In this document: positions 1 to 39,648 of the stretch, piece after piece | Position numbering within the stretch: position 1 is the stretch's first letter | Layout: every line of letters starts with the position of its first letter | NCBI GenBank assembly: GCA_042219765.1 | Contig: JBDGPI010000068.1 | Coordinates: 10,164 to 49,811, forward strand | Source: a bacterium | GTDB taxonomy: Bacteria; T1Sed10-126; CAZEBV01 | Direction: 5' to 3' | Length of the DNA: 39,648 nucleotides | Made by a program: the position numbers and the translations under genes | The notes under the pieces: model-generated | Databases searched by the model: none | The model's input: only the letters and a program-made list of their open reading frames with translations | Told to the model about the DNA's origin: nothing

Positions 1-384
1 ACCGTGAAAGATGGCCTCCGTGAAGTGGATATTGATCGAGAGAAAGCTCTTAGTGTCATGGGAGACGAGGATCCTTACGAGCGGTACGACTCCTGGAGCA
101 GCACGCTGGAAGATTTTCGCTGGGGGTCCTTTGAATTTGCCGAATCGAGTGAATCACTCCGGGATCGTGTCCGATCCACCCTTAGCTCGATCGTCGATAA
201 CCACCCCGGTGAAACAGTTGTTATATTCTCCCACACCGGTGTAATCAATGCGTACCTGGCCGATTGCCTCGGTCTTGAGTCGGATCTTTTGACCCTGCCT
301 GCCCATACTGGACTTTCCACCGTACGGACCCTCGGAAACAAGCGGGCCGTTGTGACTATAAACGATTACTCGCACCTGCGGTGA
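1..384 (+). CDS. Histidine phosphatase (phosphoglycerate-mutase-like) family protein, C-terminal fragment; the 5' end lies outside the window
   Basis: The frame is open from base 1 to the TGA at 382-384. 'VVIFSHTGVINAYLADCLG' resembles the conserved C-terminal His segment of branch-1 histidine phosphatases. Confidence 0.65.
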   Translation, partial: TVKDGLREVDIDREKALSVMGDEDPYERYDSWSSTLEDFRWGSFEFAESSESLRDRVRSTLSSIVDNHPGETVVIFSHTGVINAYLADCLGLESDLLTLPAHTGLSTVRTLGNKRAVVTINDYSHLR

Positions 385-436
385 ACACTCGGTAAGAATT
401 ACACCAACCGTGCAAGTCCGCTAAATCCCCGACGAT

Positions 437-1666
437 TCATTCCGTTAGTGCTGTCTCGACCTCGAAATCCGGTAAGGGCGATACCTCCTCCGGATCGATG
501 TCCTTCAGTTCCTCCCGTGCGATGGTCCGGCGGTGAACTTCATCGGGCCCGTCAACGATGCGAAACATTCGAACTAATTCGTAAAAGGAAGCAATCGGGA
601 GGTCCTTACCGATCCCACTACCCCCGCACGCCTGAAGCGCCCAATCGATAATTTCCTGAGTTTTATTGGCCGCAAAGTTTTTGCACATGGCGACTTCACG
701 GCGCGCGTCCTCGCCGTTGGCAATGGCATCGGCGGCGTGTCGGATCATGGTCCGAGCGGCGTGAAGGTTCGTCTTGGCGTCGGCCAGTCCAAATTGAAGC
801 GACTGCTTCTCGGATAACTTCGAACCAAAGGCGGACCGGTCGCTCATGTAGGCTTTGGCGACTTCAACGGCCCGATCGGCCATTCCGCAGAAACGCATGC
901 AGTGAGTGAGCCGGGCCGGACCAAGCCGGCGCTGAGCAAGTAAGAATCCGGCGTTTTCCTCCCCGAGGAGGTTTTCCTGCGGGACCCGGACGTCCTCGAA
1001 GAGAATTTCCGCGTGACCGGGGCCAAACTCGGGACCAAGGTGGGGAATATCGCGCTTGACCGTGATCCCCTCCGTTTCGGCGGGAACGAGTATCAGGGAG
1101 GTCCCCTCGTAGGGATGATTGTCCAGGTCCGTACGGGCCATAACAATAAAAAAATCGGCGTTTAACCCGTTGGTCGTCCACCACTTATGCCCATTAATGA
1201 CCCAGTCCTCACCCTCCGCAAGGGCGGTTGTTCGTAACATCTTGGGGTCGGAACCTCCTCCCGGCGAGGGTTCCGTCATGGCAAAAGCCGAGGAGAATTC
1301 CCCCTTCACGAGGGGTTTTAGCCAGCGGTCCTTCTGTTCCTGGCTGGCCGCAAGCTCAAGCGTGTGCATGTTACCTTCGTCGGGAGCGTCCACGCGCAGG
1401 GCCTGTGGGCCCAGCAGGCTACGGCCGGCTTCCTCGAAGGCCGGCAGAACGTCACGAAAGTCATACCCCTGACCACCGTATTCCGTTGAAACCTGTGGTG
1501 CAAAAAGGTTTTGTTCCTTTGCTTCCTGACGGAGTTCATTAACTGTTTGAGTGACGTCCTCCTCAGCGGGGTCAAGTTCGCGTTCAGCCGGAATAACACT
1601 TTCGTCCATAAATGCCCGAACGTCGCTTTTTAGACGGCGGGCTGTTTCCGGATCGTCGTAATCCAT
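437..1666 (-). CDS. Acyl-CoA dehydrogenase family protein
   Basis: The ~410-aa ORF has typical ACAD layout and motifs ('FAMTEP..GSD', 'KWWTTNG', C-terminal helical domain 'CGGSGIGKDLP'). I prefer the ATG at 1666 (GAGG 9 nt upstream) over the TTG at 1672. Confidence 0.9.
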   Translation of the reverse strand: MDYDDPETARRLKSDVRAFMDESVIPAERELDPAEEDVTQTVNELRQEAKEQNLFAPQVSTEYGGQGYDFRDVLPAFEEAGRSLLGPQALRVDAPDEGNMHTLELAASQEQKDRWLKPLVKGEFSSAFAMTEPSPGGGSDPKMLRTTALAEGEDWVINGHKWWTTNGLNADFFIVMARTDLDNHPYEGTSLILVPAETEGITVKRDIPHLGPEFGPGHAEILFEDVRVPQENLLGEENAGFLLAQRRLGPARLTHCMRFCGMADRAVEVAKAYMSDRSAFGSKLSEKQSLQFGLADAKTNLHAARTMIRHAADAIANGEDARREVAMCKNFAANKTQEIIDWALQACGGSGIGKDLPIASFYELVRMFRIVDGPDEVHRRTIAREELKDIDPEEVSPLPDFEVETALTE

Positions 1667-1705
1667 CGTCAATCGCCTCAGTTTGGGTCCGTGACCCGAT
1701 AGGAA

Positions 1706-2773
1706 TTAAAGAGGTTCACTACCATTAATGATATTCAGGGCTCGCTGTGCCAGACGGGGAACGCCGTCCTCCATCTTCGGGTAAAGGGGGTCGTCCGAGT
1801 CTCCCGTGAGGTGGCGGGCGAAAAACATCTCCCCGAGGCCGCAGAGTTTGTAAACGGCCAGCGTGCGGTAGAAGGTGTCGTTGGTGTACTCGATGCCCGA
1901 CTGTTGTTCGTAGCGTTCGACGAGCTCGGCCCGGGAGGCATACTCCTCGTTCTCCATGTAAGTATAGGCGAGTTCTTCGGAGGCCGGTTCCGGATCCCCC
2001 GGGTTGCGCCAGAATGAGAGCATCCAGCCCACGTCCGTAAGCGGGTCCCCGAGCGCACTTAGCTCCCAATCAAAGATAGCGGCAATTTCGGGGGGGACGC
2101 CCGGGGCGAACATGACGTTGTCCATCTTGTAGTCCCCGTGGACGAGCGTATGGGGATACTCGGACGGTGTATTGTCCTTCAACCATTCGCCGATTTCGTA
2201 AAGTTCGGGGACTTCCCGTTCGTCCTCCGTGTAGGAGATGGCCCAGATGAGTTGTTTGCTCCAGGTGTCGACCTGCCGTTCGGTGAACCCCTCGGGATGT
2301 CCGAAGTCTCCGAGACCGGCGGCCTCGTAATCAACCCTGTGAATTTGAGCAAGGCGATCGACGAGTTCCTCACCGAGGGTCCGACGGGAATTGCTGTTAC
2401 GAAACCGTTCGGGGACCTCCTGCCGGATGACGTCACCCTCGACTTTTTCCATCACGTAGAAGTCACTTCCGATGACCTCGTGGTCATCACAGGCGGTTAG
2501 CGTGGGAGGAACGGGAACGTCGGTTTCCTGGAGTGCGTCGAGGACGCGGTATTCCCTGAGGACGTCGTGAGCTTTTTCCGCCTTTTCACCGGGAGGGGGT
2601 CGACGGATGATCAGGTCACGCTGGCCCCATTTGACGAGAAGCGTTTCGTTGGAGTGTCCCGCCTGGAGGTGTTGTACATCGTAACGATCGACCGAACCAA
2701 ATTGATCGTTCAAATAATTCCTCAGTGAATCCAGATCCACCAGCCGTTGGAAGTAATCCTCGGACGCCGTCAT
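1706..2773 (-). CDS. APH/choline-kinase-like phosphotransferase family protein (ACAD-associated kinase)
   Basis: It carries the Brenner catalytic motif 'HGDYKMDNVMF' and the Mg-binding 'FDWELSALGDP'. I prefer the internal ATG at 2773 (G-rich SD upstream) over the ORF-track start at 2821. It lies 33 nt upstream of the ACAD gene on the same strand. Confidence 0.85.
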   Translation of the reverse strand: MTASEDYFQRLVDLDSLRNYLNDQFGSVDRYDVQHLQAGHSNETLLVKWGQRDLIIRRPPPGEKAEKAHDVLREYRVLDALQETDVPVPPTLTACDDHEVIGSDFYVMEKVEGDVIRQEVPERFRNSNSRRTLGEELVDRLAQIHRVDYEAAGLGDFGHPEGFTERQVDTWSKQLIWAISYTEDEREVPELYEIGEWLKDNTPSEYPHTLVHGDYKMDNVMFAPGVPPEIAAIFDWELSALGDPLTDVGWMLSFWRNPGDPEPASEELAYTYMENEEYASRAELVERYEQQSGIEYTNDTFYRTLAVYKLCGLGEMFFARHLTGDSDDPLYPKMEDGVPRLAQRALNIINGSEPL

Positions 2774-3040
2774 GACGTCCCCCCTTTTAAGTGTTGTAGA
2801 GATAAGTAGGTTCAACGACAATCGAAAACTCTCGTTTATACGTAACGCATACTGAGGTTAAATTCAATCGAGATTTGTAATAGTTTTCAGTAAGGCCATT
2901 AAATCATTCAGGTTCAGCAAACAGTACAATAATTGGCACCTGTTACCGAGAAATTTTTAGCCGGAGTAAATCCGACGATGGAAGTAAAATTTAATTTTTT
3001 GTAATTAACCAAAAATTTTCTGGTGGGAGGAAATACTGCT

Positions 3041-3823
3041 ATGGCAACGTCCCAGTTTCAAATTGACGGAGAAACGGCGATCGTCACGGGAGGATCCCGG
3101 GGTATAGGACGGGAAATAGCCGAACGAGTTATCCAGGAGGAAGTGAATGTTGCCCTCTGCTCCAGGGACTTGAGTCGGGTCGAGCCGGTGGCAGACGAAC
3201 TAGGTGAAACGTACTCGGCGGAGGCACTGGCCGTGGAATGCGACGTCCGCGACCGTGAAGCCGTGGATCGGATGGTGGACGAAACACTTCACGAGTTTGG
3301 ATCCCTAGATTTACTCGTTAACAATGCGGGAGCGAGTTTTATGGCACCGTTCGAGGAGATCAGTCCCAACGGCTGGGACTCGATCGTCAGCATTAATCTG
3401 GAGGGGACGTATAATTTCTGCCAGGCTGCCGGGGAAAAAATGATGGACTCCGATGGGGGTATAATAATTAACATGTCCAGCGTAGCCGGTCAATTAGGCG
3501 CTCCTTTCATGAGCCATTACGCAAGCGCTAAATCGGGGATTATCAACCTGACACGGAGCCTTGCACAGGAGTGGTCCTCGAAAGGAATCCGGGTCAACTG
3601 TGTGGCTCCGGGTTACGTGGCGACGGAAGGTGTGCAGGAGCAGATGGGCATTGAGGCGGGAGATGTTGATCGGTCGGACGTCGATCGAAACATGGGCCTG
3701 ACCGAGGAGATCGCCGACATTGTCCAGTTCCTTGCCAGTCCCGCGTCGTCCTACATTGTCGGGCAAACGATTACCTGTCAGGGCGTTCCCCCGAGCCTCG
3801 AGCTTCCCGAGGAAGGGAACTGA
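3041..3823 (+). CDS. SDR family oxidoreductase (FabG-like short-chain dehydrogenase/reductase)
   Basis: It has 'TGGSRGIG' (Rossmann TGxxxGxG), 'NNAG', and the catalytic 'YASAKSG' (YxxxK). The ATG at 3041 is preceded by GGGAGG. Confidence 0.9.
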   Translation: MATSQFQIDGETAIVTGGSRGIGREIAERVIQEEVNVALCSRDLSRVEPVADELGETYSAEALAVECDVRDREAVDRMVDETLHEFGSLDLLVNNAGASFMAPFEEISPNGWDSIVSINLEGTYNFCQAAGEKMMDSDGGIIINMSSVAGQLGAPFMSHYASAKSGIINLTRSLAQEWSSKGIRVNCVAPGYVATEGVQEQMGIEAGDVDRSDVDRNMGLTEEIADIVQFLASPASSYIVGQTITCQGVPPSLELPEEGN

Positions 3824-3980
3824 CACGAGACGGTCGTTCGATTCCCAAAACGTCTTATACAATCAGTCCACGGGGTATCTTTAGATCATAAATGTTGTAT
3901 GAGTAATGGTCTTTAGGAAGGGACTTTAATTGTTGTCGGGATACACAAACGGTAAGCCTACGGGAGAAACCAGACCCGTT

Positions 3981-4005
3981 GAAACTGTCCGGAAGGGACA
4001 GTTTC
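3981..4005. terminator. Perfect 10-bp hairpin between convergent genes (possible bidirectional terminator without a clear U-tract)
   Basis: The sequence is gaaactgtcc-ggaag-ggacagtttc. It sits between the SDR gene (+) and the small minus-strand ORF at 4080-4259. No T-run follows on either strand. Confidence 0.35.
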
Positions 4006-4079
4006 TGGGTTGGCCTCCGTAAGTAAAAACTTCTAGCCTGGCTCCTCTTCAGCTAAGCCGGTTTCGAATTCAGGCAAAC

Positions 4080-4259
4080 TTACTTGTCTTCCCGGGCGCT
4101 TGCGAGGGCGTCGAGCATTGGTGCCTGCCGTGACTCCTCACGGTTCCTGGGACTGATTGCAATAGTGAACTCCAGGTCGTGAACGTCGGAGTCAGAAAGG
4201 TCTTCCGGGAAAAAATCCGGACGAGGCCGTTCTCTCTCATCAGGGTGTTGACTAACCAC
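4080..4259 (-). CDS. Small acidic hypothetical protein (~59 aa)
   Basis: The GTG at 4259 lies 8 nt downstream of a GGAGG. The product is hydrophilic and acidic ('PEDLSDSDVHDLEF'). No family was recognised. Confidence 0.35.
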   Translation of the reverse strand: MVSQHPDERERPRPDFFPEDLSDSDVHDLEFTIAISPRNREESRQAPMLDALASAREDK

Positions 4260-4791
4260 AAAAATCACCTCCGTCGGTACGAGTTTGTTTTCGTAGAAAG
4301 TATAACGCTAATTTATTAAGATCGGGTTAACTCGAAACCAAAACCGGATTAACTTTCCTTACGGTCCTCGTGGAGTACACCCATTATCGGCAACTTTAAG
4401 TTTCCTCTGCTCTGAGATCATCATACCTTGAAACAAGTTCGTGTATACACCTTCTTCGGATACGTGACTATAGGTACGCGAAAGTGCAGTGAGGACTCCA
4501 ACTGCGTAAACGGGCGTCGGTAACCTTGCGTAGACGAAACGTTTGAAATCATCCAACAGAAATAATATTCATTGATTGAAAGACGGAAACTCCCGGGCGG
4601 TAAAGGAAACTTGAAGGCCTGAGATGATCACCCTGACCGCATTCGGTTCGGGAGGCACGGTCTGATCGAATTTCCGGGATAGATGGGACATTCTGAATCG
4701 GGCGGTTGCTATAAATCGGGAGTGCCTCACGTCCCTGTACAGGTTTTTGGCGAACCCGGTGGTAATTTTCGGAAGTCGAGGTACTGGATCC

Positions 4792-6306
4792 ATGGCGTCA
4801 GCGTCCGGCCGGGAAGTTTACGAAAAAGTTCGAGCGGTCAGCTACGGTGCTCTGGTGACGATCACTGGCACCGGTGTCAAACGCCTGCTGGTGGTCATCA
4901 CGAACGTACTTTTGACGCGATACTTGAGACCTCTCTCCTACAGTGCCTTCGCTTTGTGCTGGCGGGTGGTTCAGGGTTTAAAGCAATTCATCCCACTGGG
5001 TTCCACGGTAACCGTGGTAAGGGACGGAGCCCGTTCCCGTTCCAGAAGCGATCGATCCGAGACTGCCATGCTTGCCTACGGAACGACACTGATCGGCGGT
5101 CTGTTGTTCTCCGTCAGTATTTACTTACTTGCTCCAGTTTTAAATTTTTACACACTGAACGTCCCTGAATTGACTGTTGCCTTCGGAGTGGCGGAGCTCA
5201 CGTTACCCTTTACCGGTCTGGTTTTAATTAACGGTCACTTTTTAAGGGGCCAGGAAAAAATCGAGCAACTTTTACTGTTGAAGGATATCGGCTGGCCCCT
5301 GACACGGTTACTTTCAGTTATCGTCGCGCTGTATCTGAGTTACGAATTAATTGGCGTCCTGGCAATGCTCTGCCTGGGGACGGCTCTTCTTGGAATTTCA
5401 GGTGTTGTACAGACCCTTCGTGTAACCGATACGGGCTTCAGGGTCCCCTCGCTCAATCGAATGAAATCCTTCTACAATCACTCAATACCAAGTGCCCTGA
5501 CGTACGTTGGAAAATTGCTTCGGATTGACATTTTAATTTTCTTTCTGGGCTTCTTTGCCGTCGACCAGGCCCCCGGTCAATACAACGTGATACTGCTGCT
5601 CGGTAAGATTGCTATCATTCCCCTGATAGGATTCAACAAGCTCTTACCTCCCATAGCCTCGGATCTTTACGCTCGCAACGAGGTTGAGATTCTTAATGAT
5701 ACTTACAAAGCGATAACCCGCCTGATCACTGCCCTGACCCTTCCTCTGATTCTTTTCATGATGGTCTTCAGTCAGGAACTCCTGCACGTTTTTGGACGGA
5801 GCTACGTTCCTGCTTACGGTGCCTTGATCGTTTTTCTTCTCGGTCGGCTTGTTGGCAACTGCGTGGGAGCCACGGGCTGGTTGCTTCTCATGACCGATAA
5901 CCAGTACCTTCGGTTGACCATTGATTGGCTTCTGGCTCTAATTAATATTCCCCTCAGTTATTACTTGATTGTTCACTACGGTCTGTTTGGGGCCTCGGTG
6001 GTTTATCTGTTTCAAAGGGGTTTTCAGAATATGATTCAGCTGGTGGTACTGCGTAAACTTGAAGGTTTGTTTCCTTACGATTGGGCTTACTTGAAACCTC
6101 TGGTCGCTTCCTCCGTCATGGGGGTTACCATGGTTGTCGTTAAACTGGGTCAATTTCCCATTGCGGCTAAGGTTCTGCTCGGTGGAATTGTCGGTACCTT
6201 GAGTTACTCAATTGTTCTGAATTACTTAGGACTGGAGGAGCTCGACCGAAAGCTCATAAGTGGACTCCGTGATGGATTCAGGCGGTTCATTGAGATCCAG
6301 CGGTAA
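4792..6306 (+). CDS. Polysaccharide/oligosaccharide flippase, MOP (Wzx-like) superfamily membrane protein
   Basis: It is a ~500-aa polytopic membrane protein. The N-terminus 'GALVTITGTGVKRLLVVITNVLLTRYL' is typical of Wzx/polysaccharide biosynthesis proteins. I prefer the ATG at 4792 (GAGG upstream) over 4747. Confidence 0.75.
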   Translation: MASASGREVYEKVRAVSYGALVTITGTGVKRLLVVITNVLLTRYLRPLSYSAFALCWRVVQGLKQFIPLGSTVTVVRDGARSRSRSDRSETAMLAYGTTLIGGLLFSVSIYLLAPVLNFYTLNVPELTVAFGVAELTLPFTGLVLINGHFLRGQEKIEQLLLLKDIGWPLTRLLSVIVALYLSYELIGVLAMLCLGTALLGISGVVQTLRVTDTGFRVPSLNRMKSFYNHSIPSALTYVGKLLRIDILIFFLGFFAVDQAPGQYNVILLLGKIAIIPLIGFNKLLPPIASDLYARNEVEILNDTYKAITRLITALTLPLILFMMVFSQELLHVFGRSYVPAYGALIVFLLGRLVGNCVGATGWLLLMTDNQYLRLTIDWLLALINIPLSYYLIVHYGLFGASVVYLFQRGFQNMIQLVVLRKLEGLFPYDWAYLKPLVASSVMGVTMVVVKLGQFPIAAKVLLGGIVGTLSYSIVLNYLGLEELDRKLISGLRDGFRRFIEIQR

Positions 6307-6357
6307 ATTTACCGTTGTTATATTCTGGCCGAGTGGTTGAGCGGAAAGATGAGACTC

Positions 6358-6393
6358 GAGAAAATTCTTGTTGAATTTTTTCTCATTTTTTAC
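6358..6393 (+). terminator. Weak AT-rich hairpin plus T-run downstream of the flippase gene
   Basis: The gagaaaa ... ttttctc stem is followed by attttttac. The stem is short and almost all A-U. Confidence 0.3.
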
Positions 6394-6497
6394 AAACTGC
6401 TTAATGCGAGCTACCAATAGCTAATATCCAATGAAGTGAGAGGGACGACGATTCAGATGAATGACGCTTTTAATCCTATATCGGGATTAGATCGACG

Positions 6498-7934
6498 TTG
6501 AGAACCAGCAAACTGGTTTCCCTTGCCTTTCTGGTGTTTCTCCTCTTCCTGACCACTTCTCCTCTTCGGGCAAAAGTCATTGTTGTTCCGGTCGATGGGT
6601 CCATTGACCATGGCATGGCGGGATTTGTTCAACGAACCTTCCGGGACAATCCCGGTGCGGAAAAATTCATTATAAAAATGAATACCTACGGTGGCCGAGT
6701 CGATGCCGCCATGCAGATTGTCGAGGCAATTTCTGAAACGATTGATGATGGAACTCCCGTCGAGGCCTACGTTAAGAAAAAGGCCTGGTCCGCCGGGGCT
6801 CTAATTTCTCTGGCCTGTAGCAGAATCTGGATGGGTGAGGAGGGGTCGATCGGTGCCGCGACGCCCGTGAGCGGTGGTGGAGGACCGGTGAGCGAAAAGT
6901 ACGTCTCGGCGTTGAGGGCCGAATTTCGATCGCTGGCGCAGGCCAACGGCTATCCGCCGACTCTGTCGGAAGCAATGGTCGACCGCAAAATTAAAGTTCT
7001 GAAAGTCCGGTCCGGTAATAAAATAGAGTACGTGGACGAGCGGCGGTTCCAGGAGATTTCCGGGGACGACACCGGGGTGCGTAAACTCGGGGTCTACCTC
7101 TCGGACACTCACTTACTGACCCTTACGGCCGAGGAAGCCAACCAGACGGGGTTTACTTCTAAATTATATTCCGATTTCGATGCCTTTCTCTCGGACAAAA
7201 ATATTACCCAGCGCGACCTCGAGCGGGCGGAGCGAAGCTGGTCCGAGGAACTTGTGACCGTCCTGCAGATGTCCAGTGTATCGACGGTCCTGATGATTCT
7301 GGCGTTTCTGGGAATTCAGGTCGAAGCTAAAACGCCGGGGTTAGGCGTTCCGGGTGCAATTGGAATTAGTTCGTTGCTGTTGTTGCTCTGGGGGAAGTAC
7401 ATGGCCGGTCTTGCGGCCCACCAGGAAATTCTTCTGGTTTTAGTTGGATTGGGCCTGGTCTGTATTGAAGTTTTTCTCGTCCCCGGACTCGGTTGGGCCG
7501 GTATCCCGGGAGCGCTGTTGGTTCTTGTCGGTATTTACCTGATGTTTCTCCCGTTTGTCGTGCCGGCTGATCCCTGGGATTATGACCTTTTGAACGCAAC
7601 TCTGCGTAGCATTTCGCTGTCGTTGATCCTTTCGCTGGTGGGACTCTATTTTCTCTGGAAACACCTGCCGGACTCGCCGGTACTCAGCTGGGCGGTTCAG
7701 TCAACGAGCCTATCGTCCGAGGACGGTTACAGCGTTCAGAGCAAGCGCGAGAAGGACCTCGTTGGACGAGAAGGTCGAGCCCTGACGGATTTACAACCCA
7801 TGGGAAAAATACGAATAGACCGGGACCGTTATCCCGTTAGAGTCAAGGGGGATTTTGCCGAAAAAGGTGACACCGTGGAAGTGGTAGACGTTGAAAGTAA
7901 CGAGATCATTGTAAAGAAGGTAAATGAATCGTGA
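6498..7934 (+). CDS. NfeD-family membrane-bound serine protease (long form: ClpP-like domain + TM bundle + C-terminal OB domain)
   Basis: A signal peptide is followed by 'KVIVVPVDGSIDHGMAGFV'. The putative nucleophile context is 'AWSAGALI'. Several TM helices are followed by a C-terminal 'GREGRALTDLQPMGKIRID...GDTVEVVDV' NfeD OB motif. The start is TTG. Confidence 0.9.
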   Translation: MRTSKLVSLAFLVFLLFLTTSPLRAKVIVVPVDGSIDHGMAGFVQRTFRDNPGAEKFIIKMNTYGGRVDAAMQIVEAISETIDDGTPVEAYVKKKAWSAGALISLACSRIWMGEEGSIGAATPVSGGGGPVSEKYVSALRAEFRSLAQANGYPPTLSEAMVDRKIKVLKVRSGNKIEYVDERRFQEISGDDTGVRKLGVYLSDTHLLTLTAEEANQTGFTSKLYSDFDAFLSDKNITQRDLERAERSWSEELVTVLQMSSVSTVLMILAFLGIQVEAKTPGLGVPGAIGISSLLLLLWGKYMAGLAAHQEILLVLVGLGLVCIEVFLVPGLGWAGIPGALLVLVGIYLMFLPFVVPADPWDYDLLNATLRSISLSLILSLVGLYFLWKHLPDSPVLSWAVQSTSLSSEDGYSVQSKREKDLVGREGRALTDLQPMGKIRIDRDRYPVRVKGDFAEKGDTVEVVDVESNEIIVKKVNES

Positions 7935-8443
7935 GTATTCCCTACCTGATAGGACTTTTCGTCCTTGGAACACTGGCGATAGCGGCCGAGGGTGTTATGC
8001 CGGGTGGCATCCTTGGGGTTATGGGAGGAGTTTTGCTGGCTGTTATCGTCGGTAGTGCTTTTATCAACCAGGGTTTGACGGCTGGTTTTGCGTTTCTCTT
8101 TGCGGCAGTAATAGCATCGTTCCTCGCTTTACTTCTGAGTGTTTACGTTTTGCAGGAGACGTCACTGGGCAGTTGGATGATCCTTGAATCGCCCTCCAGT
8201 GATGATTCGGAGGGTCAACCCTACGAATTCCTGCTCGGCGAACAGGGCACGGCCCGGTCCGATCTATCCCCGGGAGGCCGGGTTGAGATTGATGGGGAAC
8301 TCTACAATACAGTAACGCAGGGGGAGTACGTTGAGTCGGGAACAACGGTCGAGGTCATTGAAGTCGAAGGAAATCGAATAGTCGTCGAGGAACCGTTTGA
8401 ATCCGAGGAATCTCAATCCGAAAAAGGAGGCGAGACAGCATGA
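7931..8443 (+). CDS. Short NfeD-family protein (TM helices + C-terminal OB domain, no protease domain)
   Basis: Its GTGA start overlaps the upstream stop. The N-terminus is hydrophobic, followed by '[24 protein letters not shown]...[16 protein letters not shown]'. Confidence 0.8.
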
Positions 8444-9450
8444 CGCTCTGGGGGTTTCTAACAGTAGTTGGACTGCTGGCGGCGGCAGTCGTCGGGATTG
8501 TCTTTTTGTTTTACGGCTGGTTGATGGTCCGAGCCGTCCTCTGTGGTGTCTGGGTTGGTCCAATAACCATGATCGGCATGCAGTTCAGGGGCATCAGCCC
8601 CCGTGTAATCGTCAATGCGATGATAAAGGGGGCTAAGGCGGGGTTGAGCCTGGATATGAAAGCCCTGCAGTCCCATTACCAGGCCGGGGGAGACGTGACG
8701 AATGTGGTGCGTGCCTTAATTGCCGCCGATCGGTCGGATATACCGCTTGATTACGAGGACGCTACTGCAATTGATCTGGCGGGTCGTGACGTTCTGGAAG
8801 CCGTCAAGATCAGTGTTCTACCGAAAGTGATCGACTGCCCGACGGACGACTCACGCAAGGAGTTCCTTGAAGCCGTTGCCCAGGATGGCATTCAGATCAA
8901 AGCGAAAGCTCGCGTTACCGTTCGAGCCAACATCGAGGAACTCGTTGGGGGAGCCAACGAGGAGACGATTGTCGCACGGGTTGGTGAGGGAATCGTGACG
9001 AGTATCGGTTCGGCCGAAACCCACAAGGAAGTTCTTGCCAATCCCGATCGAATTACCCGGGAAGTTCAGGAAAAGGGCCTCGACGCCAACACGGCGTTCA
9101 ATATTCTGTCCATTGATATCGGTGACATCGACGTCGGCCGTAACGTGGGAGCGCACCTGCAGGCGGATCAGGCCGAAGCCGACGTGGAAGTCGCCCAGGC
9201 CGAGGCAGAGGAACGACGGGCGATGGCCGAAGCCCGGGAACAGGAAATGGCCGCAAAGGTCCGTGAAAACGAAGCCGAAGTCATGAAGGCCAAGGCTCGT
9301 GTACCCCAGTCCATTGGTAAGGCCCTCAGTGGCGATAACCTCAGTATCATGGACTATTACGAGCTGAAGAACATTCAGGCCGACACGGACATGCGCCAGA
9401 GTATTAGCGGATCGGGCAATGATTCCGAAAACGATTCCTTCAACGTTTAA
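8440..9450 (+). CDS. floA: Flotillin-like protein FloA (SPFH domain, YqfA/UPF0365 family), full-length paralog
   Basis: Similarity to Bacillus FloA is strong by eye ('[13 protein letters not shown]', '[11 protein letters not shown]', 'VGEGIV', 'DQAEAD', 'AEERRAMA', C-terminal '[16 protein letters not shown]'). An ATGA overlap links it to the upstream gene, with GGAGG 9 nt upstream. Confidence 0.92.
8881..8931 (+). repeat. 51-nt segment identical to 9925-9975 (copy in FloA paralog 1)
   Basis: caggatggcattcagatcaaagcgaaagctcgcgttaccgttcgagccaac is identical in both genes, while the flanking codons differ at many synonymous sites. Confidence 0.9.
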
Positions 9451-9465
9451 CGGGAGGTTGACGTT

Positions 9466-10395
9466 ATGGAAGTCTTAATCACTGGTATTGTTTTGGCTAT
9501 TACTGGAGCTGTGGCCCTCCTCCTTGGTATCTTTGGGCTTGTTTTCGTGTTTCGTTACGCGCCAACCTGGATCAAGGCCCTGACGTCGGGTGTGACCATC
9601 TGGCCCTGGACGCTGCTTTTTATGGACCTCCGGGGAGTCAGTTCGACGGAGGTTGTCGAAGCGTTAATCCAGGCCACACAGGCGGGGATCGACATAAGCC
9701 GGAACAACCTGGAGGCTCACTACCTGTCCGGTGGAAATATCATTAACTTAACCACCGCCCTTATTGAAGCCGACAAGGCTGACATCGAGCTGAGTTTCGA
9801 ACAGGCCGCGGCTATTGACCTTGCCGGACGGGACGTCTTCGACGCGGTGAAAATCAGCATTAATCCCCGGGTGATTGATTGCCCGAGCCCGAACGTCGAG
9901 AAGGAAACAGTTGAAGCAATCGCTCAGGATGGCATTCAGATCAAAGCGAAAGCTCGCGTTACCGTTCGAGCCAACCTTCAGCGTCTCGTTGGAGGCGCGA
10001 CCGAGGAGACTATTATCTCCCGAGTCGGAGAAGGGATCGTTTCCGCCATTGGAGCTGCCGAAAACCACAACAAAGTACTCGAAAACCCCAACCTGATTAC
10101 CCAGCAGGTGCTTGAGAAGGGACTCGATCAGGGAACGGCCTTTGAAATTCTCTCGATTGACATTGCCGACATTGACGTGGGCGATAACATCGGTTCGCTG
10201 CTTCAGGCCGACCAGGCGGAGGCCGACAAGAAGATTGCCCAGGCCGAGGCCGAGGAACGACGGGCGATGGCCGTCGCCGAGGAACAGGAAATGAAGGCCA
10301 AGGTGAAGGAAAACGAAGCCGAGGTCGTTAAAGCCGAAGCCGACGTCTACAATTCTCTTGCCGATGCCTTCGAACGGGGCAAAGTCAATTCATGA
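9466..10395 (+). CDS. floA: Flotillin-like protein FloA, second tandem paralog lacking the conserved C-terminal tail
   Basis: It has the same family motifs ('[23 protein letters not shown]', '[14 protein letters not shown]', '[15 protein letters not shown]'). It ends at '...AFERGKVNS' without the MDY..KNI.ADT.MR tail. GGAGG lies 8 nt upstream of the ATG. Confidence 0.9.
9925..9975 (+). repeat. 51-nt segment identical to 8881-8931 (copy in FloA paralog 2)
   Basis: Same string as 8881-8931. A second near-identical patch (gcccaggccgagg[c/a]... gaggaacgacgggcgatggccg) occurs near 9193 and 10240. Confidence 0.9.
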
Positions 10396-11129
10396 GTTTT
10401 GAAAATTTGATTTTCCTGATTTTTCTTTTCTTCATCGGCCGGTCCGTCTATAGTTCCCTGACCGGAGCGGACGAGGACGAGGAATCGGAGGTTGACGTCT
10501 CCGACGTGATGGACGCCATGGAAGGCTCCCAGCAGGATGGGGAGGAATCACCCTCTCCGGCGGATGACTCCTCGTCCGGGACTGATTCGGTTTCCACGGA
10601 AACGGCCCGGAGTCCTTCCGAACCGGAATCGAACACCGGTAGTTCGGAGGCGGTATCGGATTATCGGACTGCCACCGCAAGCGATGGCGGGGAACCGGAT
10701 CAGGCCTCCGGGGAGTCCACTGAAAAAGCGCATAAATCCTGGGACGAACAGTCCCGGGATCACAAAAGCTGGGACGAGGAAACAAGCGATCACACCTCCT
10801 GGGAGGACGAATCCCGGGATCATAAATCCTGGGATGAGACTGAGACGGACCACGAGTCCTGGCAGGAGGAACCAAGGGGAGAAGCACTAGAGGAAGCAAA
10901 AACCGACCAGCCCATCGAGCCCCAACAAGACCCGGAAAGTCCCGTGGAGGACCCCTCCAAATTTCCTGAAGCTGAGCAACCGGATAGGGAGGACGAATCC
11001 GAGGAAGAATCCTCCGGGGACCAGAAACAAGCAACGCAGTCCGAAAAATCCGTCGGGGCCAGGAACCTGAGGGACGCGGTTGTCTGGCGCGAGATTCTTG
11101 AACGTCCCAAGTCACTCCGTGACGAATGA
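10392..11129 (+). CDS. Acidic, low-complexity single-pass membrane protein with five His/Ser-Trp/acidic decapeptide repeats
   Basis: An ATGA overlap links it to floA-2. The N-terminal TM is '[11 protein letters not shown]', followed by a Ser/Asp/Glu-rich region containing [50 protein letters not shown]. No family was recognised. Confidence 0.7.
10731..10880 (+). repeat. Five imperfect 30-nt tandem repeats (in-frame, coding)
   Basis: Units sit at 10731-10760, 10761-10790, 10791-10820, 10821-10850 and 10851-10880. Each begins ca[t/c]..., contains tcctgg/gctgg, and encodes H-x-S-W-(D/E/Q)-(D/E). Confidence 0.85.
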
Positions 11130-11161
11130 CTGCAAGACCAGAGGTTTATTGAGGTCCTAAT

Positions 11162-11923
11162 TTGGAGGGATCCCGGTCCTCTAAGTCGTCCGGCTGGCTG
11201 ACAATTATGGTTGGAACCGCTTTCCTGGTCGCCGTAGTAGCGGCCAGCCTGGGGAGCTTGTATTTACTGTACTTTCGGTTCCAACCGGTGAACCAGGCTT
11301 CGGAAGAGAAGTCCTCCGGCAGAGAGGCCCTCCGTAAATTTCAGACCAAGCCATCCCGGCTTACACGGAATGATAAGACCAATCTGATTCAGAATGGTTC
11401 CTTCAACAGGAACTTTTCGGACTGGAAAAGGGTCTTTCAAGTTGATGACGACGACCGTTGGACGGTTAATCTGAGTACATCGCGCCGTCAGGATACTTTC
11501 GTAAATTATTCTCTCTCCAGGACAAACAGTGACGGAGCCCACCTCTGGCTCCGGCAGGCTCTCGATCATGCTACTCAATCGGACACGAATCTACGACTCA
11601 CCCTTGATTTGCGGCTTCCGGTGGAATCCTACAATCGAACCCGCCGGGCCCGCGAATTTCCGGTGTTTGTAAGTATTAAATACCGAACCCCCTCTGGTGA
11701 GACAGCTAAATGGAGGCGTGGGTTTTATAACATAAGCCCACCGGAGGCCGAATCCTACGCACGCAGAGTCAAGCAGGGAAAATGGTACCGATTCAGGTCC
11801 AAAAATCTCCTTGGAATTACGCCTCATCCCGCCAAATTACTTGCCGTAAAGTTCGGTGCTCAGGGCTGGGTTGTTCACGGTCAGGTCGACAACCTTGCGT
11901 TACTGAACGCTTCCAGTTCATAG
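11162..11923 (+). CDS. Membrane-anchored hypothetical protein, paralog A (putative CBM-like beta-sandwich ectodomain)
   Basis: The N-terminal TM is 'IMVGTAFLVAVVAASLGSLYLLYF'. 'NGSFNRNFSDW' resembles the opening strand of CBM4/9-type modules. It is clearly homologous to the next gene. The start is uncertain (TTG 11162 vs ATG 11207). Confidence 0.7.
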   Translation: MEGSRSSKSSGWLTIMVGTAFLVAVVAASLGSLYLLYFRFQPVNQASEEKSSGREALRKFQTKPSRLTRNDKTNLIQNGSFNRNFSDWKRVFQVDDDDRWTVNLSTSRRQDTFVNYSLSRTNSDGAHLWLRQALDHATQSDTNLRLTLDLRLPVESYNRTRRAREFPVFVSIKYRTPSGETAKWRRGFYNISPPEAESYARRVKQGKWYRFRSKNLLGITPHPAKLLAVKFGAQGWVVHGQVDNLALLNASSS

Positions 11924-12022
11924 GATTGAAGTAAAGAAATGATTCGGGACTTCAGAAGGTTGAAGTAGGTTTTCTCTGACGTTTTAAGAGTTTTCCGTAG
12001 ATACGATCGTGAGTGTCCATTT

Positions 12023-12793
12023 ATGAGTAATTCAACGGAATCATCCTCCAGCTCGAAATTCACCAGAGGAGTTCTGGGGGGCGTTTTTCTTGTTGCAATG
12101 GTCGTTCTCGGAGTCGGAGGATTTTACGGTCTTTACTCCAGTTACCGGTATTACGTTCAAACCGGGAGGACAGGGACGTCTCGGTCAACCGGGGACGTGA
12201 AGAAGTGGTCGGACGAAACCACCTCGACCGAAACACATTCCAGCGGGGGTTACCTGACCAATGGATCCTTCGACGACGCGTTGGTAGGTTGGACGGAAAA
12301 ACACCAGTCGAATACCGACGATCGCTGGAGCGTGGATGTTAAATCCGTGAAGGCCCGGGACTCCGTCTTCGATTACAGGAGAACTCAGTCCGGTGCGGAC
12401 GGTGGTTCCGTCTGGTTAGTGCAGGATTTAGGACTGGCACTGGAGGACTATAAGCGGGTACGGATCGAACTGGACGTTCGCATTCTTAAGCAAACCCTGA
12501 AACGCGGGAGTTCCTACGGAGAATACCCTGCCATGATTGTCTTAAGGTATCGAACGAAATCCGGTGACCGTGCTAAGTGGCGCTATGGTTTTCTAGTGGA
12601 GGGGGAGTCCAGGGCAGATTTCGCCTACCAGAGGGTTTCCCGCGGAGAATGGTTCCACTTCCGGTCCCCGAACCTGAAGAAGATTGACCCTCCACCGTCG
12701 GAGTTAGTCCGTCTTAAGATCGGCGGGCGAGGGTGGGACTTCCGTGGTCAGTTCGATCATCTTCTCTGGGTGACGAAACCCAACAGAAAGTGA
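12023..12793 (+). CDS. Membrane-anchored hypothetical protein, paralog B
   Basis: It has an N-terminal TM. Motifs shared with paralog A are 'NGSF..W', 'DDRW.V', 'YRT.SG..AKWR.GF', 'G.W..FRS.NL' and 'L...K.G..GW...GQ.D.L'. Confidence 0.75.
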   Translation: MSNSTESSSSSKFTRGVLGGVFLVAMVVLGVGGFYGLYSSYRYYVQTGRTGTSRSTGDVKKWSDETTSTETHSSGGYLTNGSFDDALVGWTEKHQSNTDDRWSVDVKSVKARDSVFDYRRTQSGADGGSVWLVQDLGLALEDYKRVRIELDVRILKQTLKRGSSYGEYPAMIVLRYRTKSGDRAKWRYGFLVEGESRADFAYQRVSRGEWFHFRSPNLKKIDPPPSELVRLKIGGRGWDFRGQFDHLLWVTKPNRK

Positions 12794-12944
12794 TCCAATA
12801 TTTTGGACTAAGCGTCAATCCTTCTCATACATCAAACGTTCCGGGGGCGTTTTGGGCAATCGAAGGTTGTCGGGCGGTTTGAACGGGAGGGAGTGATGTT
12901 AGTCGAAATAAGTCGGGTGAGGGGCTTGTTGAAAGGAAAAAGAA

Positions 12945-12972
12945 AAGCTCCCGCCCGTGAGGGCAGGAGCTT
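12945..12972. terminator. Bidirectional rho-independent terminator shared by the flotillin operon (+) and the csp gene (-)
   Basis: The 12-bp GC-rich stem aagctcccgccc-gtga-gggcaggagctt has one G-U pair. T-rich runs lie on both sides: gattattattttt on the + strand, and ttctttttcc on the - strand. Confidence 0.75.
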
Positions 12973-12983
12973 GATTATTATTT

Positions 12984-13196
12984 TTAAATACCGTTGTCGA
13001 CGGTGGAGACGTTGATGGCGGCAAGGCCTTCGTCGGTTTCCTCGAGTTCAAACTCGACTTCGTCTCCCTCACTGAGGGATTTGAATCCGTCGGATTGAAT
13101 TTCGGAATAGTGGACGAATACGTCGTCTCCGGTTTCTTGTTCAATGAATCCAAAGCCTTTGTCATCATTGAACCACTTAACAGTACCGGATTCCAT
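12984..13196 (-). CDS. Cold-shock protein (CspA family, CSD)
   Basis: '[15 protein letters not shown]' (RNP1) and 'DVFVHYS' (RNP2) are present. AAAGGAGG lies upstream of the ATG. Confidence 0.95.
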
Positions 13197-13515
13197 AACA
13201 GGTACCTCCTTTTCGTTAAAACATTACTCCTTGTCGTACAGCAATCACGTTTCGTAAAACACTTGCCACGCCTAAGAAGTTCTTAAACTAATTAAGGCTA
13301 ACACATGGAACCCCGCTTTCGTTAAGACTTCTCCGGGGAGGCCATTTTTGGGTGGAAAAAATCTCAGTTAAGACCCTGACGGACTGCTGGAGTGCGGCAG
13401 TGGAGACGGGAAGGGGTTTATTTCATGAACACGTTTAACCCAGATGAAATACCAGTGCCGTTGGGTCCTTCGTTCTTTAGCGGATACGGTTAAAGCCGTG
13501 GACGGCCCACGACGG

Positions 13516-13767
13516 TTAATCCGATTGGCTCTTGATTGTTTCGAGCAGCTCCTCCTGGTTGGATAGCATAGCGGGCACTTTCTCTAAAATTTCCGAAATC
13601 ACCAGCAGCACCCCGGACAGGAGAAAAATCAGAACACAGATTCCCCCTCGAATTTTATTTAACTGGCCCTCGGAATAGAAAACCAAGGGTGCCACAACGG
13701 TAGCAAAAAGCATAATCCAGCCGGCAACACGAAATAACCAGCTTAAGTACTTATTCAATCGTTCCAT
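13516..13767 (-). CDS. Small two-TM membrane protein, hypothetical
   Basis: It encodes 83 aa with two hydrophobic helices. AGGAGG lies 7 nt upstream of the ATG. Confidence 0.6.
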   Translation of the reverse strand: MERLNKYLSWLFRVAGWIMLFATVVAPLVFYSEGQLNKIRGGICVLIFLLSGVLLVISEILEKVPAMLSNQEELLETIKSQSD

Positions 13768-14070
13768 GGGCTGTCCTCCTATCCTGGAGTCGGAAGGATC
13801 AAGACCGTACGAGTAGTTTAAAAATGTTTGCTCTGAGTACCGATTGACCCTCCAAGTTTAATAAACAATTGAGGTATCTCGAATACAATTTAACGACTTA
13901 GATAATTCGATAGCCTGGAATATTCTCTTTAACAGTGGTGGTGTATTCGGTCGTTGAGCAAATCTTCGGAAGGATGCTGGCGGACAATGATTGAAAACTG
14001 ACATAAAGTAGCGGTTAATTTCACGGACTCGGGCAGTGGGCTTCCATTGTAAATACGCGGTGTCGGAGGT

Positions 14071-14844
14071 TCAGAGCCCACCGGCTTTGTAGGATTTAAA
14101 CCGGGCGACAAGGGTTCCCAGTTTTAGGGGGGCTTTTAATTTAAGGGGGACGTGCCGGTAGTTGCTGGACAGCCACAGGGAGACTCCGCTGGCCTGTCCA
14201 TCCAGCTTGGACAGCATTTCCTGATAATTTTTAGGATCCTTCGGGCGTATTAGCAGACGGTAAGCGGGAAGCTTGGCCCCTTCGATACGAACAACCTCTT
14301 TGTCTTTCACGAGAAACTGGGCCAGGTAATTATCCCCGGTGACATTGACCGGTATCGTCACGCTATCGCCTACTGTGAACGTTTCAGTTCTTAACTTATA
14401 AATGGCGGAGATTCCATCCTGGGTGAACTTCCTTATTTTGAGGTTGCGACGTCCTTCGGCAACAGCAATCTGTTTATCATGGTCGTAGCGAACTTTCTCC
14501 GTATCCGATTCGTCGGCGCGTACCTCGTAAAAATTATAGCCAAGGGAATACAGGTTTTTCCGGTCAAGGTAACTTGTCGCATGATCCCGGATCTTGTAGA
14601 AACTGTTGAGCATACCTGCCGTCTGGACGTCCACGTTTAATTTATAAACCGGTCTGTTGTTGAGTTGCCCGGAGTCAACGGTAATGGTGAAGACGCCCCC
14701 TGGCTCCCCCATGTAGTTCAACTGCAGGACCAGTTCCTCACCCGACTCAAAGGGGAACTTTCCGGTTGTGGCCAGACTGGAGCCAGCGGAAAGTCCCAGG
14801 AGACAAAATACGATCAGTGAAGAAATTAGATAACAACGCTTCAT
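14071..14844 (-). CDS. Secreted hypothetical protein (possibly DUF3108-like)
   Basis: The signal peptide is 'MKRCYLISSLIVFCLLGLSAGSSLA'. The mature part is beta-rich. The DUF3108 resemblance is only an impression. Confidence 0.65.
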   Translation of the reverse strand: MKRCYLISSLIVFCLLGLSAGSSLATTGKFPFESGEELVLQLNYMGEPGGVFTITVDSGQLNNRPVYKLNVDVQTAGMLNSFYKIRDHATSYLDRKNLYSLGYNFYEVRADESDTEKVRYDHDKQIAVAEGRRNLKIRKFTQDGISAIYKLRTETFTVGDSVTIPVNVTGDNYLAQFLVKDKEVVRIEGAKLPAYRLLIRPKDPKNYQEMLSKLDGQASGVSLWLSSNYRHVPLKLKAPLKLGTLVARFKSYKAGGL

Positions 14845-15225
14845 GAGAGAGAACCTATCGTTGATAAGGATTCGTGTTCAATCGAACACCGGCAACACCA
14901 GTGAGAAAGTGTGTGCTATAACGGATTTATTGGCTCTGGATCAGATTTTCCGGTTAATTATAGCTCAAAGGGAGTGACTGATAAGTTTTACTCCGTCGAA
15001 CGAAAGGCCGGGGATCAAGTACCTGAGCTGGCGGTTGGGTTTATTTCAACAGAATGAATCTAAAACCTGGGGACAGCGATCGGTAAATCCCGACTTTGTC
15101 GATAATATGATCTAAGTAGGTGTTCGAAAGAGGTGTTAAAGAAAAGACTCAGTGGACTGCTTTTTGAAATACCTGAAAAACCCCAAGGTATGGGATCGTT
15201 GATATTGCGGAAGTTACAACATTTT

Positions 15226-15250
15226 CGTGTGCATGTGTGTGCGTATGTGT
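15226..15250. repeat. 25-nt perfectly alternating pyrimidine-purine tract (TG/CG/CA/TA steps)
   Basis: cgtgtgcatgtgtgtgcgtatgtgt lies inside the 739-bp AT-rich intergenic region. Confidence 0.8.
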
Positions 15251-15583
15251 TAAGCTTTAGTAGTCTTAGTTTTACTCAAACACAGTTGTGTTTATGGTGT
15301 TATGACGTGATTCAGTTGATGAAATTGTACTTACTGGGTGTTGGCAAAATTAAAATTTGAAAAATTTCTGACCTCCCCTTATGTTGTAACGGTTGAGGAA
15401 ACGATAGAGAGTATTTTCCTTCAAAATTGTTGCTTCGACCACGCTGAAACAGCTCTTCTGTTCTAAATTTTTCTTATTAAACAATCTGGCCGTCTGGCCT
15501 TAGACGATGATTTGGCGATGTGCGTAGGATGACTCTATAGAGTGTGCAACCATTAATTCTTAACCTGGAGGTTAAACTCAATT

Positions 15584-16372
15584 ATGAGTTTTAATCTTAA
15601 ATCAGTTTCATTTTCTCTTGCCATGGTAATTGCCGTAGCCGCATTAACGGTCTTTTCCCTGGCTCAGGTCAACGCCTGGACTGGCGGACATGACGACATG
15701 GCCCGGGATTTAGGTGAAGCCGGTAGCCTCGATTCACAGTACGTCGATAAACTCGACAACCAGGCATTCTGGGCCGACAAGGACGCTGCCGAGGACGGCA
15801 ACGGCACATTCGGCATAAGTGAAGAGAAAAATCCGTGGCAGGACAAATACCTTCTGCCCTTCTGCTGCACACGAGCTAACTGGGACCACTGGTACGAAGT
15901 CGGCACCGGTGCCGGTTTAGCTCCCAAGAATACCAAGCGCTTCATTGGTTGGGCAGCACAGTGGTACATCAACAACGGTTACACCGGTTACGGATTCAAG
16001 ATTCTCGGTCGAGGCCTTCACTATCCTCAGGACATGTCGATGCCTTACCACACGACTGCTGTGTCCAACCTCGAGAATTTCGGTGACAACCACGGTAAGT
16101 ACGAGAATTGGCATGCTGACAACTACGACGACGAGTGGTTCGGCTCTTACGTCCAATGGGGTGCGCAGTACGGAGACTACAGCATCAGCAGTGACGACGG
16201 CATTGCCGATCAGACCCGTCAGCTAGCCAAGGAGACTTCCGAACGAGTAAGCGAAGTCAACAGTGGCCAGTGGGATGAAAACGTCCACGAGACTCGATGG
16301 GCCATGTACGACTTCGGCGAACGCGCAGCAGCTATCGTTGAGTACGCTGCTCCGGGTCACGCAAACTTTTAA
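15584..16372 (+). CDS. Secreted zinc-dependent phospholipase C / P1-nuclease superfamily protein
   Basis: The signal peptide ends 'AQVNA', so the mature N-terminus is Trp ('WTGGH'). 'HYPQDMSMPYH....(14)..HGKYE' reproduces the H-x3-D-x5-H-x13-H-x3-E spacing of the B. cereus PC-PLC zinc ligands H118/D122/H128/H142/E146. Confidence 0.75.
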   Translation: MSFNLKSVSFSLAMVIAVAALTVFSLAQVNAWTGGHDDMARDLGEAGSLDSQYVDKLDNQAFWADKDAAEDGNGTFGISEEKNPWQDKYLLPFCCTRANWDHWYEVGTGAGLAPKNTKRFIGWAAQWYINNGYTGYGFKILGRGLHYPQDMSMPYHTTAVSNLENFGDNHGKYENWHADNYDDEWFGSYVQWGAQYGDYSISSDDGIADQTRQLAKETSERVSEVNSGQWDENVHETRWAMYDFGERAAAIVEYAAPGHANF

Positions 16373-16479
16373 GTTCGCAAGGACTGACGTAAAAACATTA
16401 TCAGGTTCAGTTAGATCCTGATAACGGAGTAACATCACCTTCGAGGTTCGCTAAGAACCGAATTCATACTTTCGGCCGG

Positions 16480-16537
16480 CCAGAAAGCCTGAGGTCCAAT
16501 TCTCCCCGCTGATCTCAGGCTTTCTGGCATTTTTCTT
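16480..16537 (+). terminator. Rho-independent terminator after the PLC-like gene
   Basis: A perfect 14-bp stem, ccagaaagcctgag / ctcaggctttctgg, has a 20-nt loop and is followed by catttttcttct. Confidence 0.7.
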
Positions 16538-16752
16538 CTCCCCACTTTCTGGTCCCTATTCTGCCTTTAGCATTTAAACTCCGTCCTATTATTCTTCTTA
16601 CCAATGAGTTCCTGTTCTGGTCGACGGAATCTTTGAGCCGCTCTAAATGACCTGGCAATCCGTCTGACGTGCTTTGCTTGATTAATTCCCAGTAAACTTT
16701 TAATTTGGGTTATCGATAGACAGGAACTGCCAGAACCTCAACACAATACCGG

Positions 16753-18798
16753 GTGGCCATCTTGAATCTAAAAAGAGTTTCCATGATTGTGATTATTGCA
16801 GCATTGATCGTCGCTGGAGGATTCTACTTGACGGGTGAATCGCCGGAGCCCGAGCAGGAAACTACGGAACAGCAAGAAGAGGAACTTAAAACGGCGGATT
16901 TTGGCGATCGGGATCTGGAGGTATCGGGAGAAGCGTCCCTGGACCTCCAGAAGGAGCAGACCCAGGAACAAGAGGAATCTTCTAAGGACGCCTACAACCG
17001 CTTTACGATTCCCGGGCAGGTTAATTTCCCCCAGGGAGTCAGTCCCTCCAAGGTTACTTTAAGGGTTAAGATACAGATCCTCACCCCGGATTCAGCCAGG
17101 AAGATGGCACAGAAAAACAATCCGAGACGGTTCATGCTCGCCGAGGGAGCGGAAAACAAATTCCAGGAAAAGACAATTGCGAAATCAATTCAGACCGACG
17201 AGCAGGGCCGGTTTGAAATACGAAATGCACCACCGGGTTTATACGGCGTTACAGCCGCCGATAGTAATTGGGTTGGTAAGACCAGGGCCCAGCAAATTGA
17301 GGCCCCCTCACTGGTGAGGCCGCTTGAACTCGAAGTTTCACGCACCTCGAAATTGGTAGGAACGGTCGTGGGTCCGGACAGTAAGCCCATCAACACCGCG
17401 GAAGTCGCGTATACCACCAAAAATGAGTCATTCAGGGTGGATGAACAGGGCCGTTTTTCACTTTCAACCATTGAACCCGGACAACGAATCGACAACCTTA
17501 AAATTTTAAATGACGGGTACAAACCGCTGTACGTCGACCAGCCACCCTTGAAACCCGGCGAAGTCCGTCATGATACCTTCATGTTAAAACAGGGAGCACA
17601 ACTCCAGGTCAAAATTCGTGATACACAGGGGGATCCCATCAAAGAGGGCCGCGTGATCCTTAACCGCGCGGACGACCATGAAATCACTACCAAACACCAT
17701 CTGGCTGCGGCACACGGTGGCGCAAAAATAGGTTCCGTAGATTCGAACGGACAGTTTACGTTCTCCAACCTGCGGCCGGGCAAAGTTAACGTAACGTTCC
17801 GGCACATGAGTTACATTCCCGAAGTTCAGACCGCCCGGATCGGGTCGGGGGAGTTAACGGAAGTCACCTTGACCGTCCCGAAAGGGAAACCCCTTAACCT
17901 GACCCTCGTTAACGAGAGGAACGGGAAAGCCGTGACCAGTGTTCAGCCACGGTTGGCCGTCTACGATGACAACGGCGATCAACTGAAGCCCGGTTATACG
18001 ATTCAAACCATCCAGGGCGATGGAACCATTAAAGCCTATCTGCATCCGGATGCAACACGGTTTGACATAAAAGCCAAAAGTAGACTCGGGCGATTCAAGC
18101 CAGCCACGAAAGCTTTCAGCGTAAGGGATTTACCCAACGTAAAACTCTCCCTGGTTCCGTCCAGTACGCCAAAATCCGTCCAACCTCCGGCCCCACCCGG
18201 CCTTCTTAAACTCGAAAGTGAGCAGGAACGGGACTGGTCAACAATCAACAAGGGGCGGATCTTTGTCATCGACCGCAACACCGGCAGCAGGGTTCACGTT
18301 CAGGTCGGGAGTGACAATGTCCTGGATGAACCACTCCCCCTGAAAACGGGTGAATACGTAATCTACGGGGTTTTTGAGCGCTCCGATGGAACGTCACTTG
18401 GATTTATAACGGACGCGGTCGTTGAAACCAAGCATCCAGGAAAGCGTACCGTTACGTTGCGTGAGACTGCGGGGGTGAAGAGATCACTCGGAGGACTGGA
18501 AAAGGACCAGTACAAGAACTTACGGATTGGGGTTTCTTTAATTCCACAGGAGTCACCCGGAGGTAGTTCCAGTACGGGGGCGGTCTTTTATCCCCAACCC
18601 CTCACGGCGACACCTGACGCCGAAGGGGAGTTTTCCCTGAATCATATTCCAGCCGGATCGGATTTAACCCTGCATGTAACTGTTCGGGGAGGATCGTCCA
18701 TCGATTCGGACGGTGGCTCGCTGGTGGCGGTCAAACCGTTACCATCGCTTAGTCCGGGGGAGACGAGGAACTTATCTTCTATTGAGATTACCCAATAA
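16753..18798 (+). CDS. Large membrane-anchored/secreted protein with repeated carboxypeptidase-regulatory-like (Ig-like beta-sandwich) domains
   Basis: It has an N-terminal TM and an acidic linker. Recurrent motifs are 'GRFEIRNAPPGLYGV', 'GRFSLSTIEPGQ', 'GQFTFSNLRPGKVNVTF' and 'GEFSLNHIPAGSDLTLHV'. The start is uncertain (GTG 16753, TTG 16762 or ATG 16783). Confidence 0.75.
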   Translation: MAILNLKRVSMIVIIAALIVAGGFYLTGESPEPEQETTEQQEEELKTADFGDRDLEVSGEASLDLQKEQTQEQEESSKDAYNRFTIPGQVNFPQGVSPSKVTLRVKIQILTPDSARKMAQKNNPRRFMLAEGAENKFQEKTIAKSIQTDEQGRFEIRNAPPGLYGVTAADSNWVGKTRAQQIEAPSLVRPLELEVSRTSKLVGTVVGPDSKPINTAEVAYTTKNESFRVDEQGRFSLSTIEPGQRIDNLKILNDGYKPLYVDQPPLKPGEVRHDTFMLKQGAQLQVKIRDTQGDPIKEGRVILNRADDHEITTKHHLAAAHGGAKIGSVDSNGQFTFSNLRPGKVNVTFRHMSYIPEVQTARIGSGELTEVTLTVPKGKPLNLTLVNERNGKAVTSVQPRLAVYDDNGDQLKPGYTIQTIQGDGTIKAYLHPDATRFDIKAKSRLGRFKPATKAFSVRDLPNVKLSLVPSSTPKSVQPPAPPGLLKLESEQERDWSTINKGRIFVIDRNTGSRVHVQVGSDNVLDEPLPLKTGEYVIYGVFERSDGTSLGFITDAVVETKHPGKRTVTLRETAGVKRSLGGLEKDQYKNLRIGVSLIPQESPGGSSSTGAVFYPQPLTATPDAEGEFSLNHIPAGSDLTLHVTVRGGSSIDSDGGSLVAVKPLPSLSPGETRNLSSIEITQ

Positions 18799-19069
18799 GT
18801 AATCAAAGTGATTGATCGTCTTTTATCCGGGAAAACCTGCTAATTTTAAGAGAAGCTTGTCAGTATTTTCTGGTTTTCGAGGTTGATACTCTAAAAAGTA
18901 ACCGAAGATTGCTCCTGCTCCGGTAACTTCGGGTCATTGTCATTTTTAATTTTTTTCGGAGCACGGTCTGAGTAAAATCAGGTTTCAAGGAAACACTTCA
19001 GACTGGACGGAAAGTAATGCGGTTGAACCTGGGCAGCCGCTTATTCCCACGCTACCGGGGACAATTCCT

Positions 19070-20116
19070 ATGGATAGAGATTCAAATTTATTATTAGTAA
19101 TAGCCTTAATTTCCCTGCCGTTGCTGTTTTTGTCAGGGGGGTGTGCGACCCTCTACCGTCAGACTTATGCTCCTGCTGGTAATGTACTGGACAGTTACAT
19201 AAAGGACGAGGTTACACCCTACATGATGGGGACGACCGACGTGCGTATGGCCTGTGCCATGGGGGAGTCGACCACACAGATACTGCTATCGTTCCAACGG
19301 ACGATTGAACGACCCGACAGAAGCGGAATAAGTTCAATATTATCCGCCGGTTTGTGTGCTGAACTTGAAGCTCACGAGGCGGATTTGCGCCGCAAACGTG
19401 CTATTTTTAACAACAACCCCAGTGGTGCGATGGACGCAAGAATTTACCGCGATCGTCTTTTACGGGTGGCCAGCCGGCGCTTTTACAAGGGCTTTAAGAT
19501 GTTCAAATCGGAGTACGGCAAGCTGGATTCGGACTGTCCTGACTTTGGCTCCGAGCGGGATAAATTCTACTATCTGCTGGGACTGTTTTCCGGGATGCAG
19601 GCCGCGAACAATGATTTTACCTCCGGTCAGGCCGTGGGAGTCCCGACGGATCTGCTGACCCGGACGGCCCGCGCGTCGCAGTGCCTGGACAGTGACAACT
19701 GGTGGGGGCTACCCAGGGCGTTGCGAGCCGTAACCTGGACGATTGTGCCCGGTTCGAAACCGGACGGTGTGGATCCCTGGACGAAACTGGACGAAGCCAT
19801 CGAGACGGCGGACCGTGACGGTGTCCGTCTGGCGTACGCTTTCAAGGTGCTGGCCGCCAGCAACAAAGGCAAGACTCAACTGGTCAGAGAAACAATTAAC
19901 AAGGCCGTTGAATCCCGCCGGACCAGGCCCGCCAGTAAATCCTACCAGCTTCTGGACACGATGGCGTTCATGAGGATCAGGATGGTGTCGGATCGGATGT
20001 GGACCGAGGCCACCGGGCACCGAACCCCGAACGGTAAGCTGGGAACGTTCTGGGACAGCAAGGAGGAGTCCGACGGCTCCGAAAACCTTGACTCCCTGCT
20101 GCCGGGAAGTGGCTGA
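19070..20116 (+). CDS. Hypothetical lipoprotein
   Basis: A lipobox 'LFLSGGC' follows a hydrophobic leader. No family was recognised. It lies on the same strand directly upstream of the TRAP-like genes. Confidence 0.7.
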   Translation: MDRDSNLLLVIALISLPLLFLSGGCATLYRQTYAPAGNVLDSYIKDEVTPYMMGTTDVRMACAMGESTTQILLSFQRTIERPDRSGISSILSAGLCAELEAHEADLRRKRAIFNNNPSGAMDARIYRDRLLRVASRRFYKGFKMFKSEYGKLDSDCPDFGSERDKFYYLLGLFSGMQAANNDFTSGQAVGVPTDLLTRTARASQCLDSDNWWGLPRALRAVTWTIVPGSKPDGVDPWTKLDEAIETADRDGVRLAYAFKVLAASNKGKTQLVRETINKAVESRRTRPASKSYQLLDTMAFMRIRMVSDRMWTEATGHRTPNGKLGTFWDSKEESDGSENLDSLLPGSG

Positions 20117-20195
20117 GGACCAATCCGTGAGGGGACCTGTTTCTTTGCCTGGCTCAACGAGAACTACTTTTCCGTAACTGAGGAGACGTGCTGAC

Positions 20196-21233
20196 ATGAC
20201 CAATCGAAGCCAATTCGTTTGTGCCCTGATGGTTATTTCAGGGTTATTGCTTTCGACGGGTGTCTTTGCGAAACCGGCGAAACGATCCCTCTGTGTGTTT
20301 GATGTCGTCGGCACCAATGGGCCCGTTTACAATGCCGTGAAAGAGTACCGAACGGCGGCCCTGAAGTGGGGCGTGAAGTTTGAACTGAAGCCGTACACGG
20401 ACGAGGCGGTTGCCCTGGAGGATTTTCAGGCCGGTCAGTGTGATGGGGTTGTTCTAACGGGCGTGCGGAACCGCCAGCTGGTGAAGTTTGCCGGGAGTAT
20501 CGACATGATGGGTGCCCTGCCGAGTTACCGTCACCTGAAAAAGGCAATACGGGCCCTTTCTCAACCGAAGGCCGCCCAGTACATGCGGACCGAGAAGTAC
20601 GAGGTGGCCGGGATTTTCCCCGCCGGAGCCGTCTACTTTTTTGTCCGACCCGAAAGCATGAGAAAAGTCGAGGGAACCCCGACAATCGATGATTTTGCCG
20701 GCAAAAAGGTGGCCGTGATGAGCTACGATCAGCAGGGGATTACCTCTATCAGGCACGTGGGGGCGACTCCTGTCCCCTCCGACGTTACCAGTTTTGCGGG
20801 AAAGTTTAACAACGGTAGCGTTGATTTAATCTACGCACCGGCCTCCGCCTACAATGCCCTTGAGCTTTACCGTGGGTTGAAGGAGGATGGTCGAATCATC
20901 GATTATCCGCTGGCCCAGCTGACTTATCAGATAACTCTTCGTCGGGACAACTTCTCCGATACGTTTGCGCAGACCTCTCGAGAATGGTCAGCGAACCAGT
21001 TCAATGAAGCCAAAAAGCGGATTGTAAAAGTCCGCCGGAAGATTCCCGAGGGAATGTGGCTTAATATACCGGATAAGCGAAAACCCAAGTACCGGGCCAT
21101 GTTTCGCAAAGTTCGACAGCGACTGAAAGAAGAAGGGGTCTACGACCCTCGGACGATGGTTTTCCTCCGCAATATTCGCTGTAACATCGACCCAAGTCGG
21201 GCCGAGTGCACCATGGACCAATCCGGTTCCTGA
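20196..21233 (+). CDS. Periplasmic solute-binding protein, DctP/TRAP-like (divergent)
   Basis: It has a signal peptide. Its size and segments ('GKKVAVMSYDQQGITSIRHVGATPVPSDV...NGSVDLIYAPASAYNALELY') resemble TRAP DctP-type receptors. Confidence 0.65.
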   Translation: MTNRSQFVCALMVISGLLLSTGVFAKPAKRSLCVFDVVGTNGPVYNAVKEYRTAALKWGVKFELKPYTDEAVALEDFQAGQCDGVVLTGVRNRQLVKFAGSIDMMGALPSYRHLKKAIRALSQPKAAQYMRTEKYEVAGIFPAGAVYFFVRPESMRKVEGTPTIDDFAGKKVAVMSYDQQGITSIRHVGATPVPSDVTSFAGKFNNGSVDLIYAPASAYNALELYRGLKEDGRIIDYPLAQLTYQITLRRDNFSDTFAQTSREWSANQFNEAKKRIVKVRRKIPEGMWLNIPDKRKPKYRAMFRKVRQRLKEEGVYDPRTMVFLRNIRCNIDPSRAECTMDQSGS

Positions 21234-21299
21234 TACCGGCCAACTCTGTTAATACCGTTGAACGCCGAACGACAAACAATTTTTTGGTTGTTTTAAACC

Positions 21300-23391
21300 G
21301 TGAGTAGCCCGGACGAGAACAGGGACGGATTCGTTCTCAAAAACTGGTTTGCCACCCTGCCGACGGCCCTGCTTCTGCTGGTCGTCATCTTCCTCGGTAT
21401 TGGAGAAGCCCTCCATTCTCAGTTACTAAACCTCGGCGAACAGACCTGGCCGGGGTATTTCAAACTCCGGTCGGACCTGTCCAGACCCGAGTGTGATCCC
21501 AATCCGGATATTGACGCTCGAGTTCAGAAGCAGGTCGAGGAAAAAAAAGCGGAACAGGAGGGTGGGCTGGGCCTTCTCCAGGAGCAGTCCGTGGACCGGG
21601 AGGCCATCCGGGAGTCCCTGCTGAGCCAGCGACGGGAGTGCCGTGAGACCTGGGAGGTCTACCGGGAGCAGGAGGAAAAACTGACGGCCACCGTAAGGCT
21701 CTACCGGTCGATTGAAAAAGGTGTGGCGTTCTTCAAGAAGATCAGCCTGAATTATACCCGCCATTTTCTCGTCTTTCTGATTGTGATTACGGCGATCACC
21801 GCCACGGCAACCCGACACCACGTCGTCCTGCGACCGATCAAAACGGAAGCGGATTTCTGGGTGAGTACCCTGGTTCAGTTCGGGGCAAACCTGGTTCTGC
21901 TTGTATCGATCCTTTTTTACTGGTACGAAACGTACTCCCGAAGCGGTGCGGTGGAGAATCCGCTTATTCACGTCTTCTGGATTGGTGGTTTTGGACTGCT
22001 TGCGGTGATAAATATCTATCAGATAAGCAGGGGGCCGGCCGGTGATCTACCGGCGGGGGAGCTGTACCGGACGCTGACCACGGTTCCGCTGTACGCTTAC
22101 ATCTGTCTTGTCGGAGCCATCTGGTTCTTCGCGGTGGAGGGGTATTTTTCGGGGATGATTGTTCAGCTTCGGAAGATGGAGCGGTTTCCGTCGCTGTTTT
22201 TGAAGGTGGGGCTTTACGTCTGGTCGGGAATGTTGTTGAAGTGGACCCGGCTTACCAAGTTGGTCCTGGACGTGATTCGGCCCTGGAAGCTCCCGCCCGA
22301 ATACGTGGTTATCGGGCTTGTGATGCTCTGTGCGTTTCCGACCGCGTACAGCGGGGCCTCGGGAATTTTCGTGATCGCCGCCGGTGCCGTTATTTACGAG
22401 GAACTGAGGAAACTGGGCACTCGCCGCCAGCTGTCCATTGCCGCGACGGCGATGTCTGGAAGCGGCGTGTTTCTGGAGCCCTGCCTGATTGTCGTCATTA
22501 TTTCCGCGCTGAACAAAGAGATTACCACGCAGCGTCTCTTTCACTACGGTTTTTACGTTTACCTTTTGATGGGTCTTGTTACGGCCGTGCTGGTGCTTCT
22601 GACCCGTCGCAACAAATTAACGTTTCGTTCACCGTCCGAGGCCCTTAAGCCCTGTTTGAAAGCACTTATCCCGCTTGTTCCCTACGTGGTATCGGGGGCC
22701 GTGGTCATCGCGGGATTTTATTATGGTCTGAATGTGCCCTTTAACGAATACTCGGCGCCGAACATCCTACCGTTCATGCTGTTGATCGTTGTGGCCTACG
22801 ATCAGTGGGCCTTTGGTCACACGGAGTCTGAGGATGACGTGATGCGGACGGAGGACCATGATTCGGATTCCTCCTGGGGAGGATTGTTTGACTATTTAAG
22901 TGCGACGGCCAGGACAGTCAAGCGAGCACATCGGTTCGTTACTGCTCTTAATGGCGACCACGATGATCCTCAGCGGTATCGTGGGCCGCTCCCGGGTTAT
23001 GTCGATGGTTCCCAGCGAGTTTGCGTCGGTCTGGGTGGCGATGGTCTTTTTGCTGGTTGTGTTAATCATTATCGGTATGACGATGGATCCGTACGGAGCC
23101 GTGATCCTGGTGAGCGCGTCGTTTGCTCCGGTGGCCTACAAGAACGGCATCGACCCGGTGCACTTCTGGCTGGTAGTTCTGGTCGCCTTCGAGCTGGGGT
23201 ACCTGACGCCTCCGGTGGCCCTTAACCAGCAGTTTACCCGGATGGTCATCGGCGAGGATGAGTACGAGGCGGTGGCGGCGACGGACCACCGGTACGATAG
23301 TTTCTGGCGAAATTACGAGTTTATCCTGCTTCCCATTGCGGTTATGTCAATCGTTCTTTTGATTGTCGCTTTTGGTCCCCTGCTTCTGTAA
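21300..23391 (+). pseudogene. TRAP-type transporter large/fused permease (DctM-like), reading frame broken near 22900-22935
   Basis: The frame starting at 21300 encodes polytopic membrane sequence up to about 22900, then an Arg/Gly-rich nonsense tail running to 23225. The frame opening at 22900 encodes a canonical DctM C-terminus ('MDPYGAVILVSASFAPVAYKNGIDPVHFWLVVLVAFELGYLTPPVALN') ending at 23391. Confidence 0.65.
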
Positions 23392-23618
23392 TTCGTTCGT
23401 GCTCTTATACCAAGTTACTGTCGGTCAACGATCTAATTCATTCGATTAAACCCTGTACTATCTATGCTACCCTACTTTTAGTAACAGGGTGTACAGACTG
23501 AAGTAGATTTCTTCTGTTTCACACTGGTTAAAAGGGAAATGTTAGTTTTCTCTCGCTTTCGGGAGGTTGAGAAGGTACTATTATGAACATTATTTGATGA
23601 AATAGATTGGAGACTTTA

Positions 23619-24323
23619 ATGACTGACGTAAACACTATGCCTCCCGGGCGGATAGTAACCGTCCTGTTCCTGTCCCTCCTTGGACTAAGCCCCCTGACAG
23701 CTCCGGCCTACGGCAAACCACTGGAAAAAGCGCTGGTCAAAAAGACAGTGAATCAGGTATTGGTTCACGAGAATATCGGCAGGGAAACTGATAGTCCCAG
23801 GCAAGCACGTGCCGGACGAGATATTCTGCAGGGCAGCATGGCCCTTGAGACACGACGTAAGTCCCGTTCCGAACTTTTGTTCGCCGATGGTAGTGTGGCC
23901 CGAATTGGATCCAATTCACTCTTCAGTTTTACCGAAACCGCACGCGAACTTCAGCTCGGTAGAGGAATTTTGCTGCTGCAGGTTCCGGGAAACTCGGAAA
24001 GAACGACTGTCAGAACGGCGGCCGCGTCGGCTGCTTTGACGGGGACGACGGTGATGCTGGAGCAACAACCCGATCAGTACGTGAAAATGATTGTTCTGGA
24101 GGGAACGCTTCAGGCTTATATCCCCGGTCGAATCGGAGAATCCCTGCCGGAACCGGTTTACGTGAATCTCGAGAAGCTGGTGGAAACGTCGGGGTTAATT
24201 CAGGAATTAGAACAACAGGGTAACATTGATGTTGCTGAGTTTGAGGATCGTAGTCTGGATCAGGAACAGTATCAGTCTTCCCTCGAGGAGCAGAAAAAGC
24301 AGATAGAAGTGGGGGATCTTTAA
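23619..24323 (+). CDS. FecR-domain protein (secreted/periplasmic)
   Basis: The signal peptide is 'VTVLFLSLLGLSPLTAPAYG'. The FecR-like core is 'ELLFADGSVARIGSNSLFSF...LQLGRGILLLQVPG...TVRTAAASAALTGTTVMLE'. The ATG at 23619 has GGAG 6 nt upstream. Confidence 0.8.
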   Translation: MTDVNTMPPGRIVTVLFLSLLGLSPLTAPAYGKPLEKALVKKTVNQVLVHENIGRETDSPRQARAGRDILQGSMALETRRKSRSELLFADGSVARIGSNSLFSFTETARELQLGRGILLLQVPGNSERTTVRTAAASAALTGTTVMLEQQPDQYVKMIVLEGTLQAYIPGRIGESLPEPVYVNLEKLVETSGLIQELEQQGNIDVAEFEDRSLDQEQYQSSLEEQKKQIEVGDL

Positions 24324-24332
24324 CCGACGGAT

Positions 24333-25817
24333 TTGAGTATCAACGGTCAGGGGGCTCGGGTAATACTCTCCTCGAATCAACTCGAAGGTCCCGAGTCCGA
24401 CGAGCGTCTGTACGAGAGTGTTTTTGGTAGTGGTAGTCTGACAAATAACGAAACTGAGGACGCAGTCAACGATAACCTGATCAGTCCTGACGATAACGTG
24501 CTTCCCTACCACTCCCAGTCGGTTAACGTCGACGGGAGCTCATCCATTGAAATGGCTTCACTGAAAGAAGTGGATTTCCCGCCAACTATTAGCAACGCAA
24601 GCAGTTATCAGGGAGGGATATACTCTCAGTCCCAGCTCGATGTCTCGCCGAACCAGTGGTACTTTCCGAACGATTCAAGCTGGGGAGCGTTTCTTGATTT
24701 CAACACGGCATTTCTCACGAATACCGGGTCTCGGCCGGTTTCGTCCTTTAAGTTTGAACAGTTCAGTTTGACCGGCAATCCTTCCGTTAACGTGCTCGAC
24801 GGTGGGCCGTCGGACCTTGCGTTTGCGACGACAACCCCTAACTACGATCTTAGCCTGACGAACGCCACCCTCTCGAACATCGACAGCCTTTCCCTGCTGG
24901 CGTCGGCGGGATCCGACGGTGGCTTGACCGTGAGTAACTTAACTCTCACCGAAGCGGGCGCGGACCTCGGGGTGTTCTCGCTGAACGGAAACGTTGGCCT
25001 TTCGAGTATTTCGCTTGCGTCGGACGGAAGCGGCCCCTCGGCCCGCTTATCGGCCAGGGCGGCTCCCTCCTTTGGAGGAATAACCCTGGGAGGCGTATCG
25101 GCCAACAGCATTGACCTCTGGTCGGACGGGTCGGTTAACGTTAATGGGGATCTGACGGCTTACGTTCCCGATAGTGAGACCTCCCAGACCAATGCCGTCA
25201 ACATGATCTCCTCGCTCACGTACCCGAGTGACATGGGTGTGTTACTGCAGAGCAGTACGTTAATAAATGCCGTCGCAAATTCGAGTAACGTGGGCGGCAC
25301 CATTCGCATGATTACCCAGGGGGCGGAGATCGATGTACGGGGGACTCTCGAAGCCGACCATGGAACAATTACGCTGCAGAATAACGGCGGTGGTCTGATC
25401 GATCTGAATGGGGTCACGGTCGGTATGGCAAGTAACGTCGACAACATTAAAGCTGAACTTTTCGGATCCGCGGGAAGTCTGTCTATTACTGGTGGCGCCA
25501 CGTTAAATGCGAGCGACATGATTGAGCTTTACGCCAGTCGGTCCGGGAGCAATGGCCTCGTTGAATTTAGTGGGAATGCGTCGATTACCGGAAGTGCCCT
25601 GAAGAAGATAACGGGCGGGACCGTGAGAATTACCAGCGGTAACACAGTGACAATTGACGGCAATGACCTCACGGTTACTGCGGATTCTGCTGAGTTCAGT
25701 ATCAGTAATTTTGGAACCGTTGATGATAACAACGGCCTTACGGCCGATGGTACCGGCGGCACGTTTCAGGGAAATGATGGAAATGAAACGATCATTCTGA
25801 AGCCGTTATCGAACTAA
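24333..25817 (+). CDS. Ser/Thr/Asn/Gly-rich beta-helix-like repeat protein; in frame with the FecR ORF and lacking its own signal peptide
   Basis: Repeats are adhesin/passenger-like ('LTVSNLTLTEAGADLGVFSLNGNVGLSSISL', 'GTITLQNNGGGLIDLNGVTVG', 'TVRITSGNTVTIDGNDLTVT'). The listed TTG start has no SD. It is separated from the FecR ORF only by the TAA at 24321-24323. Confidence 0.65.
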   Translation: MSINGQGARVILSSNQLEGPESDERLYESVFGSGSLTNNETEDAVNDNLISPDDNVLPYHSQSVNVDGSSSIEMASLKEVDFPPTISNASSYQGGIYSQSQLDVSPNQWYFPNDSSWGAFLDFNTAFLTNTGSRPVSSFKFEQFSLTGNPSVNVLDGGPSDLAFATTTPNYDLSLTNATLSNIDSLSLLASAGSDGGLTVSNLTLTEAGADLGVFSLNGNVGLSSISLASDGSGPSARLSARAAPSFGGITLGGVSANSIDLWSDGSVNVNGDLTAYVPDSETSQTNAVNMISSLTYPSDMGVLLQSSTLINAVANSSNVGGTIRMITQGAEIDVRGTLEADHGTITLQNNGGGLIDLNGVTVGMASNVDNIKAELFGSAGSLSITGGATLNASDMIELYASRSGSNGLVEFSGNASITGSALKKITGGTVRITSGNTVTIDGNDLTVTADSAEFSISNFGTVDDNNGLTADGTGGTFQGNDGNETIILKPLSN

Positions 25818-25931
25818 ATAAGCACCCGGACTGTGTTGTTCCAGTGGCCCGGAGTGAAGGGGGATGCCTGGCGAAACCGGCCAAGCCTTTACTGGCATTG
25901 CGTACACAAATTCGAAATCTAAGGTCAGACG

Positions 25932-26951
25932 GTGACTCTTGTGAAAAACCTTATTAGACGTTACGGAGCCGGCTGGAAGTGGTTCAGTCTTCCTCTGATA
26001 GTAATCTACTTCACTCAGCCGGTATTTCCTCAGGAACAGGCGGATCAGCTCCGCCAGCTTCTGGAGTTCGAGGACCGCCAGGAGAGAAATCTAAAGGATG
26101 AAGAGGATTCGGAGCAGGCCTTTCTGGAGGAGGCGGGTGATGATATGGGCCGGCAGGACATCCTCCGCAAACCGACCGAGCACAAGCCATTCCGGGCTTT
26201 TTCGGAGCTCAGCCAACGGGCCACCGACAACGCGGCCCTTTCTCCTTTTACGAAGCGATCCGATTTTATGTCCTCGGTCACGACAGGATTCGAGTACTAT
26301 CCTTACGAGGGGTCCCCGAAACCGATCAACCTCAGGGTCCGACAGCAAGTTTTCCGTTACCGTGACAACTCCGCCTTTGACTTCGATCGTTTGACGCTCG
26401 AAGCCAGAGGGACCCGAAAACGACAAATCATGGATTATCCGCTTTATTTTACTGGCCGCTACGGTTACGAGGAACTACGCAGTGGTTCCTTCCTGGGCGG
26501 GGCCGAGCACCGGAATTTGATTCGGTCATTTCACGTCGTTGCCGGAAACATACGCTTTTTTCATTTTCTTTCGCGATACGAAACACTGATCCCGAAGGTT
26601 GCCGTTGAAGTTGAACAGACGGATCGATTGAACGGTCGAAAAGGTAGTACCGCCGACAACGAGAAGAACAACGTTTCGCTGTCCTTAACCTACTACAGGG
26701 ATTACAGCCGGAAATTAAACTACTACGGTTCCCTGCGCTACCGGCATTCGGACTACAGGCATGTAGAAACGCTCAATGGTCTCAGGGAGGACCGGAACCA
26801 GGCCCTAACAGTCGGTGGGGAATGGACGTTCTTTTCGGGGGTTGCGATCAATCTCCACGGTTTCTACGCTCGGAATGAGTCCAACGGCCGCAGTTACGAG
26901 TACAGAGTGGGAAACCTGGGCAGCCAATTTAACCTTTCCTATGACTTTTGA
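25932..26951 (+). CDS. Outer-membrane beta-barrel protein (hypothetical)
   Basis: After an N-terminal hydrophobic segment and an acidic region come alternating-polarity strands rich in Y/R/G. The C-terminus '...FNLSYDF' ends in Phe. Its stop overlaps the start of the cyclase gene. Confidence 0.7.
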   Translation: MTLVKNLIRRYGAGWKWFSLPLIVIYFTQPVFPQEQADQLRQLLEFEDRQERNLKDEEDSEQAFLEEAGDDMGRQDILRKPTEHKPFRAFSELSQRATDNAALSPFTKRSDFMSSVTTGFEYYPYEGSPKPINLRVRQQVFRYRDNSAFDFDRLTLEARGTRKRQIMDYPLYFTGRYGYEELRSGSFLGGAEHRNLIRSFHVVAGNIRFFHFLSRYETLIPKVAVEVEQTDRLNGRKGSTADNEKNNVSLSLTYYRDYSRKLNYYGSLRYRHSDYRHVETLNGLREDRNQALTVGGEWTFFSGVAINLHGFYARNESNGRSYEYRVGNLGSQFNLSYDF

Positions 26952-29071
26952 CATTACTTTCGGATCCGGGTACTCCTTTGAGTCGTAAATTCCGCCGATA
27001 TTTTGTTCTTACCGTAATCTGCCTAAGCGTAATTGTGCTCACCGCAGGGAGTCAGGCTTACCGTCTTGAATTTCTTTACCGTTCCGAAGCCTATACGATG
27101 GATCTTCGGTCTCGGTTAGGACGGACCACGCCGGTTGACGGGAGACTTGTCTATTTGGCAATTGATCGTCCGTCTTACTGGGCGGATATTGGCGAGCGGA
27201 TTGACCGGAATGAAGTGGACGACCATCCCGCTCTCGGGAAGATGATGCAGAATTTTCCCTGGAACCGGTCCGTCTGGAGTGACGTTATTGAGCGAGTGGT
27301 TGGTGAGGGTGGGGCTGAGGTCCTGGTTCTGGATCTGCTTCTTGAAAATGAGGCCCCGGGCGATACTCGACTCCGGGAAACGTTGTCCGATTATTCCGAC
27401 AGCGTCGTGATCGGTGGGCGCATGGACTACCAGGAGTTTAACGGCACCAGGGTTGAATCACTCATAACACCGAGTTCAAGTCTTTTCGAAAATCCGACCG
27501 AAGAAGCACTCTCCGAGAGTGGACAGGTGGGTCACGTGAACCTCTGGGCCTGGCCCTGGAGTGGTAAGTACCGAACGATTGAATACCGTTTGCCAGTCAG
27601 GGGTGAGACCTTTGAATCTATTTCGGCCAGGGCCGTACGCTTTACTGGTCGTGAAGAACTCATACCGGCCGGTCAAAGTGATCGCCTCATTCGGTTCTCC
27701 GGACCACCGGGAAGCTATCGTCCCTATCCAATTTATCAGATTTTTATTGATGATATCTGGAACGATTTTTTTAAATCGACGGAGTTTTTCGAGGATAAAA
27801 TTGTCCTGGTCGGTCCGTCGGGCAACTGGCAACAGGACTACCACCCGACCCCGATGGCCGATCGGGAAATGGCAGGTCCTGAAATCCACCTGAATGCAAT
27901 AGCCGCCCTGCTCCACCAGGAGTTCCTTCAGCTCACACCGGCAGTCTGGACCTATAGCCTGATTGTGGTCTTTGGGCTGATGTCACTGCTGGGCGTTCTG
28001 ACGGGCTCGGTTTTCATCCGGCTAATGCTGCTGGCCCTGCTAAATATTCTGTACGGTGCCGTAGCATTGAGCGTCTACAACTGGTATGGATTGTACCTTC
28101 CGGTCATTGCTCCGATCTTGAGTCTTAACGGGTCCGGCCTCGGGCTCTTCGGCTACGAGTACGTTGTGGAACAGCGGGAACGGAGGCGATTACGGAGTAC
28201 CCTCGATCGTTACATTTCCGAGGACGTTGCGGCTGAAATTCTAGAGAGCCGAAGTGATTTCTACGAGGCATTGGGAGGCAGACGAAAACCGGTTACGGTC
28301 CTCTTCGCCGATATCAGAGGGTTTACGACTCTTTCGGAGAAACGCAGTCCCGAACAGATGGTCTCCCAGTTAAACGAGTACCTGACGCCGATGGTCGAGT
28401 TGATTCAGGAATCACGGGGCCGGCTGGATAAGTTTATCGGGGATGAGATTATGGCCGTCTGGGGGGATCTCTTTGAAGACACCGAGCCGTCGACAGGCGC
28501 TAACAGAGCCGTGGAGACGGCCGTTTCCATGCGGAAGACCCTGGAAAACTTGAACGCTAACTGGAAACAGAGGGGGGATCCCGAGCTGTCCTTTGGAATT
28601 GGGATCAATCACGGGGAGGCTCTTTTTGGTAACCTGGGTTCCGAACAGAGGATGGAGTTGACCGTAATTGGTGATGCGGTGAACCTGGCGGCTCGCCTTC
28701 AGGGTACCACAAAGCGATACGGGATTGATCTCGCGGTTTCCGAAACTGTGAAGGAACTGACGGAGGGAACCTTTATTTATCGGACCGTTGATCTGGTAAC
28801 GGTCAAAGGTAAAACGGAGCCAACGGAATTGTTCACGGTACTCGACCGGCGGTCCGATCAGTCCGAACCGGACTGGCTTGACCCTTACGAGGAGGGTGTG
28901 GGGTATTATCGTGACGGAGCGTTTGAGGACGCGCTCGGGGCGTTCGAGCGGAGCAGGGAAATCGGAGGGATCGACAACCTGCTGGAGTTGTACATCGAAC
29001 GGTGCCAGGACCGTCTTGAAAATCCCCCGGATTCGAACTGGAGCCCGGTGGTTAGTCTCTCAAGTAAATAA
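26948..29071 (+). CDS. CHASE2 sensor-domain adenylate cyclase (class III, IIIb-like) with a TPR-like C-terminal tail
   Basis: An N-terminal TM and a ~300-aa periplasmic CHASE2-like region are followed by three TM helices. The catalytic domain carries 'VTVLFADIRGFT', 'KFIGDEIMAVWG' and 'TVIGDAVNLAARL'. Confidence 0.9.
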   Translation: MTLLSDPGTPLSRKFRRYFVLTVICLSVIVLTAGSQAYRLEFLYRSEAYTMDLRSRLGRTTPVDGRLVYLAIDRPSYWADIGERIDRNEVDDHPALGKMMQNFPWNRSVWSDVIERVVGEGGAEVLVLDLLLENEAPGDTRLRETLSDYSDSVVIGGRMDYQEFNGTRVESLITPSSSLFENPTEEALSESGQVGHVNLWAWPWSGKYRTIEYRLPVRGETFESISARAVRFTGREELIPAGQSDRLIRFSGPPGSYRPYPIYQIFIDDIWNDFFKSTEFFEDKIVLVGPSGNWQQDYHPTPMADREMAGPEIHLNAIAALLHQEFLQLTPAVWTYSLIVVFGLMSLLGVLTGSVFIRLMLLALLNILYGAVALSVYNWYGLYLPVIAPILSLNGSGLGLFGYEYVVEQRERRRLRSTLDRYISEDVAAEILESRSDFYEALGGRRKPVTVLFADIRGFTTLSEKRSPEQMVSQLNEYLTPMVELIQESRGRLDKFIGDEIMAVWGDLFEDTEPSTGANRAVETAVSMRKTLENLNANWKQRGDPELSFGIGINHGEALFGNLGSEQRMELTVIGDAVNLAARLQGTTKRYGIDLAVSETVKELTEGTFIYRTVDLVTVKGKTEPTELFTVLDRRSDQSEPDWLDPYEEGVGYYRDGAFEDALGAFERSREIGGIDNLLELYIERCQDRLENPPDSNWSPVVSLSSK

Positions 29072-29075
29072 AGCG

Positions 29076-29101
29076 TTGATCAAAAGCCTGTTTTCGATCA
29101 A
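29076..29101. terminator. AT-rich imperfect hairpin between convergent genes (possible terminator)
   Basis: ttgatcaaaa-gcctg-ttttcgatcaa has one bulged C. It lies between the cyclase stop (29071) and the minus-strand stop (29144). Confidence 0.3.
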
Positions 29102-29143
29102 GAGTTACAATCAGGTTTACTAACGACTGTAGCCCTGCAGGAT

Positions 29144-30409
29144 TCAGTTCGAACCATCCGAGCTAACCTCAAATGATACACCGCGTTCGTTCAGACGGTC
29201 CTTCAGGGGGAGTCCAATCCCCGAAGCCGGTGTGAGAATCCCACCCTCATGGGACGTGTCCGTGTCGTCGAGGGCAAGACAGACGGCCGATTCCCCGAGC
29301 ATTCTTGACGTTGCTCCGTATCCGGGGTCCCAGTTGGCGTTCACGCGGCCCTCGACCTGAAACTCCTCACCCGAGGCCGTTCCTTTTCCGAGGAGCCGGA
29401 CCTCGAACCAGCTGTTTTCAATGGTGTCACGGCTGGGTCCCTCACCGGACTCCGGTAAAACATACCGGCGCAAGAACGTTCGAAGCGGCGACAGGGACAT
29501 TGTGATTCCCCATGTGGCAAGAAGGGCCGAAATGCCGGTGGCTTTGATTGGACCCATCAAGTTCGATCCAGTCGGCATGCTCTCGGAGTAGCGAAAGTCC
29601 TGTCCCCAGGAATAATCCAGAAGGGCATTGCTCCGTCGTACGATTTTTTCGTTGGCAATTGCCATGAGGAAGGGCGCCGTCCACTGATCGAGGTCGTCGT
29701 CGTAGCGCGGGGATTTCTGCATGGAACCGTCCGGACCGTCACGCTCTCCCTCAGGGTTGAGTGAGTAGGGGGCTTCGAGGACTTTTCTGACATCGGCATC
29801 ACTGGACGCTTCCTTGAAGGTTTCCGCCATGCTTGCCAGTGTACCACCGCTCAGACTGAACGAACTACTTTTTGTAAAGGCCTTAATTTCGGAGCAGGGT
29901 GACCCATAGTTAGACCGGGCGTGGTCTTGAACCATCAGGGTGCCAATGTCACTTGGAACGGAGTCGAAACCACAGGCATGCACGATGCGTGCACCGTTCT
30001 CCCGGGCTTTTGAGTGAAACCGATCAATCATTCGCCGGATCCACTGAAGTTCACCGGTTAAGTCGCAGTAATCCGTCCCGTTTTCCACGCAGGCTTCGAC
30101 GAGGTCAGTACCGTAAACCGAGTACGGTCCGACCGTGGAGCAGACGACGCTGGTTCTTCCGGAAAGGTCATTAAGGCTCCCCCGATCAAAGGCGTCACCG
30201 ATAACAATGGGAAGTGACTCCCATCCGCCGGTGTTCTGTACCAGTCGCTGTTCGAGCTGCTCGAGTTTCTCCCGGTTTCGTCCGGCCAGGGCCAGCTCGA
30301 GGTCGGACGATTCGTAAGTGCTGGTAAGGTATTCGGCCGTTAGCTGGCCGGTGAATCCGGTGGCTCCCCAGAGGATGATGTCGAAGTCTCTATTGGCTTC
30401 CGGTGGGAT
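29144..30409 (-). CDS. Saccharopine dehydrogenase-like NAD(P)-binding family protein (trans-acting enoyl reductase-like), probable non-canonical ATC start
   Basis: The ORF-track start (GTG 30088) lies inside the conserved 'ACVENGTDYCDLTGE'. The same frame stays open upstream to the TAA at 30451-30449 and encodes the Rossmann motif 'FDIILWGATGFTGQLTAEYL'. AAGGAGG at 30422-30416 lies 6 nt before the ATC at 30409. Confidence 0.8.
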   Translation of the reverse strand: MPPEANRDFDIILWGATGFTGQLTAEYLTSTYESSDLELALAGRNREKLEQLEQRLVQNTGGWESLPIVIGDAFDRGSLNDLSGRTSVVCSTVGPYSVYGTDLVEACVENGTDYCDLTGELQWIRRMIDRFHSKARENGARIVHACGFDSVPSDIGTLMVQDHARSNYGSPCSEIKAFTKSSSFSLSGGTLASMAETFKEASSDADVRKVLEAPYSLNPEGERDGPDGSMQKSPRYDDDLDQWTAPFLMAIANEKIVRRSNALLDYSWGQDFRYSESMPTGSNLMGPIKATGISALLATWGITMSLSPLRTFLRRYVLPESGEGPSRDTIENSWFEVRLLGKGTASGEEFQVEGRVNANWDPGYGATSRMLGESAVCLALDDTDTSHEGGILTPASGIGLPLKDRLNERGVSFEVSSDGSN

Positions 30410-30415
30410 ACTAAC

Positions 30416-30422
30416 CCTCCTT
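30416..30422 (-). promoter_or_regulatory. Shine-Dalgarno AAGGAGG serving the ATC-initiated gene
   Basis: The minus strand reads ...cacaAAGGAGGgttagtATCccaccg... Confidence 0.6.
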
Positions 30423-30695
30423 TGTGGTGGTTGACAGTGAGTTTTTGATTAAAGCCTGAAAGTCTTCAAGTCACGTTGGAACAACAGTGGTGTCGGACGG
30501 TGTCCGCCAAGTTCCGGTAAATCGTCTGTTGTTGATTCAAGTATAAGCCTAAATACCCCGTCGTAAAACAACTGGATGAGGATCCGGTATTCCGATTTAA
30601 AAAAAGCAGGTTGAGTTTGGAGGAGCTCCGGTAAGTGGAAAGAATTTTAGCTTTAACGGACCGTGCAGGACACGGTGATCGTTTGGAGGTTGAGG

Positions 30696-31460
30696 TTAAT
30701 CCTTGCTGGACTGAGTATCGTCCATGAGTGTTCTCAGCAGGTGTTCGATGGCGTCCCCGCCGACGTGTTCCAGAATGATGCCTCCGTGTTGCGCAACGAG
30801 GTCTTTGAGTTTGGGTTCGGCGTTGGCCACGGCGGCTTTTTTGTAATCGTAATCCCCGTCCAGCATGTTGGCGTCGTTCATGCCGTCGCCGACACAAAAT
30901 ATCTCCGATTCCTGCCAGTTTCTGGTTTCGGACAGGTGCTTCAGACAGTTTCCCTTGCCCGTTTGGGCGGGGACCACGATCAGGAATTCGTGGTTTCTAA
31001 GGACCTTGAACCCTTCCGCAATCACGTCCGAAAGGTAGTGAAATGCCGTTTCGGCGTCCGAGGGGGATTCAAACATCGCGTAACCGTCCTTAAGGTCGAC
31101 ATCCATTCCTTTCTTCTCCACCCAGTCCCGGAGCTTCGGGATCCATTTGTCGGCGTAACGGTCCTGTTTTTCGAGGAGGTCCTCAATTTTACGGTTCCAT
31201 TCGTCCAGCTCCGGATGGTTTCGTGAGGTCCCGGGGTGAATGTACCGTGAACGGGTTATGTAATAGTTCGGTCTTAGACGTAACTCGTCCATTACGTCTT
31301 CCAGGTGGGAGCGGTCTCGGCCCGTGGCTATGACCCATTTGTTACCGCGCTCCATCCACTCCTCGAGAAGATCCGGCAAGGCGTCGGGGATGTCTTTGGT
31401 TTCCGGATGCAGAAGGGTATGATCGAGATCAGTCACGAAAACTTCTATTGCGTCGGACAT
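30696..31460 (-). CDS. HAD-superfamily hydrolase, subfamily IIB (Cof/sugar-phosphatase-like)
   Basis: It has motif I 'FVTDLDHTLL', 'ATGR', and motif IV 'GDGMNDANML'. I prefer the ATG at 31460 (AAGGTGA 9 nt upstream) over the GTG at 31469. Confidence 0.85.
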   Translation of the reverse strand: MSDAIEVFVTDLDHTLLHPETKDIPDALPDLLEEWMERGNKWVIATGRDRSHLEDVMDELRLRPNYYITRSRYIHPGTSRNHPELDEWNRKIEDLLEKQDRYADKWIPKLRDWVEKKGMDVDLKDGYAMFESPSDAETAFHYLSDVIAEGFKVLRNHEFLIVVPAQTGKGNCLKHLSETRNWQESEIFCVGDGMNDANMLDGDYDYKKAAVANAEPKLKDLVAQHGGIILEHVGGDAIEHLLRTLMDDTQSSKD

Positions 31461-31530
31461 TGCTTCCACTCACCTTCAGCTCATTCTTTTGCTTATAATT
31501 AGGTCATAAGGATATCAGATTATCGACTTT

Positions 31531-31558
31531 TTGACCTATTCCCTGTTGTTTTTACATT
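31531..31558 (+). promoter_or_regulatory. Candidate sigma70-like promoter (TTGACC-N16-TACATT) upstream of the DUF3833 gene
   Basis: The hexamers sit at 31531-31536 and 31553-31558. The host's consensus is unknown. Confidence 0.25.
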
Positions 31559-31720
31559 ACGAGCCAATGTGAAATCTCCTGAGGGTAAGATGGTTATTTT
31601 GTAGAGCCGGTAACCAGGGTGGAACTGGAGAGCTTAATTGGCCTTAGTGAAACGCACGATCGTTGAATGGTGATTCATCGTAGACTGGCCGAATGATCTT
31701 CATCAAAGACTTAAAGACTG

Positions 31721-32275
31721 ATGGAACAGGGGATGGTTTTGCTGAAAAAATCAGCTTTAGTTTTACTGGTTTTTACAGTTCTGGTAACGGCAGGTTGTGC
31801 CGGCAGGGACGTTGGGCCCCGACCGGCGGGACCGTCCCGACTCCAACCGGAGAACTTTTTCGACGGCCGGGTCACCGGCTGGGGCTTCTCGGAAACTCGT
31901 TTCGGTGGTGTCGATCGCTGGTTTCAGGTCGACTTTCGGGGTCGGACGGAAGGCGATACGTCCATCTGGCACGAGACGCTGAGATTTTCTGACGGGGAGG
32001 TCGAGGAACGGACCTGGAGGGTTGTCTCCGTTGGTGAGCGGCGGTACGACGTCGATGCGACCGGAATGGTCGGCACGGGCAGCGGTCTTTCTCACGGTAA
32101 CGCAGTCCAGTGGAATTACTATCTGAAACGGTCCTACGGTTGCTGTGAATGGACCTTCTGGGTTGATGATTGGATGTACAAAACGGACGACAATACCCTT
32201 ATTGTGCGGGCAAATTTCTCCTGGTTCGGAATGACGGTAGGACAGGGATACATGTTCCTCAGGAAAGTCGAGTAA
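31721..32275 (+). CDS. DUF3833-family lipoprotein
   Basis: The lipobox is 'LVTAGC'. 'FFDGRVTGWGF', 'GNAVQWNYYL' and 'VDDWMYKTDDNTLI' match my recollection of the DUF3833 pattern. Confidence 0.7.
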   Translation: MEQGMVLLKKSALVLLVFTVLVTAGCAGRDVGPRPAGPSRLQPENFFDGRVTGWGFSETRFGGVDRWFQVDFRGRTEGDTSIWHETLRFSDGEVEERTWRVVSVGERRYDVDATGMVGTGSGLSHGNAVQWNYYLKRSYGCCEWTFWVDDWMYKTDDNTLIVRANFSWFGMTVGQGYMFLRKVE

Positions 32276-32363
32276 GTGGTCTGTCCGGTCGGTATCGGTT
32301 AAACGGGAATCACTGGCACGAGGTTCTCAAAGGGGGTTGCCAAAAAACGGTCGTGAAAGGGAT

Positions 32364-33140
32364 TTATTCGTTACTTGATTCCGATGCCGTCGTTGGATGG
32401 TTTGTTTCCGATGGTTGTCGGGAGCGTTTTAACTTTACCTCGATTATTTTCTTGAGCTGGTCGAAGGAATAAACCCCCTGAAACTTCTCCCCACCAATAA
32501 AGAGAGTCGGCGTAGCGGAAACGTCTTTCTCGACTCCGTTCTGTTTTTCGTTCAGGATTTTCTTTCGGTACCGCTGGTCCCTGAGACAATTTAGAAATTG
32601 ATTTGGATTTTCCAGATCCAGTACCTCGAGAAATTCCGGTATGGACTTCGGTCCACCCCGGGCAAAATGAAAGTGCTTGAACCGGAAGAATTCCCCCTGT
32701 TCGGCGGCACATTCGGAAACAATGGCAAGCTTCAGAGCATGCTTGTGGGATCTGAGGGGAAAATGCTTGATTCGGTAGTAAACCGTTCCGGTTTTCACGT
32801 AGTTCCTCAACAGGTCGGGGAGGGTATTTAAATTAAATTTCCGGCAGTAGGGACACTGGAAATCGACGTATTCGGTAATTGTTAGTGGTGCGGTTGAGTC
32901 ACCGAGTGATTTCTTGTCCGGATTCTTGGTTAAATCGCCGTAGAGGTCCTCGTAGGAAGCTGCGATCCGGGAATCCGATTGAGTGTTGTCGCTGGTGGAC
33001 GATGACTGAGCGGAGGCCGCCGGTACCAAACCACTTGAGGACGAGGACGGTTCAAGGATGGATTGGTGGCTGATGAAAAGGACCGCCATAACACCAATTA
33101 ATCCTGTGATCAGTGGTAAGCGTAAATACGGTCGTTTCAT
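32364..33140 (-). CDS. DsbA-family thiol:disulfide oxidoreductase (thioredoxin fold)
   Basis: It has an N-terminal TM/signal anchor, a Ser-rich linker, and the CxxC active site 'DFQCPYCRKF'. GGAGG lies 9 nt upstream of the ATG. Confidence 0.85.
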   Translation of the reverse strand: MKRPYLRLPLITGLIGVMAVLFISHQSILEPSSSSSGLVPAASAQSSSTSDNTQSDSRIAASYEDLYGDLTKNPDKKSLGDSTAPLTITEYVDFQCPYCRKFNLNTLPDLLRNYVKTGTVYYRIKHFPLRSHKHALKLAIVSECAAEQGEFFRFKHFHFARGGPKSIPEFLEVLDLENPNQFLNCLRDQRYRKKILNEKQNGVEKDVSATPTLFIGGEKFQGVYSFDQLKKIIEVKLKRSRQPSETNHPTTASESSNE

Positions 33141-33564
33141 AGCGCTTGACCTCCGGCCGCATCAGCCTATTTAAGTGCGGTTCAGGGGATATCCGTTCTG
33201 GCTTGAACTATCTAAAACAGTAGGAATCATAACCGTCCACGTTAATTATACGTAAAACTTGCCAGTTACGATTTACTTTCTCAAGAGGAAGTCGTTCGAT
33301 TAATGAGTTCGGTGGTCCCTCGTAATCATCGTCGGTAAATAGTACCGACTACAATCAGAAAAGGTTGTCCGTGGGGTGTCCGGTAACGAGGTTCCCCTTT
33401 ATTAGCTTGAAATCTTGGGATTTATGATTCAGGCTTATGGTCCTTTAATTCATGGATTCGTCGTTGGATCGATCGAGTTGTCAACCTATTTAATTTAGAA
33501 TTGGAGTTACGCAGGAATTAGGTTTCTCACTTAATTACGTTATTTTCCCTCCGGAGGTCAATCA

Positions 33565-34695
33565 ATGAGTGACAGTGAGTTGAACCCTGGTTTAGAAGGT
33601 ATTACCGTAGCGGAAACACGGTTGAGTCATATTGATGGTGAAAAAGGAGAATTGATAATTGGAGGCTTTCCCCTCGAGGAACTTGCCTCAAACGCAACCT
33701 ACGAAGAAAGTGTCTTCCTGTTACAGAACGATCGCCTGCCGACGGCCGACGAATTGGAATCGTTCCGGAGTGAACTTGCCGGGTACCGGCAAGTGGAACC
33801 CGAGGTTCTTTCGGTTGTTAAGCGGGCCGCCGACGAGGACAAACCGGCCATGGACGCTTTGCGCATGGGAGCTGCCGCCGCCAACCTGGGGGTAGAATCC
33901 GGTGACGCCCAAGCGGATGCACTGAGAGTAATTGCCGTCTTCCCGACTATTGTCGCCGCTTACTGGCGCAGTCGAAACGGTGAGGAACCCCTCGAGCCGA
34001 GGGAGGATCTGGGTCATGCGGCGAACTACCTTTACATGTTAACCGGTGACGAGCCCGAGGATCGTGAAATACGGGGCCTGGAAACCTACCTCAATACCGT
34101 TATTGATCACGGCCTCAATGCCTCCACTTTTACGGCCCGAACAGTGGTGTCCAGTGAATCCGACGTGATTTCGGCCGCCACGGCTGCGGTGGGATCCCTG
34201 AAAGGACCCCTGCATGGTGGAGCCCCGGGTCCCGTTCTCGAAATGCTTCGGGACGTCCACGAACACGGCGATCCGGAGGGCTACGTCAGGGATTTACTGG
34301 AGGCCGGTGAACGGTTGATGGGCTTCGGTCATCGTGTCTACCGTGCCCGTGATCCGCGTGCCGCCGTACTGTCCTCGGCCGCCGATCGCTTTTACGAGGA
34401 CGAAGGAGCGGCCTTCTTCCAGACGGCGAAAGAATTTGAGGACGTAGCGGTCGAGATACTTGCCGAACACAAGCCGGACCGTAAATTGGAAACCAACGTG
34501 GAATTTTACACGGCGGTCCTGCTGCAGGGAGTTGGAATTCCTCAGGAACTGTTCACTGCTACCTTCGGGATTTCCAGGGTTGGCGGCTGGATGGCCCACT
34601 GTCTCGAGCAACTGGATAACAACAGGCTCGTTCGCCCCATTTCCCGTTACGTTGGCGAAACCGACCGGAGCTGGACGGAGCCCGAAGACCGCTAA
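33565..34695 (+). CDS. Citrate synthase (small ~375-aa type)
   Basis: Motifs are 'GLEGITVAET.LS.IDG', 'GPLHGGA' and 'MGFGHRVYRARDPRA'. GGAGG lies 7 nt upstream of the ATG. Confidence 0.95.
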   Translation: MSDSELNPGLEGITVAETRLSHIDGEKGELIIGGFPLEELASNATYEESVFLLQNDRLPTADELESFRSELAGYRQVEPEVLSVVKRAADEDKPAMDALRMGAAAANLGVESGDAQADALRVIAVFPTIVAAYWRSRNGEEPLEPREDLGHAANYLYMLTGDEPEDREIRGLETYLNTVIDHGLNASTFTARTVVSSESDVISAATAAVGSLKGPLHGGAPGPVLEMLRDVHEHGDPEGYVRDLLEAGERLMGFGHRVYRARDPRAAVLSSAADRFYEDEGAAFFQTAKEFEDVAVEILAEHKPDRKLETNVEFYTAVLLQGVGIPQELFTATFGISRVGGWMAHCLEQLDNNRLVRPISRYVGETDRSWTEPEDR

Positions 34696-35047
34696 GAATT
34701 GCCCGCTCCCTGAGCGTCTTAAGACTGTCGGATCTGGTGCTGGGATTTCTCTCGGTCCCTCAGTGCGTCAAAGTCTCACTGCCGGCTGACTGTTTTCGTT
34801 CCAGGGGGACTCACTATGGCTTCAGTTCAGACGTGGATTGCGGATGACTCCACCTTACCGCTGGAATCCGGCTGTAAAACTTCGGGACTCTCTGGGCACG
34901 TTCAGCCATTGATCTGGTGAATTGGTCCTTCAGGAGTCGAGACTTCCACGAAGCTAAAGTGAGATAGGACGCACGGATCCTCAGCCAGAGGAATTGAATC
35001 GGTGAATTACCGGCCCTTTGATTGTGTGAAGCGGTAGGACGGCTGAC

Positions 35048-35827
35048 CTAAAAATAAAGAAGGGCCCTGATATTTGGTCCCCGGTAATCCATGTCCAGGC
35101 TGTCTTCGTCGTGGCTTCCTTCAATATTAAAATCGTTGTAGCTCCCCATGATCCAGAGATCCTCAACCGGGTTGAATGCCACGCTGGCTTCTCCGTCTAT
35201 CATTCGCCAATCGTTACTGCCGAATGAAATATCCATCCACTGGTACCGACCGGCGATGAAGAACCCTGGATCGAAGTACTTCCGGAAGGAAAACCCCAGA
35301 ACGGGAAGTCCGCCGGTGAATTTGGAGCGAGCCGTTTTACTGGTGCTGCTGATCTCACCCTCGTAATCAATGATGCGAGCACCGGACGTAATATTGAAGA
35401 AATCGTCCCGTTTCTGCTGTGTCAACCGGTACTCGGAATCAATGTCAATGAACTGGACGTTGAGTTTGGAGTTTATGTCGGTGCCGTTCGAGAAAGTTTT
35501 GTTGCTGTAAGTTATGTTTCGGTCAAGGGTGCGGTTTCCGGTGAAGTTAAACCGGGACCAGCTAAAACGGAAACCCTGTTTTTGCCGGGATTGATATCGT
35601 AGTCCAAGCTCAAAGTCGAGTTCACTACTCAGCCCCATATCGGATTTAACATCAACGTCCGATCCACCGTTGGAACGAGTCGTTCCGGATAATGAATAGA
35701 CCTGCATGCCTCCCTGAAATTCCAGGTTAGCATTGACCGGCTGAAATTGTGCTCCAGCGGGGACCGTCAGTAGTCCCGTAAAAACTATTAATAATGCTGT
35801 TACTCCGAGTCGTCGAAATGCTTTCAT
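35048..35827 (-). CDS. Outer-membrane beta-barrel protein (hypothetical)
   Basis: The signal peptide is 'ALLIVFTGLLTVPAGAQ'. Alternating beta-strand patterns run through the mature part. The C-terminus is 'IRALLYF'. GAGGAGGG lies upstream of the ATG. Confidence 0.7.
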   Translation of the reverse strand: MKAFRRLGVTALLIVFTGLLTVPAGAQFQPVNANLEFQGGMQVYSLSGTTRSNGGSDVDVKSDMGLSSELDFELGLRYQSRQKQGFRFSWSRFNFTGNRTLDRNITYSNKTFSNGTDINSKLNVQFIDIDSEYRLTQQKRDDFFNITSGARIIDYEGEISSTSKTARSKFTGGLPVLGFSFRKYFDPGFFIAGRYQWMDISFGSNDWRMIDGEASVAFNPVEDLWIMGSYNDFNIEGSHDEDSLDMDYRGPNIRALLYF

Positions 35828-36084
35828 TCAAATCCCTCCTCAGGAAAATCCGTAATCTGGTCTCGCGGAAAAACAATCTTAAGGAAAAAAATACGAGGAT
35901 AATAGTCTCTTACCGTGTCTATGATAGAAGTGGTCGAAGCGTGTACCAAACTATAGTTCAGATTGTCCTTTACGCCGTTACAATGGAATGAAGATGGGGT
36001 GGGATCAGATCATTTCTGGCACGTGCCCGGAACCGATCCGGAGTTCATTGTGTTCCGGGCAGTGCAGGGTTCGGCCAGGGGGAC

Positions 36085-36267
36085 TCAGGATCGACTTCGA
36101 ATCTGGTCTGTAATCGTGTCATCCCAGCGCTGGAACCGGATTGTGTCCGTTATGGACTGACGTTGACTACCAGGGAAATGTTGAACCCTCGCGTTGTCCG
36201 AGCTGTTTGAGGGTTGATCCTCGTTTGAAGTGGGGGTTGTCCCGGAAAAAACGTCCGTATTCTTCAT
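36085..36267 (-). CDS. Small hydrophilic hypothetical protein (60 aa)
   Basis: The ATG lies 8 nt downstream of AAGGAGG. No family was recognised. It overlaps a plus-strand ORF of similar size, so coding status is uncertain. Confidence 0.3.
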   Translation of the reverse strand: MKNTDVFSGTTPTSNEDQPSNSSDNARVQHFPGSQRQSITDTIRFQRWDDTITDQIRSRS

Positions 36268-36485
36268 TCTGACCGCCTCCTTGCGGATATGGAACTTGAG
36301 CTGTTCATTCTTTCTCTACTTACCAATATCGGAGGCGAATGAGGGAGGGTTAACGTGAGAGTTTTCACAGTTTGTCCGTGGCTTTATGGTCTGAGTAAAG
36401 AAACACGTCACCGGATTGAAAGTGACTCCTTGGGCCAAATAGTCTTTTCCGTTACAAGAACGGTACGACTATGAGTTGATTGGCT

Positions 36486-37937
36486 TCATTGATCCATCCC
36501 GAAGAGTTGTTTGCGGAAGCTGTACAGCACAACAACGAGGACGATAGCCAGAAGTAACGTTACTATCAGCGCACCCCATCCGAAGACCTGCGATGACGAG
36601 GCTTTGACGTCCCCAACCTTAATCGTGATCCGATCAGTGGCACGACCTTCGGAGTACTTTGAGGCGACCACAAGTGTTGGCCGATAAATACCGGATTGGT
36701 TGTAGATCATGGGATTATCCGGATTGGTCTGCCATCCGCTGGTATCACCGGTTCCGTACTTAAAAAGATACCGGGTCACGCTGTCCGCATTGGCTTTGTA
36801 CGTTGAACCAAATCCGGAGAGCGTGAGGGACTGGCCCACGTCAGGGGTTTGACGGCTGCTGGACAGGGATGCTTCCAGACCGAGCTTGTCCGGTTTGACG
36901 GAACGGCTCAGTTGCCAGAGGACCTTCTGTCCTCCAAGAAGGGCACTCTCCTCATCGATCCATTCGACGGAAAACAGTGGTTTGGACAGCGGGTGAGACT
37001 CAATACTGAAATCCTCGTAATACGCCCAGTACCCCTGGTCCTCGCCGCCGCTTCCACCGACCAGCAGGGCTCCGGATCCATCGGGCCGCCAGGAAATGTC
37101 ATGGATCGTCCAGTTAAAGGACGTCGTAATCTGTTGGACCTCTCCGTCACGGTAACGGTAAAGATTCCCCTGAGAACCTGCTATGAGAGCGAAATCCTTC
37201 GTTGGGTGCCAGGCAATTGTCTTGATCAGCGGTTTTCCGAGAAGACGGATCTGATTTGAGTTATTGGGAGGCGTCCATTCAATAACCGTCCCCCTTTCTC
37301 CACCAATCAACGCAACCTCCTGACTCGGATTCCAGTCAACCGCGTGAAGGACTATCGTGTCGGGGGAAGTGAGTGTCTCCAGCTGATTGTCCCGAAGTTT
37401 AAACATGGCCCCCTGACGGTTCGGAAATCGCCGGCCACCCACGGCGAGGATATAGTCCTTAACGAAATCAAACGCCTGAAGGTTGAGAGGAGTTTTGGAG
37501 ACGATCTTAAACCGTGAGTCACTACGATCGAACCGCATGACCACACCACCGGTGTCGGGTGGTAATCGACTGGCGGCAGTCATGAGAGTGCCACGGTTAT
37601 TCCAGTGCAGATCCCTGTGGTACAGGAGGGGATCCATGCGTGAGAGAGTGAATGAGTTGTTTCGGTGAAAGAGTAAGTCCTCCCCGCCGGACGCTGCTAC
37701 AGCCACTCGGTCGGTTCCTGGTTGGCGTTCCATCGCGTAGTAATTGTTGTTACCGGTCTGGTTCGGATCGGAAACAGGATACCGGCTTACGGGAAACGCA
37801 GTATAGGAACCGAACTTTTTAACAATTGCTTCCGCCCCTTTCACCTGTTTGGCCGGACAGTACATCAGGACGGAAATGATTAAACCAACCAGTGTGTAGA
37901 AGAGGGTTTGGCGTGTGGGACGTTGAGTGGTTAGCAC
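36486..37937 (-). CDS. Beta-propeller (WD40-like repeat) + PKD-domain protein with N-terminal signal anchor and C-terminal TM anchor
   Basis: Repeated 'W.P......L.GG..G' blades include 'AVDWNPSQEVALIGGERGTV', 'IAWHPTKDFALIAGSQGNL' and 'ISWRPDGSGALLVGGSG'. The PKD-like segment is 'GQSLTLSGFGS...YLFKYGTGD...GIYRPTLVV'. The C-terminal TM is 'ALIVTLLLAIVLVVVLY'. The GTG start has GGAGG upstream. Confidence 0.8.
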   Translation of the reverse strand: MLTTQRPTRQTLFYTLVGLIISVLMYCPAKQVKGAEAIVKKFGSYTAFPVSRYPVSDPNQTGNNNYYAMERQPGTDRVAVAASGGEDLLFHRNNSFTLSRMDPLLYHRDLHWNNRGTLMTAASRLPPDTGGVVMRFDRSDSRFKIVSKTPLNLQAFDFVKDYILAVGGRRFPNRQGAMFKLRDNQLETLTSPDTIVLHAVDWNPSQEVALIGGERGTVIEWTPPNNSNQIRLLGKPLIKTIAWHPTKDFALIAGSQGNLYRYRDGEVQQITTSFNWTIHDISWRPDGSGALLVGGSGGEDQGYWAYYEDFSIESHPLSKPLFSVEWIDEESALLGGQKVLWQLSRSVKPDKLGLEASLSSSRQTPDVGQSLTLSGFGSTYKANADSVTRYLFKYGTGDTSGWQTNPDNPMIYNQSGIYRPTLVVASKYSEGRATDRITIKVGDVKASSSQVFGWGALIVTLLLAIVLVVVLYSFRKQLFGMDQ

Positions 37938-38076
37938 GTATTGAGGACCTCCGCGGGGCGCAAGGAATCTATTCGAACGTTGCGGCGTACTGAATTAAAC
38001 TGGTGACCTTTGTATCCTGGCGTATCCTCGTAAGAAGAGGATGGCGCTGGTACTTGCGACAGGATGATTTGATTCA

Positions 38077-39012
38077 TTATTGATCCTGGAGTTCGTTGAG
38101 TACACGTTGTTGTATTGACTCAAGGGTTTTCATAACACGAAGTACGTGTTGCTTCGACACCCTGCAGGATTCAAGCTCCTGGCTTGATCGTATAAAATTT
38201 TTCAGCTCGGCCGTTAGCGGTAGTTCATCAAAGGTGATGAGCCTGTCATCCTCGGTTGGGTCGGCCTGGTCACTGAGGGTCAGTTCGTCGGATTGTCCGT
38301 CGAAGTGAAAGAATTGCTCCCCCCGGCGAAACGTTATCGTTCGCTCGGGAAACGGCCAGTCGGAACGAGCACGGATCTGTACTTTAGTCTCTTTGTAGAG
38401 CAGGGTTCCCGAAACGGAGCGTCCGGGAGGATACGGACCGAGTGGGATGCATGAGGTCAGACTTGGTGTGGCTCCGTAAAGAGCGTCAAGCACCGTTAGA
38501 TCGTGTATCAGACTGCTGTGCAAAAGTCGCCGTTCCCCGTTGTCCCGCAGGCGGGACAGTCGATTGATAACAATTTCATCGAGAGTCCCGGGCTGAAAGT
38601 TCGGTTCCTCTTGTAACGCCGATAACAAGGGATGATACAGCATCAGGTGTCCCGGCATCAGCAGACAGTTGTTTTTTGTGGCCAGGCTGAAGAGTTCCTC
38701 CGCTCGGGTTCGATTAAAGCAGAGTGGTTTTTCGACGAATACGTCCAGACCGGACTGCAGCGCTGTTTCGACGAGTTCAAAATGGGTCTCGTCGGGCGTT
38801 GCTACGCAGATGGCATCGTTGCGGTTCAGGGCTTCGGTTAGATCGGTATGGCACTCAAAGTTGAAAGCTTCGTTGACGGTTTCGGCCCGCTCGGTGCTTC
38901 CCTGATGTACAATTTCACGGAGCCGGAAGTCCTCCGTGGATTCAAGGTCCAGCAGAGTTCGAATGATGTTACGGCCCCAGGGGCCGCAACCGAGAACAGC
39001 TACATCCACCAC
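38077..39012 (-). CDS. Gfo/Idh/MocA family NAD(P)-dependent oxidoreductase
   Basis: It has the Rossmann motif 'VAVLGCGPWGRNI' and the family motif 'FVEKPLC'. The ORF-track N-terminus (39013-39201) looks non-coding. The start is uncertain (GTG 39012/39009 or TTG 39048). Confidence 0.8.
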   Translation of the reverse strand: MVDVAVLGCGPWGRNIIRTLLDLESTEDFRLREIVHQGSTERAETVNEAFNFECHTDLTEALNRNDAICVATPDETHFELVETALQSGLDVFVEKPLCFNRTRAEELFSLATKNNCLLMPGHLMLYHPLLSALQEEPNFQPGTLDEIVINRLSRLRDNGERRLLHSSLIHDLTVLDALYGATPSLTSCIPLGPYPPGRSVSGTLLYKETKVQIRARSDWPFPERTITFRRGEQFFHFDGQSDELTLSDQADPTEDDRLITFDELPLTAELKNFIRSSQELESCRVSKQHVLRVMKTLESIQQRVLNELQDQ

Positions 39013-39221
39013 TGAAACACACTCTGTAGTTTGATGTCGGACGTTCAAACACTCGCTTAATAATGTATTTTTGATTGAAAAAAGCAAACTTAATTCGGAG
39101 TAACCAAACGCAATGAATAATTCGGTTGTGTGGTTCCGTCGGTTTCGAACAGGCCTCACTCCACGACGACATTCCGGATGGATAGTTGAGTTGAAAAACA
39201 CGACGATAGGGAGTTAGAGAT

Positions 39222-39648
39222 GTGAACGGTATTGAATCGCGTGATGTAACGGTTCCTGCCACGGACGACTATCAACTGGCCGGAACGATCTACCGTCCCG
39301 AAGCCACTTCAAAGGGCGCGATCGTAATCACTTCGGCCATGGCCGTCGCCCGGTCCTTCTACCAGCCCTTTGCCCGATGGTTTGCGGACCGGGGGTTTTC
39401 CGTCCTGACGTTTGATTACCGCGGTATCGGGAATTCGGCCCCGGAGGACCTGCGAGGGTTCCAGGGTACCGTAGCGGACTGGGCGCTTAAGGACATTCAG
39501 GGGGCCATCAACTGGATGAAAGAATTCACGCCCGATGGACCACTGTACGTCATAGCCCACAGTATTGGTGGCCAAATCATGGGCCTGCTCGGGGATAACG
39601 TTGAGATTGACGGGCTGGTTACCGTTTCGGCACAGAGTGGGTACTGTC
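39222..39648 (+). CDS. Alpha/beta hydrolase fold protein, N-terminal fragment; the 3' end lies outside the window (not in the supplied ORF track)
   Basis: My own translation from the GTG at 39222 (AGGGAG 8 nt upstream) reads 'VNGIESRDVTVPATDDYQLAGTIYRP...VLTFDYRGIGNS...YVIAHSIGGQIMG'. This contains the GxSxG-type nucleophile elbow (HSIGG). No stop occurs before the window end. Confidence 0.8.
   Translation, partial: MNGIESRDVTVPATDDYQLAGTIYRPEATSKGAIVITSAMAVARSFYQPFARWFADRGFSVLTFDYRGIGNSAPEDLRGFQGTVADWALKDIQGAINWMKEFTPDGPLYVIAHSIGGQIMGLLGDNVEIDGLVTVSAQSGYC

Follow-up and report, generated by a model that had tools for sequence, protein, structure and literature searches.

A FloA operon with a tandem floA duplication and two downstream genes for CBM-like proteins

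We describe a locus in which the first five of seven adjacent genes are an otherwise ordinary member of a known and widespread FloA operon. Among the floA loci compared here, its unusual feature is a full tandem duplication of floA, in which the second copy, FloA2, has lost the C-terminal tail. We consider it probable that the five genes, g1 to g5, form a FloA operon with a tandem floA, that FloA1 and FloA2 co-assemble, and that the two following genes, g6 and g7, are neighbours. The window, i.e., the whole stretch of bacterial DNA that was analysed, is 39,648 nucleotides long. We compared it with other floA loci, using 106 complete loci for counts of gene architecture and about 165 other floA loci for genes adjoining floA. 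The closest relative is a locus referred to as L001. The features of the window are as follows.

6298..6317, plus strand: hairpin resembling a terminator, where the upstream polysaccharide-flippase gene ends
6318..6497: AT-rich spacer of 180 nt between this hairpin and g1
6498..7934, plus strand: g1, long NfeD1b, 478 aa (Pfam domains, PH1510-N alignment, hydropathy)
7931..8443, plus strand: g2, short NfeD, 170 aa, with TM segments, an OB domain and an acidic tail (PF01957, 3.5e-15; hydropathy)
8440..9450, plus strand: g3, FloA1, 336 aa, full-length FloA (PF12127, 2.8e-134; NF010186, 456 bits)
9466..10395, plus strand: g4, FloA2, 309 aa, FloA paralog ending where the coiled coil ends (PF12127, 4.5e-126; NF010186, 430 bits)
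10392..11129, plus strand: g5, YqfB-type small membrane protein, 245 aa (motif HMM, position after floA, L001 ortholog)
10731..10880, plus strand: five tandem 10-residue repeats, D-H-K/T/E-S-W-D/E-E-x-x-x, in the g5 linker (regular expression, residues 114-163)
11162..11923, plus strand: g6, 253 aa, pI 10.5, crosses the membrane once by a signal anchor and has a CBM-like beta-sandwich ectodomain (paralog of g7)
12023..12793, plus strand: g7, 256 aa, pI 9.7, TM helix 12-46 and beta-sandwich 91-253 (AF2, Foldseek)
12945..12972: G+C-rich 12-bp hairpin (terminator scan)

Layout and boundaries of the locus

The packing of the seven same-strand genes is as the initial annotation had reported it. When read from the sequence, there is a GTGA overlap at 7931, where the GTG start codon of g2 overlaps the g1 stop, and there are ATGA overlaps at 8440 (g2/g3) and 10392 (g4/g5), where the g5 ATG overlaps the g4 stop. 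The gaps are 15 nt between g3 and g4, 32 nt between g5 and g6, and 99 nt between g6 and g7. The hairpin at 6298..6317 likely bounds the transcription unit on its 5' side. A promoter presumably lies inside the AT-rich spacer, and it is placed upstream of g1 by inference since the sequence scan found no sigma-70 consensus there. No internal terminator was detected by the terminator scan across g1 to g7, including the gap between g5 and g6. At the 3' end, the hairpin at 12945..12972 had been called a bidirectional terminator. The hairpin itself is present, and it is clearly the intrinsic terminator of the minus-strand csp gene (12984-13196), the only strand for which the scan scores it. It could possibly also end the plus-strand unit, where the T-run begins about 9 nt past the stem.

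The NfeD and YqfB-type genes of a widespread FloA operon

Pfam and NCBIfam models confirm the earlier description of two NfeDs, one long and protease-type and one short and OB-only, together with two FloA paralogs. The g1 product begins with a signal-like hydrophobic segment, which is followed by a ClpP/SppA-like protease domain, by about five TM helices and, at the C-terminus, by an OB domain. It matches PF25145 (NfeD1b_N; 1.8e-32), PF24961 (NfeD_membrane; 7.7e-22) and PF01957 (NfeD OB; 8.8e-13), all three above cut-off. It aligns with the structures 2deo, 3bpp and 6m4b of PH1510-N, the Ser–Lys dyad domain of the Pyrococcus horikoshii PH1510/PH1511 (stomatin) system, and both dyad residues are conserved. 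Ser98 of g1 is aligned with the catalytic Ser97 of PH1510-N and Lys134 with Lys138, the residues that are mutated in 6m4b (S97A) and 3bpp (K138A), respectively. Ser98 is the serine of AWSAGA, so that the earlier proposal of this sequence as a putative nucleophile context agrees with the alignment. The dyad is kept in 48 of the 49 NfeD1b proteins from related loci. We assign g1 as an NfeD1b with a predicted PH1510-type Ser98/Lys134 protease domain. Because this domain follows the signal-like segment and precedes the TM helices, it is probably periplasmic. The g2 product has the TM segments and OB domain of a short NfeD (YbbJ/YuaF type) and lies upstream of an SPFH gene. It aligns with the C-terminal third of g1 at 30% identity, and its PDB matches, to the OB domains 3wwv and 2k5h, are weak. 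In PH1510/PH1511 and in E. coli QmcA–YbbJ, an OB domain partners an SPFH protein, as proposed here for the window; the SPFH partner there is of the stomatin subfamily, whereas it is FloA in the window. We know of no YqfB-type gene in these two systems.

The g5 protein had been regarded as an uncharacterised acidic His/Trp repeat protein. It is indeed acidic (28.5% D+E) and has five DH[KTE]SW repeats, which TRF finds at 10734-10834 with a period of 30 and 3.4 copies. However, the protein does not count as a new partner. Its N-terminus is a TM helix (residues 5-25), an expanded acidic linker follows, and the C-terminus carries an 18-residue motif of the form [AG][IV][IVL]x[AWS]E[IV]L(G)xP[RK][AS]. 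This is the plan of the YqfB-type family, in which a TM helix at the N-terminus and a variable linker lead to a C-terminal A-V-x-W-x-E-I-L-x-x-P-x-x-L-R. An HMM of the motif, built from 52 loci with the window and L001 left out, was searched against 8018 ORFs. It matches g5 with an E value of 1.1e-5 (23.5 bits), the remaining significant matches are all ORFs just after floA, and there are no off-target matches below E 0.6 among the 8018 ORFs. At least 60 of 86 loci have a YqfB-type protein directly after floA. Judged by motif and position, g5 is the YqfB-type protein of floA operons. In L001 the g5 ortholog has no such repeats, and the acidic repeat linker is probably a lineage-specific expansion. 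Another YqfB-type protein, that of locus L003, has a weak precomputed match to PF27722, the Pfam family of B. subtilis YqfB, which is unrelated to the ASCH-domain YqfB of E. coli.

The order of g1 to g5 is found again in L001 (NfeD1b–NfeD–FloA–FloA–acidic YqfB-like). With a single FloA, NfeD1b–NfeD–FloA–YqfB occurs in L002 to L004 and in many GTDB and metagenome loci, and it is common in Planctomycetota, Desulfobacterota, Nitrospirota and their relatives. Since this synteny recurs in other genomes, the arrangement is not due to chance. Long and short NfeD together had been set apart from the known core of such operons, but their pairing with floA is not unusual, as 26 of the 106 complete loci have both. 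YqfB-type genes are present in 63 of the 106 (about 60%), and their distribution follows that of NfeD1b: 51 of 60 loci with NfeD1b have one (85%), versus 12 of 46 without it (26%). The YqfB-type protein with its C-terminal motif is thus a conserved, uncharacterised third component of FloA operons and, given this distribution, a concrete candidate for binding and cleavage assays. In B. subtilis, the yqeZ(nfeD1b)–floA(yqfA)–yqfB operon of the SPFH5 family shares order, strand and the long ClpP/SppA-like NfeD with the window (PMC2636767, PMC3498285). YqfB of B. subtilis and g5 are both small and N-terminally anchored, with a C-terminal motif of the E-I/V-L-G-x-P-R/K-A type. Three features set the window apart from B. 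subtilis. A short OB-only NfeD stands between nfeD1b and floA, an arrangement common outside Bacillota; the YqfB-type protein has an acidic repeat linker of 200 residues; and there is a rare second floA whose C-terminus is truncated.

The tandem FloA pair

FloA1 and FloA2 are 59% identical. FloA1 consists of a TM helix, a six-helix subdomain, the SPFH core, a coiled-coil helix (236-297) and a terminal helix (303-322). This terminal helix carries a 16-residue stretch with the C-terminal motif, DYYxxxNIQADTxMR, that is found in 84 of 88 FloAs, and in the AF2 model (pLDDT 87) it is separate from, and follows, the coiled coil. FloA2 is like FloA1 in its TM helix, SPFH core and coiled coil. It is without the terminal helix, and in the motif check of the 88 FloAs both FloA2 and its L001 ortholog lack the motif. 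FloA2 is therefore an atypical member of the FloA/SPFH5 family. Tandem floA was found in two of the 106 loci, the window and L001. When the FloA1 model was compared with Foldseek, it matched PHB1/2, HflK/C, stomatin, erlin, flotillin and QmcA-YbbJ. These structural neighbours are SPFH cages, mostly built from paralog pairs, plus QmcA–YbbJ.

Could FloA2 be a degenerating, truncated duplicate with no distinct function, in a locus that is functionally equal to single-floA operons? Loss of a motif so common among FloAs and the rarity of tandem floA are both in keeping with decay, and truncated "mini-FloA" remnants do adjoin a full floA in two other loci (L118, L160). We nevertheless find this unlikely. 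Both FloA1 and FloA2 score above the curated cut-off of the FloA equivalog model NF010186 (393 bits), and FloA2, with its 430 bits, keeps every column that is invariant across FloAs. No frameshifted remnant of its tail is present downstream of g4, its stop is translationally coupled to g5, and in L001 the tail has not been lost but replaced by a new C-terminal extension (with a weak, sub-threshold GYF-like match). FloA2 is 67-69% identical to its L001 ortholog, while the FloA1 proteins of the two loci are only 64% identical. In the FloA tree the FloA1 pair is grouped with a bootstrap of 99/100 and the FloA2 pair with 100/100; all four tandem FloAs group together at just 46%. This identity and the support for both pairs argue that FloA2 was kept through a long divergence, a statement that rests on two genomes because one other tandem-floA locus was found.

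Each FloA might also pair with its own NfeD, giving two parallel homomeric scaffolds and no mixed cage. Two NfeDs do accompany two FloAs in both tandem loci, and in MRSA the FloA coiled coil is bound directly by the NfeD OB domain (PMC11222466). Yet just one FloA is present in 24 of the 26 loci that have long and short NfeD, which makes the second NfeD independent of the second FloA, and adjacent SPFH paralog pairs form mixed rings in solved systems (PMC12624060). One-to-one pairing thus appears very improbable. What we favor is co-assembly. The two FloAs are neighbouring paralogs from one subfamily whose C-terminal regions diverge, as is true of heteromeric SPFH pairs. HflK/HflC, prohibitin-1/2, flotillin-1/2 and erlin-1/2 are likewise adjacent or co-expressed same-subfamily paralogs that differ most in the C-terminal "cap", and the cage subunits of such pairs are predicted, from the FloA1 model, to be its closest structural relatives. 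In published structures of heteromeric SPFH pairs the C-terminal regions are the most divergent and their conformations alternate (PMC12624060). By analogy, the missing tail of FloA2 points to a heteromer of FloA1 and FloA2, comparable to HflK/C or PHB1/2. In contrast to these pairs, FloA2 is without the C-terminal element altogether rather than having a divergent one. Tandem duplication of an SPFH gene behind an NfeD gene is also known from NfeD1a–SPFH1a.1–SPFH1a.2 operons (Hinderhofer et al. 2009, PMC2636767), though the duplicated protein there is stomatin-like SPFH1a, not SPFH5/FloA. A FloA-family heteromer was not found described in the literature within reach of our search.

Genes g1 to g5 are one "long NfeD1b – short NfeD – FloA – YqfB-type protein" operon with an SPFH5/YqfA-type flotillin whose gene is tandem-duplicated. 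We propose, on the model of solved SPFH cages and of FloA–NfeD in MRSA, that FloA1 and FloA2 would co-assemble at the inner membrane, forming on its cytoplasmic side a mixed ring or cage with a cap altered by alternate subunits that are without the C-terminal element. The OB domains of g1 and g2 may dock on the FloA coiled coil, NfeD1b would contribute its SppA/ClpP-like protease domain, and g5 would be a single-pass partner with its conserved motif probably in the cytoplasm. The overall role could be membrane-protein quality control and stress protection, like that of Bacillus yqeZ-floA-yqfB and S. aureus floA-nfeD. If the two FloAs do co-assemble, the "paralog pair" rule of SPFH cages extends to the FloA family, and the locus is a natural experiment on the conserved FloA C-terminal element, since alternate subunits would be without it.

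As a more tentative extension, FloA1 and FloA2 could form an obligate alternating heteromeric cage with an open or re-functionalised cap, in which every second subunit is without the cap-forming helix; in L001, alternate subunits would carry the different C-terminal extension instead. If true, the FloA/SPFH5 family would have its first heteromeric assembly, and the paralog-pair design of HflK/C, prohibitin, flotillin and erlin would have a further, independent origin in bacteria. A weaker addition to the alternating cage is that the NfeD1b protease domain may act in the periplasm on g6 and g7, as substrates specific to the lineage.

The CBM-like neighbours

The initial annotation had proposed g5 to g7 as three uncharacterised partners in a possible self-contained membrane-microdomain module, where they would serve the FloA/NfeD scaffold and protease as clients or adaptors. 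There are reasons to think of a single module. All seven genes lie close together on one strand, and no terminator is predicted within the block. The g6 gene begins 32 nt after g5 and has a GAGG that resembles a Shine-Dalgarno site, and, judging from hydropathy, the NfeD1b protease domain would, if periplasmic, share a side of the membrane with the g6 and g7 ectodomains. The comparison of floA neighbourhoods, set beforehand as a test, gave downstream synteny for g5 and not for g6 and g7. Their domain adjoins floA in 0 of the about 165 other floA loci, and L001 has two PilZ genes at this position. The domain is also promiscuous: its family has 520 representatives, in OmpA, VWA, CARDB and other extracytoplasmic architectures, and extends to archaea. 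With g5 being an ordinary YqfB-type gene and no new addition, a seven-gene module seems quite unlikely. From gene context, g6 and g7 are probably unrelated neighbours, not conserved members of the FloA system, and they add nothing demonstrable to flotillin biology. They may be co-transcribed with g1 to g5 by read-through, and some functional coupling is therefore possible. In B. subtilis, the sigma-W regulated yqeZ-yqfA-yqfB operon is read through into the unrelated genes yqfC and yqfD (PMC3498285).

The proteins themselves, as suggested earlier, are paralogs (32% identity, E 1e-45), basic and signal-anchored, with a predicted extracytoplasmic CBM-like domain. Neither g6 nor g7 has a Pfam or NCBIfam match, no Pfam CBM model reaches threshold, and there is no attached catalytic domain; the sole CBM_4_9 trace is a sub-threshold match in a different region of a homolog (P0006). 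Likeness to CBMs is at the level of the fold. The AF2 model of g7 has a pLDDT above 94 within the domain, and Foldseek matches it to CBM11, CBM16, CBM4, CBM30 and CBM22 structures at E values of 5e-7 to 1e-5, with TM-scores of up to 0.67 on the target and a sequence identity of 9-15%. The beta-sandwich of the CBM4/9, CBM11, CBM16, CBM22 and CBM30 families thus resembles the modelled g7 ectodomain, while g6 and g7 have no curated CBM sequence membership. Based on this model, the g6 and g7 ectodomain is CBM-like in fold. The domain family opens with an N-G-x-F-x-x-G-L-x-G-W strand, which is typical of CBM4_9-like domains, and the best homologs of g6 and g7, one of them archaeal, are found in unrelated gene contexts.

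Layout of the operon and its NfeD proteins

This locus belongs to a known and widespread type of operon but departs from it in two ways. One is a rare, anciently retained duplication of floA, with a second copy that lacks the C-terminal element of the family. The other is an inflated, acidic YqfB-type protein. The initial annotation had proposed a seven-gene module; its layout and NfeD/FloA core hold, but gene 5 is not a novelty and genes 6 and 7 are not supported as members. The features of the locus are as follows.

6298-6317, hairpin closing the upstream flippase gene
6498-7934, + strand, ORF, gene 1 (long NfeD1b)
7931-8443, + strand, ORF, gene 2 (short NfeD)
8440-9450, + strand, ORF, gene 3 (FloA1)
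9466-10395, + strand, ORF, gene 4 (FloA2)
10392-11129, + strand, ORF, gene 5 (YqfB-type protein)
11162-11923, + strand, ORF, gene 6 (CBM-like domain)
12023-12793, + strand, ORF, gene 7 (CBM-like domain)
12945-12972, strong hairpin, with a terminator score for the minus-strand cold-shock gene only

The seven ORFs have coupled junctions, with GTGA at 7931, ATGA at 8440 and 10392, and gaps of 15, 32 and 99 nt. The bidirectional terminator proposed at 12945-12972 is present as a hairpin but is scored as a terminator on one strand only. A sigma-70 promoter scan of 5800-13600 returned zero sites and is hence uninformative on promoters, including internal ones. Proteins of the window are deposited as MFB6345457-62 (locus tags ABEK50_06795 and ABEK50_06800).

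By Pfam and NCBIfam, gene 1 encodes NfeD1b_N, NfeD_membrane and NfeD OB domains, and gene 2 the NfeD OB domain alone. Alignment to structures places Ser98 and Lys134 of gene 1 at the catalytic positions of the P. horikoshii 1510-N protease, for which the wild-type chain was compared with the S97A (6m4b) and K138A (3bpp) chains. The domain matches and the dyad agree with the pairing of a long NfeD with a protease-type domain and a short, OB-only NfeD. Based on hydropathy, the gene 1 product starts with a signal-like segment, followed by about five TM helices ahead of the OB domain. Because of this arrangement, the protease domain would lie outside and the OB domain inside. The Ser/Lys dyad is kept in 48 of the 49 NfeD1b proteins of the collected loci. 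In only one of them, from Tundrisphaera sp. TA3 (L075:4192-6687), are both residues replaced (Gly in place of Ser, Glu in place of Lys); with 831 aa it is also unusually long, and it may be an inactive variant of the protease.

The floA duplication and the FloA2 tail

Genes 3 and 4 both pass the NCBIfam equivalog cut-off for FloA and are 59% identical to each other, as expected for the two FloA paralogs proposed earlier. The closest relative of FloA2 (P0152, 69% identity) is encoded on L001, an 18.6-kb Logan contig on which the genes run NfeD1b – short NfeD – FloA – FloA – acidic TM protein – PilZ – PilZ. Contigs with other close FloAs (L002-L004) carry, in this order, NfeD1b – short NfeD – FloA – small protein, and one of these small proteins has a weak precomputed match to Pfam PF27722 'YqfB'.

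A genome-contig search with gene 1 alone found no relative and was repeated with a FloA alignment as the query. The locus sample comprises 80 GTDB loci (FloA alignment query) and 80 metagenome loci (FloA2 query), in which every ORF was annotated by phmmer against the domains of the window. Counts rest on those loci of L001-L168 and the window whose flanks are complete, 106 in all. Two full-length FloA genes are present only in the window and L001, and the domain of genes 6 and 7 only in the window.

NfeD genes upstream of floA and presence of a YqfB-type gene (106 loci)
Long NfeD only: 34 loci, YqfB-type gene in 32
Long and short NfeD: 26 loci, YqfB-type gene in 19
Short NfeD only: 25 loci, YqfB-type gene in 10
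No NfeD: 21 loci, YqfB-type gene in 2

A neighbour-joining tree with 88 FloAs (100 bootstraps) pairs FloA1 of the window with FloA1 of L001 in 99/100 replicates and FloA2 with FloA2 in 100/100; the joint group of all four is weak (46/100). It follows that the duplication is older than the divergence of two organisms that share only 64-67% identity between orthologs. Tandem copies of an SPFH gene behind nfeD have been described in the stomatin-like SPFH1a subfamily (PMC2636767); for FloA we found no such report in the literature. In two metagenome contigs (L118:3543-3992, Ga0111187_1025; L160:4770-5288, Ga0070726_10001902), a 'mini-FloA' ORF of 149 or 172 aa lies between the short nfeD and the full-length floA. 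It consists of the TM helix and the first ~120 FloA residues only; in L118 it shares 57% identity with the FloA next to it. Judged from these sequences, floA has also been duplicated in tandem in a second way, independent of the first.

The motif (M)DYYxxxNIQADTxMR is found in 84 of the 88 FloAs and is missing from both FloA2 proteins. The remaining two FloAs without it (from L068 and L073) also lack normal C-terminal ends. A FloA2 tail hidden by a frameshift was searched for in 10300-11200, and the motif is absent from every frame. In FloA2 of L001 (L001:9604-11085), a 185-residue C-terminal extension replaces the canonical tail. It is formed by a Ser/Thr-rich linker and a small domain that matches GYF_2 weakly, below threshold (E 0.004). 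In the FloA1 model the motif forms a separate helix (303-322) behind a long coiled coil (236-297), and FloA2 ends at the end of that coiled coil.

A sequence-level PDB search with FloA gave no match, and a fold search was used in its place. By fold, the neighbours of FloA1 are subunits in the PHB1/2, HflK/C, stomatin, erlin1/2, flotillin and QmcA–YbbJ cages. In published structures of heteromeric SPFH pairs, the C-terminal regions diverge most and alternate in conformation (PMC12624060). Given the missing FloA2 tail, the cage neighbours and these heteromer C-termini, we suggest that FloA1 and FloA2 could form one mixed assembly with an altered cap. In MRSA, the FloA coiled coil is bound by the NfeD OB domain, and the CC-LCR tail is required to stabilise clients (PMC11222466).

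Gene 5 as the YqfB-type protein

The yqeZ-yqfA-yqfB genes of B. subtilis are an established sigma-W operon (PMC3498285; PMC8144471). In most of the collected loci, the ORF directly 3' of floA encodes 114-265 aa, with a TM helix at the N-terminus and, past a variable linker, a motif at the C-terminus (e.g., GIILAEILAPPKALR and AVIWSEILAKPVALK). An HMM of this motif, built from 52 loci with the window and L001 left out, was searched against 8018 ORFs. It matched gene 5 (E 1.1e-5) and its L001 ortholog (E 1.8e-6). All remaining significant matches are ORFs that directly follow floA; after these, the best score is E 0.6. Since the other matches all follow floA, we assign gene 5, on sequence grounds, as the YqfB-type gene of this locus. 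The initial annotation had described it as an uncharacterised membrane-anchored partner, but the motif and the position after floA make it the ordinary YqfB-type gene.

Peculiar to gene 5 is its linker, which has 28.5% D+E, a pI of 4.1 and five DH[KTE]SW decapeptide repeats. Pfam and NCBIfam scans of gene 5 and its YqfB-type orthologs, with a library lacking PF27722, gave noise only, and a word-index homolog search with gene 5 gave zero matches. The E. coli ASCH-domain protein that is likewise named YqfB is unrelated to this family. A K/R cluster directly after the TM helix is usual in YqfB-type proteins, which suggests a cytoplasmic C-terminus.

Two other readings of gene 5 were rejected. It could be a detached C-terminal part of FloA2, which is 493 aa in L001; L001, however, has both the extension and a separate gene 5 ortholog. 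Alternatively, the minus-strand ORF 10432-11115 could be the real gene, but it is the plus-strand product that shows the TM helix, motif and synteny of the family. The gene 5 product from ATG 10392 has no exact match in the protein collection, and adjacent accessions imply an annotated gene, MFB6345461. The deposited annotation probably uses a different start; 10392 is the one that keeps the N-terminal TM helix of the family.

Across the survey, a YqfB-type gene is present in 51/60 loci with NfeD1b and 12/46 without it (counts not corrected for phylogeny), a hint at a functional tie between YqfB and the NfeD1b protease. In Bacteroidales loci it is mostly missing.

Genes 6 and 7 and the remainder of the window

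Genes 6 and 7 encode paralogs that are 32% identical and both basic (pI about 10). A word-index homolog search with gene 7 found only gene 7 itself. A profile of both, searched against 1.8 billion representatives, retrieved 520 at E ≤ 1e-3, all aligned to the ~175-residue C-terminal domain only. The architectures are varied and include OmpA, VWA, CARDB and CarboxypepD_reg. Signal peptides or lipoprotein cysteines in many of the homologs mark the domain as extracytoplasmic. The AlphaFold model of gene 7 has a TM helix (12-46) and a confident beta-sandwich (91-253), with Foldseek matches to CBM11, CBM16, CBM4, CBM30, CBM22 and the CBM-like domains of phage tailspikes. Thus, the ectodomain is CBM-like, as first described, at the level of the predicted fold.

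The proposed partnership of genes 6 and 7 with the floA module is not supported. Their domain is missing from all other floA loci of the sample, and the best homologs are in unrelated settings: P0003 adjoins pyrimidine and purine nucleotide biosynthesis genes, and P0018 lies in an archaeal ribosomal/SRP neighbourhood. By the test set in the initial annotation, this combination counts as a refutation. As for the idea that the downstream families accompany duplicated floA, L001 does have a gene 5 ortholog, but a PilZ pair and not genes 6 and 7. This pair (L001:11887-13727; 267 and 272 aa) is in tandem and shares an unannotated N-terminal region. On present sequence comparisons, genes 6 and 7 are best treated as neighbours of the operon. 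In B. subtilis the yqeZ-yqfA-yqfB operon reads through into yqfC and yqfD (PMC3498285), and co-transcription of genes 6 and 7 by read-through is possible. Their ectodomains would be across the membrane from the SPFH domains of FloA but share a side with the NfeD1b protease, and for that reason we still give a lineage-specific link a small probability.

CarboxypepD_reg repeats, found beside this domain in the distant homologs P0006 and P0010, also occur in a 681-aa protein of the window (16753-18798), in which the domain of genes 6 and 7 is not detectable. A same-strand cluster at 23607-29071 looks like a sensor-cyclase signalling module. It comprises genes for a FecR-domain protein and a 707-aa CHASE2–adenylate/guanylate cyclase, together with two ORFs of 494 and 339 aa that match no Pfam family.

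Follow-up and report, generated by a model that had tools for sequence, protein, structure and literature searches.

CHASE2, a sensor domain widespread in bacteria, has no ligand or activation mechanism that we know of. The only case dissected genetically, to our knowledge, is that of NsrA with CyaK in Sinorhizobium, in which the partner is a large fused outer-membrane protein. In Sinorhizobium meliloti the CHASE2 cyclases CyaK, CyaD1 and CyaD2 depend on the outer-membrane protein NsrA for signal perception, signal-dependent cAMP synthesis needs NsrA, and its C-terminal barrel has been described (PMC7529298, PMC13001267). A CyaD1 construct without CHASE2 makes cAMP constitutively, and smc02177 (FecR) and smc02178, which lie next to cyaD1, are cAMP/Clr targets that are not needed for signal perception (PMC5498481). 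The association of FecR with CHASE2 is likewise already published (PMC5192318, PMC9239204, PMC5498481).

The window, which is the whole stretch of 39,648 nucleotides that was analysed, carries four successive open reading frames on its + strand (ORFs 1 to 4 at 23607/23619-24323, 24333-25817, 25932-26951 and 26948-29071 in the ORF listing). The initial annotation took these for four consecutive genes with FecR, beta-helix, barrel and CHASE2-cyclase products. The frames and domain calls are real, but frame analysis and homologs indicate that the ancestral number of genes at the locus is three. Just upstream of the cluster, a TRAP permease gene (DctM-type) is frameshifted near 22,900. The features are as follows.

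23607..25817, + strand: ancestral single gene for a secreted FecR domain, acidic linker and beta-solenoid (one frame, single-polypeptide homologs, custom HMM across both halves)
23607..24323, + strand: ORF 1, with a signal-peptide-like segment (aa 16-34) and the FecR domain; alternative ATG at 23619 (Pfam, Kyte-Doolittle hydropathy)
23844..24107, + strand: FecR domain PF04773 (Pfam, aa 80-167, E=5e-11)
24141..24146, + strand: site of a missing 17-residue segment, after RIGES (alignment, BLASTP gap)
24321..24323, + strand: in-frame TAA splitting the FecR-solenoid gene; the aligned codon of L001 is CAG (Gln) (frame analysis, alignment)
24324..24749, + strand: acidic linker, predicted disordered, including the motif T[DN]L.I.G.G..V (AF2 pLDDT<50 for ORF 2 residues 1-138; alignment)
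24750..25703, + strand: beta-solenoid-like region, ORF 2 residues ~140-457 (AF2 short strands; conservation with P0005-P0008)
25932..26951, + strand: ORF 3, putative 339-aa member of a small outer-membrane beta-barrel family, distantly related to BBP2_2/EpsL (homologs, NCBIfam, AF2, Foldseek)
26948..29071, + strand: ORF 4, inner-membrane CHASE2 class III adenylate cyclase; start at TTG 26948 or TTG 26978 (Pfam, alignment, homolog N-termini)
27035..27988, + strand: periplasmic CHASE2 domain PF05226 (Pfam, aa 30-347, E=5e-25)
28286..28825, + strand: class III cyclase catalytic domain, Guanylate_cyc PF00211 (Pfam, E=6e-23; alignment to P. aeruginosa CyaB 3r5g)

Pfam was also run on 27 larger ORFs of the window besides these four. 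They include most ORFs of at least 150 aa; the remainder are alternative frames that overlap others. Among the 27 there was no cNMP-binding or phosphodiesterase domain, in agreement with the earlier remark that the window holds no cAMP receptor or phosphodiesterase. Pfam found no TPR in ORFs 1-3, and neither a TPR gene nor a phosphodiesterase gene in the window ORFs scanned.

The FecR-solenoid gene and its interruption

ORFs 1 and 2 lie in the same frame, separated by the TAA at 24321-24323 and three more codons; if this one in-frame stop is read through, the ancestral gene has 736 codons. In L001 a single protein of 722 aa covers both ORFs, with 50% identity to ORF 1 and 34% to ORF 2, and single polypeptides are also found in P0006 (742 aa), P0007 (627 aa) and P0008 (626 aa). 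Each homolog found is one FecR-linker-beta-solenoid protein, of 554-2455 aa, an N-terminal FecR domain being present in all ORF 2 homologs besides L001 as well, and a custom HMM matches both halves of the gene. The TAA falls two codons ahead of the conserved motif T[DN]L.I.G.G..V, which in the homolog alignment spans the annotated ORF 2 start (TTG 24333), and hydropathy gives ORF 2 no hydrophobic N-terminus or signal peptide. Because the frame is shared, the homologs are single polypeptides, the motif runs across the ORF 2 ‘start’ and ORF 2 has no signal peptide, we conclude from sequence comparison that ORFs 1 and 2 are the halves of one interrupted gene, which corrects an annotation of the window in which they stand as two ‘hypothetical proteins’.

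The FecR domain that had been described is upheld by the PF04773 match, and the hydrophobic segment before it is signal-peptide-like. A set of four proteins, one for each successive layer of the envelope, is not upheld, as there are three ancestral genes and the ‘adhesin’ ORF, with no export signal of its own, encodes the C-terminal part of the protein that begins with FecR. The AF2 model of ORF 2 (pTM 0.58) is of low confidence overall, with residues 1-138 disordered, residues 140-457 made up entirely of short strands, and pLDDT 65-90 over about 240-450. With this model Foldseek gave no match at E<=0.001; nearly all of the matches listed were beta-solenoid or beta-helix proteins, headed by a two-partner-secretion domain (HMW1 TPS, E=0.5) and including autotransporter passengers, none of them significant. 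We regard a beta-helix or beta-solenoid fold of ORF 2 as no more than moderately supported. Of the 494-aa beta-helix repeat protein first proposed, the repeat fold agrees with the short strands and with a solenoid-like list of non-significant matches, but the separate adhesin gene has to be given up.

The nonsense codon is not the only apparent lesion, for the window protein also lacks a segment of 17 aa that is kept in 4/4 aligned homologs. Together, the stop in the linker and the deletion would mean that the module is damaged, that it has been reduced to a short FecR-only protein with barrel and cyclase, or that the stop arose in assembly. Natural short partners with FecR alone, of 252-283 aa, do occur beside related cyclases, those in L027 and L029 among them. 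With the FecR-solenoid gene interrupted and the upstream TRAP permease frameshifted, the window copy may be non-functional. More broadly, the cluster in this genome could be a decaying remnant, with the FecR-solenoid gene a pseudogene and the cyclase working alone or not at all. The in-frame TAA, the loss of a conserved segment, the frameshift near 22,900 in the adjoining DctM-type permease and the split copies in other relatives (for example, L011) all fit such decay, which we nevertheless hold to be possible rather than probable: neither the barrel nor the cyclase gene is broken and every catalytic residue is kept, the truncated product is similar to the natural short FecR partners, and a single-base error or strain mixture is possible in a metagenome-assembled genome.

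The predicted barrel and the cyclase

The product of ORF 3 begins with a hydrophobic segment, is predicted to contain a helix at aa 35-71 and about 13 strands, and ends in ...SYDF, the final Phe of which is invariant in six homologs. It has no Pfam match. NCBIfam EpsL (TIGR03014) matches its C-terminal 92 aa at 1e-6, with 28 bits against a cut-off of 275, and Pfam BBP2_2 (PF10082) matches two of the six homologs (best 1e-6; weak for P0129). The AF2 model is poor (pLDDT 48, about 13 strands); all Foldseek matches to it are outer-membrane barrels, autotransporter and FapF barrels among them, at E>=1.4e-3 and TM about 0.2-0.25, and none is significant. This weak but consistent evidence points to an outer-membrane beta-barrel. 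The C-terminal Phe named in the initial annotation is confirmed, and the barrel itself is a tentative prediction. The family is rare (175 clusters among 1.84 billion) and uniform in size (~300-345 aa). Two-partner secretion (TpsA/TpsB) was considered and rejected, as Haemagg_act, Omp85-type and POTRA Pfam domains are absent and the barrel family keeps to this small size.

ORF 4 encodes the inner-membrane cyclase with a periplasmic CHASE2 sensor that had been recognized from the outset, both Pfam matches being strong. CHASE2 is flanked by TM1 (26990-27061) and by a hydrophobic block (27932-28147) that, read by eye from the sequence, would form three TM helices; in hydropathy the corresponding segments are aa 15-38 and a continuous 329-378, hydrophobic on to about aa 400. 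In class III cyclases, catalysis involves two metal Asp, an adenine-selecting Lys/Thr pair and a transition-state Asn/Arg pair. The full set is present (D455, K495, D499, T572, N579 and R583), and each member aligns with an identical residue in P. aeruginosa CyaB 3r5g (E=7e-31). With a TM helix, periplasmic CHASE2, TM block and Guanylate_cyc domain, the protein is a CHASE2-sensor class III adenylate cyclase, an architecture shared by 315 homologs. The overlap of the barrel stop with the cyclase start (26948-26951), previously used to argue for co-translation, amounts to 4 nt if translation begins at TTG 26948 and disappears with TTG 26978, which leaves a 26-nt gap and is equally compatible with the homolog N-termini. 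With the start annotated by NCBI, which gives a protein of 678 aa, TM1 would be cut.

Linkage in other genomes

The families are linked elsewhere, as the initial proposal required: barrel, FecR-solenoid gene and CHASE2 cyclase recur as a group, with their order and orientation varying, in L002-L005, L007-L012, L025 and L029 and in 19 further metagenomic loci. Gene order differs among the window, L001, L025 and L003, with the genes still together. Loci retrieved through the cyclase include one with cyclase, FecR-solenoid and barrel (L025), one with a short FecR gene and a barrel divergent from the cyclase (L029), and one with the cyclase followed by FecR-solenoid at the contig end (L026), while two cyclase homologs of 37-41% identity have neither FecR-solenoid nor barrel within 9 kb. 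In L002, a cNMP-binding histidine kinase and a response regulator directly follow the FecR-solenoid gene. Small LysM+TPR proteins recur near the FecR-solenoid genes of Verrucomicrobiota.

The 80 metagenomic loci retrieved with the barrel include near-duplicate contigs, so that independent cases are fewer than the counts suggest. In 63/67 informative loci, the start of a FecR or FecR-solenoid gene lies no more than 300 nt downstream of the barrel on the same strand; a CHASE2 cyclase adjoins the pair divergently in 19/58, and no cyclase adjoins it in 39/58 (about two thirds), as in several Verrucomicrobiota genomes. For Verrucomicrobiota genome loci retrieved with the solenoid, the barrel is adjacent in 11/18 and the cyclase in 5/18. 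Pairing of barrel and FecR is near-obligate; pairing of this pair with a CHASE2 cyclase is recurrent, not universal. Near cyclase-free pairs there are often FecR paralogs in tandem and giant SprB-repeat proteins encoded divergently, and several such pairs adjoin giant SprB-repeat surface proteins. Because most pairs have no cyclase and several sit beside SprB-repeat proteins, the barrel/FecR pair is a more general envelope module, one that plugs into partners other than cyclases.

These cyclase-free loci, with their tandem paralogs and SprB-repeat neighbours, also bear on a different reading, in which barrel and FecR-solenoid work as a self-contained surface-protein or secretion unit. In a type V-like manner, the barrel would serve to export the solenoid or to anchor it, the unit having a function of its own, such as adhesion or cell-surface architecture, and the cyclase would be a neighbour through cAMP-controlled expression or shared regulation, the pair not being its upstream sensor. 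The S. meliloti genes smc02177/smc02178, cAMP/Clr targets dispensable for signal perception, offer a precedent (PMC5498481), and the Foldseek lists contain two-partner-secretion, autotransporter and FapF entries, albeit none significant. We think this unlikely, as FecR is a protein-protein signalling adaptor whose pairing with CHASE2 sensors of varied output is widespread (PMC5192318, PMC9239204), NsrA, a FecR-bearing outer-membrane protein, is genetically upstream of CHASE2 cyclases (PMC7529298), and the cyclase has been kept through the shuffling of gene order in the window's own clade.

A candidate envelope-to-cAMP relay

On balance we lean, with slightly better than even confidence, towards the view that the three ancestral genes make up an envelope signalling module in which the CHASE2 cyclase is relieved through contact with FecR. 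Of its three products, one would be exported by Sec, with FecR at its N-terminus and a beta-solenoid at its C-terminus joined by a long, acidic, disordered linker; the second would be a small beta-barrel of the outer membrane, dedicated to the module; and the third would be an inner-membrane adenylate cyclase with a periplasmic CHASE2 sensor. Barrel and solenoid would make up the outer-membrane or surface part, and the FecR domain would serve as a periplasmic adaptor touching CHASE2. We hypothesize that this contact relieves an autoinhibitory effect of CHASE2, whereupon cAMP is made, and that the module works like NsrA of S. meliloti, a FecR-TPR-barrel polypeptide upstream of cyaK. That surface events are relayed to cAMP synthesis, as suggested at first, is supported by gene linkage and by the NsrA precedent, although the idea is not new and the coupling is not obligatory, with some two thirds of the pairs having no adjacent cyclase.

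A more specific version, to which we give little credence, is a two-piece, type-V-like receptor spanning the outer membrane: the linker would thread the barrel pore, placing the solenoid on the surface and FecR in the periplasm, with a mechanical relay to CHASE2. If true, it would be a previously undescribed trans-outer-membrane signalling route and the first defined mechanism of CHASE2 activation.

The polarity could also be the reverse, with FecR a periplasmic inhibitor of the cyclase that is sequestered by the barrel under envelope stress, following the logic of YfiR/YfiB/YfiN, so that the state of the envelope is reported and not an external ligand. A gene set of periplasmic protein, outer-membrane protein and inner-membrane cyclase with a periplasmic sensor fits this scheme, CHASE2 appears autoinhibitory in CyaD1, and short FecR-only partners exist (L027, L029). 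Set against these points, there is no homology to YfiR, YfiB (an OmpA-like lipoprotein) or YfiN, a solenoid of 300-2000 aa is left unexplained, and NsrA acts positively in signal perception (PMC7529298), which together make inhibition improbable to us.

Where NsrA is large and fused, this locus is a compact, split version built on a rare ~320-aa barrel family, whose members nearly always have a FecR-solenoid gene beside them and, about one time in three, a CHASE2 cyclase as well. Its small, separate parts lend themselves to expression, deletion and modelling individually.

Comparison with known systems

The locus shares with FecA/FecR/FecI a periplasmic FecR domain (PF04773) and the idea that an outer-membrane event is relayed inwards. 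The analogy drawn earlier with FecR sigma regulators and TonB receptors goes no further, because the FecR protein, in which PF04773 is the one domain found after a signal-peptide-like N-terminus, has no cytoplasmic anti-sigma region or TM anchor, and there is no TonB-dependent transducer or ECF sigma gene; Pfam found no TonB_dep_Rec, Plug, STN or sigma-70 r2/r4 domain in ORFs 1-4 or the 27 other window ORFs. YfiBNR consists of an outer-membrane lipoprotein, a periplasmic repressor and an inner-membrane diguanylate cyclase, with c-di-GMP as messenger. It resembles the candidate module in its three compartments, a nucleotide cyclase of the inner membrane being controlled by one periplasmic and one outer-membrane protein, but differs in its messenger and has no homologous component in the window.

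Closer are systems that combine FecR with CHASE2. A Campylobacterota cluster joins a CHASE2 cyclase to a FecR-domain envelope protein, proposed there to act in one pathway; its members are a phosphodiesterase, an outer-membrane protein bearing a FecR domain, and a TPR protein, whereas the partners in the window are a solenoid and a small barrel (PMC9239204). In the Burkholderia/Pseudomonas operon (response regulator, LysM-FecR COG4254, CHASE2 histidine kinase and DUF4136) a secreted FecR-domain protein likewise lies directly beside a CHASE2 sensor, but the output is a histidine kinase, LysM stands in place of the solenoid and there is no barrel (PMC5192318).

The closest counterpart is NsrA/CyaK. 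On pSymB of S. meliloti, the CHASE2-cyclase ORF that we take as cyaK is overlapped at its start by a 1219-aa ORF in which FecR (2e-15) and TPRs are recognized; in this putative NsrA ORF (L006:3538-7197) the FecR domain lies at aa 85-179. In both loci an exported protein that begins with a FecR domain is encoded beside the cyclase, and a FecR-envelope protein and an outer-membrane barrel, a predicted one in the window, precede a CHASE2 class III cyclase, with a stop/start overlap in S. meliloti. BLAST and hhalign found no similarity of the window's barrel protein to the NsrA C-terminus. NsrA is one polypeptide of 1219 aa running from FecR through TPR repeats to a ~600-aa barrel, whereas in the window a beta-solenoid takes the place of the TPRs in the fusion with FecR, and the predicted barrel is a separate protein of 339 aa.

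Gene content of the window

The four plus-strand ORFs reported in the initial annotation are all present, and resolve into three features, the first of which covers two ORFs (see below).

23607-25817, plus strand: FecR-solenoid gene, comprising ORF 1 (23607 or 23619 to 24323; hydrophobic N-terminal segment and FecR domain, PF04773, E = 5e-11) and ORF 2 (solenoid)
25932-26951, plus strand: ORF 3, barrel protein of 339 amino acids (aa)
26948-29071, plus strand: ORF 4, CHASE2 domain (E = 5e-25) and class III cyclase domain (E = 6e-23)

Neither ORF 2 nor ORF 3 matches a Pfam family above threshold. The cyclase domain of ORF 4 aligns with CyaB of P. aeruginosa (3r5g; E = 7e-31) and retains the two metal aspartates together with the Lys/Thr and Asn/Arg pairs; on this basis we predict that ORF 4 is active as an adenylate cyclase. 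The window was also said to lack a cAMP receptor or phosphodiesterase, and Pfam searches of 27 further ORFs (most of the window ORFs of 150 aa or more) likewise returned no cNMP-binding or phosphodiesterase domain. Rfam and tRNA scans gave no matches, and a promoter and terminator scan, which found fewer sites than in shuffled sequences, was uninformative on operon structure.

The NCBI annotation (locus tags in the source MAG, ABEK50_06855 and ABEK50_06860) begins the cyclase at a GTG 29 codons downstream, giving 678 aa (window 26948-27037). This start would cut away the basic N terminus and half of TM1; the N termini of homologs favour TTG 26948 or TTG 26978. Further downstream, a saccharopine-dehydrogenase-like gene (29144-30500, minus strand) has a frame that continues upstream of its listed GTG start and through the Rossmann motif GATGFTG. 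As that upstream stretch contains no canonical start codon, the gene may use a non-canonical one.

FecR and solenoid ORFs form one interrupted gene

ORFs 1 and 2, which had been taken for separate FecR and beta-helix genes, belong to a single gene: both lie in the same reading frame, and the gap between them consists only of a TAA (24321-24323) and three further codons. In L001, the nearest relative with gene context, a single 722-aa protein covers both (50% identity to ORF 1 over the first third, 34% to ORF 2 over the remainder), and the codon aligned to the window TAA is CAG (Gln). Three ORF 2 homologs from the protein search (P0006-P0008) are full-length and begin with a FecR domain; P0005, from a contig of 1.8 kb, is a fragment of 294 aa without a Pfam match. 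FecR is the sole Pfam domain above the curated cut-off in six scanned family members of 554-2443 aa. ORF 2 itself has no export signal, and its annotated TTG start falls within a conserved motif, T[DN]L.I.G.G..V. A metagenome scan with an alignment of close-clade FecR proteins returned no relative.

The possibility that TAA is translated here is rejected, as ORF 2 itself stops at TAA and G+C is 53%. We know of no bacterial code in which TAA is a sense codon.

A 17-residue segment present in all four aligned homologs is missing from ORF 1. Together with the in-frame TAA and a frameshift in the permease gene directly upstream, this loss indicates that the FecR-solenoid copy of the window was either truncated by mutation or hit by an assembly error. 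The permease gene (DctM-type TRAP, 21300-23391, plus strand; frameshift near 22,900) is split into overlapping ORFs, 21300-23225 and 22900-23391, both matched by PF06808, and is itself preceded by a gene for an AdeT-type solute-binding protein (20196-21233). Other copies of the barrel/FecR-solenoid module are broken too: in L011 the barrel (1759-2710) and FecR-solenoid (2762-8477) genes are each split into overlapping ORFs, and the stretch between mscL and the barrel gene in L001 holds fragments (974-1471) that resemble members of the FecR-solenoid family.

Predicted folds of the solenoid and barrel

The AlphaFold models of both proteins are of low confidence and were built from few sequences (alignments of 3 and 5), and their Foldseek results speak to fold class only. 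In the ORF 2 AF2 model (pTM 0.58), residues 1-138 are disordered and an unbroken run of short strands extends over approximately 140-457, with pLDDT of 65-90 across about 240-450. Foldseek returned no significant match for this model, yet the listed matches are almost all beta-helix proteins, which makes the proposed beta-helix plausible rather than demonstrated.

The assignment of ORF 3 as an outer-membrane barrel draws on three lines of evidence that are individually weak but consistent: a match of TIGR03014 (EpsL) to its C terminus (1e-6), matches of PF10082 to some of its homologs, and Foldseek matches of the poor ORF 3 model, all of which are outer-membrane barrels. ORF 3 serves here as the founding member of a small family. 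When 1.84 billion cluster representatives were searched exhaustively with a profile, only 175 family members were recovered at E ≤ 1e-3 (53 at E ≤ 1e-10), with lengths of 250-375 aa, mostly 300-345, save a few short fragments and two proteins of ~440 aa. Six members can be aligned over their full length; all six end in Phe, and the alignment also shows an FRYxD motif. Contigs of one homolog from this search, P0129, are too short for gene context, and a scan of the genome collection with a close barrel alignment found no relative. This small barrel family is previously uncharacterised.

Linkage of the module across genomes

The initial annotation treated the partners encoded with the cyclase as a dedicated set, and we examined the linkage of these genes through three independent retrieval routes. 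Among 18 Verrucomicrobiota genome loci retrieved with the solenoid, the barrel adjoins the FecR-solenoid gene in 11, and 5 also have a divergent CHASE2 cyclase; L002-L005 have the same layout as these cyclase loci (cyclase on the minus strand, barrel, FecR-solenoid). Six cyclase homologs (37-45% identity, L025-L030) were retrieved with the cyclase: cyclase, FecR-solenoid and barrel occur together in L025, a short FecR gene and the barrel diverge from the cyclase in L029, a FecR-solenoid gene follows the cyclase at the contig end in L026, the L027 locus is cut by the contig end, and neither a barrel nor a FecR partner lies near the cyclase homolog in L028 and L030. The barrel retrieved 80 metagenomic loci, some of them on near-duplicate contigs, so that the following counts do not represent independent events. 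In 63 of 67 informative loci, the barrel is followed on its own strand by a FecR-family gene whose start lies within 300 nt; in 19 of 58, a divergent CHASE2 cyclase is located upstream. Barrel and FecR gene are thus a near-obligate pair, whereas the cyclase is a frequent yet optional third partner. Named relatives belong to the Verrucomicrobiota, and the clade of the window has kept the cyclase despite shuffled gene order.

Where the cyclase is missing, giant SprB-repeat proteins are among the neighbours, as are integrases, glycosyltransferases and small LysM+TPR proteins. The SprB-repeat surface proteins (up to >1500 aa, 11-13 repeats) are often the divergent neighbour, encoded on the minus strand upstream of the barrel in L065, L073, L080, L093, L102 and L112. 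In the cyclase-less Verrucomicrobiota loci L013-L024, LysM occurs in 5 of 39 scanned neighbour ORFs and TPR repeats in four; the single ORF for which the domains were assigned individually, L013:6546-7211 (~220 aa, running towards the FecR genes), carries the two together. FecR is fused to LysM in the Burkholderia system and to TPR in that of Sinorhizobium. In the census of neighbours, cNMP_binding, Peptidase_C39, ABC_membrane and ABC_tran each occur in one protein. L020:10984-14124 (1046 aa), just downstream of a barrel gene, is the sole ORF long enough for all four and so their probable carrier, which would make it a cyclic-nucleotide-regulated ABC exporter. At L027:988-5102, on the contig that also holds the close homolog, a further CHASE2 cyclase of more distant relationship lies between a short FecR gene (252 aa) and a gene for an OMP_b-brl/DUF6268 protein (307 aa), a different kind of barrel in the same role.

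Precedent and proposed mechanism

A tblastn search of plasmids with the CHASE2 domain alone gave no match; the full-length cyclase reached pSymB of Sinorhizobium meliloti. There, an ORF of 1219 aa that encodes a FecR domain (2e-15) and TPR repeats runs into the beginning of a CHASE2-cyclase ORF. We infer that these two unannotated ORFs are NsrA and CyaK; the 1219-aa ORF agrees with NsrA in location and length. The barrel of NsrA is reported to span residues 600-1200 (PMC7529298), and perception of a proteinaceous signal by the CHASE2 cyclases needs NsrA (PMC7529298, PMC13001267). A CyaD1 construct without CHASE2 makes cAMP constitutively (PMC5498481), which suggests that CHASE2 is autoinhibitory.

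Our analyses show the parts of the module, their predicted compartments and their linkage. By analogy with NsrA, the FecR domain would act as a periplasmic adaptor to CHASE2, and the barrel and solenoid would form the outer-membrane or surface end; a two-piece, type-V-like receptor spanning the outer membrane, its linker threaded through the barrel, seems unlikely. Against a straightforward transfer of the NsrA model, the FecR protein SMc02177, encoded beside cyaD1, is dispensable for perception (PMC5498481), and many barrel/FecR pairs have no cyclase neighbour. At L002:4875-8894, genes for a response regulator, a cNMP-binding histidine kinase and a Ser/Thr kinase come after the FecR-solenoid gene and could provide a cAMP read-out within the cluster; the histidine kinase and response regulator, placed directly behind the module, hint at an output route that the window lacks.

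Comparison with known systems

The initial observation is confirmed in part, and the proposed relay from envelope to cAMP has partial support from linkage and precedent, although it is not novel in principle: FecR-CHASE2 clustering has been described with histidine kinases (PMC5192318) as well as with cyclases (PMC9239204). The earlier comparison with FecR sigma regulators and TonB receptors does not hold, as the defining features of FecIRA are absent; the locus is not a member of that system, and signalling of the FecI/FecA type is ruled out. Nor is it an NsrA ortholog, because it has no TPRs and its barrel is separate and unrelated in sequence. The most fitting description of the locus is a new, split version of the arrangement in which a FecR-bearing outer-membrane partner accompanies a CHASE2 sensor; its components are the small barrel family and the FecR-solenoid family.
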